A DNA stretch of 64,000 bases. It comes from Marsupella aquatica. Taxonomy: Eukaryota > Plantae > Marchantiophyta. The notes beneath the pieces are model-generated. The model searched no databases, had not been told where the DNA came from, and saw only the letters and a list, made by a program, of their open reading frames with translations. The position numbers and the translations under genes were made by a program. Of the stretch, positions 1 to 64,000 are shown piece by piece. The first letter of the stretch is position 1, and each line of letters opens with the position of its first letter. The DNA is taken from positions 28,158,210 through 28,222,209 of the forward strand of contig OZ316893.1 in the NCBI GenBank assembly GCA_973895155.1. The letters run 5' to 3'.

Positions 1-766
1 CCGTTTTCCGGCCTGACTGTCAGCTTAGTTAGGACCTTAGTCAGCGAATCTTCGGCGAGAGGACACCCCGTCCCTTGGCTCTTAGTATTTAGTGCACCCC
101 TCGGTAGAGGCGGGGGGGGTTTTTAGTTTCAGAGTCGGACATCCGCGGGACATGCGGGGAGTCCCGACCTCTGGGAATGACAGGGTACCAAGGGGAGGGG
201 GTAGGACTAAGCTCGTCGGGCGAGTGCGGAGCCGGGCTCCGTTGTAGTGTGCACCCTCGGCCTTGAACCTGTGCATTCCAGGGCTGTCGTGTCAACTAAG
301 TGTACGCATATGTTCCCTTTGTAGTAAAATCCTTTCCCATCATTTTTCTTCGTGTAAATCGAGATTGTATGCATGTGTGCGCATATGTGTGTGGGTTTCT
401 CGTATATGGGTGGCAGCGCCAGGCCGAACGCACTACCCGAGACGTGCACAGGTGCAGCCTGCGGGTAAGTGGTTGCGAGCACGGGTTGAGGACCTATATC
501 ATCGAATCCGGATCGAAGGCGGACAGCACGAAGGCTTAGAAGCCCTTAAGCCGGGGTCGATCCTGCTATCGACTAAGGTACGTTCCGGCGGCGGAACACA
601 AACCATACCTAGGAGGTGTCCATATTTAGCAGTATGCACACTTAGCGCTAGTTTACGAGAATAAGGTGCATTACGTGCTTCCCTTCCTGCCCGAACCCTC
701 AAATTTACGAGGGATGTGCCCGTCTAAGCTGAAGTCTAAGTTAAGGCCGAAGCCTACGACGTGACA
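1..766 (+). mobile_element. 3' end of a TG..CA LTR-like unit, same family as 31446-40183 (start lies outside the window)
   Basis: 1-766 is near-identical to 39423-40183. Both end ...GACGTGACA and the similarity stops exactly there. Confidence 0.9.
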
Positions 767-2894
767 GTTGGGTCTTGGGGTGCCATGGGTTCTCGAGGCT
801 TGCAGGTGTTAGCTCGCATGCTTGCCAAATGTCACGCGATTGACATGGGTTTTAACACCAAAAACATCACTATTGGGTGCCAAAACCATCTCCTTGTACC
901 TGAGGATCACGAAGGGATGCTGTGAAGGCTGGTAAACACCAGTTTATGCCCTTAACACTAGACTATCATAGCAAGACTCTGTCATACATCACCCAAGCTC
1001 AATCCCTAGGAACCAAGGTTGGTAATCAGATCCTTTGCTCATGATAGTTCTGGTGAGAAGGGATCTTCATATCGGGCCCGTACACATAGGGCCTAGCGCT
1101 ACGGTGCGCATATGTCTATACGTATGCTTATTGTCATAGGTATATTTCTATTCCGCCGCCGGAATGTACCCATAAACCAGTGACTCCTGACTGATTCCCG
1201 GCTTAGGGACTTCTAAGCCATTGCCCCACCACTCTGCCATTCCACTCTCAGCAATCAGAGCTATGACAACCCTCACCCAACCCACTTCAATGCACCCGGT
1301 ACACCTCTTAGTGGCGCTGCTAGTCCCATCATACACTTGGATTGCCTCACACACACACACATCCATGAGAGAAATGAGGCCTGAGAGGTAAACTCAATTA
1401 GATTCAAAGATGTGCACAATTATAGTTCACTGAGAACACTTGATCCGAACAATAGGCCCAAAGGTTGTCTACTCCAGATTTCGACATGCTTGCCTTGCAA
1501 GCCCCATGCTTGCCATGCAAGCTCAATCCTGAACCTGAGCCTGGCTCACTCCAGATTGCGACAGTAGATTAGACTCGAACCAATCCCGTACTTGCCTTGC
1601 AAACTCAACCTCCTTCACTGCACTTCATTCTTGGAGGCACATACAGATCTAAGACCTCCATTTTAGAATGGCAAGTTACGCATGCATAGTTTACTCGACT
1701 TCAAAGTTGGTACCAGGCCTAACGACAATCTACCCCAGACTACAATGAGGCTCGGCCTCACGCTTGTCCTACAAGCTCAGCTCTGGCCATAAATCCCTTA
1801 GTGCTCTCTACCAGACAAAGGCCGAGACTCCCCATGGATCACGTAGTCTTGCCAGACTAAACTGTAAATGCTCCTCCTGCTGCCCCTCAATCAGTATCTC
1901 AACCTCCCTAATGTGCTCACCGCAAATCACATTGAAATCCTCCCCACATTTTACAATCACCAACAAATCACCTATCACCAAGCCTCTGTATTGGGGGAAA
2001 AGAACCCAGTGGTGTTGCCTACTAGAAAGAGTCACAATCCAGGTTGCAAACCTGGCCAACTGTTGCTATGAAGCGTGGCTGATCACTCCCTGAGTAATAG
2101 CACAACCAAGCTCTCCCCAACACACAGCTTCCAAGCCCAGCCTCCCTTGCACAGAGCTCCTCCCTGCTGCTCAGTCTACGTGAGATCACACAACTGAAGT
2201 CCCCCCTGCCTCTACCGTAGGGCTGCTCTATATACTCTCACATTGAGCCCAAATGGGTGGATGCTATGCTGTTGGAGCCCCATCCCAGCCCTAACAGAGC
2301 CGCCACTATCTCTAATTACCAAACCCTAACTCGCAGCTTTATTTCTATCTTGAATTGGCTATGTACTTCGGATTTGGCCCTCCTCCATAGTTTTTGCAAG
2401 CTTGCGCCTCCTCTCACAATTTCTCTATTCAACCATCTGCTGCGTGGATAGCAGCGTTGGAAGCGGCTTGAGCTCCTCTTTCCAACAAGGTCAATTATAG
2501 TCAATTTGGTCAAATACACAGAGAGTTATGCCCCCGCAACCGAGAAGGGGTACTCACTGTTGCGCTAAGTACTAGTAACCCGAGTTACATTGCTAACCCA
2601 AGTTTGGCTAACCTATATAGCTATCCTATCTAACCCGAGTAGAGCTAACCCGTGGTCTCGGGTTAGGCCGCTACCCGCTATCCGCTAACCTAGGCTAACC
2701 TGAGCCCGAACCCGAGCTTACCTATGCTAACCCGAGTTCAGTCTAATCCGAACCCGAGTTAAGCCTAAACTGAAGTTGTGCTGACCTGAGCTAAGCTGAA
2801 GCCGTGCTCACAAAAGCTAAGCCGTGGCCGAGCTTAGGTTAACCCGAAACCGAAGTCGAATCCACTAATTCTGGCCACAAGTTAACCCGTCACA
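767..2894 (-). mobile_element. Diverged LTR in minus orientation, related to the 33717-38430 family, interrupted at 766/767
   Basis: Shares the block ATTCCGCCGCCGGAATG (~1150) with ~33973 and a similar ATCGGG..GGCCTA block. Ends ...CCCGTCACA at 2894 (TGTGACGGG on minus). TATA-like TATATAG on minus near 2230. Confidence 0.55.
2575..2850. repeat. Degenerate short tandem repeats (CTAACCCGAG-like) in the LTR
   Basis: Many AACCCGAG/CTAACC copies are visible. Confidence 0.75.
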
Positions 2895-3752
2895 CTAATC
2901 AGGCCGTATCTTTCTTAATACACCTCTGTTTCCCCAATGTTTTATATCAATTTTACTCGCCTTGACCAGATCTTTCCAATGCTCTTTATAGATTGGGATT
3001 TGGTGATGTATTGAACGAGATATGGTCACCGACCACCCGCGACATAGCCTTTTATTTCCCTAACATTCTAAGACTAGACTATGAACCACTAACCTAACTA
3101 ACAAAATGAAGCTACACACCCAAGACATTTAGATTTCATCCTGAGAACAATCACCATACCCCAGAGCTTCATATTCAGCTATGGAGACTCGCTTCCTTGA
3201 ATTACTATGCCTACCTCCGTACCGGCGTCTTGAAGAGCCTCCATGCTCCATCTTGCTTGTCAAGAAGATGGTATGCTTGAAGAGCTGAATCCTCTCTTCC
3301 CCAGTTTCTCCTTTGTGGCCTTGACAATGACTACCTCAACTGTGTCTGCCTTGGTTGTGCAGTCTTCAAGCTGAAACCTTTATCCCTACTTTTAACACCA
3401 CGATTGCCCTTATTCTTGCCAGCTTGCTAAATGTTATATATGCAATATCAATAGCTACTCCTTGCATACAACAGCCTAGTTAATCAGATTATAGAATAAG
3501 GACCATGTCATTGGCGTCAACCAAATCCTGCTGAAACACTTTGAATGTAAATGAAACTGAATTGCTTTGCCTGACTTCAGGTTGTGTGGTCCAGAGTGTA
3601 GTTTTGTGCGCATCTACGGACGATTGGTTGACAAATGCATTGGCTTCACAGACCATTATACAAGGTACTATAAAGTTGGAATAAACTTGTAAAATTGGAA
3701 TGAGTTAATGTTCTCCAAAATAAATTCCTGATTTCCATTTGCTGATCAGGCC

Positions 3753-4454
3753 ATGCTCAAGCAATGCATTTTTGTACCCTTCGTGGATCCTCCGGAATGG
3801 GGGAATGGCACCATGTTGGACCAGCTAAGGAGGCTGGATGAATCAGTAATTTTAAAGATTTGCAGGCTGGTCGCAAAACCGTTTTATACTAACGCATTTC
3901 ACTTCTACATAGACCAGGTAGAGGGAGAAATGTATATCCGGTGGGATAGATATGTTGCATTTTCTAGAAGATTTATCCTGCTCTTTCTTAAAACCGGTGC
4001 AGTAAAACGTTTTATACTACATTGCTGTCATGTTGTGAAGGGCAATCCTGCATATGAACCAGAAGTCTATGCCCACAACCAACGTAGAGCATTCGATGAG
4101 ATTCAAGATGTGATTGACCAGCTGGAAAATCCTCTTGCCACCGAGTTTTTGATTGACATTGTTGGGAAACTATATTTGTACAGGACTCGTCAACTACCCC
4201 CCCCCCCCCGGCGGCCTTTATGTGAGTTGTTTAAGTTAGTCTATGTATGTTGCCTGTGGATGAACGTCCTTGCCAATGGTGAGATGTGTCAATGCTGCAC
4301 AAATGCTTATTGTGACATTCCATCACGACGGTATGCAGTAGCAGTAGTGAATCCTAAGACTGATGATGTTGATTTCCATTGGCTGTGGGCTTATGATCAT
4401 AGCATCACTCATATTCCCCGATGGCCCAAGAAGCGGATCTCACACTTTGCTTAG
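3753..4454 (+). CDS. Uncharacterised 233-aa ORF, probably the last exon of a spliced gene
   Basis: Open frame with protein-like composition. AG acceptor (GATCAG|G) just upstream and a candidate small exon at ~3581-3664. No recognisable domain. Confidence 0.45.
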   Translation: MLKQCIFVPFVDPPEWGNGTMLDQLRRLDESVILKICRLVAKPFYTNAFHFYIDQVEGEMYIRWDRYVAFSRRFILLFLKTGAVKRFILHCCHVVKGNPAYEPEVYAHNQRRAFDEIQDVIDQLENPLATEFLIDIVGKLYLYRTRQLPPPPRRPLCELFKLVYVCCLWMNVLANGEMCQCCTNAYCDIPSRRYAVAVVNPKTDDVDFHWLWAYDHSITHIPRWPKKRISHFA

Positions 4455-4684
4455 GCAAGGTTCCACATTGGAAAAGAAGATTAGGGTTTAAGGTCTCATT
4501 TTCAGATGTTGACAAGTACGATAATGTAATCTTGGCCGTCATTTATATGGTGCTCAAATTTGTTTTGGACTTTGTTTGCGACAATTTTATCGGAGTTGGT
4601 ATCGCTCGTGGATGACCTAATGCTTGTACGTGAATGAGCACTTTCTGAGTTGTATCGATATTTGCATGCAAGTGACTTGTCCTT

Positions 4685-5161
4685 GTGTTATGTGTCCGGT
4701 ATTGGTGGTTTTTGGTTCCTTGGTTTGTCAGAGCGATAAATTTATCGCTCCTTGCATTGAGATTTGCAGACTTTGTCATCATGGGTCCTAGTGGAAAGAG
4801 TGGATCTACCGAGGGTGAAAGTCTCATGGCAAGCCTCACAAACGCGATTTGGACAAGTGAAGACAGTTGTGAAGAGGTCAAGTTCATCAAGAAACCATGG
4901 TACTTCCGGGATGCCAGGTTATAGTCCAAGGATATGGTAGACTGTGAGTCTCCTATCCTTTGGGTCCAGATGCAAAAATCCGCAAAGGTTACTCTCTTGT
5001 TTGGCCCCGCTGTTGGTGTGGCAAGCTGTGAGTACTTGATTAGCCAGGGAGAGGCAAAAGTGTTGAAAGAACACGATTTCCGACCAAACGAGAACTATTT
5101 CCACAAACGTGAAGTGTGTTTTCAATTTCCGCCGAATCTCACAAAATTGGTGGTTTTTTAA
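4685..5161 (+). pseudogene. Uncharacterised ORF split by one in-frame stop
   Basis: ORFs 4685-4924 and 4934-5161 are in the same frame, separated by a single TAG. Confidence 0.3.
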
Positions 5162-6889
5162 TCAAAAACAGGTTTTTGGGGAAATAATGTAATCCGTATC
5201 GGAGTTCGGATTGAATCAGGAAATTCAAGAATGTTCCAAACCACTTAAATTAATGCTCACAAACATACAATTTATCAAGGAAAAATTAGATATGAAAAAC
5301 TTTCGCTTGAACCTCATATTCACGCTCTTTGAAGATATATGAAAGGTCTTATCTAGAAACCCATATCCACTTTTTGAGCAAAGTCCGATAACTGTATCGG
5401 ACTCCGGATTTCAACCATGAAAGTTCCAACCCAATCTCAGTTTTCTCAGTTTTTGGTTATTTACCGTAACTATTTTACATCACAATCGATAAGAAATTAC
5501 TGCACGGTTTGTCAAACTTACCTTGTAGTTACCTCCGCAAGTAACCATAGTCAACATGCCATTATTTCAACAACAATGCGCAGTCCGATAAAATTATCGC
5601 AAAAACTACGGACGGCAAAAATACTTGCCGACAATACTAAGATCCTTCGGTTCATCGGTTAAATTTCAAAATTGCAACTATATATATGAAGAAAACACTT
5701 TTTGCAATACCAACATCAGATAAATTTATCGCTTCAATTTCAAAATTGCAACTTCCATATGAAGGAAACACTTTTTGCAATACCAACATCAGCTAAATTT
5801 ATCGATTAAATTTCAAAACTATATAATTTTGCCACAATGCACGTGTAAGAATGAAATTGGAAATCCAAGAAATATACCCTTCTCTGCTATTTTGTCGTTT
5901 AGGACGACGACCAATCAAAAGTGGCCACGTGGGCCAACCCGTCAACAGACACTATAAAAGGGCCACCGCCGATAAGTTTTTGGCGTCATTATCCAGAGTA
6001 AATTTTTGGGAGTTGTGTTCTTGGAGCAACATTCTGTACGTTGAGCCATTCATTTTCCCTGATTGAGGGAGTAATGCAAAGCCCCATAGTGTCTCGGACG
6101 AGGTCTCGGATAACCATGTCTCAATCAGACACAGATTCACCTTCAAGTTTAGTTAAAATCCTCTCCTAATGTTGTCGCTTGCTCTTTGCCAAGTCGCATC
6201 CCTAAAGCTCTACCTCTATCATAGTAGATTGTGCCTAAAATCTTTGACTTTGATTGGGATTCTGATGCAAGTTTTGGTCCTAAGCCTAGTTCTTACTATG
6301 TGTCGCCTAATAAACCTGAGAAGCGTCGTCTCTTGAGCGTTCCATCACCAAGAATTGAGAAAATTTCAATCCCAGGTTTAGGTCTGAGACGTCGCTTCAG
6401 GCCATCCATCCCGAGTTATGGAGAGGATATCCGGCAACCGATACGCGTATCGCACTCGGCATTCAAGTCACCACATTCAACGATGGATTTTTCAGTCTCC
6501 GGGTGAGGAACAGGAAGCAGAAAAGAGTAAGTTTCTAAACCCGTGTGTTACTCCCGATAATTTTATCGGGTTGAGGATTCCAATGCTTCTTCTTTGGTAA
6601 TTGTGTGTGAATATATTGTTTGAATAGTTTGAATACTTATCCCGATAAATTTATTGTTGTCATGGTTTAACATTATGGTAATCGAATCAAGTGTTTGAAT
6701 ACTGAACCCGATAAATTTATCGCTATCAATCCAGCAAAGTTCTAAACTTTTTTATTATTGAGGAAAATTCTCAACATTGCTAAACAAGCATCGGAAGGCA
6801 CAAGCATTGGAGAGGAGAAGTTAGCAAAGCACCGGAGCAAATATAACAAGAGTTCTTAGAAATATTTGGAACACGAATTTGGACAAAAG

Positions 6890-7636
6890 ATAACATGGAT
6901 AACATAACACCACTATTAGACTGGGCTCATTGAGGGCTTCAAAATGAGTCCAAACATGACTACCTATGTACACCCACAAATAACATGTCAACAATTATTA
7001 GTTTTATAACTTTCTATAATGATAAAATAATATCAATCTTTGGAATACAAACAACAATAAATTTATCACAACTTTCATTCCTCGTTATATTTAGGGTACT
7101 CCAGGTTGGTCTCTCGAGGTTAGATCCATTAGCACAAGGTTTTGAAGAACAAATATTGTCCCTATTATTATCTTGTATTGAGAAATAATATGGACAACAT
7201 AACACCATTGTTAGATTGGGCTCATGGAGGGCTTCAAAATGAGTCCAAACATGACTATCTATGTACACCCACAAACAACATGTCAATCATTCTTAGTTTT
7301 GTAACTTTCTATAATGATAAAACAATATCAATCTTTGGAATACAAACAATGATAAATTTATCATAACTTTCATTCTTCCTTATATTTTGGGTACTCCTGG
7401 TTGGTCTCTTGAGGTTAGATCCATTAGCACAAGGTTTTGAGTAACAAATATTGTCCCTATTATTATCTTGTATTGAAAGATAATATGGACAACATAACAC
7501 CGCTATTAGACTGGGCTCATTGAGGGCTTCAAAATGAGTCCAAACATGACTATCTATGTACACCCACAAACAACATACCAACAATTCTTAGTTTTGTAAC
7601 TTTCTATAATGATAAAACAATATCAATCTTTGGAAT
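6890..7636. repeat. 295-bp tandem repeat, ~2.5 copies
   Basis: Anchor GGGCTCAT at 6923, 7218 and 7513 with collinear flanks. Confidence 0.92.
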
Positions 7637-7705
7637 CTATCGGAGACACACTTCTCGTTTAGCCCGACTCATGTAGAAGTCATGTCTTTGAGGTCAATCT
7701 TTGCA

Positions 7706-7880
7706 ATTTATCAGAGTCTCAAATAATCCTTAATCCATTAGATGAATGGAGACTCCGATAAATTTATCGGAGTCTCAACTAATCCTCAATCCTTCAAAGG
7801 AATGTCGACTCCGATAAATTTATTGAAGTCTCAAATAATCCTTAATCCGTCAAAGGAATGAAGACTCTGATAAATTTATT
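7706..7880. repeat. 56-bp tandem repeat, ~3 copies, each carrying the GATAAATTTAT core
   Basis: GTCTCAA.TAATCC at 7716, 7772 and 7828. Confidence 0.88.
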
Positions 7881-9266
7881 AACCTTGAATATAGTATATG
7901 GAATGATTCCTCACTCCTATAATTCTATTTGATGTTCTTCAAACATATTCAATTCTTCAAAGGAATGCAACTGAGGAATGCAGAATGCGATAAATTTATC
8001 GCAATCCGCTCGGGTCAGGACATTGCCACCAAATGACAAGTCAACCTTACATAGATGTTACTCGAACTGGAATGGTAGTTCCGATAAATTTATCGGGTTC
8101 TCTAGAGAAAGAGTCAAGTCTCTTGTGAGGAATGTAAGACTTGATAGGAGTCCAGTATTCGCTTTGAGTGAGGTGTTGTTCGCTCCGGCAAAAATAAACC
8201 TTTTATGGGCAGCCCACTCCTCTTTATATAGGGGATGCTCTAACCATGGTTACTTTTCCCCATTAACCATGGTTACATTTGCACTAACCCGGGTTAGTAC
8301 GTGGTCGACCCTCGATTACGTGGTTCGGACCAATTTACTCGCAGTTCGGACTTTTTCATAGACCGAATGTAAAACCCGATGCACGTATCGCTCCCTGCAT
8401 TCCCACGGCGATGCAATGTAGGCAACTCATGTTTTTTCAATTTTTTGGCAGTTTTATCGGAAATGCAGTGCCTTAGAAAAAAAATGAAATTGGGCTAAAC
8501 GAGAAGTGTGTCACACTTCTCGGTCGGTCCGAAATCATGTTGAAGGCTTAAGTTTCTTGACAATGTGTGGATGCAAGGGATTCACCTCTGTCATTGTCAC
8601 CATGGAGAACTTTCTTGAGAAATCCCTTGAGAGTTACCCTGAAGACCCGCTTGTCGCGGAAGTTAGGATAGCAAAAGTAATGAACGCTACCAAGGGTGAA
8701 CGCAGAGTACAAGAGGCTCATAGGTGAAGAATTCAGACCCATCCGGAAAATAGTTATTAAGAGGCCTGGTTCAAACAGGAGTGGAGCTTTGTCGGCAAAA
8801 AGCGTTGGAGGTACTACTTTGGACGAGCTTGCAAGTGGTTTGGGGAAGGGAAGTGGGAGGGGAAAGATCACCCTATTCATTAAAAGTGTATTTTACCCTG
8901 GGCCCTTACTAGAGGGAATGTAATGAGACATACCTGTGACCGAAGTCCCCTAGGTACCCCTTGTTATATTTTGGAGGAAGATTAAAATATATCTTGTTTG
9001 TTCTAAAGAGAATTTTCAATCCTATATAAAATTTACCTATGTTATTATAATCACACAGATTTAGGGATTTAAAATACCCTTCATTTGTTATAAAAAAAAT
9101 TGTTTGTGAAGACATTCAATACTGAGTGCACATTTTATGTAATCTGCCAGTTAATGGCAATAACACTGAACAAACATATTGCCATATAATTTTTGGCAAT
9201 GTGTGCAAGTCCACTAGGACTTTAGCACACAAATCACTAGACAGCTAATTTATACTAGATGGAATA

Positions 9267-9887
9267 TCAAAGTTCTCCAAACAATTCCTGCAAAATCTCA
9301 CTACAAGACATTAACAGAGGTGACATTGCACCGGGCATTGCACAGGGTATCCCACGTAACAGGGCAGAGAAGTCAAACACTACTCCTACGTCTAATGTGC
9401 CAGACATCCTACCGGGCATCCTACTAGGCCATAGATTCTTAAGGTTGCTCCATTCGTATGGGATGGGAGCATTCACTTCTGCAAACTGAGAGCAAATATT
9501 ACAAAGACTTTCATCACCACACTCAGTGCAAATCCATTGGGCTTCACTGCTGTCCTTCTTGAAATTAGAGGGACAGATTGTTTCATTAGCTAACATCACA
9601 ATAGGAGACTTCCTAGCGGGCTTCCTAGTCTCTCTAGCTCCGTCTCCAGCTTTCCTACTCCCATTCCTACTAGGCCCACTCCTCGGTAACATTTCTCTTT
9701 GTGAAGTGGGGTCATCCTTCAGCCCCCGCTTGGGCATTGGTACATCCAATCCATATATTCGATGTTTCACTGTGCTCCCTCTAGAACTGGGTCTAGAACA
9801 CACCATATTGTTGTCGGGTCTATTGCCCGGTCTGTTGCAGGCCAGGTTATAGAACACAATCAAACAAAGACACATGAGGCAAGCCAA
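9267..9887 (-). CDS. Uncharacterised ORF with a Cys cluster (WICTECGDESLCNICS), possible zinc-finger exon
   Basis: 206-aa ORF with two CxxC pairs. The C-terminal part may be intronic. Confidence 0.3.
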   Translation of the reverse strand: MACLMCLCLIVFYNLACNRPGNRPDNNMVCSRPSSRGSTVKHRIYGLDVPMPKRGLKDDPTSQREMLPRSGPSRNGSRKAGDGARETRKPARKSPIVMLANETICPSNFKKDSSEAQWICTECGDESLCNICSQFAEVNAPIPYEWSNLKNLWPSRMPGRMSGTLDVGVVFDFSALLRGIPCAMPGAMSPLLMSCSEILQELFGEL

Positions 9888-10099
9888 GTAACCCTCATCA
9901 GAACATGCAAATTAGGGGAGACTACATTTTGCTTGTGGCATAAAGATGTACATGAAATGCTATCTATAACCTCTCCACATGCATATGAATTGAAGACAAT
10001 AGATAGTTAAAGTACGTACTCGCTTGTACATCAACTCGATTGCCCTGCAATCAATCAATGAATATCATTCATCAGAAAACAATTTTAGAGCTTTAGGGT

Positions 10100-10975
10100 C
10101 TTCATTTTTGGGTTTGGACAAAATCATCCACAACAACTGCATCTGCCTGATCCAGGTGGAAGACGTTTGGACAACCAGGATTCACTGATAAAGTGACTGC
10201 TGATATGACACAGTCCAAGTCAATCCAGTAAGGATCGGAGACATTGTACGCAAATTTTATCCTGCTATTTCCCACCTGTGAAAACCAATCAAATCAAACT
10301 TTCACTCCCTGATCAGCACCAGGCCTATCAAGCAAATCCACAGCTTCTCTTGTTCTACCAACTTTCCCATTATACCTCCTCTGAATGCATTGTACTCGTC
10401 CTATCCACCACACATATTTAGGACTGTCAGGTACTATGGCCACATTGACTGCCACACCTCGTGGCCTCTTTGGGTTGAGGAGGGCACTAGAGTCCTGGCC
10501 ACACACTTTCTTTCAAACTCCTTTCCCTTTCAAGCATCGAGAACTTCCTCCAGAATTTTGAGTTTCTCTCACCTGTGGTGTATTATCTTCAAATAATACA
10601 CCACAGTCACTACCAATAGTCATGAACATAGTGGGTACACCTCAATTCACTGGCTTATCCACTAAATTGTTGAAAATAAATGCTCTGCTTCACGCGAGTC
10701 AAACGGTCCTTACTAAGATGGGGATTCCCAACAAGCTGACTAACCAATGTGCTCTTGTATATTTGCCGACCCTGGAAACTCACAGTAGGTTTCACATCAA
10801 CAATAGGCTCACCATACACCAGGTCAACATAAATCATGGACATAACTGCCACACATCCAGCAAAAGCTATCTGAACATCTGGAACCCCATCATCTCCCTC
10901 GTCTACTAACAACTCCGTTTCCATAGGAGTTCCAACAGGTATTTTGGCAATAGGATCTAGAGAAGGCAGTACTGT
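10100..10975 (-). pseudogene. 3' part of a degenerate uncharacterised (probably transposon-derived) gene, cut at its 5' side by a CACTA end
   Basis: Protein-like minus-strand frames (QGRQIYKSTLVSQLVGNPHLSKDRLTRVK; VWWIGRVQ) with stops and frameshifts. Coding character ends exactly at CACTA 10976. Confidence 0.5.
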
Positions 10976-13630
10976 CACTAGAAGAAAACCTGTGTTTTAC
11001 TACTACAGGCCCTGCAACTATTTTGCCTAAACAACTCATACGTGGTGCCAACCACTATTTTTTTAATGGGTTGTAATAATCTGCATTTTATTACTTACTT
11101 AGAACTATGTTACCTTAATCATTGATTACAACTCTTTTTTTGCCACTAAAACTTAGATCACTTGAATTAGAGTTGTATATTACACAAATTTACAAATCAC
11201 TACAATCCACCGTCCACTACACCGTCGATGTTTAACTCTATTTTCAACTAAGATTTTACTACTGGCCGAAACCACTACAAATACACGTACCACGTACCAA
11301 TATTTGAATGGTAAAGGTGTTTTTTCAATCAACTCTCAATCAAGTGAATCTTTTTCAAGTGATCTTAATTACTTGAAATAATGTCATCTGTGAACACACC
11401 TTTTGTTACTATAAATATCACCAATAATGGAGTCACAAATGAATTTTGACAAAATCACTTAAAATATTTTAGTGACAAGTAAATTCTTACAAACAACTTA
11501 AGATTGAGAGAATTAATTGTCAATGTACAAAATTTCTTTAAATAAAGTCATTATTATCACAAATTGTCTGACTACAAATACCACTAATATTAGAGTCCAA
11601 TAAATATTATTTGATGCAACTTCAAACCAAGTGCCACATCCTCCTTAGTCAAAAATCACTCTAAATAATGTCATTCTCTTTGCACATTTTAGTGACTCCA
11701 AATGCCACTAAGAGTAGAGTGTCAATGCAGGACCTTACAAATGACTTGAAATGAAGTAGATCATTTTCCATTCTCAGAAATCACTATGAATAATGTCATT
11801 CTTTAAATACATTTGCCACTACAAATGCCACCAACATTAGAGTGTCAAAACAATTTTGATAAATGATTGAAAATTGAACAGATTATTTTGTGATGTCCAA
11901 AACCTCTCCCAATGATGTCATTATAAACACACATTTTCAGTCACGATATGCATGCCGCTGGAATTACAGCGACAAACAATTTTTTTTTACAAATTGTACC
12001 CAAACCACTACACAACAGGTGCTTTGAGGGTTTTGGGCACCTGTCACTTGAAATACCACCATGTTTTGAGTTGGGAAAGGTATGTGTTTGAACTTCCAAT
12101 CAAGTGCATTGGTAAATACCAGCCCAAACCACTTAACACAAAGTCCTTTCGGGCTCTCATCTTCTTGCAACTACAAACTGCACCCATATTTGAGTGATGC
12201 AGCACACATTGGTGTGACCACTTGCCTTGAACTAGTGCTAAAAGGAGTGAATTGTGTGGATGCATCACATAAGCCCCATATTTGTAATTCCATAGAGTCT
12301 TGGAGTGATTTGTGTGGAGTTCATGATGTTGCATCACTTAGGTGCCTCAAATCTCTCCACCTTGGCAATTTATGCGTCACAACCTCATTGGCGTTGCTAT
12401 AACTAGTTGGCAGACGTGATGGGGGTGTACGATGGCTTCACCATGGGGGGGCTAACACGGAGGAATTGTTATGGCAGTGGGCCTAAGCCTCCTCCTTTAA
12501 TTGTGGCCCTCCGAGAATTGCGGCGAGGTGGATCCAGTTCTCATTATCCATTGTAAGTTTGTCACTCCCCAAATCACTAAAAACCATGTTCTTCAAAGCC
12601 GTCATTTCTAGGAACTAACACTATCACTCAAGCTGGGGTGGTACATCATGCATTCCTTTAAACAACATCTCATGAAGTGCTAGGCGTAGTGTGACCATTG
12701 TTCCCAAACCACTACAAATGAGGTGGTTTTAGGGTTTAGGGAAAATTCCACTTGAAATACCACCTTCATTTGAGTGGAGAAGTAAATTGTGTGTAAACAC
12801 TTGTAATGAAGTGCATTCTTATCCACCAACCCAAATTGCTACAAATGAGGTGCTTTGGAACAATGAAGTGGGTATAGCCACCGAGACAGGAAACAGGAAA
12901 ACAGGAATTCTGGTAGCAGATTTTTTTTGCTGTTATCAAGAATATGTTGCTGTTACCAGGAAAAGTTAGTCATTGGAACAGGATAATACTTCATTACTTC
13001 AAGCCAAATACATCTGAAAAAAAAGCAATATGCATTGCGCTTCATTTACATTCTAGAGCTTAGAACCAACTAACACGGCAACAATTGTTGTCTGATGATA
13101 AGTGAGTCTGGAATCACCAACATACTTCTGGAAAATAGTGTCCCCAAAACCACAGACACACAACCATTAACCAGTGAATGTCACGGGAAAAAACATTGGC
13201 ATGGTAGGTCCCACCATAAGTAACATAATATTATAGGCCAACAATAAGGCTCAAAACCACAAATGAAAACTCCGGACAATTTGAAAGACCACCAACGATG
13301 GGCTAGCGCTTGGCGCTAGCTAAAATGGAAACAACCAACACATTTAGAAAATGACATTGGATGAATGCAGAATGTGGCAAACAAAATTTAAAATATCATT
13401 TGTAGTGATAGGATTACAATGAAATAAATGGTAATAAGGAAGACTTGGAACCATCCCAGCGCCAGGCGCTAACACAAAACTATACCGTTGTAATACGACA
13501 AAAACTAATATAACCGTTTCGAGTATAGGACAAATATATCCTTCTCTATAAACCATAAGCATTCTCCCTTTCCAAGATCAGTCGGACTTCTCCAACTATG
13601 AGAATTGGTTAGTTGGTCAAAGTAGATTCC

Positions 13631-16600
13631 TCAATGTCTAGTTTGAAAACGGTCTGGAAAAACCCAGTACAAATGTTTGCAAGGCATATATGGATGTTTG
13701 CGAGAATGTCGACGATAGAAATCCTCACAAGAACAAGTCGGGAAAATACAAATCTGCACAAAGTAACTATTCGGCGTCCTTAGATTCTCATGTGTTTGTA
13801 CTTTGAATTGCTTCCCCCATGAGTTCCCAATAGAAACATCCCACTGTCCCTGGACGGACATGGTCTCTTTTCTTGCAGATTCAATCCTCTTCATGTGACC
13901 ATGGGTCAAGGTTGATCGAGGAAGTGTGTTATTTCCATTCTGACTCCAAAGACGAACAGTGGGTTCCAGAAGATTGACTCTCTCTGGAAATAAGTTTACA
14001 TTGATTCGAAGCTCAAAAAGTGATGGTGGAGGTAGAAGACCGTCTCTTCCTTGAGCTATAGGTATTCCCTGGTCAACAAGATACTTCATCTCAGCTTCCG
14101 AAACATTTGTTCCTTTTAACACAGGAAGAACATCAAGAAAGGAGGGCAGGTTCACTACACCATGGCGGGGACGGCTCCGATAACATGTGTTGTTTGGGCA
14201 GAACCATATCATTTTGGCTATGGGTTCCCCCCTGAACATGCGTTGTCCTTTGACAACAATTCCTATGACACCGTTTGATGAGGGGAACCCAACTTTCTTC
14301 ACTCTATTTCAACACTCATCTCTCTTTGAACTACCGCCAAATGACGCGTTGCACTGTGGACCGGCCCCAAATCTTGATGTCCGACGCAGATGCCATGAAC
14401 CCTGCATGACTTCTGTTTCAAGAACTGGAGATTGGAGCGATGTCTGCTGAAGTACAGTGGGAGTGCTTTGTGGGTATTGTGTTGAACGTGATTGATGTCG
14501 ACCCTACGGTGTATTGAAATCATCACGTTCTGCATCCCTCGAATCATCACTTCCTGAGAGATTGACAACGGAAATGTCATCAGGTTTTTCTTCCGATACG
14601 GAAGCAAACATTGTGTGGTGCAGATTTTTACGCTTGAGTGATCTGGTATTTGGCGATGTGATAAGGACTTTATCATGCTGGTGGGAGTCTTGTGGCGAGA
14701 CAATCCCAGTTGCAGGTCCTTTCCTCTTGACAGACTTTGTTAGAACATCTCCGTTGAGAGGAACGCTTCTCTCCAAGTCAAACTCAGCTGCATTGGAGAG
14801 GAGCATGTTCATCACATCCTCGAACAGCTTTGGGGAACCTGCCTGGTCAGCTGAACGGAAAGCCAGTTCCCATATTGTAGGACCTCTTCCTCTACTCAAT
14901 CCTTTTCGATATGCGGTATTTGCTGCAACCTGAGATATAGCTCGATTATGATCCATTCCACATGCCTCGAAGAGCCCCACTTTTTTTCATTACCCATGCT
15001 TTTATTCCTGCGTGACAGACTCTGATCCGGTACAGTTAGGAATCCTAGCACCTTCTTCAGCACTTTTGTCCTGGAACGACAAAGCATAAACACTAGTAAG
15101 AGTCCGCAAAACATACTAGCGCCAGGCGCTAGGCAGAATATTTTGACAAAACCATCAATATTATTGTGTAATCACATGTTTATGAAAATAAATAGGTCAA
15201 TATTGAGAATCAATTACATTATTTGGATTCTTTGGATGGAATGTTGAGGAATGTCATCTGAAAAATGTACTTCTACAAAGGAATTTGACTTGCATATTAC
15301 TAGCGCCAGGCAAATAAAATTTCCCCACTGCCTCCAACGCATGACCCACCATGATATCCAACTCTGAAGCATTCGGAGCTTCCCAGGTAAGCAGTTACTC
15401 GACTGCCACCATAGGTCAATCTCTCTTGAAAGTCGGTAAGCCTCTACAAATGTCGGTGCGTTCCGTAATTTATCCCATAGCATTCGATGTTCCGCCTGCT
15501 TCTCTTCCAACACTCCTTCAACAGAATGGCAATGAAAATCTTGGTAAAAATGAAAAGCGTCCGTCCTCTCCCGTTCAGGGTTCGGGTGCCCTCCAAAAAA
15601 AACATTTTGGACTGCTAACCATCCGGCTTGGGCATTGTCTGCCATGAAGCCATGAATGGTTGGATTATCCAACCCATTCTCTTTGGAAACCTCAATCATT
15701 AATCTCCAAGCCTTCTCGAATGACGCTGTGTCCTCAGCTTTTAGCTCGCAAGTAAATATTGTACACAATGCGCGGTAATTGTGATCGTAAACGTGTGCGC
15801 TGAAAGTCACCCAATCCTTGGTCATTCATTTCATGACATTGAAGCTTACCCAGGCACCTTCAAGCATCCCTCCAGGTTGCATTTGCCGCAAAAGATCCAC
15901 CCCAGACCCATGGCCTTTGGAAGTCATCTTAAATATGTGAGGTCTGTCTTCTTGAGATCCTTGACCTGGAAGGATGTACCTCTGTAGAAAAGGCATGTTG
16001 ATATTCTTTTGATACCAAACAAGAAAATCCAACTCTCCAGGCCTTGCTGGTCCTGCCTAACACTCTTGAAAAGAGATGCAAACTTCTGTGGAGTAGAAAC
16101 TACCATTAGAGACTGGAAAATCCCTGTCTCTTCAATATCTTCAATCTCACCCAGGCTCTCATACAAAGACTCTACAAAAGATCCTATCGCTACATTTTTT
16201 AATCTTGGCAGGCGTCCAAGTCGGATTGCCTTCCAATTTCTTTTTTATGACATCTTCAACTACCTTTTCCGCACTCTTGCAGAGCATGCCTCTACACAAA
16301 AAGGGAGCTGCTGGCAATAATGACAAACTCCACCCTGCTCAATGAACGATCCAACACGGTGAGAGCCTCCAAGTTTCGGGGTACCAACCCATGCCTTTGC
16401 ATTCCTCCTCTTCTTTTGGTAGAAGTAGTCACAAGTTTTATTCTTGCACTCAATAAATCCAGTACAAGTGACTTTACCAAATTCCTAGTATTTCTTGGGC
16501 TGCACGTTTGCAGTGGTAGGAAATATTCTAGTCCAGATGTAGCAATCCTTGGTTTGGTCCATGTCCCGTAGACGGGATCCTTTTGAAAGAATTCCCGACA

Positions 16601-17181
16601 ATGGAGGCAACTCAAACACTACGTTTCCATTGTACTTCGGAGGCAAACAAGGTACTTGTTCACATGTGCCAGAAGTTTCCAGCCGAAATGAACCTCGAAA
16701 GTTTGCTGGACCTAGTTGACTTGAGCAGCGCGTCCATTGCACTTCTCTGGTATACAATATGGGATTGCGACGATGGCATCTCCTCTTTGACCAAGACCAC
16801 GTCAGGCGCCGAAGGCTCCACAAAGGGGATCCTTGGTGGCTCCTCATCATCACTATCCGAAAGAGTAACTACATCCACCGGATCTCTCTGAGGGGATTGC
16901 CGATCTCCTTGATTTGGTTCCCGAACAACAATGGAGTAGCACAACCCAACATTAAGGTGCCAAAATCTCACCCCATCATCGACATCAAAAAGTGCGATAG
17001 ATTCAAAGTCATTGGCTTCCGTTCCCTCCTGAATGATTGCCTCTATGTCATTCATGCGCAAATCAAACCTTCCACAAAGATAAACCTCACTTATTTGCCT
17101 GTACCTTTCGGCCACAGACACTGGAATGGAAACAATGTCACCGGTGGACATACGGGTAACTACGATTGACTGAGACATCAC
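13631..17181 (-). pseudogene. MULE-like transposase with C-terminal SWIM zinc finger (spliced, frameshifted)
   Basis: FMADNAQAGWLAVQNVF...DAFHFYQ matches the MULE core pattern. CSCEDF...PCKHLYWV is a SWIM CxC..CxH motif. Several stops and frameshifts across ORFs from 13631-14302 to 16660-17181. Confidence 0.75.
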
Positions 17182-18199
17182 AGAAGCCTCGAAAGTGAAT
17201 GAGCATAGGAAAATTATGAATCAAAATTCCACCGACGAGGACTGTTATCGATCCTGACTAACAGTTCCCTAAAGCCGTTATAATAAGACAATCCTCTGAC
17301 ACCATAAATGTATTTTGTCGTTATATCAACGTCATTTACGATCAACGTCATTAACAATAAACGCCATTTAGGAAGAACCCTTTTGTTCTAGAAATATCAG
17401 ATGATGAATAGCGCCAGGTGCTATTAAAAACATTGCAAAAGTAGAGGCCCATGCAGAGTCAATTTATGTGCAGCGCCTGGCGCTATTAATAACAATCCAA
17501 AAGGTTACACAACTACATTATCAGGACTTTTTACGTGTTACATGAAGACGTTAAGCCCGACGTCTCCTTGCTGCTAAAGAAAGGCGACATACTCGACGTG
17601 AATGACGACACGTTTTGTACGAAGTAACAAAGGTTACAGTTTACATCGTCCAAAACTACGTTACATACGTCAGTCCATACTACGTTACATATTAACGTCG
17701 TAAATAAAGACGTTATTCTGGACGCAGATTGAACAGGGAAATCAGCTGATAACATCGTTTAAAACGACGTTAATTTCAGATTACGTAGTTTGTGACTTTG
17801 TTAATGATGAGTCTGTCCAGGACGTATGAGTAGTTAGTCGTGTGAGGCTTGGTAAAAATGGTGTTAACGAGAACGTTTGAAAATAGTACCAAGAATGGAG
17901 AGACGTGAATGGAGTGCCGTTTGTGGTAAACATTAATCTTGTATGGAACATCCTTCCAGGCTACCTTAGTTGGGTGGGCTTTAGGTTTAGGTTCATATAC
18001 ACACGGAATACACATAAAATAGACATATGAAGTCCGGAATGCCACTATAAATGGGTGGCGTCAAAAGTTTGTGCCAAAAATGTACAAAATGCAGGTGGAC
18101 GTCCACCTAGTCATGCATGGTATACCCTAATGCCGCTGAGAGCGGCTCCTATCACGTCCAGACCTGCGAACAGAAATACGTGGCGGTGCCTCCGACTGT

Positions 18200-18388
18200 T
18201 TGCCTCGGGGCCGCAACTCGTACCGAAGTGGATCCTCGTCTGAACTACTGCTACCAGACACCAACTCCATAGCTCCCTTGCCTCTACTCCTAGGGACTAC
18301 ATCTCTAGTGCCACTGTGTCCCCTAGTGGTATCCCTCTCGACACGGCTCCTCTTCCTCTCTCTATGTCTCTCCCTCCCCCCCCTCTCT

Positions 18389-18420
<32 letters not shown>

Positions 18421-20332
18421 CGTCGTCTATGGCTGGTATGACCCCTATCAGTCTCCACTGGAGGGGAGAGGTTAGAAGATGACCGGCCCTGTGTACCTAA
18501 ACTGCCCTCTTGCCCACAGTCTACTAAGGCCTCCTCCTGCGTATCAGGCTCCTCCCCTCCATGATCTGCCTCCTCATCTTCCGCAATGGGTCGTGCCACT
18601 AACCCCTCTAGAGGACTCCAATCCTCCTGGATATGACATAAGGGATCAGTTTACCTCCTGCAAATAGTGGATGCAAAACCTAGTATAGAAGGAACCTAAC
18701 CTGACTATGTAACTTACCACTGGGTGGTCCTCCGGGACTGAGTCCAGCTTAGCCCATAGGGCCGCCGGGCCATAGCGTTTTGAATAGAGCCGCTCCTGCT
18801 CACTTGGCTTGGCGTTAGCTCCAAACTTGCGTTTCTGCAGGAAATTGGAGAACGTCGTCACCATCGTCGTTAACTACAATGTACCTAACGACGTTTTATA
18901 ATTAACGTCATCCAAGACAAGGTATATAGTGAAACTTCAATATTAACAATGTAGAAAAGACGTTAATTAAATGTAACGTCGCGAGAGACGACGTTAGGTA
19001 GGATGAACGTAGGGGGTCTAGACGTTAAATTTAGAACTTGCGATGTTAGAGGAGAAAAACGACGTTAATTCAATGTTCTCACCGCAGCGGCCGAAGCATG
19101 AACAAGTTGTGCTTTGAAGAGGGTGGGGGACTTACATAGGTTGCAAGGAAGCCTTGCCATCCTCCCTGGCCCCAGAAATTGGTCACACGCAGGCGGCCAT
19201 TTGATTTGCGGGCTGCAGCAGCTTTGTCCCCCATGTGCACTCGCTTGCCTACTGGGGTGTCAGGTGCTGCTTCCAACTCAGCCACGATCAACTTGAAGTC
19301 GGCGTTGCTCATTCCTTCTGGTTTCAGGTATTGCTCTGTCCTTGGGCATCTCATTTTTCGAACCTTGTTTCTCCATCTAAACCTCTGATCTGCAAGGTAG
19401 CCTACGATCTTTTGTCTGATGTGCCTATAGTCTATTTCACGGCCGTTCCTAAACCCAGCTTGCACATCGTTCAGGAGGAGCTGAAACTTCTTTGGGTTCT
19501 GCGCAAGATCCTTCCAAGTTGTCCAACCAGGACAGTGCTTGGCACAACACGTCTGCACTCGATTTGTGAGGGCCTTCTCATCCAGAACATCCAGCCTAGC
19601 ATCAAACGCATCCAAGGTGATGGTTGGGAGTTTGTCTCGACTCACAGCAGTAGTTACCGGTCGCGCAGGAGAAGGTTGTCGCTTCTTGTGGGAGTGACGT
19701 TCACGCTGAGGTGAGTACCTCTCTCTTCTGTCTGCCCTTGCATCTCCCTCTATTCTTCTTCTTTTGTATGTACCTCTACTGTGTGGATCTGCATCTCTAT
19801 ACTCCTTCCCTTTCCCCTTCCGTCTTCTCTTATCAAGGCTGCTATTGCTGTTGTGTGTTCTATCACGATGCCTCCTCCGCCTGCGAGAGTCCCGATCCTG
19901 ATCAGGCTGGAATCTATCATGTGCTACCCGGACCACACTCTTGATTGGGGTCCCACTAGGTGCCTGAGAATCAGGCTGCATTCCATTGAAGGCAGGATCG
20001 TCCCACCCATCATCTAGTAGGGACGGGAAGGAGTTCAGAGCATCGATCGAAGGCCCCCCATCCTCCCCCAAGAGCGTTGCATTCTCAGTTTCCACATAAT
20101 CATCGAGGGTAGGAGCATTGGCCTCTATATTTTCCAGGTACTCCAGAAACTGAGACTCCTTGCTTCCTTTTCCTCCCAAGAACTTCCAACTCTGGTTGAA
20201 AGCATGTATCAGCGAATGTGTCGATTGCATAGCTTTACGCACCTTTTCTAACTCCCCTGGATCATCCATAGCCACCAAGTCTGCATCAAAATCTCCACTG
20301 GAAGGGAGATAGCCTGGATGAGCCATAGTCAT
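18200..20332 (-). CDS. TnpA/Ptta-like (CACTA ORF2) gene, spliced, divergent from the transposase
   Basis: 417-aa first exon with an Arg-rich region then QKIVGYLADQRFRWRNK...KPEGMSNADFKLIV...AARKSN...NFWGQGGW, resembling the TnpA/Transposase_24 pattern. GTAAG donors at ~19135 and ~18716. 3' end approximate. Confidence 0.55.
18345..18420. repeat. (CT)n-rich microsatellite
   Basis: CTCTCTCT runs. Confidence 0.85.
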
Positions 20333-20746
20333 TCACTGTTAAGATAGGAGGTCGAGAGGGGGAGAGGGGAAGTGTTGATGTTGAATGTGAGTCACATTCA
20401 AGTCACTTCCCGATGTTTTGTTAAAGGAAAACAGCCGTAGCCCACGAACCTTGGAGACCCGCCGTTACCCTAATTTAACGTCATTAATCACAACGTTAAC
20501 TAGGAGTGTAGGGTTTAGCGGCGACGTTACATATAATTACGTCATACCTAACGACGTTAACTTATTAAGTACGTCGTACATTATTACGTAAACTAAATTC
20601 GGCAACCTCCCCACAACCTAAAAAACGACGTTAATTTTAGGGGAACGTCGTGTGGATGGACGTTAGTTTGGTTAACATAGCGGGATACGTTTATGCTTGG
20701 GGTTTAATATGTTGTGGGGGCCTTTGTAAATTTGATCACAGGGGAC

Positions 20747-23700
20747 ATGGCAACCTATGCATCGGACCATGATGGGGGCAGGCATCATCGGCACAGAAAC
20801 CATCATCATCATAGGGGGACGTATGATGAGTCGGATAGGCGAAGGGATGACTCGTGTGACGATGACGATGAGCATGGCGGTAGTTCTCACCGACATAGAC
20901 ACCATCATCGGCATAGGGGGAGTTCAGCTTCATCGGGCTATAGGAGCAATGACAAGCGGCAGAGGAGGAGGGATGACGAGGGAGGGAGGAGGAGGGATGA
21001 CTCATCCTATGAGGACCATGGTGGGGGTACTTACACCTGATGCAGAGATGACCATCATCATAGGGGGAGGGACAACCTGTCGGACCGGGAGAGAGATTAC
21101 TCACCAGACATGTATGATCGATCTAGGCGTCACCGATCCAGGCGTCGTCAACGCAGACATGGTTCCGAGGGTAGGAGAGGCTGGAGCCCCCATCATGCTG
21201 ATGGATTTGGAGAGGCCATGGCTGCTCTTCAGGGGATTGGGCCAATTCGCAAGATGCCTTGCCCTTGCAGACGATGCAAGGGTGTTGTCTTACACGAGAG
21301 GACCACTGTCCTTAGCCATTTAGGGATCCATGGTCGTTACACCCCCCCGACCCGAGAGGTAATACAATTTTGTTGGGTATTGCAATTATGATAACATCTC
21401 CTTCCTTGAATTGTTTTTTGATTGTCATATTCTGAACTTGTTTTGGTGAACATGTGGAACAGATTCCTGTTGTAGTGCGATCTTCGCCTGTGGACCGCTT
21501 GAGAGACATTGCATATCGTGCACTCGCACCACTCGTCCATCCATCCGATTTTCCAGCCACATTGAGGGAGATAGACCGTGTATTTCGGAGGAGGAGGAGA
21601 GTGTTTAGGATGCACCCTATTGAGAGGGGAGTAGTGGTGACCACTAGACCCCGATCGATTGAGTCTCGTCCACCTAGGATTGTTCCGCCCCGATGCCCTT
21701 TTCTTGATGCATCGGTGTCCCGGGCACCGAGACAGTTGCGAGGGAGAGCCTTGGACATCTTAAAGGACTCCTTCCCAGCCCAGTTTGGACTCCCTATGGA
21801 CCTCCCGCTTCGGGAGCCTATTATAGTTTGGGACCGCCCATGGGTCATCCTCCCCTCCACATTGGGGACTCATGTAGGACTTGGAGTATTTGCTCTTGTG
21901 GATATCGTGGTCCCTACCAGTTGTGCACCCGATGATTTGCCTCAGTTGTTTCCATTCTATGGGCCCAAGTATTCGGCGGCAAGATGGCGCATCTTGTCCC
22001 GACAGTGCCCAACCTTTAGTCGATATGGCATGTCACTAAAGTTGGACCCTAGGTATGCTCAGATTGATGGTTACCCACCTCGCACGGGGAACTTGGCGGG
22101 TTACATCAATAGCACTATTGGTTCTCGGCGTTCAGGGTTTAGGCCAAATGCTGAGTGGCACGAGTTCCATGACCAGAGTCACCCTCGTTTGCCTGTAGCA
22201 TGCACGCATTACATCTTGACACATGCTACCCGCACCATTAGAGCAGGGGAAGAGATTCTCGTAGATTATGATTGGCATTGATGTTTACATGTCTACATGA
22301 CATATTCATTATGGGGTGACCCTTGCATTTTTCATTATTGATGTTTCACTGTAAGCTTTATCACGGAAACCCTTTCTCTAATTGTTATTTGTCATTGCAT
22401 ATTGAAAACTCTAGGATGGTGTACATATTACTCCCACACCTCACCCATCAATGATGACTACATCAGCCCGTGCCTTTCACGTACGTGCCACCTTACATTT
22501 CTCAGACGAGGAGGATGCTGAGGGTCAGCCCCTTGACCATGATGAGATGGACGATGAGGATGAGGAGTACCATGATGCATATGATGGAGAGTTGGATGAT
22601 GATGGAGAGTTGGATGATGATGTTGACGATGAGGGAGATGAGGGAGATGAGGGAGATGACCCTATCCTTGAAGAAGATGCCTTTGCCCACCTTGTTGACG
22701 TTCACTTTGGACCTCATGCACCTGACGCCGAGCACCCTATCATGGAAGTGGATCAAGAAGATTGGGATCACTTGGAGACTGAAGCCAGAACACCACTATT
22801 TGAGGGATCTCCATCCTCACGGTAAGGTTGTCCTAAAATTATCACAACTCTGGAATTTCATCCAGTGAATATTGGGCAGTCTAAATTGTAGTGCCAGGCA
22901 TGCCATCTAGCTACTTGGACTAACTGCAAAAAGTCTGGTGTTTGTGGTTTTGCAAATCCAGGTTGGGTGCAACTTTGTTGATGTTGAATTTGCAAGGAGT
23001 TTTCAATGGTTCGGATGTCCATACAGATGCACTCTTCCAATTGTTCCATGGCAAACTCTTGCCCCAACCAAACACTCTCCCTGGATGTGTGAGGGAGGCT
23101 AAGAAGTTGTTAGCCTCAATTGGATTGGCTTTAGAGACTATCCACATGTGCCCAGGTGGGTGCATCTTGTATAGAGGGGTGTACAAGGATCACACTCACT
23201 GCCCAGAGGAGCACTGTAGGCTTCCACGGTATCGACCAGACACCATTGGAGACAAGATTGCAAAAAAGGTAATGTTTTCCTCAACGCAATGTGAGAACAA
23301 GAAAGTCCAACTTTTAACGTTGCATTCTTTCAAACAACGTCGTACATGACTATGTAATTGATTACTTTACGTCGTCCATCTCACTTTATGTCTTTCCACC
23401 TGACGTTTTTTTGTTTTTATGTCGTATGGGATGCAGTAACTAACGTCGCATGGTACATTAGGGTATGAAACGTCGTCCTTTACGATGTTAGTTTTAATAA
23501 TACGTAGTGTGGAAGGACGTTTATTGTGATTGTCGTCAAATTGACGATGTTACATTGGATCTGGCAGGTTTTTCGTTATTTCCCAATCACTCCCCGACTT
23601 CAGCATCTCTACCGACAAAAGCACTTATCCACACTACAGACTTGGCATGTGGAGAACAAATCCCCACCAGGGATAATGCAATACCACCAAGATAGTCCAG

Positions 23701-26408
23701 CGTGGAAGCACATTGATGCCACTTGGCCAAATTTTGCCTAGGAGCCAAGAAATGTTCGTTTGGGGTTGGCAATCGATGGAGTGAACCCATATAAACAACG
23801 ACGGAAGCCTAAGTCCATCTGGCCTGTTCTTTTGATAAATCAAAACATCCCTCCATGGTTGGCAATGAAGAAGGGTCATGTGCTTCTATTAGCTATAATT
23901 CCTGGACCCAAGGCCTGTAAGAATCCTGATATCTGTTTGGCTCCAGCTTATGAAGAGCTACATAATCTATGGGAGGTTGGAGCAGTGACAACAGATGTCA
24001 CTCGTGAACCAGGCAATGGTAGGACCTTCAATATGAGGGTGATGATCACTCATTGCACCACAGATGGTCCAGGTAATTCATTGGGCAACCCAATGACTAT
24101 TGTTTGCACAATGTCATGTACAATGCAAGTGTTGGGGTTATTTGTGGTCTGAACATGGTTCAATGAAATGGCAGGTATGGGAACAATATCTGGCCTGAAG
24201 GTGGCAAGTTTTTCAGCTTGCCCTTCATGTGGCCCAGAGTTGCGTGGGAGGTACTCAAGACTACTGCACAAAACCACATATGAGGGCAGTAGGGTCCGGT
24301 TGGCAATGGATGACCACTTGCGACAAAACACAACACATTGGGCAGAGACTGAAGTGCGGCCATGTCCTAATGGCCCTTCAGCTGAAGGACAAATTCAAAT
24401 GGCAGAGAAGGTGGAAGCAAAGTTACTAAAACCCAAGGATTGTGGAGTAAACCGACGCTCAGCTATGTGGGACTTGCCTTATTGGAGGGTAAGTGATAGA
24501 AGTGCATGGTTCCTTTACAGCAAATTAGACCAATAAAATTCTTAATTTAGAGATTGCAACTGATTCAATATGTTATTTCAATTTCTAGAGACTCCAGGTT
24601 CGATGGTTGTTGGACCCCATGCACATTGAAGTGAATGTTGCTAAGAACTTGGTGAAGCACATTTATGGGACGAATGACACTCGTGGAGTCCGAGAGGATG
24701 CTGAGAGGGTTGGAGTAGTGAAGAGTTGTTGGATAACACGTACTGGGGAGAAACCTCCTGGTCCTTGGATTTTGCCAAGAGAGGTTTTGAAGGACATGAA
24801 TGGGATGATAAGCGAGATGAAGTTCCCTAGCCATTACGGAGCTGGTTTTCGTGGGTGCACTACAAGGAATGATCACATACCCCCAATAGGGTTGAAGTCT
24901 CATGATTATCACAAGTTGATACAGCATGTGCTACCAGCAGTCTTGCGTTGTTGTGATGATTCCCGGGAGCGTCGTTTACTCCGTCTGACTATATATGAGA
25001 TGTGCTCCATTTTTAGGTATGCTAACGTACCCTCTCTTCCATTGCTCTCTTGCAAGTTCTTGTTACCGCTGAAGGAGCCATGTAATTCAACAAGTATTTC
25101 AAACTCATTTTTCTATGGCCCTATGTGGATCTGATATACAAAATCTTTGATGGTTTTGAGGAGGAACATAGGTGGGTATGCGCTAAGGAGATAAAGGAGT
25201 CTGAGATTCCTTTGATGAGAGAGAGGTCAGCTCGCGTGATGTGCAATATGGAGAAGGTGTTTCCCCCATGCATATTTGACATGCAATTGCATTTACTATG
25301 TCACTTGGTGGATGAGGTCGCGATTGCTGGTCCTGTCCATGCACGTTGGATGTATTGGGTAGAGCGCTTCATGAAAGTGCTCAAGTCCATGGTGCGTCAA
25401 CCAGCTCGACCAGAGGGAAGTATGGCAACGGGGTATATCATGTCGGAGTGCCTCTTTTATTCCGGAGGGATGATAGGAAGTTTGGACACAGAAGCTCCCA
25501 CAGCTTGGGAAGAGGCACAAGATGATGACAATGGTGGGTTGCGTTTGATGGGTGCATCAAAAAAGCGTTCACTACATGACAACATACTTCGCCTACAGAT
25601 CCACAATTATGTGTTGGGAAATCGCCCAGAGATGTCTCAGTGGAGGGAGTTGCATAGGTACATATATGCAACTCTATATAACTGTTAATCTAACAGTAGA
25701 CGTTGTTCTACATTCTATGTGTGTAGAAGTTAGAGTGGGTTCAAGGAGCACTTCTTTGGATTGTGCAATATTCTCATGGATTCATACATTTTTTGCAGTG
25801 CATTCTTGGAGCAGCAACCAATAGTTGCACAACGGTATGCATTATTTCGCGTATGGGCATTGGAGCGCATGGATAGGCTCCTTGCAGAGCATGGACCCTT
25901 ATCCATTCCCATTGATGTACAGAACATCATTAGGGGACCAGGGTTGTGGGCAACGACCCATACACACATGTATGAGTCAGGGCACCACTTTCGCACTTGG
26001 AGGACAGATCACATGAAGAAGAGTACATGTAACTCAGGAGTGTTCATGTTGACAGACCCAGGTGATGTTGAGATTCCCTATTGTGGCACTATATTGGATA
26101 TTTTAGACGTTCACTTTGGGTCATTTACTACTATTGTGTTAGAGGTGCGGTGGCACAAATCCATCATGTCACCTCCACATAGAGCCACCATGGTGAAAGA
26201 TGAGTGTGGGTTCTATCGGGTAGACACGACTCGTGTAGCACCATCCGGGACTGAGGTTAGTGACACTATAGTATTTCCTAGCCAGGTGGATCAGTGTATT
26301 ATGGTTCTGATGCACACTATGAGAGGATGGTCCATCGTCATTCCCATCTTCCCACGATGGAGGAAGGGTTTGATGGCATCAGTAATTGTAGATGATATGG
26401 ATCCATGA
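20747..26408 (+). pseudogene. CACTA transposase (TnpD-like: transposase-associated Zn domain, Transposase_21, DUF4218-like regions), 8 predicted exons
   Basis: Exons ~20747-21358, 22415-22821, 22962-23268, 23568-24072, 24175-24488, 24589-25016, 25172-25657 and 25799-26408 with GT-AG junctions. Motifs CPCRRC..HL, IHMCPGGCILY, EPRNVRLGLAIDGVNP, LDPMHIEVNV, GLKSHDYH, GPVHARWMYWVER. Premature TGA at 21038 and TAG at 23739. Confidence 0.9.
21463..22281 (+). CDS. SET-domain (lysine methyltransferase-like) exon inside transposase intron 1
   Basis: GLGVFA (motif I), FYG, IDG...GNLAGYINS, PNAE, ATRTIRAGEEILVDY (motif IV). Frame is intact. Acceptor AG at 21461-21462 is phase 0. Confidence 0.8.
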   Translation: MPVVVRSSPVDRLRDIAYRALAPLVHPSDFPATLREIDRVFRRRRRVFRMHPIERGVVVTTRPRSIESRPPRIVPPRCPFLDASVSRAPRQLRGRALDILKDSFPAQFGLPMDLPLREPIIVWDRPWVILPSTLGTHVGLGVFALVDIVVPTSCAPDDLPQLFPFYGPKYSAARWRILSRQCPTFSRYGMSLKLDPRYAQIDGYPPRTGNLAGYINSTIGSRRSGFRPNAEWHEFHDQSHPRLPVACTHYILTHATRTIRAGEEILVDYDWH

Positions 26409-26923
26409 CCATAAATGTATTCAGTGCATGTATATATTCGTTATGGCCACCTTCATGTGGGTTTGTAGCATCTGTGGGTAACGTCGTTGTATGACTATTA
26501 CGTCCGGTAGACCAATGTATCTTCAAACTACGTCGTATCAGGCAGACGTTAATTCCAATTAACGTCGTTTTATTGAGCCTTCAACGATGTTAATTTAGCC
26601 ACGACCCCGTTTACGTTACTCCACACGACGTTGATTCTCCACTTAAAATGATGTTAAACTAACTTACGTTGTTTTAGGGTACGTATTAAACCAAAGACGT
26701 CGTGTATTGCAACGTTACTATATCCGCGCGACGTTAATGACAGTGGTGACATTAATTGGCACATGCATTCAAAATGAAAAACATGAGGGAGTCTTTATTC
26801 AGTTTCAGTATGATATAGAGATACAAAGGTCCTACAAAGCACATTGCATGTCCACCACAAAGCGACTATAACCTAGCCGAATCACTAAACTGCCTCATCC
26901 ATTGACATCCAGATTGTTGCTAC

Positions 26924-27484
26924 TTAAGGAGTTCCTTCACCAGACCAGTAGTACTCCTCATCTGCCTTCCTTCTTTTGTAAGAATCACGCCTCTGCCTCT
27001 GGTTCCATTTCTTGCGGACGACCTCTTCCCCAGCCTTTAGCCTTTCAGCCTCAACCTCAGCTGCACAACTTTCCTTGTAATCATACAAGACAATGTGAAG
27101 CTCAGTCGGAGACAGCTCACATTTGGGCAATGTAGGTGGATATGCCTCCCCATCATCTGGGTTGGGCGCCTCATCCAACATCTGATCATCACCTGGATGC
27201 AGCAGGAAGTCTCCTGGATCCAACTGTTTGTTGGCCAGAATTGAGCACTCTACCCAACGGATAGAAATGAAATGAACTGTCTCTGCAAAGTGCTCGATCA
27301 ATCCATGGTAGTCACTGAAGTGCTCAACAACTTCTTTCCACGTATAGGCCAGCAAGTAGTCTGTTTCCGAGGTACACAACTTCTCAATAACACCTCCCCG
27401 ACAAAAGAACCCACGTATAGTCTTGTCCTCTTCACCAAGTGGAAGGAAGCAACAATGCACATCTTTGAAGAACTTGCGCACCAT
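26924..27484 (-). CDS. BRCT-domain-like protein, 186 aa, convergent with the transposase
   Basis: FFKDVHCCF...RGGVI...TDYLLA...HFISIRWVECSI...LDPGDFLL follows the BRCT pattern (GG, WxxxS). Intact ORF with a charged C-terminus. Confidence 0.7.
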   Translation of the reverse strand: MVRKFFKDVHCCFLPLGEEDKTIRGFFCRGGVIEKLCTSETDYLLAYTWKEVVEHFSDYHGLIEHFAETVHFISIRWVECSILANKQLDPGDFLLHPGDDQMLDEAPNPDDGEAYPPTLPKCELSPTELHIVLYDYKESCAAEVEAERLKAGEEVVRKKWNQRQRRDSYKRRKADEEYYWSGEGTP

Positions 27485-30400
27485 GACTGAACACTGAGTC
27501 TAGATCCCACGCTGCAATTTCTCTGTACTCAGGAAGAGTGCATTCTCCAAAAATCACAAATGCAAGCCTACTTTGGTCTCAGCACTCTTAAACCAAAATC
27601 CTCCCGTAGAAAACCCAAGCTATACTCGAGTCAGCATGGACTACTCCTCATTCAAGTCGTCCACACCGATGTACTCAACGTCTAACATGGCTTGATTCAA
27701 TCGGAACGTCCTACAGAGCAACGTTACCACTTTTACGTCTCCCTCCACGACGTAAACATTGACGTCGTTATACCCTAAACACATTACATCCTCTAATACG
27801 TCGTTAATATTGAACGACGACCAAAACGACGTTTAGGACAGCTCATCCAGAGACGTTAATTTTAAACGTGTTTCCAGCGACGTTAAAATGGGGGCAATCG
27901 GCGCTTAGATTTCTCCGACATCGCCGTTACGTCGGACGTAGTTATAAACGTAGTCATGGAAGTCGTTAATTATATTAACGACGATTATGAGGAGGTATTG
28001 TTTGCATCCGATGCAACAAAATCTAGTTGTGTTAGGGTCCATCTAACGTCAATTTATGTGTAGCACCAGGCGCTAATAAAAGCAAATGACATAAAACGAA
28101 TTCCTAAAGGAGACATTGGATGATTAGCGCCAGGCGCTAATATTGATATCATTTCATATTACGAACGTATACAATGGTAAAAACTAGAAGTAGGAGCCTT
28201 CAAAAGGCTGAAAAAGCTTTGTTTTTTGCTAGCGCTGGGCGCTAGTTTTCTTTTGTATCAGAAATATGAGAAAACCGGATTTTTGGGAAAGTAATGGCGT
28301 ATTAACGCCTCTTATGGCTCTATATTGAATTCCCAACTGACATAAAAATTGAAGATTTTAGGCCTTGGAAATTACTAGCGCCGGACGCTACTATTTGGTG
28401 AGTAAATTAAAATGAATTTGATATATTCTCAGGTTTTCCTTTCAACGGTCATATTCAACGGTAACTATAGGTTGCGTGACCCTCAATACATCAATCCCCT
28501 TTGGTGTTGTCGAATAAGATAACAACATGTGTCACAGATCCAGGCCAGTGGTTCAATTTCCTTAGCATATATGTCATGCTTTTTGCTCTAGATTCTTTTT
28601 ATTTCCCATGTTAAGTACAGTACGATCAAAGTTGTTTGACGGGTTTTTGCCGTTCGTGGTACGGAAAGAGCGCGGTGGTCGTCAGTGCTTTCTTCGCCCT
28701 TGTGCGAGCAATGGACCCTATCTTATCCTCCTCTCAATGCTTTAGTGGAAACAGACACAGAGAGGTCGTTCCCTCGCAAACATCTGAGTGCTCATTTTCA
28801 GGATCTTTGTATAGTCGTCGAGTGACTTGATCCACTGCTTTGCGAGCTCCTAAAGCACAACCCGCTGTATCATTCCCGAATAGCAAGAGAGGGAAGATGG
28901 ATGATTCTGATTTGTTTGCTGTGGAGGACTTCGGAGAGACGTCGCTGACTGTTTACGATGTGATCTCCAAACACATTATGTCATTTGGAAAAGATTTTCG
29001 AGGACATGACAAGGATCCGCCAAGGATTCCAATGTGCCGATTACTTCATATGGAAGTAGTGCGAACATTACAGAAGGGAAGTCCTTCGATAGTGAAGCTG
29101 AAAGACTCCTTTTAGAGCATAGGATACAATTCTAAGATCAACATGCTTTTTTATGTCCAACCAACAGATTCCAATGGAGAAGTCCAGATCTGCATGCCAG
29201 AGATTCGTGCTTCCTAGGATGCAATTTGGGTCGCAGAGAACAAAAAGTTTGAGGCGAAATGTGCTGCCAACCCTGACTTCTCTGTCTAGCAGGATAAGAT
29301 GTTTTATGTGTTTGATGGAAACCATCGACTCTACGCATGGTCCATCATCACGAAGGAGAATCCAGATGATGTGAAATACCATCCTCGCGTCCAGTGCACA
29401 ATATTCAAGGGAGAAAGGGGTCCTTGATCGAGATTGAGGCGGCGATGCACACTATTAACCAATAAGTGTCTCTTCCAATATATTTCTATTCTAATCTATG
29501 ATCACTGTGTTTCACTAGCGTCGGGCGCTACTGACTCCCTCTCTTGTTTTCAGGCTTGGGCAAGCAGTGGTCAAACCCTCTTGGATACTTGACGCAGACC
29601 GTATCAACCAAATTCTCTCGAATGAACTCGATTACTACAAGTCTATCATTGATGCTGCAAACTTCAAGAAGTTTGGGCAGATCATGCAGAAAACACGGAA
29701 GGGATTGTGGAATACAAAAAAATGCCTCAAGAAGCGCTTCTGTACATCTTGTGTGAGAATAAGATCAAGTCTTATTCTTGACAGTTTAAGATGGATTTGG
29801 AACATGATGCCGCTCAGGGTACACCTTGGTCTCCCGGAGAGATTTCAAAAAGACATGCAATGATGATGAAGGAGGCAACAAAGGATTGGGCGATAAAGGT
29901 GTCAAAAATCACTCCTCTATTAAGCCCCGCTTTTGAGGATTTAATGCGGACATGTGCTGAGATGTACCCCCTCACAGAGAAGAATAAGAGAGAGAAGAAG
30001 CCGGATGCAGTTGTCTATACAATGGATCGAGCAAGATTGTTTACTGCTGTCTCTGCCCTTGACCCCAAGCTGAGGAGTACCCTTCTGGTTGCCCATTATA
30101 CACCGGAGCTGAGGAAACAATTCTTCCATCCACAGAGCGTTAATGACGATCCAGTGAAGCAATGGTGCCATACTTGGCAAACTTGGAACACTGTGGAGGG
30201 AATTGCTATTGGTTTGCTGCAAACCTCCCTACGCCAGGTCAGTGATATAGTCCCCGCCAATCGGTTGCAGGAGTGGGAGTGTGAGTCGATTGAATCACTT
30301 ATTGAAATAGTCTCAAATAACTTCAAGAAATTCAGGGACGCTGTGAAAGGCAAGTTTTTTAATACAATGTGGCCTTCCAAGTATCCCGACAAGGCTGACT

Positions 30401-33400
30401 ACACCCTCAAGAATCAGAAGAGGGCCAAACAATACCTGTACCGTTTCTTCATGCACATGGAGATTGTGAAGCCAGATTACTTTTGGGCATACCCTGCTGC
30501 TTTCCAAAAGTGGATCGTTGTTCCTGAAGGAGACATACTGGCCAACGTGTATTCAATGTATCCCGTTGAAGGGTGTCTTCCACCAAGAAAACTGTCAGAA
30601 TGGGAGAGAATTCATTGTCCTTGGTATTTGGACACCGATAGATGGGACTCTCCATTCGGAGACACTGAGAAAGACGCATTTCATAAGCTTTCAAAGTCTC
30701 AGGTCCCTCCCAAGTTTGTGTCCGACATGAAGCAGGGAATTGAAGGTGATGTGAGCAAGTCGGCGGCAGAATTACAAACGGTGTGCGAAACTACGGTTGT
30801 TCATGTTGACCGAAGTCGCAAACCTAGAGCCAAAGCAAAAACCGAAGCTGTGGCACCGAGTACATCAATGCGGTCCGCCAAAAAACGTAAGTTGTCATTC
30901 AGCTTGTAGCTTCACATTTTGGTTAGGGCCAGGCGCTGCTATATGACTATGTCTATTGGTTTGTTTTTTCAATTGGTTTGGACAGCGCCTGGCGCTATTA
31001 TTCAGCATTGAATAAATTTTGCTCTTTTTCCTTTAGGTGGGAGAAAGTCTGACGTTGCAACCGACGAAACAAAAGTAGATGCGACTCCGGAGCCTTCTGA
31101 AGCCAATACCGGTGCCCGTCAGACCCAGTAACTCCAATTGACAAAGCGAAAGAGATTGTCCCTCTTGATGCAACCAGTACAAAGAAGAAGAAGAAAAGGG
31201 CAATTCAAGCTAGAGAATCTTCCCGAGATGATGCCACTGGAACTGGTGTTCAGAGAGATGTGGGAACCTTCAAGAGCAAATCTTCTAGGCATTGCATGGT
31301 GGAAACAAGTATCCAAGAATTTATTGATACTGCTTTCAACAAAGCAGCGAAACCAGATTGGGTGACTGATGCAGAGAAATGGGGAAAGGACTTAATCAAG
31401 TCGGGTTCCCGAGAAAGGGAGTAATCAAAGGAGGAAAAGAAAGATTGTGACGCCACCGGTACGGCGGTTAATGAGTGATTCGGTCTAACTGTGCTTAGCA
31501 CACGCGTTAGGAGTGTCTTAGGCCGCTATTATTAGCATAACGATAGTATTTAGGTAATCATTATGGGTAGGACATCATTAGGCAATAAGGGGGAATTCAG
31601 GTTCGGATTGGCGGCGGGTCGCTATTCGCACACCCAGGTTACGAGCGTGGAGGGGCCCCTCCCTCAGGTCCGTATAACAAACTTAAGGAAGCGGCCACTG
31701 ACACGTGCTGACTCAGACCGGCGAAGTGGCCGGTACACCACAAGCGTGAGCGGTTCAGCCTATGGGCGTCGAGAAGACGTCGGGGGATCGACAAGCCCTC
31801 AAGGTATAAAAGGGCAGCCAACCCTTTGTAGTGCACCAGTCCATCAGTCCACGCGCCAACCCCAGCTCTCTCGTTTGCTCTAAGTTGCCACTACTATCTC
31901 CTCTGAATGTCGCACACGATCCTCTCCAGCTCGGCCATTCGATTCTGGACGCAATTCCTATCTACCGGAAGGCACTTGGCCGACTCATTGAAACACGCCA
32001 ACCCGCGCCGATACAAAATCGAACGCAAGTACGAGAGAGCCATCCGCCTAGCAGGACGACACCACTACATCCTTAACTTTGACTACCCGTCTCAGAGCGA
32101 GCTTTACCGACCAGCAGAGGTATCTGGGTACTTCTTCAACGCAGACAAATATATCGGTTTGTGGGAAGCATTGCTTCGGTTTCCGGACGAGGTCTTCAAT
32201 ATCCCGGGTACGATTGACTTGCAACGACATCACTTTGACCACATCCCTGCTCAGGTTCGGGCTATCATCAACAGCAAGTCTAGCACTACCCGTTCGACAA
32301 GGTCGTCTGCACTTGCTTTGGAGAACTTCTACCAGCATCTACAGAGCTTCATGGGAACTCGGCCATCAACCAACATGACCAACTCAGTCGAACCCGTACC
32401 TGTACCCATACCCGTACCCATACCCATGCAACCTCAGGCTCAACCTCAGGCTCAGCTTCAGCTTCAGCCTCAGCCGCAGCCTAGCCAAACCCCACCACCG
32501 ATCGCCCAGCCAGCACAAGTACACTCCGTCATCAACGCTGTGGATCTTAGCGATGACGACGAGGCTACCCCACCCTTGACCAGGCGGCCCAGAGGAACAA
32601 GCGCTTAGGGGGCCGACACTATATCGTCCCCACCCCCTGCTCTGACCCCAGGAGCGGCCCCGACAGACAACATGGTGACCGTGGCCGACCCGGGCCCGTT
32701 ACTAACGGCAGTGGCATTACCCAGGCCCGATCGGGAGGATGGGGAGGTGTCACCTTCCCCGAGCCAGTCACGGGGAAAGAAGAGGAAGGAATCCACCACT
32801 GCATCCGGGTTACCTTTGGTCATGGTAGCCGTAGCCAAGGTGACGATGCACCACATGGGGGAAAACGTTCACAAAAACATCCTCCATCCCAAGCATGTGG
32901 TGTACCTGAAGACTCAGGGATTCAAGCACCTCGCCTCCCTCCCCTGGAACACTTGCAGGTACTATGGGGAGGACATGACGGAGTTCATCAGGAATTATGA
33001 CGACGCGCGTCAACATACTCGGTTGCGGGGAAGGAGTATGTCCCTCATGGAAGAACGGCTCAGGATGATCTTTGGGTTACCCAAAGGTGACCATCGAGTC
33101 GAATCACGGGCTCCCGGGGGCAAGGGAGCCAAGTACCAATCTTCAAGTTTTCCCTCAGAGGGAGCAGTGGACAACGGGTTCGTGATGAGGACCTGTCTCA
33201 TCCCCGAGATAGCTGAGCGACTGGAGTTCCAGAGGTACGCCCTCCACATGATGGAACCCCGGGGAGAGATCTCCGCCGCCCAGGTTATCCAGGTCGAGAA
33301 CTATCGACCTAGGAGGTGGGCGTCGTACTTCGCTAAGAAATTCCATGAAGAGATGGAGCGGCGAAGGAAGACGCTGTACATTGGCGGGAAGGCGTATTTC

Positions 33401-33716
33401 GCTAGCCACATCGAGATCATTCTTGAGTGGTACGCTCTTTTTGATCAATGAACCCTTCCCCGTGTCAACGTTACAAAGCTGGTCCCAGCTAGGTGGGTTT
33501 TCCCAGCCTTGGAGAGACGGCCCCAACCCGAGGCCCGAAGTCCAGCAGACACGCCAGCTTCACCCACCCCACCTCCACAAGTAGCTGTAGTCGTAACCGA
33601 GGAGGTACCGGATGGGTCGGTTGTCGCAACCGTTGATGCGACCCAACAAGCTGGGCTAAATACAGAAGTCGGTACGGCGGAGGTCTTACCCGAGCCCGGT
33701 TCTCCCAAAGACCCAC

Positions 33717-36700
33717 TGTGGTGCGTCCCATGGCTCCCTAAATCCAAGAAACCCCCCAGCTCAAGCCGATTCCTGCAGGTTTCGTGCTTGGCGAGGCCGT
33801 TTCCGCGGCTTAGCGGCATGGGACGCTGCTAACTTTCTACTACTACTATTAACATTTTACACACATATACTGGACAGATCCTTCATCGGGTCATGAGATA
33901 CGTAGCCGGCCTAATATAGGCCTTCCCCTGTCTTCCCCTGTCTTCCCCTCCGTCTTGTTAGGTATGTTTGGATTCCGCCGCCGGAATGATCCCCAATAGG
34001 CTTGGTTAAGCCGCTAAGACCTCTCTCAGCTCGACACATCCAACTCTCACTCCCCTGCTTACTTTCCTTCCTTCTGTTGATGTGGGCACTCTTCACACAA
34101 GTTAATGCGACACACAAATAGCAAAATGACTCATTCTGACTGAGTCATACCATGCACTTGCCATACAAACAGTACATCTCATACACAAGTTCTGCGAACT
34201 AAGCCGTGAGGCCAACTCTATTCAGCTCTTAGGCATGAGGAAACATGAATATACACAAGGGTCACTGTATGACTAACCGAGAGCTTCTCGTACTACTTGA
34301 TCCCAGCCCGGCTGGTGCAAACTAAAAACTTGCTAAAGAAGAGGCCCTGAGCTCCCCGCTGCCCAGGTACTTATCCTGGTAGTGGATCCGCCATTCTTTG
34401 CATCGTAAGCCTAATCTACTTAACAGTAATCTACTTGCCCGAATCTACCTATGTACAGCAAGGCAGGAGCACAAGTGTTGCTCCTACCAGTGGGACCGCA
34501 ATCCCACTAAGCTAAGTGTCAGGGCCGCTCCTGGTTCTGATCCTAATCCTAAACGTGGAGATCCGCGCCCGCCCTGCCCACTCACGCCTCCTCCCTCCAC
34601 GTCCGCCCTCCCTAAAAGGAACGGCGCCCTTGCACCGTCACGACACCGGTGGTGGATCCTCAATGGACGCCCCCAACACTTCCTCCTCAGCCACTGCCGT
34701 TGGCCCGCCTACTGACAGATTACCTGCCCTTGACCGAGTCAACTCTCCATCGGCCTGACTGGGTCCACCTTCGGCTTCAGCCTCGACACCGGCCTCGGCA
34801 ATACCCACGGCTTCGGCCTCAGCCACTCCCACGGCTTCGGCTTCAGCCACTCCCACGGCTTCGGCTTCAGCCACTCCCACGGCTTCGGCTTCAGCCACCC
34901 CCACGGCTTCGGCCTCCCCTTCCCCTAGGGTAGTTGGATCCTTAGCCGTGACCCTGTCTGGGGTCGGTGCTGGGTCTACCTCCTTGATCACCACGGCCTG
35001 TGAAGTCGTATTACTCCTTGACCCTGGAGGTTTCCGCTTCTTCTTCGTTGGTGGCTCGGCAGCTGGTCCCTTCCCCTTCCCACTTACTTCCGGCACTGGT
35101 GCAGTTGACGCGGCTTGTCCTTCGGCAATTACCACCCCTGGTAACTGGTTTGTCCCAACGGGAGATGGACCTGCTACAGCTAAGCATTTAAATACTGCGG
35201 CTTGTTTCTTCAGCCGCTCTGTTTGGTTGTCGGCCCGCCGCTGTAGGTTCTCCATCTTCCTCGTGATTTCCTCCAACTCCTCTTGGGTTTCATCCAGGTC
35301 CTTACGTGCCCCCTCCAGCTCGTTTTTGGCCTCCTCCTGCTCCCTGTGGGCTTCCTCCAATTCCTTCTTCAAGGTAGCCCTCTCCTCCTGGGTTGCTCTT
35401 AGCTCCTTGTCGAGCTCTGCAATGATGACAGACTCCATCTGGTTCATCTTGGCGTAAGTCTGTTCGAGCATTTCGTCCTTCTCCCTTAGGTCGGCCTTGA
35501 AGCTGGCCGTCAGGGACGCAAGCTCCTGCTGCAGCGCCATAATCCCTTGATAGGATTTCCCTAACTCGACCTCCTTCTGCTCAAGGGCTCCGCGGATTTT
35601 CTCGAGCTCCCCTTTCAACGCCCATTCCTTTCTTTGGGTCTCCGCCATGGCCCGGCTGTTGGCTGTTATGTGGGCCTCCTTTGTATTCTTCAGCTCTTGC
35701 TTCCACTTCTCCCTCTCTTTGATCGTGTCGGCCAACTCTTCCTGCGTCTGAGTCAGTTTATCCTTGATATTCTGATTATCAGCCTGCGCGGCGTCCAACT
35801 GCCCCTGCATGATGTTCAGCTCATGTCGTTTAATCCGCAGTTCATCTTGGGCTTTCTTGGCCGCCCTTAGATCTTCAATCTCGGCTCCCATCCTCCTAAG
35901 CCATCGAATGACCTCGTCCTTCTTGCTTCTCTCTAAAGCCACCGCTTCTTCTAATTGGTGCTTCTCCAACTGCTCCCTATGGAAAAAGGGTCCTACCTCC
36001 AACTCCTCTCCAAAGATGCCGAGCGCAAGTTCCCCACACATCTCACCATACTCCATGGCTCTATTCTTAGCGTAGGTGGAGTAAGTAGAAGTGATCGGCA
36101 TCGCCCATCGTGGCCTCTGCTCCCAAGCCGTCCTGCGGATCTCTTCAATCGTGGCTAGAGGTTTGCTTCCTTTTTCGGCTAGCCGCCTGATGTCCTCCGG
36201 CCAATCTCCTCCTGGTAAATCCTTTTCCTTAGCCAGGGCGGCCTCTTCCTCCTGCTTGATTCGCTCCTGAAATTCCTGCACCGTCTGTTTTATGCCGTCG
36301 AAGCTCGGGGGAGCAACATCTGGTGGGGGAGACTCAGGGCTACTCTGCTGGTTGGGGTCCCCTCGCACTACCCTTGGAAGTGTGGGGACAAACCGGCCAC
36401 AGGTCCTTACTCCTGGAACGTGATGGTCCGACCCATAGCCGGAATTATCATGGCTGCAGTCCTCCACTGCCTCCTCTACCTCTTGGATGTCCGGCTTCTC
36501 CCTCTCCTCTTCATCGGTAGGAGCTTCAGGCAATTCTGCCTCAGATTCGGAGCTTGAGGTTCCCACGTACATTCGAACACCTGGCTTGGATTCCGGCCTG
36601 ATTCTCTCCTTGTCTCCAGCAAAGGGGTTTTCTCTTGTGAGCCGGTGTAGGCCTACTTCTGTAGTAGTGTCCTGCATTGTTGCCGTTGCCGTTGTTGTTG

Positions 36701-38430
36701 TTGTTGCCGATGCCGATTTCTTTTCTTTCTCCAGTAGTTTCAGCAGACTCTGCATGCCTGGTTGCTGCATCGGCAAGTCTTCCTTCTTGGGCCTAAACAC
36801 CTGCTCGATCGTAGGACTAACAGGTGGTGGAGGCTTCTCAGCCAACGGCCTCGGTGTTGGAGCTTCCTCGGGTGCCCTTACCTGCAGGGGAAGTACCGGG
36901 GCAAAAGTCTGACCTCTGGCATACCGGCACAACAGCGGCATGTGATAGCCAAGCCGCGACATGCTCCCCATGCCGATTACCTGCTGCTCCTCCTTTAAGA
37001 TCTTCTTCAATTGGTTGAGGAGGTACCCGTTGTAGTCCCGGCTTGGGTCTGGCCTTTCTGCCAGATAGACATGTGCCTTGCCGATCTCTGCCCTCGGCAA
37101 GTTACAATGCATGGTCACCCGCAAGAAGTCGATCATCTCTCCTATGTGCGGGTTGGTGCAGGTGTTCCGGAAGAAGCCATTCTTCGTTGATGGCCCGGGG
37201 AACGACCGGAACTCCTTGTCAGGCAAGGTCTTCCTGGTATCAACTTTGGTCTTATTGCCCATCAGCAAGCCAAACACTTCGGCAATTACCTTGGGAGTAA
37301 GATAGAAATCCTTCCCATATATCCTCGTGCAATTGGTCTCGGGTTCCCATGACCCCACGAATTCTAATAGGTCTGACTCCGGTACCTCCGGCTTCAGCCA
37401 TGGTAATCTTACAAAGGCCTCCAAGCCGGATCCGGCCATGAAGCCTTGGTACTTCTTGGTCTGCATGGCCGTAAAGCATGCATCCTCCTCCCGTGCAAAA
37501 TGTAGTTGCACCTCCACCGGTAGGGTTGCCGCCCAGCCCTTCCAGGTGTCATCCCTGGTTGGAATGGCCTTGATGGGATCGACCTCCTCCTCTTCGGCTT
37601 CTCCCTGCCTCCTGCTCTGCTGCTCGGCTGGCTTCTTTGGTGCCGCCGACCTCGTTCTTTTTGCCGGGGTGGCTTCATCGTTGACGGCTCCCTTCCTCTT
37701 CATCTCTGCTGTCGTGGAGGTTTCTCCTAGCACCGTTGCCTGGGTCCACCTTTCCGTGCTACCCTTTAATTCCCAGTGTATGTCGTTGCAGTTCTTGATG
37801 GCCTCTCGGATGCCGACGACGCTGTCTTTGCAAAACAGAAGATCGTCGAGTTGATTGGAAGTAGGCGTCCACAGGAACTCGTCCTTGATGAGTTCGCCTC
37901 CTAAGAAAGCCGTCTTGTGCAGCTCCCACAATCGAGCGAGCTCCTGCCGTTCTCGAGCTGCCCTTTCTGACTCCTCGTCCTCGTAAGTCTTGATGTACTC
38001 AGTTGCCCGTTCGAACAGGCATCCCCAGAAATGTGCCGCTTGATTGACGTTGCTCATACCCTCCTTAGGTCGATCGTCGGTATCTACTCTCTCCCCGAGT
38101 GCTTGCCTAAGCAGCTGACAGTAGTTGGCCTCCCGTAGTCGTCTGCCTAGTTCGTGCTTGCAAATGAGCCACCATCTCCTGCAAGCGCTCCTTACCCCTC
38201 TCCTCTGTCGGTCCTTCTTCCCGTTGATCCTTCCTAGCCGCCGACGCTTAACGCGCCCTAACCCTAATCGGGTTTTCACCCTTAGCCTTACCTCCGGCCT
38301 CTGCCCGGGTTCCATGGTTGCCCCTAATTGTTTATATTTTCCTTGTTTTGTCACTATACTAAGGTGTTCCTAGGGTGCCTTCCTGCTTTACCCACTTAAC
38401 CGGCCGAGTGATTCCTGTCTAGGCATCACA
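33717..38430 (-). mobile_element. TG..CA solo-LTR-like unit, 4,714 bp, carrying an intact 1238-aa ORF
   Basis: Termini TGTGGTG..CATCACA. TSD CCCAC at 33712-33716 and 38431-38435. A second partial copy starts at 43755. Confidence 0.92.
34638..38354 (-). CDS. 1238-aa protein: plant-mobile-domain-like region, long coiled coil, AEAVGVAE repeats
   Basis: Uninterrupted ORF. LEFVGSWEPETNCTRIYGKDFYLTPKVIAEVFGL resembles the PMD core. E/K/Q heptad region. 24-bp tandem repeat at ~34790-34915. First ATG probably ~38315. Confidence 0.8.
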   Translation of the reverse strand: MTKQGKYKQLGATMEPGQRPEVRLRVKTRLGLGRVKRRRLGRINGKKDRQRRGVRSACRRWWLICKHELGRRLREANYCQLLRQALGERVDTDDRPKEGMSNVNQAAHFWGCLFERATEYIKTYEDEESERAARERQELARLWELHKTAFLGGELIKDEFLWTPTSNQLDDLLFCKDSVVGIREAIKNCNDIHWELKGSTERWTQATVLGETSTTAEMKRKGAVNDEATPAKRTRSAAPKKPAEQQSRRQGEAEEEEVDPIKAIPTRDDTWKGWAATLPVEVQLHFAREEDACFTAMQTKKYQGFMAGSGLEAFVRLPWLKPEVPESDLLEFVGSWEPETNCTRIYGKDFYLTPKVIAEVFGLLMGNKTKVDTRKTLPDKEFRSFPGPSTKNGFFRNTCTNPHIGEMIDFLRVTMHCNLPRAEIGKAHVYLAERPDPSRDYNGYLLNQLKKILKEEQQVIGMGSMSRLGYHMPLLCRYARGQTFAPVLPLQVRAPEEAPTPRPLAEKPPPPVSPTIEQVFRPKKEDLPMQQPGMQSLLKLLEKEKKSASATTTTTATATMQDTTTEVGLHRLTRENPFAGDKERIRPESKPGVRMYVGTSSSESEAELPEAPTDEEEREKPDIQEVEEAVEDCSHDNSGYGSDHHVPGVRTCGRFVPTLPRVVRGDPNQQSSPESPPPDVAPPSFDGIKQTVQEFQERIKQEEEAALAKEKDLPGGDWPEDIRRLAEKGSKPLATIEEIRRTAWEQRPRWAMPITSTYSTYAKNRAMEYGEMCGELALGIFGEELEVGPFFHREQLEKHQLEEAVALERSKKDEVIRWLRRMGAEIEDLRAAKKAQDELRIKRHELNIMQGQLDAAQADNQNIKDKLTQTQEELADTIKEREKWKQELKNTKEAHITANSRAMAETQRKEWALKGELEKIRGALEQKEVELGKSYQGIMALQQELASLTASFKADLREKDEMLEQTYAKMNQMESVIIAELDKELRATQEERATLKKELEEAHREQEEAKNELEGARKDLDETQEELEEITRKMENLQRRADNQTERLKKQAAVFKCLAVAGPSPVGTNQLPGVVIAEGQAASTAPVPEVSGKGKGPAAEPPTKKKRKPPGSRSNTTSQAVVIKEVDPAPTPDRVTAKDPTTLGEGEAEAVGVAEAEAVGVAEAEAVGVAEAEAVGVAEAEAVGIAEAGVEAEAEGGPSQADGELTRSRAGNLSVGGPTAVAEEEVLGASIEDPPPVS

Positions 38431-41400
38431 CCCACCGGTGGCTATCCCGGAGAACCGGACATTGCTGCAGGAGGACACTCCAGCCCCTTCCAACGTTACG
38501 TCCCCAGGGCTGGATGTCACTGCCCCGGCCCCCGCGCGTGTTGACGTCTGCCCGTGCCGAACTCCGGACAGGCACAACCTGGACCACCCGGAACTCTTCG
38601 TACCGGGTACATTTCTGAACGGGCTTCTGGGAGATTTCTCTCATCAAATTTCCCGGGATACCGGGGAGTTCATGGCCCGGAAGGTAGCCTGTTTCTTCAA
38701 TCAGGAGTTGGTTGCTGTAGTAAAGGCAGGTCGGGCCCAGTCAGAGGCCCTTTAGAGGATAGAGCGGTACCGGGTGGAGTCCGTGTACCTAAAGAACGAA
38801 GTTGCGGCTCAAGAGGCTGAGCTTCGGCAACTACGACCCAAGGTTGCAGCCGCCGATGAGTTGTTAGCAAAGGCGCACGCTCTTACCGCCCTAGCCGAAC
38901 AGGCCAAAGCTGGGAACGAGGCTGAGATTACACGACTCCGGAACCAGATTGACAGTTTGAAGAATCAAACTGTCACCTAGCAGAAAGACCTGGAGGAGGC
39001 CGAGGAACGGGCCCAGCGGGACACGACGGAGATAGCCACGCTGCAGGCCGAGGTGGCGCGGCTCCAAACCGAGGCCGAGAAGCAGGACCAGCTGGCGGGT
39101 AAACTGACGAGCGATGCCCAGCAGCTGGAGGAGGCATGTCAGGAGGCAGCCGAGGAGACGGACGCGGCGAGGCGAGAGAACAAATCTCTGCTGGACCAGG
39201 TCCAGCTCCTCAAGGCGGACAATGACAGGCTTCGAAGGCAGCGGGATGGCCGCTCCCATTCAGGCGGCTCTGGCAAGCGTACCAGGCATTAGCAGCGGAG
39301 TAGGAATAGATTAGGATTAGGACTAGCTTAGTCAGGCTCTTGGGACAGGCACCTGCCTTAGGTACAGCAGCGCTGCCATGCTGTCCAGCCTGCGTAGATT
39401 AGGATCTTCTAATAAGACACAACCGTTTCCGGCCTGACTGTCAGCTCAGTTAGGACCTTAGTCAACGAATCTTCAGCGAGAGGACACCCCGTCCCTTGGC
39501 CCTTAGTATTTAGTGCACCCCTCGGTAGAGGCAGGGGGTTTTAGTTTCAGAGTTGGACGTCCGCGGTATGTGCGGGGAGTCCCGACCTCTGGGAATGAAA
39601 GAGTACCAAGGGGGGGGTAGGACTAAGCTCGTCGGGCGAGTGCGGAGCCGGGCTCCATTGTAGTGTGCACCCTCGGCCTTGAACCTGTTCATTCCGGGGC
39701 TGTCGGGTCAACTAAGTGTACGCATATGTTCCCTTTGTAGTAAAATCCTTTCCCATCATTTTCCTTCGTGTAAATCGAGATTGTATGCATGTGCACGTGT
39801 ATGTGTGTGGGTTTCTCGTATATGGGTGGCAGCGCCAGGCCGAACGCACTACCCGAGACGTGCACAGGGTGCAGCTTGTGGGTAAGTGGTTGCAAGCACG
39901 GGTTGAGGACCTGTATCATCGAATCCGGATCGAAGGCGGACAGCATGAAGGCTCAGAAGCCCTTAAGCCGGGGTCGATCCTGCTATCGACTAAGGTACGT
40001 TCCGGCGGCGGAACACAAACCATACCTAGGAGGTGTTCGTATTTAGCAGTATGCGCACTTAGCGCTAGTTTACGAGAATAAGGTGCATTACGTGCTTCCC
40101 TTCCTACCCGAACCCTCAGATTTACGATGGATGTGCCCGTCTAAGCTGAAGTCTGAGTTAAGGCCGAAGCTGACGACGTGACAAAGATCATTTGGTGTCA
40201 ATGCAGGATTCATCTATCTTCCTACTGGACTTAAACCTATGCTCATGGACCGTCGGGTTCCAAAGTGGAATGTACCAGACCACACAGTTCCCAATTCTTT
40301 CTTCAAAGTGATGGACCCTTTCCTTTCTGATGATGGCATGCTTGCGATCTTGTATTCAGATGACCATGACCAGGTCTTGCAGGTCATTTCAGCATGCCAG
40401 CAGTCAAAAAAGTTCCATTGTGTCAATTCTCACAATGTCGTCATGTCTATGCCCATGTACAGAGCAAAGACCGATATTCAGGTACAGATCATTGCATCTC
40501 TTGTTTATTGTTAGCGCCCGACACTAATTTAGTCTTTGCTGTAGTTCTCGAAACATTACCCGTCGGTTGATAATTTGAGCCAAACGTGTGCGATGCGTGT
40601 AGGTATTTACCCTTAGGCTAGACATATTTTGTCGGACTTCTTCAAAAGGAAGGTACCAAAGGATCCAAGGTTTAAGCCTCTATCAATAAGTGAAGATCCT
40701 TCAATCTCTAACTTGATTGGGCTCCCAACCTTGAAGACAGATCATTGCCTGGAGTTGGATTTTGCAAGGAACGCCTGTCTTTTGGTTGGTTTTATGGGGG
40801 TATTTACAAAAGACAGGAACCAAGAAACAATAACAAGAAACGGTTACTGTTACCAGGAGAATTGGAGGTAAAAACCAAAAACATTGGACCAAAAAAAGGA
40901 TTCCAAACAATCAAAACTAAAGCCCATTTGAGTCATTTTCATTAAAACCATCTAATTTCGAAGGAAATATCCCGTCGGGTAGTCCGACCCAAATTTGCGA
41001 TGATTACCAGCGCCCAGCGCTGGTATCAATGAAGCGAATAGAAAGCTGGTAGGGTTTCATAGAAGAAGGAAAAATCAAACAAAAATCTACGTAACCTCAA
41101 TCGAGAAGACAATGAGCGGCTGAAAATGAGGCAATTCAAATCAACAGAGGTAGGGTCATACAACAACAAAATCCGGATCTCATTGCTAGTTTAAACCTCA
41201 AAATCCCAAAATCCATGTTTAACGCCATCGAGAGGAAAACTAGACATTGGAGATTGAGCCGATCACAAATTCATTTACTTCAAAAATGGGCAAAAACATA
41301 TCACCGAGATTACATGGGCGACGGAAAGCAATGAGTATAAGTAGCGCCCGACGCTAGCTTAAAACTACAAATCCCGCCCTTCCATGTGTAACGCCATGGA

Positions 41401-42707
41401 GAGGAAAATGGGTCGATCCAAACAACATTTCCTATCAAAATGGGCGAAAACATATTACCCAAATTACCAAATCCTAACAAAACATTAAGTACTGAAAAAC
41501 GGATATGGAAAGCATCCAACTTTAGCAACGCTTGGCGCTAGCTTAAATATAGCTGCCTAGGAACCTAATCGTCGTAGGGTTGCACTCCAAAATAACCTAA
41601 GCGACTGTGATTGGAACACCTTTAGCTCTGTGATTGACAGTCATCATCGACTCCCGCCCTCGCCCGCTTGTAGTTTCTCTTGAATCCTAAACCCCGGAGC
41701 CAAATATAATTGGAAGAGGGAACTCGATGCTCAGCATGAGCTTGGCCAGGGCCCGCAAAATTTGCATCAAGGATGTCGACGCGCCCCAATCGCTCATGCA
41801 CACGATGTTCAATGGGCTGCTGACCATCAGCAGGAACGACTTGATGAAATGAGAACCGATAGTATAGATTAATTATGAGGGAGCTGAGCTTACTGTTGTG
41901 TCCATGTTGTAGGTTCTCACCAGTGAATGTTGGAGGTGAAACACTACACTCGGTATGTCGTTTTTTCCAGACTGCCATAACATATGTAGACCCCTCATGC
42001 GGGTGGCTACATGGATGTATGTTGTGGTGGTTTGGCTGGTTGGTTTGGTAATCCAGCAATTTGTACCCCCACCTGGAAAAATCATTGTTAGTCTTGAATC
42101 TATTGTACAGTATTGTAGGGGAAATGAGGAGGAGGTTTACTTTTTGGCAGATGAGTGTGAAGCCGGGTGTGAAGAGGATGATGAGGAATGTAGTAGTTTG
42201 CTACATGTTTTGCCATATGATTTAGTAGTCACAAATGTATGGCCTAGGGTTCTTTCCATGTCATCAGCATAGGACATTTGCCAATATCAACTCATTAGTA
42301 CCCAATGGAGGGACTTGGTAGCCATGTCCCCACAATGGCAGGCATTGAAACCACTACTTGTAGGCACAGATCGTAGACCACCATGGCATGATCTTGGGTT
42401 AGACTTAGATGACTTAATGTACCTGCCTGAGTACCTGAGGGTTGACTATCATCAAGCACAGGAGTGGTATTTGTACTGATCTGATAAGATTCACAGATCT
42501 GATATCACTGAGCTAGTGGAGTGGGATTCTATGACTATACACCATTGTATTCTGATATGGTCATGGATGTACGTGCAGAGTAGCCTAGAGGTGTGGAGTC
42601 CAGTGCTGGTACCATTAGAGTGGAGGATTGCAGTATCTAGAGAGCTTGCAGAGGTTGCAAGGTACGTGGGTCCTCTACATTCTGGCAAATTGAGTGGAAG
42701 ACATTGA

Positions 42708-43754
42708 TTGGATTGTCTTGAAGTGGCTGAAACAATGTTGAGGAACTTTTGTGGTAGTCAAGATGACTTGAATAGGAGGGATGATAAGTTATGGCGTCGA
42801 CAAACTGCAGCTTGTAGAGCTGCTGGGATGACAAAGATAAAATGTCCTTGCTACATTCGCAACTGTAGGGGTAATCGTGTGAGTCTAGGGACAGTCAAAA
42901 AGCACCTCATTCAGAATTCTCGCCACCCATCGCAAAGGTATTGGTGGGGAGAGGACTGTGACTCTTTTGATGATGAGTGGAATGCACGCTGCATGGAGGG
43001 GGATGGTGCATTTGAGGGCCCTATGGACAATGCAAGATGTGCAGAGGAACTTGCCAATGATATGGATTGTGGCATAGATATCCCTGGGATACTAGAGGAC
43101 TTGGCAATACCAAGTGAAACTGCTAATGCCAGTGAACCTGTCCAAGAAACCACTGTAGAGGAGCCCACTCTGCAGGAAAGCAAAGAGGGTCTCTTCAACA
43201 TGGATGATCTTCTGGAGGCGGATAGTACATCTGGAGAAGCAACACCTCAGATTTGGGACCAATAGGCAGAGGAGAAGATGATGCGAGCATTTGAAGAGGC
43301 GTGTGCCCCTTTGTATGAGGGGTCCACTACTTCCCAATTGTCATTTGTGTTGACATTTCTAAACACATGCCATAATCATGGTTTCACCAACTCTGGAGTT
43401 GATGAACTGCTTTCGTTGATGGGGAAACAATTGATGCCTGCTAAGAATCTGCTGCCTAAAAACCTGTATGCATGCAAGAAGCTGATCAGTCATGCTGGCT
43501 TGGATTATGTCAAAATTGATGCTTGTGAGGATGGATGTGTCCTATTTAGAAAGGAGCATGCTCATTGCAAAGAGTGTCCACTGTGCAAAAAGCCTAGGTA
43601 TAAGCAGGTTGGACAATCAAAGCAACCTGTGAAAGTCCTTCAACATTTCCCCCTCATACCCAGGTTGAAACGAATGTACAGGTGCAAGGCAATTTCAGAG
43701 TTGATGACATGGCATAAGGACAATAAAAGCACAAATGGAAAGGTCCGGCATGTT
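42708..43754 (+). pseudogene. N-terminal part of a second CACTA transposase, truncated by an insertion at 43755
   Basis: KIKCPCYIRNC...VKKHL, APLYEGS, KIDACEDGCVLFR..CPLC..RY, HFPLIPRLKRMY...MTWH. In-frame TAG at 43263. Confidence 0.85.
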
Positions 43755-44691
43755 TGTGGTGCGTCCCATGGCTCCCTAAACCCCAGAAACCCCCCTTCAC
43801 AAGCCGATTCCCGCAGGTTTTGCGCTTGGCGAGGCCGTTTTTGCGGCTTAGTGGCATGGGACGCTGCTAACCTCCTTCTACTACTACTATTAACATTTTA
43901 CACACATATACTGGACAGATCCTTCATCGGGTCATGAGATACGTAGCCGGCCTAATCTAGGCCTTCCCTTGTCTTCCCCTCCTTCTTGTTAGGTATATTT
44001 GGATTCCGCTGCCGGAATGATCCCCAATAGGCTTGGTTAAGCCGCTAAGACCTCTCTCAGCTCGACACATCCAACTCTCACTCCCTTGCTTACTTTCCTT
44101 CATCTATTAGTTGATGTGGGCACTCTTCACACAAGTTAATGCGACACACAAATAGCAAAATGACTCCTTCTGACTGAGTCATACCATGAACTTGCCATAC
44201 AAATAGTACATCTCATACACAAGCTCTGCGAACTAAGCCGTGAGGCCAACTCTATTCAGCTCTTAGGCATGAGGAAACATGAATATACACAAGGATCACT
44301 GTATGACTAGCCGAGAGCTTCTCTTACTACTTGATCCCAGCCCGGCTGGTGCAACTAAAAACTTGCTAAAGAAGAGGCCCTGAGCTCCCCGCTGCCCAGG
44401 TACTTATCCTGGTAGTGGATCCGCCTAATTCTTTGCAGCGTAAGCCTAATCTACCTAACTGAATCTACCTATGTACAGCGAGGCAGGAGTACAAGTGTTG
44501 CTCTTACCAGTGGAACCGCAATCCCACTAAGCTAAGTGTCAGGGCCGCCTCCTGGTCCTGATCCTAATCCTAAACTTAGAGATCTGAGCCCGCCCTGCCC
44601 ACTCACGCCTCCTCCCTCCACGTCCGCCCTCCTTGAAAGGAGCGGCCCTCCACCACCATCATGGCAGCGGTGTCTGTTCCTCAGTGGACGC
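43755..44691 (-). mobile_element. Terminal ~0.94 kb of a second copy of the 33717-38430 family, cut by the Gypsy insertion at 44692
   Basis: Near-identical to 33717-34670, starting at the same TGTGGTGCGTCCC terminus. Confidence 0.92.
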
Positions 44692-45240
44692 TGTCGTGAT
44701 TTTCTCTTAAGTTATAAAAAATTATTTGTTTTAATATGCTATAGGTTATATAAGTAATTTAGTAGTTAGATTATTAAATTTAAACTTTATTAAACTTCTT
44801 TAGCTATATTAACGGACTATAGTAGTTCCACCAATGCATATGAGTAGTTCCACCAACTACAATAATATTCACCAACGCATAGTAGTTCTACCAACGCACA
44901 GTAGGTCCACCAGCGCATAGTAGTTCTACCAACGCACAGTAGGTCCATCAACGCATAGTAGTTCCACCAACGCATGGTAGTTCCACCTACTAAAAGTAGT
45001 TTCACCAACTATGAACAGTACTAGCACACTCTTAGGTATTAGATGTTTGACACTTGGCCTTCATCCAAGTGCTTGGGCTTGATCCATGCCCTCTTGGTGT
45101 GCACTATAAATAAAGTGGTGAGGGGCACTCTCCCCTCATTCCGCAGTGTTTATCATTCAAGGTTGTGAAGCTCTTTTGTGCCTTGAACATAGTAGTGGGG
45201 CGTCCTTTGGCCCGGATAGCAAAGGAATAGGAGAGCCATC

Positions 45241-45456
45241 ATGAATCCAGGAGAGACAGTTATCCCTGATCTTCCCCTTCGTAATCCGTTTTTGATTAGA
45301 GTCCATCTTTTAGACAAACCATCTATGAGGCAACATCTAACCTATCATTTTGGAGCTCAGTTTGCAACTGCTGTTATGGTTTCTAACGAGCCAATAATGT
45401 ACCCAGTGGTGTCATACCGAGAGGAGTGGGAGTGCATCATCTTTGTCCTTTATTGA
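45241..45456 (+). CDS. 71-aa ORF inside the LTR (paralog 1)
   Basis: ATG-initiated and downstream of the LTR TATA. Similar in protein sequence to the next ORF. Confidence 0.45.
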   Translation: MNPGETVIPDLPLRNPFLIRVHLLDKPSMRQHLTYHFGAQFATAVMVSNEPIMYPVVSYREEWECIIFVLY

Positions 45457-45460
45457 AGTC

Positions 45461-45667
45461 ATGGATCTGAATATGAGTCCGGATGATATTCCTGTTTCAT
45501 TTTCTCTTGGAGATATTAGGATCATATGTCATAAGAAAACTAATTTTCATGATGTGTTGGTCCGCAAGTATGGTGAAGTAGGGTTTAACAGTATTTTAGT
45601 TTCACCTGAACCTTTCTTAATACCCACTACCCTTGTTACTAGAATTATCATTTTGATTTTAGTGTAG
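45461..45667 (+). CDS. 68-aa ORF inside the LTR (paralog 2)
   Basis: ATG at 45461, 4 nt after the previous stop. IRIICHKK..YG..ILVSPEPFLIP..IIILILV aligns with IRVHLLDK..FG..VMVSNEPIMYP..IIFVLY. Confidence 0.45.
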   Translation: MDLNMSPDDIPVSFSLGDIRIICHKKTNFHDVLVRKYGEVGFNSILVSPEPFLIPTTLVTRIIILILV

Positions 45668-45743
45668 AACTTATGAGCATGCAAGGTTAACTTCAAAAGA
45701 GCCAACATGCTCTTGCCAGAAAATACGGTCACCCGGACATAAG

Positions 45744-45761
45744 TGGCGACCATACTGGGGA
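45744..45761 (+). promoter_or_regulatory. Primer-binding site, tRNA-Arg-like
   Basis: TGGCGACCATACTGGGGA a few nt after the LTR end, resembling the TGGCGACTCTGCTGGGGA type of PBS. Confidence 0.7.
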
Positions 45762-45885
45762 ACCACTGGATTTGGAAGTTAGCTTGTGCATGTTTGAGTT
45801 CTAATGGATGAAGAGAGATATGGTTTTGGAACTTTGAGTTCTTAACTTGTTTATATTATTAAGTCAAGAGGGAAGAATTGCAATC

Positions 45886-48800
45886 ATGGGAACTGAGATG
45901 AATCCAACTGACATGGACAGGTTTTCATCCTTGATTGCTGCTTACTTACATGGAATGAAGGAGAAGGAGATGGAGGAGAACAAGAAGAAGGAGTTGCTTG
46001 GTAGGACCACGAAGTACCTACACTCGGTTCTTACCAAGCAAGGAGAATTTGATGGACGAAATATAACCAAGTATCTCAAGGGGTACTGGACGGAGGCTAC
46101 AATTCATAAGATTGATGCAGAAGTTGCAGTCAAGGAGTTTGTATCTTTAGTAGAACCTAAACTCAAGGGAATTGTTACTACCTTGATAGATGGAGCTACT
46201 GGGGAGAAAGCATGGAAGGTCTTTGAGTTGAAGATGAAAGAAGAATTTCAGCTTGAAGATCCAGATCGGGTTACTCAAGCATCTTTCCTTGATTGGGTGG
46301 CCGATAGAAGCAAGAAGTTGGGACCTCAAGAACTGATAAGGGAGTTTACGAAGAAGTTCAATCAGCTTCCTGAGATTGGTTCTGAAGTTATCAAGGTACA
46401 GAATACTACTTTACTTATCCGAGCTGCTGATGAGAAGCTTCAAGACGAGTTGGAGCTTGCTCTGGAATTGATGAACCCAAGTCGTGGAGCCAGTCCACCA
46501 ACTTGGGAGGAGATTGAGATTGCTGTGCTTAGGGTCAGCCAAAAGCATAGAAGAAAGAAGCTGTGTAAGTAGTGGGTAATTCCAAAAGCATGAAGAAACT
46601 GAAAATTTTTAAATTTTTTACGGTGTTTAGACTGCAATTATTGCTAACTGTAACTAAAACAGCATTCAAAGTTACTAAGTTCCTAAGTTACGAGTAAACT
46701 CAGTTTACGAGTTTACTAGTTCACTGCTTTACGAGTTACACCTTAAGATTTGGCGACTCTGTGATCGTGACATCTTACAACTAGTTCAACGGGACTCCAC
46801 AACGGATGAAGAGCTCACCTTGAAAGGGAAGGAATGCAAGACATAGGCGCTCATTACTGACTTCTCTTCCACCTTACCTCTCAAACTCTGCCCAGCTTCA
46901 ACCGGTATTTCAGAGATGTCAAATGGAGACTTCGACCCTTCTATTCCAGGATGATGAATAGTGATGAGTTTCTGCATCACTATCCCCAAGTATATGCTGC
47001 CACCTGCAACAACTATGATGTACTAGGGATATACAGAGAAGCTCTTCGTATAGATTCCTGTTATTTGATGAAGCGAATGCCTTTGATGTATCCTGAGAGA
47101 CAACTAAGGTGCCTACCCTACTCTCGAGGATCACCACGTCAGACTGAGCTGATGGAGGTAACACAGAATCGAACTGTCACCTACGTGGAGCTGCTCGAAC
47201 CCGATGATATTCGACAACAAGCTTGAAGGAGACTATCTTTTTAGCTAGTATTGAAAAGTATAGTACTTTTACCAATTTTTCTAAATGTGTTGTAGAGCTT
47301 TAAAAGCTATGAGACTTCTTTAGGCTGTAGTCTGTACCTAGGAAACCCTACTGGAAAAATTTCAGAGTTTTCCGAACCAGGAGTAGAAAGTTAAAAATAG
47401 TTGAATCTACTCAATTTTTAGTATACCGAAATTAAGAGTTTAAGAGTTTAAGTTTTTACGTTTTTAAGAGTTTAAGTTTTTAAGAGTTTAAGAGTTCATA
47501 CTTAGCCATTTTTTCCGGCTTTCCACTTATTGAATCGTCGTTTTGACTTTTTGAGGGTTATGAAGAGGCATGTCTCTTCGACCCTGTGACCTCTTATTCT
47601 GTAGTTCATCACTATTTATACCTCTTCCCCTAGTGTAGAGAGATGGTTAAGTTTTGCAGTTTTGCCTCTCCCTTGTGTTAAACTAGTTGATCATGAATCT
47701 ATGAGTTCGAGATCAGGTTTAACATTTGGAGAGACTTACCTCCTTCTTGTATTTTGGAACCCAAATACTTGAAGTAAAACCTCAGTTATGAATCTCGTGA
47801 ATTATAATGTCAGATTCCGCTTTGGTGACACATTGTAATCTCACAAGTTCTTAGAGTTAACTCATTGAGTTTAAGTTGCATTGGAAATGATGTTTTCACC
47901 TTCATGTTGCTTAGTACCATCTAAATGCTGAAGTATTTATCCTTTTAGATCTTGACTAAGTATCACTTAGGAAGAAAGGTCAAGACATGTTGCCGGCATT
48001 TTAAAAGGATACTCTAGTATGCAGTTTAGATCTGAAAAGCCGTGTGGATTTGGATTCCCTTTAAAGTCATTCCATTATTACTTATGTCTAAGGAGTAACC
48101 TTGGTCTATTCCAGACTCCCTTAAGCATACTCTGAGAGATTTTTCCTTGTGTTTTGTTAATTGCAATCTTTTGCTTAATTGAAGGGTATCTGATGTTGAG
48201 TTATCATCAAAAACTACTCACCGCTGTGGAGCGATCTTCAAAGTACCTGATTAAAGTAGTCAAGATTGATTACTATGTGTGACACAAGAGCTTAAAGCTT
48301 TGTTTTTAGTTTATTACATCAAACCAACCCCATCTTGTTCTTAAAGGGAACGAATACCGAGTTTGGAGACTTTAAAATGTGATTTTTGGTTCTCTATGGC
48401 AAACTACAAGCTGAGTCATGAAGGTGCTCTACATGCGGTTGCACCTGTGACTTCTATGAGGAGAATGGAGAAAATAGAGTCAACAACTGGTAGGGGTGAG
48501 AAAAGCATGGACAAAATGGATGTGTTATCTGAACTCATGAAAAATCTTACCATTCTTGCCACCCAAGCCTTCGAGCAGATGGGAGGAGGTGCATCAAGAC
48601 CAGCGTCAAGAGGTGGTCCAGGAGCCGGGAGTTCCATTGGCGGAGCAAGGAGTTGGAATTGTATTTGGTGTGATAGTAAGGAGCACTCAAGGCGTGAATG
48701 TGGGGAGCTTTCTGTTGCTCTGAGAGAGAGAATAGTCAAGTTCATTGATCATGATGGCATAAGAAAGCTTGCTTATCATGATTCAGGAGAACTTATTCCA

Positions 48801-51800
48801 GTAAACACAAACAAGGGCGGTATGAAGGTATTGGTGGAGAGAAGAATGACTGAACATCATACTTCAGCCATTGCAACAGCTTTTGGAGATCAGGATGAGC
48901 ATGAAGTAGATGTTTACACCCTCTTTGGGAGTTCTTCGTCAACAGAGACAAACAAGAAGACTAGCAGAGTTTGTAAGGAGGAAGTCAGGTTGGAGTGATC
49001 CAGTGTTGATCTCTTCTTTCACTGCAGAAGTGGGATCTCTATGGGATTCTATGGTAGAGGAGAAACAAAAGTCATCGGAACCTTTGGAAGAACGTGCTAA
49101 AGGAAAACAAAAGGTTGAGCCTGGACCCTCTATTTTGCAGCCATCATCAAGAGTCCCAACAAGGAGGAGTGTTCGATTTGAAGATAGAGGAAGTACAACA
49201 AAGGAGCCTTCTTCAACTCCTTCATCCTCAAAGGAGATGGAAGTGGTAAAAAAAGAGAAGGTGGAAAAGAAAGGACCTGGTTGGGTCCTTCGAAGAGATG
49301 TTGAGCAACACATTGCGTATGATCAAGTTGCTGAGAAGTTTTGGAAAGCGGAGGTGAGCGGAGTCACCAATGAGGAGTTTTTTGCTTGCATGAACTCCAA
49401 GGCTCAAGATGCATTACTTGCAAAGGTGAAACGAAAATGATTTTACAAGGAAGGACCTCATGCCTTGGGAATGGAGGTTTTTTCTGATGTTGATGAAGAT
49501 GGAGAAGGTTCAATTGTTTCTCAAGCCAGTGTGGAGTGTGAAGTGTATCAAGTGAATGCGGAGAAGATGCCTAGACCACAGATGCTAGGGTCTTCAACAA
49601 AGGAAGTTCCAGAACCAAAGGAGTTGAGGTATTGGAGAGGTGGAAACCATTGGCGAAAGCAACAACAGGATTTGCAGTGACCCAGGATATGGCAAAAATT
49701 AGTCGTGAAGAGGTGCTCAAGGCCTCACAAAGTGTGTGGGTCATGTGTGCTTCAGCTATGAAGAATCCTGATTCAGGAGACGACAAGGAGTCCATCTTGG
49801 AGCCGTTTTGGGCAAGAACTTGCTCAGTTGTGGAGGTAGAGCTTGTAGGAATGGAGGGCAAAGCTTGAGCATTGATTGACACAGGATCTGAGGTGAATCT
49901 AATGTCAAGAAGCATCTATGATCTTGGGCAATGGATGATTGATTGTGATACTCAATGGTCTGTCAACTCAATCAATCGTTCAAAGAATATGCTTTGGGGA
50001 GGATGCCCTGGAGTATCAATGAAGGTTGGCCATGTGATAGAACCAACTAACATCTTTGTGCATGATAGCTTGCCCTATGATCTCATTCTAGGGCAACCTT
50101 ACATTACTCAAGCTCGAATGGAGTACAAGGTTCTACCAGATGGCACTCATATGGCAAAGGTAAGGAGTCGGGATGAATTGTGGGTTATCCAATTTTCTAT
50201 AGTGAAACCTGGACATTGGAGGAATCGGAAGGAGTTGAGAGGACCTGAACCCAAGGAGGGAAATGAGGATTTCTGGAAGGCGTCTTGTTAAGCAATGCGG
50301 GAAGGTGGGGCGCCATCGCCAATGACCCACTGGTGACTTGGAATGTGAATAGTTTGTTGGCAAGCTCATTTGAAGGTGAAAGCTTGCATTGTCGAATTTC
50401 TTATGTGAAAGTGTGTGAAGCTACTAAAAAATTCAAAAAGAAAATTGCAAGGATTGAGGATACTATGCAAATACATGGATTGCTAAAGGAAAGTGAAGAG
50501 ATTGAAGGCCTTCTAGATGAAGAAGGAGTAGAAGTGTCTTTGAAAGAAATAATTGAAGGTCTTTCAGAGGGGAAAGCTCATATGGAAATCAATCATGAGC
50601 TGTATGGCGAGTTGTCTCAATTTGTTGAGGTCAACACCCAGTACAAAACAGTGGAGAAGAAAGTGCGACCAGCAGCAATTCCTTTACCTTTGGATGCTAG
50701 GGAGATTTTGGAGAAGGCAGGTAAAGAGACCAGTCTTAGAGATCGGACTAAGATTGGCCACAAATTCACAAAGGAGACCCTTAATCAACTAAGGATTGGT
50801 GATGATGGGTTGCTGACAAAAGAAGAGAGAGAAGAGTTTCAGCAAATGATTGGTGAGCATGGTAAGGCTTTTGCCTTTTGTCCTGAAGAGATGGGATGTG
50901 TGGATCCTAGTGTTGTTACTCCTATGGTAATTTTCACTGTCCCGCATGTTCCTTGGGACTTGAAACCCATTCTAGTGCCCAAGGCTTTGTTACCTAAACT
51001 TATTGATCTATTAAAGGAGAAGCTTTCCACTAGGATTTTGGAAAGAACAGATGCACCTCATTCTAATCGTTGGTTTACCATTCGTAAGAAAAATGGTAAA
51101 CTTAGATTTATTCAGGACATGCAACCACCTAACAAGGTTACTATTCGCAATACTGGAATAGGACCTATAGTAGATGAGTTTGCGGAAGAATTTGCTGGTA
51201 GAGCCATCTATTCATGTGGTGACCTCTATTCAGGCTATGATTAGTTTCAGTTGGCTTAGAGTAGTAGAGATATCACCACTATGAGGACACCTTTGGGGCT
51301 ACTTCACATGTGTACCTTGCCTCAAGGGGCAACCAACTCGGTGGCTCACATGCAGAATGCCATGAATAAGGTATTACACCGTTTCATTCCAGAGAAGACA
51401 CAGCCATTCCTTGATGATATGCCAATCAAGGGATGCTTGGAGACAAAGAAAGATGAGACTATACGTGAAGATGGCTTGCGACAATTTGTATGGGAGCACA
51501 TTCAAGATGTGAAAGCAATCTTGAAGAGGTTGATTGAGGTTGGGCTCACTCTTTCTGGTGAGAAATCTTCATTTGGGCTTCGTGAAGTCCTAATTGTAGG
51601 ACAAATTTGTGGAGCTGATGGGAGAAAGCCAAATGGAGGAAAAGTAGATGCAATCAATCAGATGAAAGATTATAGGACAACTTCGGAGGTGCGAAGGTTC
51701 CTTGGCGCTTGCTTGTTCTATAGGATCTGGATTCCTCACTTTGCTTATATTGCTGATCCTTTGTACGGATTATTGAGGAAGAATGTGCACTTTGTTTGGA

Positions 51801-53061
51801 CAGAGGCACATAAGGAGGCTATGCAAAGGTTAAAGGAGGCCTTACTTAGCCTCCTTGTTTTACGTCCCTTATGCTATGATGGAAGACCCATCATTGTCAC
51901 TGTAGATTCAAGTCCTGATGCTGCTGGATGGGCGGTAGGGCAGGATGATGAGGAGGGGAGAAGATTTGCAGCAAGGTTTGGAGCTAAGATCTTTTCAGCA
52001 AGGCAAAGGCATTACCCTCAAATCAAGCGAGAGTTGTGGGGAGCAAGGATAGCCTTGTGTCAAGAAAAAGTCTACTTGATTGGAGCACAAGTCATTCTTG
52101 AGACTGATTGTTTACCATTTTTAGGGATGATTGCTAACTGTGATACTCCAGACATTGCTATGCTACGTTGGATAGCTTTTATTAGGATGATCAACCCCGA
52201 GCTTCGACACATTGCTGGAAAATATAATCCAGTAGTAGATATGCTTTCAAGAGCCCGCTATGATCAGAATGAAGTGGAGGCAGTTCAAGTGATGAATGGA
52301 GAGTTTGAGGTCTTAACATTTCAAGAGGAGCTCTATTCTGGAGAGTTGCTCTTGATTGGAAGGTACCTTAGTACTCTTCAAAGGCCTTTTGAAATGATAG
52401 AAGAGAAGTTTCAACGATTACGGAAGAAGGCTTACAAGTTCATGCTCAAGGATGGTGTTTTATGGAGAAGGTCTTTGAAGAAAGGACATGTTCCTTGTAG
52501 AGTTCTTGATACAGATGAAGAGAAGAAGAGAGTCTTATGGGATTCTCATGACGCTATTGAAGCAAGACATCGAGGAGTTAGAGCTACCTATGAGCGGGTT
52601 CAAAGGTGGTACTGGTGGTCAGACATGTATGTGAATGTAAAATCTTATGTTGGATCTTGTGAGAGTTGTCAGTATTACTCTAAAGTTTGGTTTAGAGATT
52701 GACTTAATCCCACTAGTCCTCTTTCTTTATATTTTCAGTGGGCAGTAGATGTGGTGCACATGCCATGGGGAATTAGGGGGGCAAAGTACCTTCTCCTTGC
52801 AAGGGAAAATTTATCTTCTTATGTTGAAGGAAGGGCTTTAACCTCTAACACTACAGAAGCAGTATGTAGGTTCATACTTGAAGACGTTATAGCACGTCAT
52901 GGTTGTTTTGTGCAAATGAGAGCAGATAGAGGAGAGCTGAATTCTGAAGAGGCTGCAGAATTTTTCGACCGGTTCAACATCAAGCTCAAACTCACTACTG
53001 CCTACAACCCAGAAGGAAATGGAAAGATTGAGCGAGGGCACCCACCGATAGTGAATGCCCT
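45886..53061 (+). pseudogene. Ty3/Gypsy gag-pol (gag, Zn knuckle, protease, RT, RNase H, partial integrase), disrupted
   Basis: CIWCDSKEHSRREC, IDTGSEVN, LPQGATNS..FLDD, VTVDSS..ETDC, HRG..CESCQ, ADRGE..GNGKIERGH. Order is PR-RT-RH-IN. Stops, frameshifts and a solo-LTR insertion are present. Confidence 0.92.
46564..48408 (+). mobile_element. Solo LTR (Athila-like), 1,845 bp, inserted in gag
   Basis: TGTA..TACA ends. TSD AGCTG at 46559-46563 and 48409-48413. Shares CATGTTG.CGGCATTTTAAA and GTTCTTAAAGGGA.CGAA blocks with LTR 57350-58740. Confidence 0.9.
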
Positions 53062-53822
53062 AAGCTACTCGCAAGAATGATGCTATAACCGCAGCTGCAT
53101 TTCTCTTTGAGCACATTATCACCCGGTTTGGTTGTCCTTTGGAGTTGGTAAGCGATAGGGGTTTGCATTTTCTTAACTCAACTATTGAGTTAATCACTGA
53201 CCTTTATCTTATCAAGCATCGCAAAACTACTCCTTACAACCCCCGAGCTAATGGCTTAACCGAGAGAGCTAATGGCATTATGGGCAAGATTCTGAATAAA
53301 ATGGTAGAATCTCACAAGACAGATTGGGATGTGAAGCTCCATTCTGCATTATGGGCTTACCGCACCGCTGAGAAGATTACAACTCTTCACACCCCCTTCT
53401 ATCTGACCTATGGCCTGAATAGTATTATTCCAATAGAATTTTCGTTACCAACGGAACGTATCTTGGTACCACACCGACTCTCTCCTTCAGATAGTCTCTC
53501 ACATCGGTTTTCCAATATTGTTAAATTAGAAGAAGTTAGACTTTTAGCATTAGACCATACAGTCACCATTCAGAACCAGCGTAAACTTGCTTATGATAAG
53601 AAGCTGCGCGTAGTGCAGTTAGATGTTGGTGATTTAGCATTAGTCTTTGATTCTCGTTATATGCTATTTCCTGGGAAACTTCATACTCATTGGATTGGTC
53701 CTTACCGAGTTACACACATCTGGGATAATGGTTCAGTTTCATTGACTACCTTAGATGGTCACCCACTTAACACTAGAATCAATGGGTTTAGGATTAAACG
53801 GTACTATGAGTCTTCCATTTAG
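53062..53822 (+). pseudogene. C-terminal half of an Athila-like integrase
   Basis: ATRKNDAITAAAFLFEHIITRFGCPLELVSDRG...ANGLTERAN...LWAYRTA...PGKLHTHWIGPY...INGFRIKRY. Confidence 0.88.
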
Positions 53823-53844
53823 AATTCCACTTGGGACAGGTTGC

Positions 53845-53860
53845 AATTTAAGTGGAGGGC
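53845..53860 (+). promoter_or_regulatory. Internal polypurine-tract-like motif, duplicated at 57332-57347
   Basis: AATTTAAGTGGAGGGC occurs after the integrase stop and again just before the LTR. Dual PPTs flanking the env-position ORF are known for Athila elements. Confidence 0.75.
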
Positions 53861-54209
53861 GGTAGTTATACTTAGTTAGAATTAGTGACCCTCCCTAGTA
53901 AGTATTCGGCATATTTTTATTTTTTATTTTTTTTAGTTACTTCCAGTTTTTACATTGGACGCTGTGAAAAGCGTCCATTGTAACTCGACGCTGGGGAAGC
54001 GTCCACTTAGTTTACAAAGGACGTTGTGCAGAGGTCCGCTTTTGTATTAGTTCAGTTGCATGAGACGCTGTGAGCCGATGACTAGGCGTCTTGTACAATG
54101 GCGGATTGCGATAGCTCAACGGGACGCTGAGGAGTAAGCAGTCGCGCTTCGCCCTAGTTCACTATGGAACACGATTCTCACTGAGCTTACGGAGCTAACA
54201 AGTCACGCG

Positions 54210-57200
54210 ATGGCGGAGACTGAGCTGACGACGCGACCAATACTCGCAGACATTCCATCGAATGCAGTGCATAGGCGGCAGTTGAAGACGGCTCTGGCAA
54301 AAATGGGCTTGAAGAAGCTGCTTCAACTTCCTTGGAAGATTTGCGAATTCAGCCTTATCGATCAAGGTGTCTGGGACGCTGAAGAAAGGATTGGTGTGCG
54401 CTCGCGTCCCAGTGTTTGGACTGAAGCGCTCATAGCGAAGGTCTATTCGACGCCGATGGAGGGCGAGGATTTACAGAGGGTTGATTGTGAGCCTCGGGTT
54501 TATGTAGAATCCTTCTTCGCTCCAGGATCTTTCAAGAGGCGGAATGGATGGCTAGCGGCGGACTGCTTAGATAATTCTCTGCAGCGTCTATTTTGATTTC
54601 TGGCACCAATTTTCTACCCAGAAAGCCAGACGCGCATCACTCTTTCGTTCGCTGCAACGGTGATCTGTTCATTAGAACAGACGCAGTCTATCAATTGGAC
54701 GAAGGTTTTGCACCGAGTAATTCATACTCAGGTCAAAAATTTTCGTAGCAGGCTGAAAACGGGGAAAATAAGGTGTACCTACTTGGCCCCTTATTTAGCT
54801 CACATTTACCATAAGTATGACTGTCTGCTTGTCTTGGAAAAAGATTTTTATCGCAACAATCAGAGAGCATCTACCGGTGAAGCAAATTATATGCCTGAAG
54901 TACGAGAAGTCCGAGCCAATTCCACAGTGGTAGAGCTATGTGCAATACTCGACTGTGAGGAACCTGAACTGGTGGGTGAAGTTTGGAAATTGAAAGAGAC
55001 AAGAGCATCAGCTGAAGGGAGTGACGATCCGATTCTTCACCAACCAAGAGAGGCTCAAGTTGCCGAAGATGTTCCTTCAGCAATGCCAACAGGGTTGGAG
55101 CATTCTATGTCACCTCGACTCTCGTGTTCACCTTGTGCTGCCGAGCCTATTTATGATGTTGATCAGGATAATTCTGCTTCTCGGATGAATGTTGAAGATG
55201 AGGTGAGGGTGGATGAAGAAGGTTTTTCAGGGGAACCTCTTCAACATTCTACTGCTGAGGACGAGTATGATGGATTTACTTCTACCCCTGTTTTGGTTCC
55301 CATAGAGGCAAATAGTGATGCTTTGCAGGCTTTACAGGAGTATGATTCGTCCGACTCTCTTAGTTCTAGCCCAAATATAGGTGAAATCCCTCTGGTCCAG
55401 GAGTCAGAAATATTAAGCTCAGAAATTGTGAAGCTGGTTAAAGTTGATTCGGAGGATGCAATTGTGGATATAGACGAAGTAGGTGAACCAGTGACTTCTC
55501 CCCAATCTGTCGCAAGATACCCTGCCTGGTCTACACCTGGTTCACTCATATCGATTCCTTTGGATATAACTAAGGAATTAGATGAGGCAATAGCCGCGAT
55601 AGGAGCTCCTTCATTTCCGCCTGTAAAATGGGTTTCTCCTGAAGATGAGTTGATTGAAGGAGGCTCTGCTGGTTTTCCGAGTCGCAATCAGGTATCTGGT
55701 AATATGGGTATATCTGTACCCATATTGGTACCCGAGACACCCGCTTCGACAACCAGCTCAGCACCAGTTTCATTGGCTACAAACGAGGATAAAAACATTC
55801 GGGAGGAGTTTTCAGTGACGTATACTCGAAAATCTTGGAAACGGTTGCGCCATGCTATCAGTCGACAGATCTTTCCTGAAGCATCTTCCCAGGATTTTGA
55901 ACAGGGAGAAGCACCTATCGGAACAGACGAGCTACCCCTTCCTGTACTTTTGGCAGATCGAACTAACCAGGAAGTCTCTTTACCTAGCGATAATTTTAAA
56001 GAAGAACTTCCTGTTTTAGTACCAATGCATCCCACTGCAGATCAACCAGCTACTGTTGCAAGAGAAGAATTTGAACCACTGGAGCCCGAACCTTCTGCTC
56101 CTTCGTCTCCTGTTACATTGCCAATTCGACCAGTTAAGGAGTCAGTGATTCCTTCCGCTATGCCAGATGTAATTTTCCGTTGGATAGGAGCACCAAGTGA
56201 TGGAGAAGAAGACGAAGACCCTCGCATTATCAGAGTACCTCCTCGACTTCGGCATACAGTGGATTTGCCACCCCGAAATCCTATCCCTAATTTGGCTTCA
56301 ATTCACAGGTGGGAGAAGAAACATTTTCGAGTAGCTTTTCGACATCTGGAGATGGAGAGCATTTTGCAGCAGCAGCAGATTTTGCCAATGACATCCCATC
56401 CGAGGATTCGTAGTTTGATTCGCACATATGAACCTGGGAAGGCGGTTCCTCCCATTGATAAGGACAGACGACATAAGTTTTCGGAGTTCGAAATTTGGTG
56501 TTGGGTGTATATGCTTCGACGAGCTCAAGCTCCATTTCCGCCCCTTGTGCCGGAAATTCCATGGCCCTATCCATACTATGTTTGGGTTTGTCCTGGTGGG
56601 TTTGCTATTCCAATTAAATATGAGAAGAAGCTTGTTAAGCTAAGGGAGCAGTTGATTACAAAACAATGTATGCTACCGGCTTCCCAAGGGTTCAAGTCGC
56701 TTAGGTGTTTAGCGTTCCTACCTATTATTCCTTCTTATCCGGATGTGATTATTCAAGGTGTTTTATCTAGGACACAGATTTGAAGGACACCATTTATGAG
56801 AGATATCAAACGGTGTTGTCATTTATATGTATATAAGCCGTTACTTTTGCAGCATCCTGCAATTGTTTCCTTCTTTCTCCTTCGAATTGATATTTATCTG
56901 CTCATGTGGGACATCAAAGCTACTATGGATTGTTGGAATTCTTTACCCCGTGCTTTCCAACATTCCTTTGAAGGCAAGATCAAACTGGGAGGACATGCTA
57001 TTCAACACTTTGTTATTGATCCAGGCTCTCGAATTAATTTCCTCTCCCACAGACTGTGCCAGCAATTTGTTCATCAAGAAGTACAACCGATATCTGCTCA
57101 GATATCAATCGATGGACGAATCATTAATCTTTGGGGAAGAGTTAAAGGAGTCCCAATACAGATCGGAGAAGAATTCCATGACCTCGATTTTTATATTCTG

Positions 57201-57272
57201 GATTCGGATATCTCCCAACTCCCGTCAATGATTTTGAGCACTACTTGGATTATTAAGCCAGAATATTATTAA
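54210..57272 (+). pseudogene. Env-position accessory ORF (~1020 codons): PMD-like N-terminus, acidic/Pro-rich linker, C-terminal retropepsin-like domain
   Basis: ORFs starting 54210, 54660 and 56796 share one frame, split only by TGA at 54594 and 56781. GLKKLLQLPW...NGW..C and FVIDPGSRINFLS...MILSTTWI. Confidence 0.7.
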
Positions 57273-57349
57273 TGAAGAACATGTCACTCGCTTCTGATTC
57301 AATTCGGTCATGTCTTGTGGGGACACGGCGAAATTTAAGTGGAGGGCTA

Positions 57350-58740
57350 TGTGGTATGGGTGTCCCTGCAATTTTTTCTGGAAACTTGTTTATTTTTAGC
57401 ATATCACAAGATTTACTTACACTTTAGACACCTTCCGGCCAACATTTACTTGTTCTGGACACTTATAGAAATATTTGACATCTCCGGCTTTCCTGACGAT
57501 TCCTAGTGTACTTTGCCCGACGCTGTGACCAGCGCCCGTTTCTTTTACTCAAGACGCTGCGGAAGCGTCCAACCTCCTCATGACGCTTTTGGCAGCGCCC
57601 GACCGCCACCAAGACTCTATGAGGATTTCGACCGACGCTGTGGAAAGCGTCAGCTTCAACACACGACGCTGTGAGCAGCGTCCACCCTAGTATTGACGCT
57701 GTGAGCAGTGTGAGCAGCGTCCGTTGGTTTTACTTAAGACGCTTCTAGCAGCGTCCAGATTCTCCCGACGCTTCTAGCAGCGTCCGCTCAACACTTAGTT
57801 TTTGAAGTAGATTACTAGTAAAGTAGTATTCTACCACCCTTGTTGAAGTACTTATGCTGTGCTTCTCCCTTGTTTAGTTTTAAGCTTGGAAAGGCACGAC
57901 TGTTCTTACCTCCTCCATTTTAGGATTCCAGCACTTATAAGACAGAGTAGAATGCTCATTTGAAGTAGAGAGAAATAGAGTTAATACTGTATTCAGAATT
58001 GAGTCTTCTGAATAGTTTTCTCCTCCTTCCATTGTAACAAGGCATGCTGTGAGTGTTTTGTATGGAAGTAAAGCTATATTGATTGAAGTTAAGATTGAAT
58101 TCAAGAGATTCCTGTGGTGATTGAATTCAGTTGCAGATTTCTGAAACTCGTATTGAATTCACTGCTAGGCTTGCTTGCAGAGTCGGGATTCGCTAGCCAA
58201 TTCAAGAATAGTTAATGATAAATGAGAAGTAAATTCTGATTCTCAGAGTAGTTAGTACTGTTGCTTTGATTCTGGAATATGGTTTAGAGTTTGACTGAAT
58301 TGTGTATCGCTGATGTCAAACCATGTTGACGGCATTTTAAATCATATCATTCATTTGCAATCAGAAAGCTTCTGCTTCATCAGATTGAGAATTCCATTAT
58401 CATTAACCTTTGTGTTTTGAAGAGTGAGATGGATGAATTATGAGATAGATTTCATGTCTATACTGAGCCCAAATCCTTTCTGAAGGAGTGGCAGTAGCAG
58501 CTTGTAGTCTCTAAATCCTTACTCATTTCTTCTCTAATTCATAAATCAGAAGTTCAGTTACTTTGTTGTTTGTTTATTCGATTTTTTTTATTGAGAAGTG
58601 AAGTCAACATAGAGCTCAAGACTCTAAATCACTCGGAGTGATAAAAGTTATACAATTCATTCTGAAATCTGTTCTTAAAGGGATCGAAACCCTGGTTTTA
58701 GGTGAGAAGAGTCACTTTTGATACTTAGCACTATACGACA
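57350..58740 (+). mobile_element. Athila-like LTR shared by two tandem internal regions
   Basis: TGTGGTAT..ATACGACA ends. PPT directly upstream and PBS directly downstream. GACGCT..AGCGTC repeats at 57515-57790. Confidence 0.88.
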
Positions 58741-58746
58741 TCTTTT

Positions 58747-58764
58747 TGGCGCCGCTGCCGGGGA
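58747..58764 (+). promoter_or_regulatory. Athila-type primer-binding site
   Basis: TGGCGCCGCTGCCGGGGA following the LTR end. Confidence 0.85.
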
Positions 58765-59958
58765 ACGAATTTAAGATTGAATTGACGTACAGGCAGTGTA
58801 TGCCAGAAGGAGCTAGACGGGAGAGGAATTCACGTTCTACTATAATTGTGAAGATGCGTCATCACTCCAGTTAAAAAGATGAAGAGCTTCCATTTCGAGG
58901 TGATGCCGTACTCTATCCAAAGCGCCCCGGAAGCTCTCTTAAGAGTATTGGAAAAATTTGTGGTGCCAAACTTAAGAGAAGAAACCGCCCTCCCACCAGA
59001 AAAGGCCTCACAGAGAGGAGCTGTTGCTCGTCAAGTTGCTTTGGAGATAGTCGAAGACACCAAAGACACTTTGAGTGACAAGTGAAGTTATTCTAACGTT
59101 GCTCGAGACGTATGATTTGTAAAATTGTCCAACCATCCTGGTTCGTGTGACCGATGCCACCTATCCGATCTTTGGGAACATTAAGAATTAGGAATTTGAG
59201 GAATCGTTATGTTAATTCTTGGGTTCTGAGCCTGAGAGGGAGGAATGGCATACATTGGTTAACTATCACCTGGTGGGAAGATGAAAGTTTGCATTTAGTA
59301 ATATTAAGGCTGAATGGTAGGATCACACAGGAGAGATATTTAGTCATTTCCATTCGGGAGTTAGCGGAAAGAATCATGCACCAGGAATTGCGTAGAAGAT
59401 TAGGAAGGAGTTAGACGTCTGATTAGTAGGATGGCCTAGTGTAGCGTACCATGTGGTAAAGAAATTTCAGGGTGAAGGAAGTCGGAGATTATGGGGAACG
59501 CCCGGTTCCAATAATCGCCACCGTAAAGGAGATAAGGAAGGACGCCGCGAAGAGCGTCCAATGCGATTCGTCCCAGAAGATTTCGCAAGTCAGGACGCTT
59601 CGAGTAGCGTCCGATCCCAGTGGACGCTGTGAGCAGCGTCCGGTGGAATCTGTGACGAACCAACGTGCGCGACGCTTCTGGTGTGCCTTTCCGCGTCTCA
59701 ACCTGAAGGACGCACCAGAGAAAACGAGGTTTTAGAATCTCGGCTGGTCACTGAAGGGAAGTATTAGCTACGGGATAGCAAGGGGGAGGAATCATGCAAG
59801 GGATGTTGAACGACGCTACGGGAAGTCACTTTGAGGAAGCAGGTTCATATCTCCCGGAGTGGGGTGATAACGTCGCACCTAAATGGTGACTCCTTGCATA
59901 AAGACTCCTGAGGAGCGGGTCTGGTGTCTCAAAATCACCCGTGCTTGGAGAATGAGGG

Positions 59959-62900
59959 ATGTCTGAGGGAGATCCACCGAATAAAAGAAAACCTACCAAG
60001 ACCTCCAGTAATTCGGATGCTGCAAAATTAGTAGTGACCCCTCGCACATTGTTACCCGAATTCCAGTCACCAGGAGCACCTGCACCGGGTAGTGTGTGGA
60101 AACAAGTGGGATCTATTCAAGAGGCAAGTGGCTCTTTGGAAAGGCCCACGTCGACCCGACCCCTGTTTGTAAATCTTCGTTCAGGTCCAAAACTTATTGG
60201 TTCTCAAAAGACCAAGCTCCGCCAGCAGACAGTACGTTCGGTGAACCAAATTGACTCTGGTGTGGATAGTACCACTGAGAGGGCCTTATCTCATACCGAA
60301 GGAAGAAATTTGGGTTTGCCCGAGAATACAGTTGCAGAATCGCTGGCCCAAGATAATTCTGTCGATCTTTCACAATTGGATAATCCAGAACCACTGAGTG
60401 AAGCCGGTGGTTCGTCTTCTAGTGAGACAAGCAGCAGTTCAGGCTTGGGCAGCCCAAACCCATTTGCTACCCGATCAGCTCTTCCTTTCGTTACCCTCCT
60501 AGCTCCAACCACGATGGCTCGAAATAATGTGAGGTACGACCGGTTCTTCGGTACTTCCAAGGAGGATGCAGAGGTGTATTTGAAAGAATTTGAAGCTGCA
60601 GCTGCATCCAATGGACAGAGTCAAGACGCTGAAAAAGCCAATCTGTTTGGTGGTCTAATGAAAAAGGGTGCTCAGAAATGGTATGACCGTTTTCCGGACA
60701 AGCAGGATTGGGGGAAATTGAAGGCTGCTTTCTTGGCCAAATATAAAGAAGAAGGAGCAGCTGCGCGTGCCTTTGCCCGAATCTCACATCTGCACATGAA
60801 GAAACATGGGTCTGTGAGGAAATATGCCGACAAATTATTGGATTTGGTAGATCAATATAATCCAGCTACCTCGAAATCTACTATCAAGGACTGGTTTATT
60901 AACGGTTTACCCTCCAGGATTGCTCGTTACGTGAGACGAGAAGGTGGCACCACTTTGGAAGAAGTACAAGAGGCAGCCCAGAAGTACGTAGACTCGGAGA
61001 TTTCAGAGAGAAAACGAGTTAAGAAGGACCTGAAGAAAGACAAAAGAAAGAAGAAGAAAACGTCCAGGTCTAAATCTGACTCGGAGACGGAATCAAGTGA
61101 AAGTAGCACTAGTGAGGAGGATGAGAGTACAAATTCGAGCACTAGTGATAGTTCAAGCTCAAGTTCCGACTCAGAATCCGTTGCTCCTAAAAAGAAGAAA
61201 TCCTCTGTAAAAGGGAATAATAAAGTTCCCAACCAGAAGAAGATGGATCGCATGATGGAAGAACTCTCTGGCCAATTGTCCAAGTTGAATGTCAATATCG
61301 CCGCGGTAAAACCAGTACGAAGGTTGCCTGCTCCCATGAGAATGAACGTATGGTGCACCCGATGCAGTCAGCAGGGCCATTACCCGAACGAGTGCCCCAC
61401 ATTACGAACCCCGGTGAATTATGTAGATGGTCAAGAAGAGGCTGAGGAGTATGAGTACGATCCCGCGTATACCGTCCAAACAGCACCCCCTGGACAGTAT
61501 TTCCCACCACCTCCTGCTTCCAGACCGACTTGGGGACCACCTAAGCCCACTTTCAATAAACCAACGTCAAGACCACCCATGGGACCCCCGGGAGGATACC
61601 CACCACGAGGAATGCCGCGTCAAAAAGGGGCTTGTTGGAATTGTGGCCAACCTGATCATTATTCACCCCAGTGCCCTTATCCCAAACAGGAGGTGGGGTA
61701 TACACCTGTCTGTGGGAACTGTGGAAAAGAAGGACACTTACCGGTGGAATGCCCGAATCCGGCTAAGCCTAGGCTGATGGTTCGATTTGCTCAAGAGCCA
61801 GTTAAAGAAGCAAGTCGACCTGAAGCCAAGATTCGGATGGTTTATTCTGAAGAGATGGAGCAATGCAGCTTCATTCAACATATGGATGTAAATCGGGTGG
61901 AATTAAAGCCAGATTCACTTTTTCATCAACCAGTATCCGGGGTGGTGCCTGATGTCTTGGTAAGTCATTTAGTGAAACCTGAAGTAGTTGGTATGCCGAA
62001 TGATCGAGTTCAGAATCGGGATAAAGTTCTGACTAATATTTACGCAACTACTCGTTCGAAGAAAAAGGAGACCAAGAAGCACGAGCATCAGAAGGTCGCG
62101 AAAGCTCCCAAGGATGAAGGGCGCAAGCCATGTAAGGAAGGCCTCGACAAAGAAGACGACCCTGCTTATGACCGATATGACCCAAAATACTTCTTGCCCG
62201 ACATCTCTTTGGAAGTGAAAGACCATCTGGAAGAGCTAGTTAAGGAGCAAGTGCAATCTCCTAACCCACCAGTAGTAGTCAAAGCTAAAGAGCCACTGAA
62301 AAATCCAGGTTATGATATTGTTGAAGATGTCAAGAATCATCCTGCACATATCACCATTGGGGAATTATTACAGGACAATCCGGTTTATAGGCGACAGCTG
62401 AGGAGCCTCCTTGCAGGAAAACGGAGGAAGAAGAAGTTACCTTCTGTGGATGTGCTACGAACAGAGTGGGAGGACAAAGGACCGATGGAAATTGAGGTTC
62501 AAATCCAGGGGTGTGTCATTCGGAGAGTTCCTGTGGATGGAGGAGCCAGCGTTAATCTGATTACACAGTCAGCAGCATTTAATTTGGGTTTCACTAAGTT
62601 TGAGCCCACTCCCAAGATTTTGCGCATGGCGGATCAGTCTCGTGTGGTACCCATAGGGAAGCTGACCAAAGTAGAAACTTTGATTGCTGGTGTCCCTTTT
62701 CTGTTGGATTATGTGGTTATTAATCCGGAAATACCATCCAGCTTTCCTGTTTTGTTAGGCCGACCATGGTTGTATAAGGCTCAAGTTCAGGTTAATTGGC
62801 AATCTCAAGAGCTTTCATTTGGGAAGCCTAAGGTGACTGTTAGTTGGGTTCCGGAACCACATTTTGGAGAAACACAAACAGATGATGGGTACACCTCGGA

Positions 62901-64000
62901 TTTTTCGACCTCTTCGCTAGTCCTGCAGCCATTGGAATTTGAACTGGAGGAAGTTCGTTACTTGGAAGTTTATCTGTCTGATGCTCCCATAAAACCAACT
63001 AGGCCCTCCTGACAATTAACTTCATCATCGGAAGTGGGCCCAGCAGCAGACGAACCTCCTAATACTGAGGCTAATAGGGATTTACACCATGATATGGGAG
63101 TGTCAGCTACCCTTGAGCCATTTGCACCATAAGTATCCAAACTTGGACTTCAGCCGGCAAACCTCACGGATGGAATTGTGGATCCAAAAGCTTGTCAGAA
63201 AATCGAAATTGAGCCAGGCAAGTTTTTGAATATTGGTAAGCATATCGAAGGAGAGCTACGGGAACAGTATATCAGTTTATTAACCCAGTATAAAGATGTC
63301 TTTGCCTGGAGTCATTCTGATTTAAAAGGTATCCATCCACATTTGGGCGAACATCGTATTGACCTTATGGAAGGAGCAGTACCTGTCCGACAGAGACAGT
63401 ACCGTTTGAATCCCAAATATTCCATCCTGGTTAAAGACGAGTTGGACAAGCTCACGACTGCTGGATTTATCTACCCGGTCTTGAGTAGTGAATGGGTCTC
63501 ACCAATTGTCATTGTCCCCAAAAAGCCGGGACCCGATGGTAAAACGAAAATTCGCGTTTGTCAAGACTTCCGGAAGTTGAATGCTGCCACTCGGAAAGAT
63601 CATTATCCTTTGCCATTTATTGATCTGGTACTTGATTCAGTGGCCTTGCATGAGTTATACAGTTTTTTAGATGGGTACTCTGGTTATAACCAGGTGTCCA
63701 TTCGGAAGGAGGATCGCGACAAGACTACGTTCACCACCGACTGGGGTACATATGCATTTACCATGATGCCTTTTGGGCTGTGTAATGCCCCGGGTACTTT
63801 TCAGCGCATTATGATGATTATTTTTCAAGAATATTTGCGGCATTTCATGGAGATTTTTATTGACAACTTTTGTGTTTACGGGTCAGCGGCTGAACACCTC
63901 GTCCATTTGGAGAAGACATTTCAGAAGTGTAGAGAGGCTCAGTTGTGTCTTCATCCAGAAAAGTGCTTTATTGGTATGAAGGAGGGAATTTTGTTAGGCC
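59959..64000 (+). pseudogene. Athila-like gag-protease-RT, running off the window
   Basis: 1017-aa ORF with three CCHC knuckles and VDGGASVN protease motif. Stops at 63010 and ~63130, then RT (SEWVSPIVIVPKK, DHYPLPFID, FLDGYSGYNQ, MPFGLCNAP). The catalytic box reads FIDN. Confidence 0.92.

Follow-up and report, generated by a model that had tools for sequence, protein, structure and literature searches.

Introduction

The known plant anti-silencing factors, TnpA and VANC, are DNA-motif binders from flowering plants. The CACTA/EnSpm superfamily (CMCT clade) is defined by CAC..GTG termini and a target-site duplication (TSD) of 3 bp (PMC12730594); animal members begin with CCC (PMC1636069), and typical angiosperm CACTA elements have CACTA or CACTG as their first five bases (PMC10741241). 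The available part of PMC13547354 describes alternative splicing of plant CACTA/EnSpm genes to give either transposase or an accessory protein, and a head-to-tail order of the split Arabidopsis genes. Among 64 angiosperm transposases, exon numbers ran from 1 to 6 (PMC4158355). The TnpA(Spm1/Spm3) regulators bind dense, terminal clusters of family-specific, CG-containing 8-10-bp motifs, and TnpA-like proteins are reported only from flowering plants (bioRxiv 10.64898/2026.08.24.746577). In VANDAL elements, which are Mutator-like and multi-gene, the short motifs associated with VANC lie in introns and in intergenic and terminal non-coding regions (PMC5735166). HarbingerS and oomycete MuDR elements, of other superfamilies and found in oomycetes, are DNA transposons that encode a SET domain, proposed to counter silencing (cited in PMC12730594, of which part was available).

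Here we describe a 10,524-bp transposon at 17508..28031 of the window, a 64,000-nt stretch of contig OZ316893.1 of the liverwort Marsupella aquatica. Like maize En/Spm and Arabidopsis ENSPM, it has short terminal inverted repeats (TIRs) starting with CAC, a 3-bp TSD, a TnpD-type DDE transposase and subterminal motif clusters, and alternative splicing is predicted. Unlike them, it starts with CACAA, its accessory gene is divergent, its transposase has eight predicted exons, and its predicted alternative product is a SET-domain protein encoded within intron 1. Its motif clusters recall those of TnpA and VANC. They differ from the former in lying also in introns and intergenic gaps, with no TnpA fold matched, and from the latter in that the motifs are dispersed in clusters and no VANC homology was seen. 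A search limited to published papers found no earlier description of a CACTA element with SET inside the transposase gene.

Results and discussion

Ends and copies of the element

The features are listed in Table 1. The two TIRs match at 11 of 12 positions, with CACAA at either end. A TIR/TSD pair of this quality arose in 39 of 100 simulated 64-kb sequences, and the pattern alone was therefore rejected as proof of the ends. These simulations, and the failure to find a contig spanning the whole element in four runs, would suit a chance pair, or outer ends that belong to several elements joined in a composite. That explanation is contradicted by exact empty-site joints: in three of four runs, contigs (three in X1, one each in X2 and X4) pass directly from 17504 to 28032, skipping 10,527 nt, i.e., the element plus one TTA. 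It is also contradicted by contigs with foreign flanks, which enter the element at 17503-17509 (at least nine in X1, at least eight in X3 and at least one in X5; none among the matches listed for run X6), and by the single motif family found throughout, with contigs covering 30 of 30 bins of the element in all four runs. A chance or composite origin of the ends is thus extremely improbable. At both borders the motif of the host element gives way to the element's own. The ends are proven by the joints, the foreign flanks and this switch of motif, rather than by the TIR/TSD pattern, and the element is a multi-copy, cut-and-paste CACTA/EnSpm transposon.

The earlier note had proposed the CACAA termini, the 12-bp TIR, the TTA duplication and a MULE-like host element, and all of these held. 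The empty TTA site that it suggested seeking exists, and host-element copies without the insertion, which retain one TTA, mean that the 10.5-kb segment is not a fixed part of the host. Nor, at the left end, do sister copies have another border: contigs share the first base and have different flanks. One flank sequence is common to X1 and X3, so these runs represent close kin and not independent lineages. No variant at position 17511 was seen among the best 40 of 97 contig rows. The note had also called the element complete. This is correct for the ends, but stops interrupt the coding sequence of the window copy at 21038 and 23739.

Table 1. Features of the element and its target site (window coordinates)
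Feature	Position	Strand	Basis or remark
Left TSD, TTA	17505..17507	.	Single TTA left at empty site
Left TIR, CACAACTACATT, CACAA start	17508..17519	+	Terminus read and sister-copy starts
Left subterminal motif cluster (ACGACGT / ACGTTAA)	17520..17910	.	Motif count
Left accessory gene, candidate motif-binding protein	18297..20332	-	Predicted exons 20326 (or 20332)-19136, 18834-18718, 18626-18297
Motif cluster in predicted left-gene intron, 9 ACGT	18835..19135	-	Motif count
Motif cluster in divergent-gene gap, putative bidirectional promoter	20333..20746	.	Motif count
Shared exon 1, His/Arg-rich with CxCxxC-H zinc knuckle	20747..21358	+	Phase-0 GT donor; stop at 21038
SET exon, 272 aa, stop-terminated	21463..22281	+	Phase-0 AG acceptor, within predicted transposase intron 1
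Transposase (TnpD-type) body	22415..26408	+	Pfam and predicted splicing (exons 22415-22821, 22962-23268, 23568-24072, 24175-24488, 24589-25016, 25172-25657, 25799-26408); stop at 23739 in window copy
Motif cluster in predicted transposase intron, 8 ACGT	23269..23567	+	Motif count
Motif cluster between convergent transposase gene and right ORF	26440..26760	.	Motif count
Right ORF, BRCT-like on visual inspection, 186 aa counted from its ATG	26924..27484	-	C-terminal long helix; weak Atlas lead
Right subterminal motif cluster	27670..28019	.	Motif count
Right TIR, AATCTAGTTGTG	28020..28031	-	Terminus read
Right TSD, TTA	28032..28034	.	Single TTA left at empty site

Transposase and CACTA membership

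Eight predicted exons, including exon 1, would encode a 1,222-aa DDE transposase, with matches to Transposase_21 (E 4.7e-30) and DUF4218 (E 2.1e-30) in Pfam. All seven predicted introns, as well as the predicted SET intron, are GT-AG. The joined frame contains only the two stops; both sites read C in all or nearly all of the contig depth in four of four runs, and sister contigs lack the stops. From the motifs of the family, we take D512, D608 and E922 to be the catalytic residues, with CPSC at 626 (C626xxC) and HLLCH. The C(2)C and H(3-4)H motifs expected for the CMCT clade thus lie after the second D and before the E. Together with CAC..GTG termini, a short TIR and a 3-bp TSD, this makes membership in CACTA/EnSpm virtually certain, as had been proposed.

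The typical angiosperm CACTA/CACTG start is absent. CACAA is nevertheless a minor variant, because it fits the published CAC..GTG rule, and that rule leaves no room for the earlier view of CACAA as a mark of distinctness. Only annotation rules requiring CACT(A/G) would miss the borders, and homology finds the transposase easily; a CACTA end rule was not found in the part of the EDTA paper that was available. Of 140 candidates, six matched the transposase, the best from Calypogeia (60% identical) and none named as angiosperm. A distinct lineage is plausible from these comparisons, with SET-bearing elements apparently common to Calypogeia and Riccia.

Motif clusters and accessory genes

Motifs of the ACGACGTTAA type are specific to the family and form six clusters, in both ends, both intergenic gaps and two motif-rich long introns. 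In 3,843 non-coding bases there were 22 ACGACGT (simulated mean 0.8, maximum 5) and 17 ACGTTAA (simulated mean 1.3, maximum 6; 300 simulations each), and ACGT density was 19.3 per kb in non-coding DNA versus 1.6 in coding DNA. The element thus has the family-specific clusters in non-coding DNA that characterize TnpA/VANC-type systems.

A TnpA-like gene head-to-head with the transposase had been proposed. The divergent arrangement stands, with an open three-exon model whose 545-aa product lacks internal stops and is predicted to have a basic, low-complexity part followed by a helical region. The identity with TnpA, for which we required a Transposase_24 match or a tandem tri-helical HTH domain, was not confirmed. 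The protein had no match in Pfam or PDB, no homolog in viral contigs or among 7,988 scored candidates close to it in length, and Atlas leads of 0.82 or less; a low-confidence, single-sequence model (pLDDT 40) was helical and gave no fold match. Two publications report TnpA-like proteins from flowering plants alone, which speaks against the left protein as a TnpA-like motif binder. In typical angiosperm CACTA elements, TnpA/ORF2 is encoded downstream of the transposase and on its strand; here no such ORF follows past 26408. The BRCT label for the right ORF was likewise not confirmed: the ORF had no match in Pfam or PDB, and the Atlas leads (0.82-0.88; BRCT named in five of the best ten rows, scores 0.82-0.87) fall below the tool's 0.9 line. 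A fold search with a low-confidence, single-sequence model (pLDDT 46, query starting two residues past the ATG) found no match.

The predicted SET exon

The knuckle in exon 1 is Transpos_assoc-like, below the Pfam cut-off. The SET block scores 24.9 bits against a curated cut-off of 22.4, so that Pfam confirmed both the transposase and the SET ORFs of the earlier note. PDB matches reach E 2e-5, the two best being bacterial SET effectors. The first Met of the block is at residue 50, and the residues before it align with homologs, which suggests that translation likely begins in exon 1. One phase-0 donor faces two in-phase acceptors, at 21463 for SET and 22415 for the transposase body. We consider the SET block to be, quite probably, an alternative last exon of the transposase gene, and the previously proposed SET cargo ORF is better read as this nested exon than as a separate gene.

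Could SET be a passenger gene, transcribed separately from a start that lies within the intron? In several homologs the gene call places a Met close to where the block begins, and the wider family includes a distant Ginkgo gene as well as Calypogeia genes whose N-termini are unrelated. Such a gene is nonetheless improbable, given that only 104 nt separate exon 1 from the block, that residues are conserved upstream of the first Met, and that knuckle and SET occur within one protein in P0053, P0057, P0065, P0082 and P0092. Further, the phase-0 geometry recurs in L001, a 48% identical relative in which a knuckle exon with a phase-0 donor is followed by the acceptor and the stop of SET, and then by a second acceptor, also phase-0, that leads into an acidic exon similar to that in the window (pairwise E 1e-5 over 34 aligned residues). 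L001, the sole genomic relative read, ends early in the transposase.

In the Riccia models P0092, P0115 and P0128, SET sequence is joined to Transposase_21, as it would be in one long fusion protein, made if splicing left the SET frame ahead of its stop. These are automatic gene models; their junctions differ in place and two lack part of SET, while the SET frames of the window and L001 continue up to a stop where the conserved domain finishes. A fusion is accordingly a good deal less probable still than a passenger gene, and the alternative last exon remains the preferred reading.

A canonical SET NH motif includes His. The motifs that we take to be GxG, YxG-type, Asn and terminal Tyr are all present in the rows of a SET alignment (A2, 55 rows): G139 in 49/53, G141 in 52/54, G167 in 53/55, N216 in 48/55 and Y269 in 48/51. 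The His of the NH motif is replaced by Ser in 52 of 55 rows, so the domain may be inactive or have a non-histone substrate. The same His is absent from the two bacterial effectors, which are presumably active. On balance we lean toward a catalytic SET domain.

Proposed role of the knuckle-SET protein

The overall reading that we modestly favor is of a SET block within the transposase gene, either transposase or knuckle-SET being made, with a predicted anti-silencing function. The rightward transcript would be spliced from exon 1 to 21463 to give a 476-aa knuckle-SET protein, or to 22415 to give the transposase, which would cut and paste at the TIRs and create the 3-bp duplications. The divergent left gene's protein would bind the ACGACGTTAA-type clusters, by analogy with TnpA and VANC, and knuckle-SET would methylate a lysine of a histone or of a protein partner, so that cognate copies stay active. 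This anti-silencing role of SET, taken by itself, is tentative.

A real knuckle-SET protein might instead be no countermeasure to silencing, but a dead or non-histone SET regulating or scaffolding the transposase or steering target choice. The His-to-Ser change would agree with this, as would the stop directly past the last Tyr and the N-terminus common with the transposase, as for a competitor or partner. Against it, conservation is strong for the cofactor-site glycines, the Asn and the terminal Tyr, and the best PDB matches also lack the His; we regard it as rather unlikely. About equally doubtful is the most elaborate version of the anti-silencing reading, an old, liverwort-wide CACTA branch with a two-part kit: a divergent DNA-binding protein that would read the clusters, and a spliced, active knuckle-SET lysine methyltransferase that would mark the chromatin of its own copies. 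If true, this would be a plant transposon with a self-encoded histone writer. More generally, a SET exon kept in the CACTA transposase genes of leafy and complex-thalloid liverworts would suggest enzymatic counter-silencing in non-seed plants. The window also contains another CACTA fragment, in which the knuckle is joined straight to the acidic region, without SET; CACTA elements thus do not need SET to spread in this genome.

SET relatives in other genomes

Pattern matches yielded one SET-related locus among 60 in metagenome contigs, none among 18 in viral contigs and none among 13 in prokaryote genomes. A SET profile search gave 130 matches, 106 of them shorter than 300 aa. Most lack both knuckle and transposase; the knuckle is found in nine (four being seeds), and transposase body sequence in four, all Riccia models. 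As a caution, many annotated liverwort "SET-domain genes" may be transposon exons.

Ends and mobility of the element

The earlier note proposed a 12-bp TIR and a TTA TSD for the CACTA element at 17508..28031. Both are present, and the two TIRs match at 11 of 12 positions. This is the single 11/12 pair in the window, which holds three more pairs at 10/12; an 11/12 pair was present in 39 of 100 Markov-simulated windows, so the TIR/TSD pattern proves nothing by itself. Contigs from four sequencing runs (two studies) were aligned to 16800-28800. The empty TTA site that was sought in other copies of the host element was found, as a 17504-to-28032 joint in contigs of runs X1 (n = 3), X2 (n = 1) and X4 (n = 1). 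The joint omits 10,527 nt, i.e., the element and one TTA. Run X3 gave joints near 17504/28032 from more diverged host-element copies, and the left host flank was continuous with the right host flank in contigs of X1, X3 and X5. Sister copies share the left end, the end examined: contigs with foreign flanks entered the element at 17503-17509 in X1 (at least nine), X3 (at least eight) and X5 (at least one), and there were none for X6 among the matches listed. These flanks agree poorly with each other (0.51-0.57). One flank is common to X1 and X3, which argues that the runs are close kin. The ends of the element are real.

Contigs covered 30 of 30 bins in all four runs, and no contig of these runs on 16800-28800 spanned the entire element. 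The eight long X1 pieces listed within the element differed from the window by 20 mismatches in 3,551 bases, so the element family is young. These results show a mobile, young CACTA family with the anatomy described here.

Coordinates of the element borders and the SET block
Feature	Position	Description
Left TSD	17505-17507	TTA
Left TIR	17508-17519	CACAACTACATT
SET block	21463-22281	within predicted transposase intron 1 (21359-22414)
Right TIR	28020-28031	AATCTAGTTGTG
Right TSD	28032-28034	TTA

Superfamily and transposase gene

The EnSpm-like identity proposed earlier was borne out by Pfam matches to Transposase_21 (E 4.7e-30) and DUF4218 (E 2.1e-30), by D, D, C(2)C, H(3)H and E motifs in the expected order, and by CAC..GTG ends with a 3-bp TSD; a Transpos_assoc piece matched Pfam below threshold. 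The transposase has eight predicted exons, from an ATG at 20747 to 26408 with all introns GT-AG, encoding 1,222 aa, whereas angiosperm transposases have 1-6 exons in the available part of one survey (PMC4158355). The only stops in the joined frame are at residues 98 and 500. Because C is the base at both positions in four of four runs, across the whole or almost the whole contig depth, the window copy is decayed and the family is not. Six of 140 candidates matched, the best being a protein of Calypogeia fissa with 60% identity across 340 aa, so a liverwort host is likely.

Typical plant termini are CACTA or CACTG according to excerpts of PMC10741241 and bioRxiv 10.1101/2024.01.21.576519, animal EnSpm members begin CCC (PMC1636069, excerpt), and CAC..GTG ends with 3-bp TSDs are counted as consistent with EnSpm (PMC12730594, excerpt). 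CACAA at both ends is a family variant inside the CAC..GTG rule and a minor feature; a literature search on CACAA termini found no relevant paper. Annotators keyed to CACTA termini had been expected to miss such a lineage; the available portion of the EDTA paper (PMC6913007) contains no CACTA end rule for annotation. In sum, the element is real, its superfamily known and the variant new.

A probable SET exon nested in the predicted transposase gene

SET had been read as a cargo ORF. The SET domain stands, the block scoring above the Pfam cut-off; the block is more probably an alternative exon than a separate ORF, sitting in predicted transposase intron 1 in phase with exon 1. Exon 1 encodes a CxCxxC-H zinc knuckle and then ends in phase 0, and the AG acceptors at 21463 and 22415 are both phase 0. 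The predicted product via the first is a 476-aa knuckle-SET protein and via the second the transposase, so that splicing would select one or the other. A rival explanation makes SET a nested gene with a separate start; the first 49 residues of the block lack Met, yet align with homologs. Another envisages one single SET-transposase fusion protein. Transposase body sequence also occurs in four of 130 SET profile matches, all Riccia gene models. The layout expected of selective splicing recurs in L001, a 48% identical relative and the sole genomic one examined, which has the same order as the window: knuckle exon, phase-0 GT, AG acceptor, SET, stop, phase-0 acceptor and an acidic exon resembling that of the window. 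The knuckle is found in nine of the 130 profile matches, four of the nine being profile seeds, and only 24 of the 130 are at least 300 aa long.

Joining knuckle and acidic region directly, without SET, a second CACTA transposase fragment at 42708-43760 argues that SET-less CACTA lineages coexist. This fragment is 39% identical and ends where a long direct repeat starts.

Close SET homologs numbered 17 among 1,704 candidates, and a profile search gave 130. The 30 proteins examined comprised nine from Riccia sorocarpa, five from Calypogeia fissa (including the transposase match), one from Ginkgo, one weak bacterial match and 14 without an organism. In a tree built from all 55 SET alignment rows, the window and a Calypogeia protein fall together in a clade of seven rows with support of 99/94. 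The SET glycines, Asn and last Tyr are conserved in this alignment. The canonical SET NH motif has His, and its position is Ser in 52 of the 55 rows. The best solved-structure matches, two Legionella SET chains (E 2e-5), likewise lack this His. These observations bear on a third rival, that SET is dead or non-histone; in the mechanism that we favor, knuckle-SET would methylate a lysine and so keep copies active. Among solved structures the family is matched best by chains of bacterial SET effectors, not by plant chromatin SETs, and a match of E 2e-5 is by itself no sign of transfer. Three distant family members, P0133 (Ginkgo) and P0079 and P0106 (Calypogeia), have unrelated N-termini; they may have been domesticated, or may represent the cellular origin of the SET exon.

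SET genes are cited for Phytophthora HarbingerS and MuDR elements in the available part of PMC12730594. A search of the literature found no paper describing SET in EnSpm/CACTA; Repbase may hold such an element. One preprint, available in part, presents models of 962 Spm proteins from Repbase, whose accessory domains vary (bioRxiv 10.64898/2026.08.24.746577), and a SET-bearing EnSpm could be among its figures or supplements. The part worth pursuing is the conserved nested SET exon with the VANC-like motif clusters, not the CACAA end.

Motif clusters and the flanking genes

The element has motif clusters that the earlier note does not mention. Its 3,844 non-coding bases contain 74 copies of ACGT, against 11 in 6,680 coding bases; outside the element there are 94 in 53,476 bases. 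Numbers of ACGACGT and ACGTTAA were far above 300 simulations, and 21 of 22 and 17 of 17, respectively, fall within six clusters with borders drawn by eye. One cluster lies at each end of the element, one in each intergenic gap and one in a long intron of each of the two large genes. The remaining transposase introns, five short ones plus intron 1, have zero or one ACGT each. The locations are like those of the VANDAL motifs bound by VANC21, which are found within introns, between genes and at the termini (PMC5735166, excerpt), and the density is like that of the family-specific clusters through which Arabidopsis TnpA works (bioRxiv 10.64898/2026.08.24.746577, excerpt). The upstream non-coding DNA of L001 (1-300) also repeats ACGT- and ACGAC-containing words, with raw counts of 5 and 5 in 300 nt. 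Window segments 4700-8100 and 53950-59650 each have their own CG-containing cluster, of the CGATAAATTTATCG type and the GACGCTG..AGCGTC type, respectively, the second lying close to gag-like ORFs. Transposons in this genome may generally carry clusters specific to their family.

The left ORF is exon 1 of a predicted three-exon gene of 545 aa without a stop. Homolog, profile and fold searches with its protein all gave no match, so the 'TnpA-like' label is based on where the gene lies and on its helical character. TnpA-like proteins are reported only from flowering plants in the available parts of bioRxiv 10.64898/2026.08.24.746577 and PMC13547354, and a literature search found no paper describing a liverwort CACTA or a head-to-head TnpA. 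A bidirectional promoter would drive this gene and the rightward gene, and the left protein may bind the motif clusters. The right ORF is BRCT-like by eye and bears a BRCT name on five of ten listed rows from the Atlas source of protein leads, with scores <0.9; Pfam, PDB and folding gave no BRCT support.

Host element and remainder of the window

The host element, at 13300-17500 and 28035-31000, has divergent genes separated by the CACTA insertion. Its MULE-like nature, assumed earlier, agrees with transposase pieces on the minus strand, which we take to be MULE-like, and a Cys/His motif, by eye presumably SWIM-like; Pfam gave no match to these parts. Its plus strand has an uncharacterised 375-aa ORF, and its non-coding DNA has a palindromic motif of its own, of the AGCGCC-x-GGCGCT type. 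A Pfam search with a 1,243-aa minus-strand ORF (34638-38369) found no match. Long, LTR-like direct-repeat pairs with 85-98% identical pieces lie at 33717-34670/43755-44691 and 5-750/39426-40167, and LTR retrotransposon ORFs at 50267-53822 and 59956-63012 contain RT, RNase H and integrase pieces and gag with zinc knuckles.

Follow-up and report, generated by a model that had tools for sequence, protein, structure and literature searches.

A transposon of the En/Spm (CACTA) type in the liverwort Marsupella aquatica carries an exon encoding a SET domain within intron 1 of the gene for its transposase, and the family it represents is likely to splice one shared first exon either to this SET exon or past it. 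The element lies in a window of 64,000 nucleotides, the whole stretch of DNA that was analysed, and all coordinates refer to this window. Splicing to the SET exon would give a 476-aa protein combining a putative zinc module with the SET domain, while splicing past it would give a 1,222-aa transposase. Both isoforms are probably made from the shared exon, and one promoter that would serve two proteins is the best reading of the structure and its conservation.

The CACTA element and its surroundings

The element occupies positions 17508..28031 (10,524 bp, unstranded) and bears CACAACTA, a terminus of the CACAA type, at both ends, flanked by a 3-bp TTA target-site duplication (17505-17507 and 28032-28034). 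The joint expected of an empty site (17504^28032, with three ambiguous letters) was found in three of the four public runs (X1, X3, X4), and run X2 holds variants near it. The CAC..GTG termini are of the form accepted for EnSpm in the available text of PMC12730594; whereas plant CACTA elements have T as the fourth terminal base, this element has A, and because its ends read CACAA it is overlooked by a strict scan for CACTA/G ends. Repeated subterminal motifs are present as well, with 15-20 motif matches per 250 nt near both ends. The CACTA identity proposed in the initial annotation is thereby borne out by the termini, the TTA duplication, the subterminal motifs and the Transposase_21 and DUF4218 domains described below.

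The element is nested in another multi-copy element with AGCGCCAGGCGCT-type repeats (17300-17507 and 28032-31000), whose plus-strand ORFs at 29519-29863 and 29782-30909 have no Pfam match. Elsewhere in the window, broken MULE-like transposase pieces lie on the minus strand at 13634-15825 (weak SWIM match, E 0.4), and a 1,243-aa coiled-coil-rich ORF (34641-38369, minus strand) sits between LTR-like repeats of nested retroelements, the repeat pairs being at about 1-750 / 39426-40167 and at 33717-34670 / 43755-44691. Gypsy-like gag-pol remnants lie in 45838-63999, with long ORFs at 54597-56780. Arrays of the CGATAAATTTATCG palindrome, accompanied by repeats of 56 and 295 nt, occupy 4700-8100 and 11800-13420, together with CACTACAAATG-type repeats that may be the ends of other DNA transposons.

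Exon structure of the transposase gene

The shared exon 1 (20747..21358, plus strand) begins with an ATG at 20747, is 612 nt long and encodes a low-complexity N-terminus rich in R, H and D followed by a Cys/His module. It ends, as previously annotated, at a phase-0 donor (GAG|GTAATA at 21358/21359), which the reading frame confirms. The module, a putative zinc module of the form CxCxxC...H...GRY (21260..21340, plus strand), corresponds to the N-terminal half of the Transpos_assoc model. Its CPCRRC..HL motif had been called transposase-associated; the motif itself is present, and the match to Pfam Transpos_assoc lies below the cut-off (21.4 bits against 27.7, E 2.9e-4). The same module occurs in database proteins and in L001, which alone proved to be a relative among 60 pattern-matching metagenome stretches and is the sole other locus read as DNA.

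A short intron (21359..21462, plus strand; 104 nt, GC 0.32, T 0.43) separates exon 1 from the SET-domain exon, and its first and only AG, at 21461-62, is the acceptor. The SET exon (21463..22281, plus strand) consists of 272 codons plus a stop, lies inside the 1,056-nt intron 1 of the transposase, and reads without interruption from this AG to the TGA at 22279-81. It is followed by an AT-rich spacer (22282..22414, plus strand), which contains a possible extra donor at 22351 and ends in the second acceptor, the AG at 22413-14 that opens the acidic linker of transposase exon 2 (22415..22821, plus strand), an exon with a homologue in L001. The acceptors leading to 21463 and 22415 are both in phase 0 with the donor at 21358, so that the two in-frame acceptors and the intact SET frame ending at 22281 reported earlier are both recovered by reading the frame.

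When the SET exon is skipped, an 8-exon gene of 1,222 codons results, with all seven introns GT-AG, one frame throughout and two internal stops. Exons 3-8 span 22962..26408 on the plus strand (exons 3, 4 and 5 at 22962-23268, 23568-24072 and 24175-24488; exons 6, 7 and 8 at 24589-25016, 25172-25657 and 25799-26408). The product matches Pfam Transposase_21 (104.8 bits) and DUF4218 (105.3 bits) and contains the motifs LAIDG at 509, HCTTDG at 604, CPSC at 626, HLLCHLVDE at 898 and WVER at about 920. Transposase_21, DUF4218, C(2)C and H(3-4)H, the marks of a TnpD-type DDE transposase, are all present. A second CACTA transposase fragment lies at 42708-43934 of the window, where a Cys/His module is continuous with an acidic linker in one frame and no SET exon lies between them, and it is likely to be a SET-less comparator.

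The first of the internal stops is a TGA in exon 1 (21038..21040, plus strand), where sister copies read CGA. Position 21038 is C in contigs of all four public runs, at 91-100% of depth (220/240.7, 373.9/373.9, 2295/2295 and 2045/2045), and the family is therefore open at this position. The other is an in-frame TAG at 23739-23741 in the transposase frame; position 23739 has no row among the 40 of 1,643 differences listed for the public-run contigs. With both stops in place, neither isoform of the window copy is open from the ATG, and this copy of the family is dead. The initial annotation, which described both frames as open, was right from each acceptor into its exon and missed the TGA at 21038 and the TAG at 23739.

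Seven runs, none recorded as RNA, yielded no GT..AG joint among the 15 of 70 and the 15 of 18 joints listed; X6 and X7, which hold small shares, are among the runs that gave none. The search for long relatives of transposase exon 3 returned a single 195-aa fragment, and a natural protein joining exon 1 to exon 2 was consequently not found.

The SET domain

The frame at 21463-22281 has a SET fold, as had been claimed. It matches Pfam PF00856 with 24.9 bits, above the cut-off of 22.4, and its first match in the Atlas is SET (0.92). Foldseek returned 273 matches at E<=1e-3 for the structure model, which is of modest quality (pLDDT 60.8); the matches listed are all SET proteins, among them LegAS4, MLL1/3/4, SETD8, ASH1L, NSD1, EZH2 and SET7/9, with a best E of 3e-7. 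Since identity to these varied proteins is 15-22%, the substrate is not readable from the fold. Sequence searches of the PDB gave no significant match, the single protein yielding none at E<=10 and the profile a best E of 0.78.

Residue columns were scored over 143 aligned relatives, leaving out P0154, an unrelated row of the NHS type. The GxG of the SAM loop is kept (G139 in 100/110, G141 in 106/111), as are the SET-I tyrosine (Y188, 94/102) and the catalytic tyrosine of the last motif (Y269, 85/87). In the NH(S) motif the asparagine is retained (N216, 102/112) and the histidine is replaced by serine (S217, 105/111). Position 165, the tyrosine of EYxG, is Tyr in 61 and Phe in 45 of 108 relatives, with Phe in the clade of the window, and the post-SET region is absent. 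The earlier reading of this site as YINS instead of the canonical NHS thus stands, and decay does not account for it, the serine being a family-wide trait (105/111).

According to the available text of PMC5094779, the asparagine makes hydrogen bonds to SAM in SET7/9 and MLL3, and the histidine points outward. Because the histidine points outward in SET7/9, its loss speaks more against the domain being a canonical member than against its working like one. The same source describes MLL5, in which a well-conserved SET domain can be catalytically inactive. Methyltransferase activity of the SET domain is plausible from the residues retained.

The frame has no conserved start. Methionines occur only at residues 50, 112 and 190, and a conserved helical block at residues 9-42 precedes the first of them. 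The position of the end, in contrast to the start, is kept: of the 78 proteins scored, 67 stop no more than 20 aa past the last motif.

Conservation of the layout in relatives

In L001 the elements follow in the same order, namely a Cys/His exon, a donor at 705, an acceptor at 850, the SET frame with its stop, an acceptor at 1882 and the acidic exon. The donor and both acceptors are in phase 0; an AG at 46 nt from the donor precedes the first acceptor and is out of phase, and the SET frame contains an internal stop. The SET sequences of L001 and the window are 51% identical over 211 codons, with identities of 0.60/0.68/0.38 at the three codon positions and 17/55 fourfold sites in agreement. 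The corresponding dN of 0.49 and dS of 2.29 give a dN/dS of about 0.2, which supports purifying selection on the SET exon; the check proposed in the initial annotation thus came out against neutral decay.

Both acceptors are conserved as well, the other point on which the earlier proposal depended. Besides the in-phase acceptors of L001, diverged subfamilies from runs X2 and X5 (about 84% identical) align over exon 1 and then lose similarity, keep an island of 25-27 nt around acceptor 1 (21450-21476), and resume similarity past the SET stop at the TAG of acceptor 2 (22412), with one loose end holding the donor in register. The joint sides are 25-31 letters long in these subfamilies, a range flagged as weak.

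A profile search yielded 130 cluster representatives of the SET family at the 50% clustering level. Named plants among the 23 representatives checked are Riccia, Calypogeia and, with one distant protein, Ginkgo, and many of the others come from metagenomes or Logan. No relative was found in viral_contigs (0/18 stretches) or genome_contigs (0/13). All three of the longer protein matches are Riccia sorocarpa models with SET directly 5' of CACTA transposase sequence; the pipeline behind the Riccia models mixes transcript and ab initio evidence, according to the available text of PMC11735767.

The Cys/His module stands upstream of SET in 5 of 147 database proteins, namely P0049 and four Riccia models, and the spacers from module to SET measure 124-240 aa in these fused proteins against 128 in the window model. 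P0049, from a Logan contig of 2,141 nt, combines module and SET in a single 423-aa protein. Two other Logan proteins (P0023, P0034) read through presumed intron sequence, so genes in Logan appear to be called without splicing. P0049 would then represent one uninterrupted frame, and its contig would be either spliced RNA or an intronless DNA copy.

In a tree of the 65 rows covering the SET core, the window falls in a starred clade of eight rows together with proteins of Calypogeia fissa. The deep forks of the tree allow more than one order, and no donor family was identified among these rows. Distant SET members with other N-termini (P0075/P0164, P0102/P0178 and P0127, from Calypogeia fissa and Ginkgo biloba) are possibly host, domesticated or other-transposon versions of the domain.

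Motif patches and accessory genes

Six non-coding patches of ACGTCG/ACGTTAA-type motifs (no strand assigned) are distributed along the element, four of them internal. Patch 1 (17500..18000) is at the left end, patch 2 (18750..19100) in non-coding sequence of the minus-strand gene on the left, patch 3 (20450..20750) between the divergent gene starts just 5' of exon 1, patch 4 (23250..23500) inside intron 3 of the transposase, patch 5 (26480..26750) past the transposase stop and patch 6 (27500..28000) at the right end. Peak bins contain 15-21 motif matches per 250 nt, compared with an average of 0.65 and never more than 5 outside the element, and ACGTTAA has 17 occurrences in the element and none in the other 53 kb. 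The six peak bins have an observed/expected CpG ratio of 1.6-2.3; for coding bins the ratio is mostly 0.1-0.8. In L001, too, the DNA preceding exon 1 contains a similar CpG-rich run.

Two accessory ORFs accompany the transposase gene. A divergent one of 417 aa (19079..20332, minus strand) probably continues by splicing towards about 18127; it has no Pfam match, no fold match and a best Atlas score of 0.80. Its product is a candidate DNA-binding factor that could bind the motif patches. A TnpA-like identity (tandem HTH), suggested by visual inspection of motifs, received no support from Pfam, Atlas and fold searches. The second ORF (26924..27499, minus strand) encodes 191 aa and has no Pfam match.

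Proposed mechanism and alternative explanations

Beyond the two isoforms, the SET isoform would bind SAM and methylate a lysine; we lean towards its being an active lysine methyltransferase, in view of the active-site residues it shares with its relatives. Its recruitment to the CpG-rich patches of the element would depend on the exon-1 module, the transposase or the divergent accessory protein, and a chromatin mark set there would keep the element expressible, filling the role of TnpA in flowering plants. That the isoform acts on the chromatin of its own element is speculative, and we put it forward tentatively. In its most complete form the proposal describes a bryophyte CACTA splice switch between a transposase and a motif-guided histone methyltransferase that sets a protective mark on its own element, an enzymatic form of anti-silencing old enough to occur across liverwort classes and standing in for TnpA, and in this form it is doubtful.

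Several other explanations were weighed against the same evidence. The two isoforms might exist while the SET domain acts away from the element or on something other than histones, with the transposase or a silencing protein of the host as its substrate; alternatively, it might be catalytically dead and tune transposition by binding lysine or as a decoy. The His-to-Ser and Tyr-to-Phe replacements and the missing post-SET region fit such a role, the fold matches, at 15-22% identity, favour no particular host SET subfamily, and MLL5 provides a precedent (available text of PMC5094779); however, the SAM-site glycines, the asparagine and the final tyrosine, which MLL5 lost, are kept in 91-98% of aligned relatives, and we regard this explanation as rather unlikely. 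It is improbable that the SET exon is instead a cassette or part of a fusion, joined to exon 2 from a donor at 22351 or at 22261 (a Val codon), so that the RNA would be bicistronic or prone to decay, or the protein a fusion of the SETMAR kind. The GTAAGC donor at 22351 lies only 64 nt from acceptor 2, L001 has candidate donors too, neither spacer (window or L001) contains an AATAAA-type signal, and the Riccia models P0018, P0019, P0058, P0079 and P0088 do join SET to transposase sequence. Against this, the stop right past the last motif is conserved (67/78), the fusions in P0058 and P0163 are without the catalytic tyrosine, which a cut at 22261 would remove likewise, and a cassette that keeps the stop would still yield the same two proteins.

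There is also a small chance that the SET frame forms a gene of its own, nested in the intron and with a separate start, its phase match being inherited chance. In L001 and the clade around it an ATG stands directly 3' of the acceptor, and a Met inside P0003 coincides with the first conserved helix; yet the window has Leu at the site of the L001 ATG and no Met until residue 50, just 104 nt separate the exon-1 donor from the SET frame, the acceptor island is conserved, and fused module and SET proteins exist. Neutral decay of a captured host-gene fragment, in the style of a Pack-CACTA, is hardly credible. Stops in exon 1 of the window and in the SET frame of L001 would suit it, and P0127, the distant relative from Ginkgo, could hint at an origin in a host family, but the dN/dS of about 0.2, the 130 relatives at the 50% clustering level, the conserved active-site residues and the same position in distant families all speak against it. 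On dN/dS and residue conservation, neutral capture appears largely refuted.

Comparison with known systems

To our knowledge, the anti-silencing factors of plant transposons shown so far (VANC and TnpA) are DNA binders, TnpA acting via host demethylases. If the shared exon 1 is indeed spliced to the SET exon or past it, a single gene would link transposition with the marking of chromatin by a SET enzyme that the element itself encodes, and this would hint at what replaces TnpA for CACTAs in plants that have none. The system is testable, consisting of two junctions, one small enzyme and one motif. The analysis also defines a plant SET subfamily that is large and divergent and whose members mostly bear the label of hypothetical proteins at present.

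In En/Spm a single unit yields TnpA and TnpD through alternative splicing, and reports of TnpA-like proteins are confined to flowering plants, as far as the available text of the two sources goes (PMC13547354; bioRxiv 10.64898/2026.08.24.746577). The text of the latter that was available mentions neither a SET domain nor bryophytes. The window element resembles maize En/Spm and Arabidopsis EN/SPM3/7 as these are described there, belonging to the same superfamily, with a transposase and an accessory regulator predicted from one unit and with clustered family-specific motifs. Unlike TnpA, which is described as a tandem-HTH DNA binder that recruits host demethylases, its alternative exon has the fold of a SET enzyme. 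Unlike the TnpA and TnpD arrangement outlined in these sources, its SET exon lies inside intron 1 of the transposase and the predicted products share a coding zinc-module exon; moreover, its motif patches are internal as well as terminal.

SET cargo in transposons is already known. The accessory gene PAG2 of red-algal Plavaka elements, in the EnSpm superfamily, contains a SET domain, and SET domains have been captured by Helitrons (available text of bioRxiv 10.1101/2025.02.11.637652) and are carried by HarbingerS and oomycete MuDR elements (available text of PMC12730594). The likeness to PAG2 is that an EnSpm-superfamily element carries SET; by its description, PAG2 is a separate gene with a DNA methylase domain and SET in a three-gene cassette, and its description in the available text of bioRxiv 10.1101/2025.02.11.637652 includes no shared exon. 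HarbingerS, MuDR and Helitrons likewise bear SET histone-methyltransferase genes, in other superfamilies and hosts and as separate genes according to the available descriptions. The literature on CACTA/EnSpm and SET in plants or bryophytes, PMC11982613 included, describes no SET exon in a CACTA transposase intron in the text available, and Repbase Reports, subscription journals or preprint supplements may hold one. The initial annotation knew of nothing like this for CACTAs, which is too broad given SET in Plavaka PAG2; the shared-exon layout itself was not found in the literature searched.

VANDAL elements offer a likeness of another kind, since the targets of VANC are dense short family-specific motifs in introns, intergenic and terminal non-coding regions (available text of PMC5735166). 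The window element also has dense motifs in its internal non-coding regions. VANDAL elements are MULEs in which VANC, as described in that text, is a separate gene with binding shown, whereas the window element is a CACTA, not a MULE, with the divergent ORF product as a candidate binder. No VANC family occurs among the Pfam-scanned ORFs of the element. SETMAR (Metnase), finally, is a domesticated host gene whose product unites SET and a mariner transposase in a single chain. As in SETMAR, SET is linked here to transposase sequence; unlike SETMAR, the SET exon of the window lies in mobile DNA and ends in its own stop.

Follow-up and report, generated by a model that had tools for sequence, protein, structure and literature searches.

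The window (the whole stretch of DNA analysed, 64,000 nucleotides) holds a TG..CA unit that resembles an LTR and encloses a long gene (Table 1), which raises the question of whether a retrotransposon can house an accessory gene inside its LTR and what the encoded protein would do. Direct repeats of 5 bp (AAGAT), within the 4–6 bp range of a target-site duplication (TSD), adjoin the unit on both sides, and the host reading frame runs on across the insertion site. With the nested insert removed, a single plus-strand frame of 888 codons extends from an ATG at 31907 to a stop at 39290–39292, preceded by a leader of 461 bp and followed by a tail of 891 bp. It is interrupted by four stops, versus ~31 expected from base composition, and the remaining five frames of the unit have 48–64 stops each. 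Because of these point stops and the nested insertion, the outer copy is dead. The unit lacks gag, pol, and a terminal direct repeat, and self-BLAST detected neither an internal direct repeat nor a further copy of its 5′ end. This description matches to the base that in the earlier note (4,019 bp, TG..CA, AAGAT, TATA, ~888 codons, four stops, and a ~0.9-kb tail).

Table 1 Coordinates of the features discussed (positions in the window)
Feature	Position	Strand	Remarks
Outer TG..CA unit, likely solo LTR	31446..40183	+	4,019 bp after subtracting nested insert
Left TSD AAGAT	31441..31445		Flank of outer unit
Right TSD AAGAT	40184..40188		Flank of outer unit
TATA box TATAAAA, putative promoter of the gene	31805..31811	+	102 bp 5′ of ATG
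5′ part of 888-codon gene	31907..33716	+	Stops at 32606 and 33449
Conserved N-terminal helical domain	31928..32236	+	aa 8–110; without known family or fold
Core domain, predicted VANC21/DUF1985/PMD-like fold	32837..33448	+	
3′ part of 888-codon gene	38436..39292	+	Long coiled coil; C-terminus basic; internal stops 38753, 38978
TATA-like box and downstream motif, putative LTR promoter (U3/R border)	39505..39538	+	Common to gene-less unit
Conserved hairpin motif, TTCCGGCGGCGGAA core, putative U5	39994..40031	+	Near 3′ end
Nested TG..CA unit, sister family	33717..38430	-	4,714 bp, own TSD
Gene of nested unit, homologous to outer gene	34638..38315	-	Stop-free, 1225 aa
Second copy of outer family	1..766	+	3′ end only; other end lost at window edge
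Second copy of inner family	43755..44691	-	3′ end; inside CACTA-like transposase frame
Gene-less relative	830..2894	-	2,065 bp; same termini TGTGACG..CGTGACA; three tail motifs shared, order kept
Extra ORF between pol and 3′ LTR of ordinary Gypsy element	54210..56783	+	

The identity of the outer unit as an LTR is well supported by its termini, its TSD, and the apparent homology of its tail to a gene-less relative, itself a putative LTR; the longest stop-free frame of this relative spans 114 codons, and no TSD was found at it. The segment around the putative LTR promoter aligns with 2236–2202 of the gene-less unit (31 of 35 columns identical, E 2.4e-7), a score reached in none of 200 shuffles. 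The box at 39507 is a TATTTA variant and the aligned box in the gene-less unit a canonical TATATA; the only canonical TATAAAA of the outer unit is that at 31805, and the tail of the inner family has no box like that at 39507. The motif at 39994–40031 folds as a hairpin and has five matches in the window, all near the 3′ ends of units and from three families, versus none in 100 shuffles; Rfam had no match in the window. Because the tail is homologous to the gene-less unit at the TATA motif and the hairpin, we placed the gene 5′ of the LTR promoter, in a putative U3. Based on this colinearity of the tails, the layout is likely to be a U3 containing the gene with its own TATA box, the LTR promoter at ~39505, and then R/U5. 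No PBS or PPT attributable to the outer or inner family was found. Of note, TGG lies two bases past the ends at 766 and 830; these could be PBS starts but are expected by chance.

The usual position of an extra ORF, downstream of pol, is occupied in the window only by a homologue in an ordinary Gypsy element. Within this ORF, 54261–54797 encodes a distantly related core domain (30.5 bits, iE 6e-11; next match −3.5 bits), with Pfam RT, RNaseH, and integrase domains 5′ of it and a PPT-like motif, an LTR, and a PBS-like site 3′ of it. Because the homologue of the gene sits in an element of Gypsy order, we tentatively assign the outer unit to Ty3/Gypsy.

For the core domain, the structural model (pLDDT 94.8) had a VANC21–DNA complex as its top Foldseek match (prob 0.93, TMq 0.57, E 0.084), with runner-up matches at prob 0.02 or less, and VIA aligned it to VANC21 over 198 of 213 residues (rmsd 4.1, Z 8.1, which is close to the level that this tool calls common; next-best Z 2.3 among 48,161 chains). 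We grade this predicted match as moderate; the Foldseek E value, an identity of 10–11%, and an rmsd of 4–5 Å are its weak points, and fold alone does not equal function. The Atlas neighbours of the core domain were PMD (20% of members, 0.91) and DUF1985 (89%, 0.91), and structural similarity between PMD and the DUF1985 domain of VANC has been reported (10.1101/2024.09.27.615353; PMC13547354). Because neither PMD (PF10536) nor DUF1985 (PF09331) was found at the curated Pfam cut-off in the window proteins or in 48 aligned members, we do not file the core as a PMD/DUF1985/VANC member, although its predicted fold matches the VANC21 domain. Transposase_32 was the only Pfam family in the 48 members (2 of 48, best E 0.006), and a sequence search of the PDB with the core domain returned weak coiled-coil matches only.

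Upstream of the core, the N-terminal domain scored 37 bits with an HMM of four database relatives; its model had a pLDDT of 72, fold searches with it gave no clear match (best Z 5.4, among ties; a second search was empty), and Atlas had no match at 0.9. The coiled coil of the outer gene (~38790–39240) lies at the same position in both families. No transposase, RT, or integrase domain was detected in the outer gene, and no transmembrane segment was found (top 19-residue hydropathy 1.26); an env-like role was, therefore, rejected. The gene also lies within the TG..CA unit rather than between pol and the PPT, the position of env-like aORFs. An over-represented 7-mer, as in the repeats targeted by VANC, was absent from the outer head, outer tail, and inner tail, and present in the U3 of the gene-less unit and in the ordinary Gypsy element.

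The nested unit has its own 5-bp TSD (CCCAC at 33712–33716 and 38431–38435) and is composed of a leader of 115 bp, the stop-free ORF, and a tail of 921 bp; its protein contains the N-terminal domain (aa 91–192), the core (aa 288–465), and a coiled coil. Coordinates and domain profiles bear out the claim in the earlier note that both units have the same layout and domain order. The two families had also been described as independent and without evident DNA similarity, and here the evidence points the other way: the proteins are homologous (E 3e-15; core domains 24% identical), and the tails share a 29-bp motif (E 4e-4; 1.6e-5 tail-vs-tail). Because the N-terminal domain, the core, the coiled coil at the same position, and the tail hairpin motif are shared, common descent of the two families appears more likely than convergence. 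In a core-domain tree (46 rows with domains of at least 150 aa, from 59 database domains and three window rows), the families are deeply diverged and fall in different supported subclades. The backbone has no resolution and, therefore, the tree does not separate one capture from several; the post-pol homologue is on a long branch without placement. Core-domain relatives numbered 67, and the 20 that were looked up included five clusters from Calypogeia fissa, one from Riccia sorocarpa, and one from Orobanche minor (a weak match). A stop-free relative of 906 aa, P0073, aligns with aa 13–887 of the outer protein (28%, E 7e-95) and has basic NLS-like motifs at corresponding places. When proteins of 673–2144 aa were searched by words for the inner core domain, none matched, and two metagenome scans for loci yielded 0 of 60 and 0 of 74 candidates.

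Both families have the second partial copy in the window that had been claimed for them. Positions 5–766 are 94.5% identical to 39426–40183, with an identical CA terminus, and 43755–44691 is 90.4% identical to 33717–34670. The latter copy stops at 44691, where a different sequence beginning with TG takes over, and the CACTA-like frame around it has a weak Transpos_assoc match. Nested and broken elements occur throughout the window. In four sequencing runs from three studies, 24,069, 39,546, 13,762, and 1,023 contigs lay on the 9.2-kb stretch, bearing in mind that contig depth is not copy number and that the best-matching run could be that of the source sample. All 30 bins of this stretch were covered in each run, coverage was about even across gene and tail, many haplotypes covered the gene region, and the insert-free joint from 33710 to 38430 was found in all four runs. 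In every run, nearly all depth at the first base of stop 1 carried a different letter, so this stop is private to the window copy; this evidence concerns stop 1 alone, the other three stops being absent among the 40 of 864 variants listed. None of the 12 indels listed (of 26) fell in the outer ORF and four fell in the non-coding third (p ~0.013, for those listed). Among 24 of 3,161 loose ends listed from reads, none coincided with the unit terminus. We conclude that the outer family is dispersed and multi-copy; together with the repetition of the layout in a second family, these copies support the proposal of a recurring design rather than an accident.

On balance, our working hypothesis, which we consider more likely than not, is that the outer unit is a solo LTR from a Ty3/Gypsy-type retrotransposon of a liverwort, in which an accessory gene in U3 encodes a nuclear DNA-binding protein of VANC21/DUF1985/PMD fold that helps its family to escape silencing. 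The gene would probably have shifted once, in the common ancestor of both families, from an internal post-pol site into U3, where it would be present in two copies per element and survive LTR–LTR recombination. A second PPT downstream of pol is a feature of Athila elements for which our literature search gave no confirmation. Recruitment of a PPT copy lying further upstream is a conceivable, if doubtful, route into U3. The protein probably enters the nucleus, dimerises via its coiled coil, and binds DNA; that it acts in trans against methylation or Polycomb silencing is plausible at somewhat less than even chances. VANC causes sequence-specific loss of methylation (reported in PMC5735166). Against reading this function from the fold, the host PMD proteins MAIN and MAIL1 have been described as working in silencing (PMC5418596).

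We also considered that the TG..CA unit could be an entire one-gene, non-autonomous element that never had a two-LTR parent and uses integrase or transposase in trans. The window contains no parental element in which two of these LTRs flank gag-pol, every unit there is single and none adjoins gag-pol, gene and tail are about evenly covered in the runs, and the unit has imperfect inverted ends, all of which would suit such an element. However, TG..CA termini with a 5-bp TSD are the signature of an LTR integrase, the gene has none of the enzymatic domains searched for, the tail has its counterpart in an LTR-like unit with no gene, and a Gypsy element carries the gene's homologue. Moreover, reverse transcription requires a repeated R region, and a single unit does not have one. 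We regard a whole element as unlikely. (For comparison, TSDs of 4–5 bp and LTRs of up to ~5 kb are reported in PMC6317226.) It is quite improbable that the unit is a solo LTR whose promoter is the TATA at 31805, with the gene in a giant R that forms the start of the genomic RNA: the canonical sequence of that box, the variant at 39507, and the lack of such a box in the inner tail speak for it, but 39505–39538 aligns with the canonical box of the gene-less unit and is followed by the same downstream motifs, and a 3-kb R bearing a gene before the PBS would presumably impede gag translation.

A different role for the protein in an unchanged architecture (integration targeting, RNA export, particle chaperoning, or none any more) is a possibility to which we give a clear minority weight. 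The fold similarity is remote, the outer unit has no repeated target motif, the N-terminal domain and the coiled coil are without explanation, and plant extra ORFs have no known function (PMC7264820); against this, the one solved structure that the model matches is that of an anti-silencing factor bound to DNA, and stop-free members persist across diverged families. By contrast, a one-off rearrangement, in which gag-pol was deleted from an ordinary element or a host gene dropped into an LTR, is largely refuted and extremely improbable. The nested and broken elements of the window would offer the setting for it, but the unit has no internal repeat of its 5′ end, many haplotypes cover the gene region in four runs, and the layout recurs in a second family.

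The U3 gene most closely resembles the extra ORFs (aORF/eORF) reported for plant Ty3/Gypsy elements, namely PMD in Ogre, the Athila ORF, TRP28 in Retand, and Grande gene 23 (PMC7264820, PMC6317226, PMC11963269, PMC5418596). These, too, are accessory genes of LTR retrotransposons with a proposed nuclear or DNA-binding role and a PMD-related fold, and the Grande gene has its own promoter, as we suggest for the gene of the outer unit. In contrast to these ORFs, which are described as internal, between the LTRs, the window genes lie wholly inside a TG..CA unit in sense orientation, and their proteins of 888–1225 aa have an extra N-terminal domain and a coiled coil and are likely from a liverwort. 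Also close are VANC21 and the other VANCs of the VANDAL (Mutator-like) DNA transposons, together with the PMD-C proteins MAIN/MAIL. The predicted core fold and encoding by a transposon are in common with VANC21, and the coiled coil is a candidate dimerisation part, as in the VANC21 dimer predicted in PMC13547354. However, the core has the low identity given above and no Pfam match, and it is a retrotransposon LTR that encodes the window gene; published descriptions confine VANCs to dicots and PMDs to angiosperms, and the repeated short target motifs in the non-coding DNA of VANDALs have no counterpart in the outer unit. Protein genes inside LTRs include MMTV sag, the ORF of a retroviral LTR (PMC2191060 and PMC2191119), and lentiviral nef. 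Like the window gene, such a gene is present in every LTR copy. However, sag (~320 aa) belongs to a mammalian retrovirus and encodes an unrelated membrane protein, whereas the window gene is far longer and its product soluble. Very long LTRs of plant non-chromovirus Gypsy elements (to ~5 kb; PMC6317226) are in the length class of the 4.0- and 4.7-kb units; they are described there as non-coding expansions, whereas at least two thirds of each window unit is one gene.

A 2.7–3.7-kb gene within an LTR recasts the solo LTR as a possible gene, and the structural link to VANC21 provides a testable function for a class of plant accessory proteins. If our reading holds, each such repeat would likely bring its own defence against silencing. 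In its strongest and rather unlikely form, a VANC-like anti-silencing gene with sequence-specific action moved into the LTR, each solo LTR is a self-contained gene that can unsilence its family in trans, and the fold has been in place since early land plants. If so, recombination to solo LTRs, the usual route by which hosts disarm such elements, would leave an anti-silencing gene in place, and the VANC/PMD fold would be an old retrotransposon accessory domain. Whether PMD-type domains originated in retrotransposons or in host genes is called fully open in PMC5418596; a member from a retrotransposon of a liverwort would be older than the angiosperm PMD examples, and the link to VANC21 bears on this question. 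Annotation would take such units for host genes, and the unnamed Calypogeia proteins among the matches may be examples. Supplements aside, the literature had no description of a gene inside a plant LTR (Additional files 4–5 of PMC6317226 could list LTR-overlapping ORFs). The sole phrase match for a gene within an LTR was to a host gene within a maize element.

The outer unit (31446-40183, plus strand; likely a solo LTR) was exactly as the earlier note had described it, to the base, starting with TG, ending with CA and flanked on both sides by AAGAT, and the nested inner unit of a sister family (33717-38430) is flanked by CCCAC. Without the nested unit, the outer unit measures 4,019 bp and its gene forms a single frame of 888 codons from the ATG at 31907 with four internal stops, compared to ~31 expected and 48-64 in each of the other five frames. 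The second copies claimed for the outer and inner families are real (5-766, 94.5%, and 43755-44691, 90.4%), and the former terminates at the same CA as the outer unit. Transitions account for 30 of the 36 substitutions between the outer copies, an excess expected of methylated repeats. The flanks of the outer unit (31200-31445 and 40184-40400) are repeated too, being covered in 4/4 mapped sequencing runs, and a coding-like frame reads uninterrupted through the insertion site; therefore, the outer unit landed in another multi-copy element. Where the second inner copy breaks off, an AT-rich sequence begins with TG (44692-48000); it contains a 19-bp tandem array (44819-45009) as well as two gag-like frames, at 45838 and 48345, and the window holds no partner LTR for it.

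The outer unit belongs to a multi-copy family, and its gene is real. Six public sequencing runs contain the stretch; four of them, from three studies, were mapped, and in each all 30 bins were covered, by 1,023 to 39,546 contigs per run. These figures are contig depth and do not equal copy number, and the source sample itself may be behind the best run. An insert-free joint skipping the nested unit was seen in all four runs. A profile of both LTR-borne core domains (32837-33448 in the outer gene) picked up 67 relatives among 1.84 billion proteins. The recurring, multi-copy design proposed earlier is borne out. The first base of stop 1, which was assessed from listed variants that lack the other three stops, is another letter in essentially all depth in 4/4 runs; thus, stop 1 is private to the window copy. 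Among the 12 indel entries listed (of 26), none falls in the outer ORF and four fall in the unit's non-coding third. The database relative P0073, a cluster member of 906 aa, is stop-free and colinear with residues 13-887 of the outer frame (28%, E 7e-95). Twenty relatives looked up comprised five clusters from Calypogeia fissa, one from Riccia sorocarpa, one from Orobanche minor (weak) and 13 unnamed; the closest named relatives of a reverse transcriptase in the window by identity are also from liverworts (Riccia 59-73%, Calypogeia 55-62%), which makes a liverwort the likely host. Run mapping also gave joints from ends of the inner unit into its own interior (34571 to 33717, 36361 to 33716 and 38430 to 34988), which suggests that this family inserted into itself in other copies.

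The two families had been taken to be independent and without evident DNA similarity; neither view holds, because their proteins are homologous (E 3e-15, with 24% identity over ~180 aligned residues) and a 29-bp motif recurs in both tails, the non-coding 3' parts. The outer and inner proteins alike carry an N-terminal domain that is absent from the post-pol extra ORF (54210-56783) of an ordinary Gypsy element; an HMM built from four hand-picked relatives scored it at 37.0 bits (outer) and 12.7 bits (inner), the latter rising to 15.9 bits once the outer sequence was added (best of 300 shuffles, 7.8). In the tree, outer and inner fall into different supported subclades on a backbone without resolution. 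The common domain and the separate subclades argue that the families are distinct and old, and that a single origin of the gene-in-LTR layout is more likely than two.

The outer tail matches a gene-less unit, itself a putative LTR, at three motifs in the same order. Most simply, the tail would correspond to the usual promoter, R and U5 of an LTR, and the gene, which has a separate TATA at 31805, would lie upstream, in U3. All five occurrences of the hairpin core in the window are close to 3' ends of units from the three families, and 100 shuffles produced none. The gene-less unit has no long frame and no TSD, the inner tail has no TATA like that of the outer tail, and no parent element with two such LTRs was found in the window. 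The upstream part of the gene-less unit (2237-2894) holds seven degenerate AACCCGA repeats, a count reached in 0/200 shuffles.

Coordinates of the features compared with the outer tail and of those following the extra ORF
Feature	Position	Strand	Location	Remarks
Gene-less unit	830-2894	minus		2,065 bp; termini same as outer unit's
TATA box and downstream sequence	39505-38		outer tail	match to gene-less unit, E 2.4e-7, 0/200 shuffles
Second motif common with gene-less unit	39950-72		outer tail	
Hairpin, third motif common with gene-less unit	39994-40031		outer tail	
PPT-like motif	57334		after extra ORF of Gypsy element	
LTR	57350-58740		after PPT-like motif	
PBS-like site	58747		after LTR	

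The position of the outer gene inside the likely LTR resembles that of MMTV sag. No description of a gene inside a plant LTR was found in searches of openly accessible articles; the observation itself, of a gene within a likely LTR, is real.

Pfam returned only coiled-coil noise for the two LTR-borne proteins and aligned members. The model of the core domain (pLDDT 94.8) matched a sole solved structure, DNA-bound VANC21, the anti-silencing protein of VANDAL transposons (Foldseek probability 0.93, TMq 0.57, E 0.084; VIA Z 8.1, rmsd 4.1, 198/213 residues, next best 2.3), and its Atlas neighbours at 0.91 are plant clusters in which PMD is present in 20% of members and DUF1985 in 89%. PMD and the VANC DUF1985 domain have a common fold, according to 10.1101/2024.09.27.615353 and PMC13547354, and VANC proteins recognise motifs specific to their family and cause loss of DNA methylation (PMC5735166). 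Gypsy-encoded PMDs are known from angiosperms, their ancestry being called fully open in PMC5418596. Because of the fold match, these neighbours, basic NLS-like motifs at positions matching those in P0073 and a long coiled coil, the outer protein is predicted to be, with fair probability, a nuclear, dimeric DNA-binding accessory factor, for which anti-silencing is the leading candidate function, put forward tentatively. Against a VANC-like function, the fold match is remote, fold does not equal function, and the outer unit lacks a repeated motif of the VANC-target kind, such as is found in the gene-less unit and also in the ordinary Gypsy element. Membership in PMD, DUF1985 or VANC was not assigned, given the Pfam and target-repeat results, nor was env-like membership, because the outer protein has no transmembrane segment. 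By analogy, the outer gene may be likened to plant extra ORFs, with a VANC-like core. The N-terminal domain matched no known fold by model, structure searches or Atlas.

A third core domain lies at 54261-54797 (30.5 bits, iE 6e-11; next match -3.5 bits), found with a profile of 59 database domains from which the window sequences were left out. The extra ORF containing it is downstream of integrase in an element of ordinary Gypsy order, and this post-integrase, pre-PPT location is where extra ORFs of plant elements are normally situated (PMC7264820; likewise PMC6317226). An identical 13-base PPT-like motif stands at 53847, right after the integrase stop, so that two copies bracket the extra ORF; if priming took place at an upstream copy of this kind, the ORF would end up in U3, one possible route to the layout. 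The region 53822-60000 is a tandem Gypsy arrangement in which one LTR (57350-58740) is common to both elements, with integrase, extra ORF and PPT on its left; to its right lie the PBS-like site and, at 59956, a new gag. GACGCT clusters at 53958-54123, 57519-57779 and 59553-59812 (6, 14 and 7 of 47 window copies) lie in non-coding parts of the element bearing the VANC-like extra ORF and are candidate family-specific binding sites. Behind the extra ORF, a second frame (56784-57272) weakly matches an aspartyl protease (PF13650, E 0.024), an unusual location for protease-like sequence.

Elsewhere in the window, an ORF with a SET domain (21436-22281; PF00856, above cut-off) directly precedes a CACTA-like transposase region with DUF4218 at 25086-25688 and is possibly a transposon-borne histone-methyltransferase-like gene. 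The stretch 6886-7879 is AT-rich and carries tandem arrays with a 295-bp repeat (2.5 copies) and a 56-bp repeat (3.1 copies).

Follow-up and report, generated by a model that had tools for sequence, protein, structure and literature searches.

Unit U is bounded like a solo LTR and filled by one large gene, which raises the question of whether an LTR itself can encode a large protein or whether U belongs to a separate class of single-gene elements. It lies at positions 33717..38430, minus strand, of the 64,000-nucleotide stretch of Marsupella aquatica DNA analyzed here (the window), and its 4714 bp are defined by its ends, a fall in depth and further copies ending at 38430. The first-pass annotation had posed both readings. 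Its observation was confirmed as a whole, and the coding-LTR reading is favored because some copies have neighbors resembling a primer-binding site (PBS), both ends are family boundaries, and the head of the unit is no remnant of its tail.

Ends and insertion of unit U

The termini of U read TGTGGTG from 33717 and CATCACA to 38430 and are inverted at six of seven positions. Copies of CCCAC adjoin them at 33712..33716 and 38431..38435 (plus strand); the equality of two random 5-mers from the window has p = 0.001. Contigs of the empty site link 33710 to 38430 in four of four runs and omit 4719 bases, the 4714 of U plus 5, and U is therefore an insertion with a 5-bp target-site duplication (TSD). 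Its integrase-type TG..CA ends with short inverted termini enclose a single unit, and the TSD around it falls in the 4-6-bp range expected for a solo LTR. These results bear out the ends and the 5-bp TSD reported earlier, and the reported lack of internal direct repeats also holds, apart from a 24-bp tandem array inside the open reading frame (ORF). U is a high-copy repeat, and several related organisms likewise have many copies of it.

We infer that the LTR sense of U is the minus strand, with the 5' end at 38430 and the 3' end at 33717. The unit then opens with a 115-bp head (38316..38430, minus strand) in which the sequence alone suggests a putative TATA-like box at 38336-38331, near the first ATG. 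It closes with a 921-bp non-coding tail (33717..34637, minus strand) that, from its position, is likely the promoter/R/U5 part of the LTR. Head and tail are alike neither in U nor in host unit H, described below; scores of 23 and 24 lie under shuffle maxima of 37, indicating that the U head did not arise as a remnant of the tail.

Within the tail is a conserved hairpin-like motif (33961..33986, minus strand) that occurs in five LTR-like copies from three families in the window, compared with no matches in 100 shuffles. Its closing pair is altered, and its folding energy is ordinary in three of four cases. One copy is in Y (767..2894, minus strand), a non-coding LTR-like relative. The likeness of the U tail to Y noted by the first-pass annotation was recovered and is essentially one motif of 30-41 bp, while the description of Y as an ordinary LTR is unproven: one end abuts another element and its LTR status is putative. 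A 16-bp word is common to the H tail, 230 bp past the ORF2 stop, and the stretch just behind the Y TATA box (1 of 1000 shuffles). Searching Rfam with the U tail gave a single chance match. Repeated short motifs, the expected targets of a VANC-type anti-silencing system, were sought in single copies: 7- and 9-mers showed no excess in the tail of U or in the head and tail of H, and the 5' part of Y holds a repeated 7-9-mer.

The ORF and its predicted fold

The intact ORF of U (34638..38315, minus strand) comprises 1243 codons from stop to stop and 1225 aa from the first ATG, although the true start may be a later ATG. The gene was previously counted as 1238 aa by beginning at a GTG at codon 6; the intactness stands and the length does not. 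An open frame of this length is expected by chance at about 1e-24, and coding sequence makes up 78% of U. From a basic N-terminus, the protein proceeds through a globular domain, an acidic/proline linker and a coiled coil to a repeat tail. The coiled coil, also reported earlier, is predicted at about aa 820-1050 (35166..35858, minus strand) by a heptad score, a crude method, and the 24-bp array (34769..34930, minus strand) encodes EAEAVGVA repeats. As first described, no gag/pol domain is present in the ORF, nor was an integrase or transposase domain found. The 17 variant sites listed for the ORF, a set too small and too selected to support a dN/dS estimate, fall at third (8), second (7) and first (2) codon positions.

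The conserved globular domain (aa 240-480; 36876..37598, minus strand) has a predicted VANC21/DUF1985/PMD-like fold. In structure comparisons with both predicted models, VANC21-DNA ranked first of 48,161 chains, and the match to VANC21 (PDB 9LNK) spans most of the domain at 9-11% identity. Atlas leads were PF20167 (0.89), ATHILA (0.87), DUF1985 (0.85) and PMD (0.85). Foldseek against the pdb and viral sets gave nothing at E 0.001, a PDB sequence search gave no matches, and Pfam assigned no family to the ORF or its domain. The PMD (PF10536), PF20167, DUF1985 (PF09331) and ATHILA (PF03078) HMMs matched none of 20 aligned members. The PMD-like domain of the first-pass annotation is thus supported by fold and language-model leads and not by Pfam HMMs, and the PMD link holds for the models at the level of the VANC/DUF1985/PMD fold rather than as Pfam membership.

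Word-based protein searches returned nothing at E 0.001 for aa 1-520, nor among longer proteins, while an alignment-based search returned two Calypogeia proteins, both unnamed gene models. One of 18 HMMER matches, P0005, was a bacterial repeat protein and was left out of alignment A1. Within the window, an internal extra ORF at 54138-56783 carries a distantly related domain (hhalign 68%, E 5e-5) and is enclosed by two identical 16-mers resembling polypurine tracts, at 53845 and 57332.

VANC21 (DUF1985) is described as the anti-silencing protein of Arabidopsis VANDAL21 (excerpts of PMC5735166 and PMC13547354). Like the U protein, it is encoded by a transposable element and combines a globular domain with a coiled coil, and it is the best structural match of the modeled U domain. 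VANC differs from the U protein in that it comes from Mutator-type DNA transposons and is said to be confined to dicots, and the likeness is one of predicted fold at the low identity given above. The PMD proteins MAIN, MAIL1 and MAIL2 are reported, in the part of bioRxiv 2024.09.27.615353 consulted, to resemble the VANC DUF1985 fold and to act against silencing via promoter motifs. These are host genes, however; the PF10536 HMM misses U, and their likeness to it is indirect, via VANC21.

Family boundaries and competing explanations

Depth to the left of 33717 falls to about zero in three of four runs (X2, X5 and X4). Contigs continuing past this point into other letters numbered 29 in X2, 14 in X5, 3 in X4 and 0 in X8, and most of their flanks are mutually unrelated. 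The flank consensus cells of X2, X4 and X5 nevertheless have common words at equal offset, 7 in a row between X2 and X4 and 8 of 10 between X2 and X5; jointly, both agreements arise in 1-5 of 100,000 random sets. An 18-nt plant small RNA that ends in CCA (PMC8747174, excerpt) agrees with the X2 cell, 4 T behind the CA end, in 16 of its 18 positions, with a chance below 1.3e-4 after allowing for 360 trials and with one mismatch in the TGG. Flank agreement in X2 was 0.39, consistent with such a neighbor on about 4 of 29 contigs. The flank consensus cells thus indirectly place a PBS-like neighbor within 0-5 nt behind the CA end in a minority of copies, which would make those copies the 5' LTRs of full-length elements.

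The PBS-like 10-mer was not enriched in the window (5 matches, a count reached by 9 of 100 shuffles), and no tRNA genes were found there. The U end, the hairpin motif and the tRNA-end pattern had no matches when metagenome, viral and prokaryote collections were scanned for them. At 58747 in the window, an Athila-like junction has the same layout of CA, T-rich spacer and TGG PBS that is described for Athila. Athila/Tat elements have 5-bp TSDs and LTRs of up to about 5 kb; the assignment of U to them fits in TSD length and PBS type only.

The opposite end, 38430, is used by further copies: in X6, one contig leaves U at this point and has 106 other letters, and in X2 a joint connects 38430 with a different place in U. 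Both 33717 and 38430 are therefore family boundaries. A second copy of the U 3' part, U2 (43755..44691, minus strand), is 90% identical, has the same end and is cut by a nested gypsy element from near 44692.

U itself lies in host unit H (31446..40183, plus strand; 4.0 kb without U), which has TGTGACG..CGTGACA ends, an AAGAT duplication and no LTR pair. H contains ORF1 and a broken ORF2 (32609..39292, plus strand) with a homologous domain and coiled coil. U and three in-frame stops break up ORF2, whose domain is 24% identical to that of U over 182 aa. A second copy of the H 3' tail lies at 5..766 (plus strand; 94.5%). H is a second family built like U. The TGG just after 766 was rejected as a PBS of H, as it differs from an ordinary tRNA end and is part of Y, which reads on the opposite strand.

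We consider it likely that U is the solo LTR of a Ty3/gypsy retrotransposon, probably of Athila/Tat type, that carries an intact gene with a predicted VANC/PMD-like DNA-binding domain and a coiled coil. The foremost alternative, which we regard as improbable, is that U derives from a deletion or recombination event. The LTR of full-length relatives would then be short and correspond roughly to the tail, the ORF would be an ordinary 3' extra ORF of the internal region, and amplification would have acted on a truncated form made of ORF plus LTR. Descriptions of plant Ty3/gypsy elements do place their extra ORFs internally (excerpts of PMC7264820 and PMC6317226), the related domain at 54138-56783 is internal, and the PBS-like neighbor points to an LTR end at 33717 only. 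Against this, the head is no tail remnant, independent copies have the same TG end at 38430, and H independently repeats the build of U. Summed depth of tail over ORF was 0.64-1.36 in the four runs, a weak measure, and gave no excess of the kind expected from a short LTR; loose ends near 34570-34625 are conserved variants, among the best-supported rows, rather than random flanks.

It is more improbable still that U and H form a separate class of single units, never with paired LTRs, that borrow a retroviral-type integrase in order to move. Each of the two complete units in the window stands as a singleton between TSDs, the 33717 flanks are mostly unrelated, and gag-pol adjoins none of the five copies in the window. 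A PBS-like neighbor common to three runs is, however, unexpected for singletons; the ORF lacks the enzyme domains sought, the terminal inverted repeats extend no further than about 7 bp, and the tail is related to non-coding LTR-like sequence. We also know of no way in which such a unit could be copied without a primer site. Slighter again is the chance that U is the coding solo LTR of a non-autonomous (LARD-like) family without gag-pol, with the LTR gene as its sole protein; the PBS-like site appears imperfect and no internal coding sequence is tied to U, but positive evidence is absent. Ginger/TDD integrase-type DNA transposons resemble U in having TG..CA ends and a short TSD (4-6 bp) without an LTR pair, but they carry long terminal inverted repeats and an encoded integrase. 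In U, no inverted pairs of at least 40 bp were found, the inverted termini are short, and the ORF has no integrase domain.

Proposed mechanism and significance

Under the coding-LTR reading, U would have been left behind after recombination between two 4.7-kb LTRs. Its minus-strand order would be TG, ORF, non-coding tail and CA, with a tRNA primer-binding site next in some copies, and the ORF would occupy U3, ahead of the promoter of the LTR itself. In retroviruses, sag of MMTV and nef of lentiviruses are likewise ORFs in U3, so that the gene is present twice per provirus and is kept in a solo LTR; unlike the U protein, those of these animal retroviruses are much shorter, unrelated and have immune functions. 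The gene of U would similarly be doubled with each transposition, and one copy would remain after each solo-LTR deletion, possibly with a working promoter, as the first-pass annotation proposed.

The ORF may be a former 3' extra ORF that was drawn into the LTR when the element began to use a polypurine tract farther upstream. Extra ORFs of Athila/Tat (OTA) elements include ATHILA ORF-1 (PF03078), PMD (PF10536) in Ogre and TRP28 (PF04195) in Retand (excerpts of PMC6317226, PMC7264820 and PMC11963269). They share with U an accessory ORF, a 5-bp TSD, a tRNA-type PBS, the same broad fold group according to the Atlas leads, and a proposed DNA-binding or regulatory role. In the parts of these sources consulted, such ORFs either follow pol and precede the 3' LTR or stand ahead of gag, and many are antisense, whereas the U ORF lies in sense inside a TSD-flanked terminal unit and has no Pfam match. 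The gene of U would lie in an LTR, which is normally a non-coding portion of an element. No plant LTR holding a large ORF was found in the literature searched, which left most subscription papers outside its coverage.

The protein could oligomerize, bind the DNA of its own family and keep that family transcribable in trans. Such action, by analogy with VANC on VANDAL transposons, is a serious possibility that we rate somewhat short of probable. More tentatively, and on balance doubtful, liverwort Ty3/gypsy elements may repeatedly have moved a VANC-like gene for sequence-specific anti-silencing into U3, with hundreds of solo LTRs remaining complete genes that protect or activate the family in trans.

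What the extra ORFs of plant LTR elements do is unknown according to PMC7264820 (excerpt), and the VANC21-like fold supplies a direct hypothesis, testable in a self-contained 4.7-kb unit that holds both the gene and its candidate target DNA. As VANC is reported to derive from MAIN-like host proteins in dicots (PMC13547354, excerpt), U bears on where the VANC/PMD fold arose, and, if the proposal is true, the VANC system would have a counterpart among retrotransposons, far beyond the dicots. Annotation tools would take such solo copies for host genes. Solo-LTR formation is regarded as a host route for deleting retrotransposon genes. An LTR that is mostly coding and keeps its gene would escape this deletion, and solo-LTR purging would, if this is true, become gene amplification.

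Structure and mobility of the 4.7-kb unit

The unit under study, U (33717-38430, 4714 bp), starts with TGTGGTG, ends with CATCACA and has CCCAC on either side, which bears out the TG..CA-type ends and 5-bp target-site duplication described in the first-pass annotation. The single large ORF claimed for it is present (38315-34638, minus strand; 1243 codons from stop to stop); its proposed length of 1238 aa depends on a GTG start, and from the first ATG it is 1225 aa long. The non-coding parts are a 115-bp head and a 921-bp tail, and internal repeats are absent, as first stated, apart from one 24-bp tandem array close to the ORF end. The PMD-like domain did not stand as a Pfam family, no Pfam family being matched by the ORF. 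When its domain (aa 240-480) was compared by HMMER with 1.84 billion representatives, 18 matches were obtained, one a spurious bacterial repeat protein. Ten matches were looked up, and the two that were organism-named were Calypogeia fissa gene models; a third model from this species was found in a later search. A leafy liverwort is thus the probable host.

U is a mobile, high-copy family. Parts of it were detected in 13 public sequencing runs from 10 studies and four organism codes, with half or more of its words present in 6 of these runs; the run richest in it may derive from the very sample of the window. Empty-site contigs were recovered in 4/4 runs, their flanks joined and 4719 bases skipped, matching U together with a single duplication. 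In runs X1 and X2, U was evenly covered by tens of thousands of contigs; tail-to-ORF depth ratios, a weak measure, were 0.82, 1.26, 1.36 and 0.64 in four runs. A second copy of its 3' 950 bp, U2 (43755-44691, 90% identity), is interrupted by a nested gypsy element.

U2 is inserted into a CACTA-like transposase fragment (42708-43937), and the gypsy element that interrupts U2 has a 19-bp tandem array in its LTR (44819-45013). Elsewhere in the window, a SET-domain ORF (21436-22281, E 2e-5), possibly a transposon-carried SET gene, lies close upstream of fragments of CACTA-type transposase (DUF4218; 22415-26408), and 295-bp and 56-bp tandem repeats occur near 7 kb (6685-8100).

Relatives of the same build

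U lies inside a host unit, H (31446-40183; 4.0 kb excluding U), bounded by TGTGACG..CGTGACA with an AAGAT duplication; like U, H has no repeat pair. X2 contigs joined 34571 to 33717, 36361 to 33716 and 38430 to 34988, apparently U copies within other U copies, and these joints together with the position of U in H suggest nesting in related LTRs. H carries two ORFs. ORF1 encodes 233 aa, and ORF2 is broken; the ORF2 domain (24% identity to that of U across 182 aa, E 1e-15) is followed by a coiled coil and then a 0.9-kb tail. ORF1 (31907-32608) is intact, has a Gln/Pro-rich end and stops one base ahead of the ORF2 frame; it gave no Pfam match and has no counterpart in U.

A hairpin-like motif is common to the tails of U, U2, H, a further H-tail copy (H2) terminating at 766, and Y, the non-coding LTR-like relative at 767-2894; its 5 matches stand at 583-609, 1139-1164, 33961-33986, 40000-40026 and 43992-44017 (0/100 shuffles). 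Its closing pair is changed, and it is retained 150-400 bp from the 3' end in three LTR-like families that are otherwise unlike. Folding energy was ordinary in 3/4 stretches folded; the motif is a candidate packaging or dimerisation signal, or protein-binding site. The H tail also aligns collinearly along the 3' half of Y, scoring 83 and 55 against a shuffle maximum of 36, and a 16-bp word in it recurs just behind the TATA box of Y (1/1000 shuffles). Because of the common motif, the collinearity and this word, Y, H and U look like one lineage of terminal repeats, in which H and U are coding and Y is not. The reported resemblance of the U tail to Y holds for the hairpin motif; the collinearity belongs to the tail of H. 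H2 and Y meet tail to tail at 766/767, where the true Y end and its duplication are unreadable.

The 33717 end and the solo-LTR reading

The LTR question was addressed through contigs aligned at the 33717 end of U. Coverage left of 33717 fell to about zero in X2, X5 and X4, where 29, 14 and 3 contigs, respectively, continued into other letters; X8 yielded 0 contigs at this end. Flank agreement (0.39, 0.41, 0.57) was close to that of unrelated flanks (0.37, 0.41, 0.57), and therefore the majority are independent insertion sites.

The three flank consensus cells nevertheless have letters in common at one offset: a run of 7, and 8/10 (jointly 1-5 per 100,000 random sets). On the ORF strand, the X2 cell reads four T and then a stretch complementary at 16/18 positions to a CCA-ending small RNA of plants (available part of PMC8747174), with a chance of 8e-6 to 1.2e-4 over 360 trials. 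In simulation such a PBS-like neighbour fits about 4/29 contigs, and a single contig may represent many copies. We take the small RNA to be the 3' end of tRNA-Asn. The PBS-like site may be imperfect, since one mismatch hits its TGG triplet and is seen again in X4. The accessible text of Neumann et al. (PMC6317226) places TGG 0-5 bp behind the LTR with two differences allowed, gives tRNA-Asn shares of 12% for Athila, 15% for TatII and 4% for Retand, and describes 5-bp duplications and LTRs reaching about 5 kb. An AT-rich spacer separates LTR and PBS at Athila junctions (ATHILAfinder, in the part available) and at the Athila-like junction of the window (58747); in the X2 cell it is four T.

At the other end, 38430 is a family boundary too: one X6 contig departs there into 106 other letters, and a joint in X2 connects it to another place of U. 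The PBS-like neighbour, this boundary and the lack of resemblance between the head and tail of U, taken together, favour U as a 4.7-kb solo LTR, which it probably is. Were U a deletion derivative, its head should be the remnant of a short 5' LTR and resemble the tail, and it does not; this origin is unlikely. Of the two readings first offered, an LTR that is itself coding is thus the favoured one, and a separate class of single-gene singletons is improbable. Least probable of all is that U is the LTR of a non-autonomous pair.

Possible entry of the gene into the LTR

A route for the gene into the probable solo LTR is suggested by analogy with the 3' end of an Athila-like element (53064-58764) comprising integrase, an extra ORF, a protease-like ORF and a 1.4-kb LTR. 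The internal extra ORF has a domain distantly related to that of U (hhalign 68%, E 5e-5 for the pair); hhalign with its next fragment gave no match. Identical PPT-like 16-mers lie on each side of it (53845 and 57332), the second abutting the LTR. Priming at the upstream tract would put the extra ORF into U3, and such a PPT shift may be how the gene entered the LTR of U. The U ORF would likewise be located in U3, judging from the 16-bp word of H and Y. TATA-like boxes precede the ORFs of both H and U and would allow a second, gene promoter or an R/U5 placement. The extra ORF (54138-56783) is broken, the protease-like ORF occupies 56784-57272, and the LTR is followed directly by the PBS and gag of the next element, the tandem elements having one LTR in common.

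That plant Ty3/gypsy elements carry extra ORFs is well established; in the available portions of PMC7264820 and PMC11963269 these ORFs are described as internal, whereas the U ORF is inside a likely LTR. Ogre has long LTRs of 1.9-6.5 kb (PMC6431247, in part), and maize LTR-contained transcripts are termed non-coding in the accessible text of bioRxiv 2026.05.08.723830. Our literature search, in a collection with few subscription papers, found no report of a plant LTR holding a large ORF. In retroviruses, ORFs in U3 are known. The component parts are already known, and it is their arrangement that appears undescribed: a 3.7-kb gene, predicted to have a VANC-like fold, that apparently lies within a plant LTR in two families.
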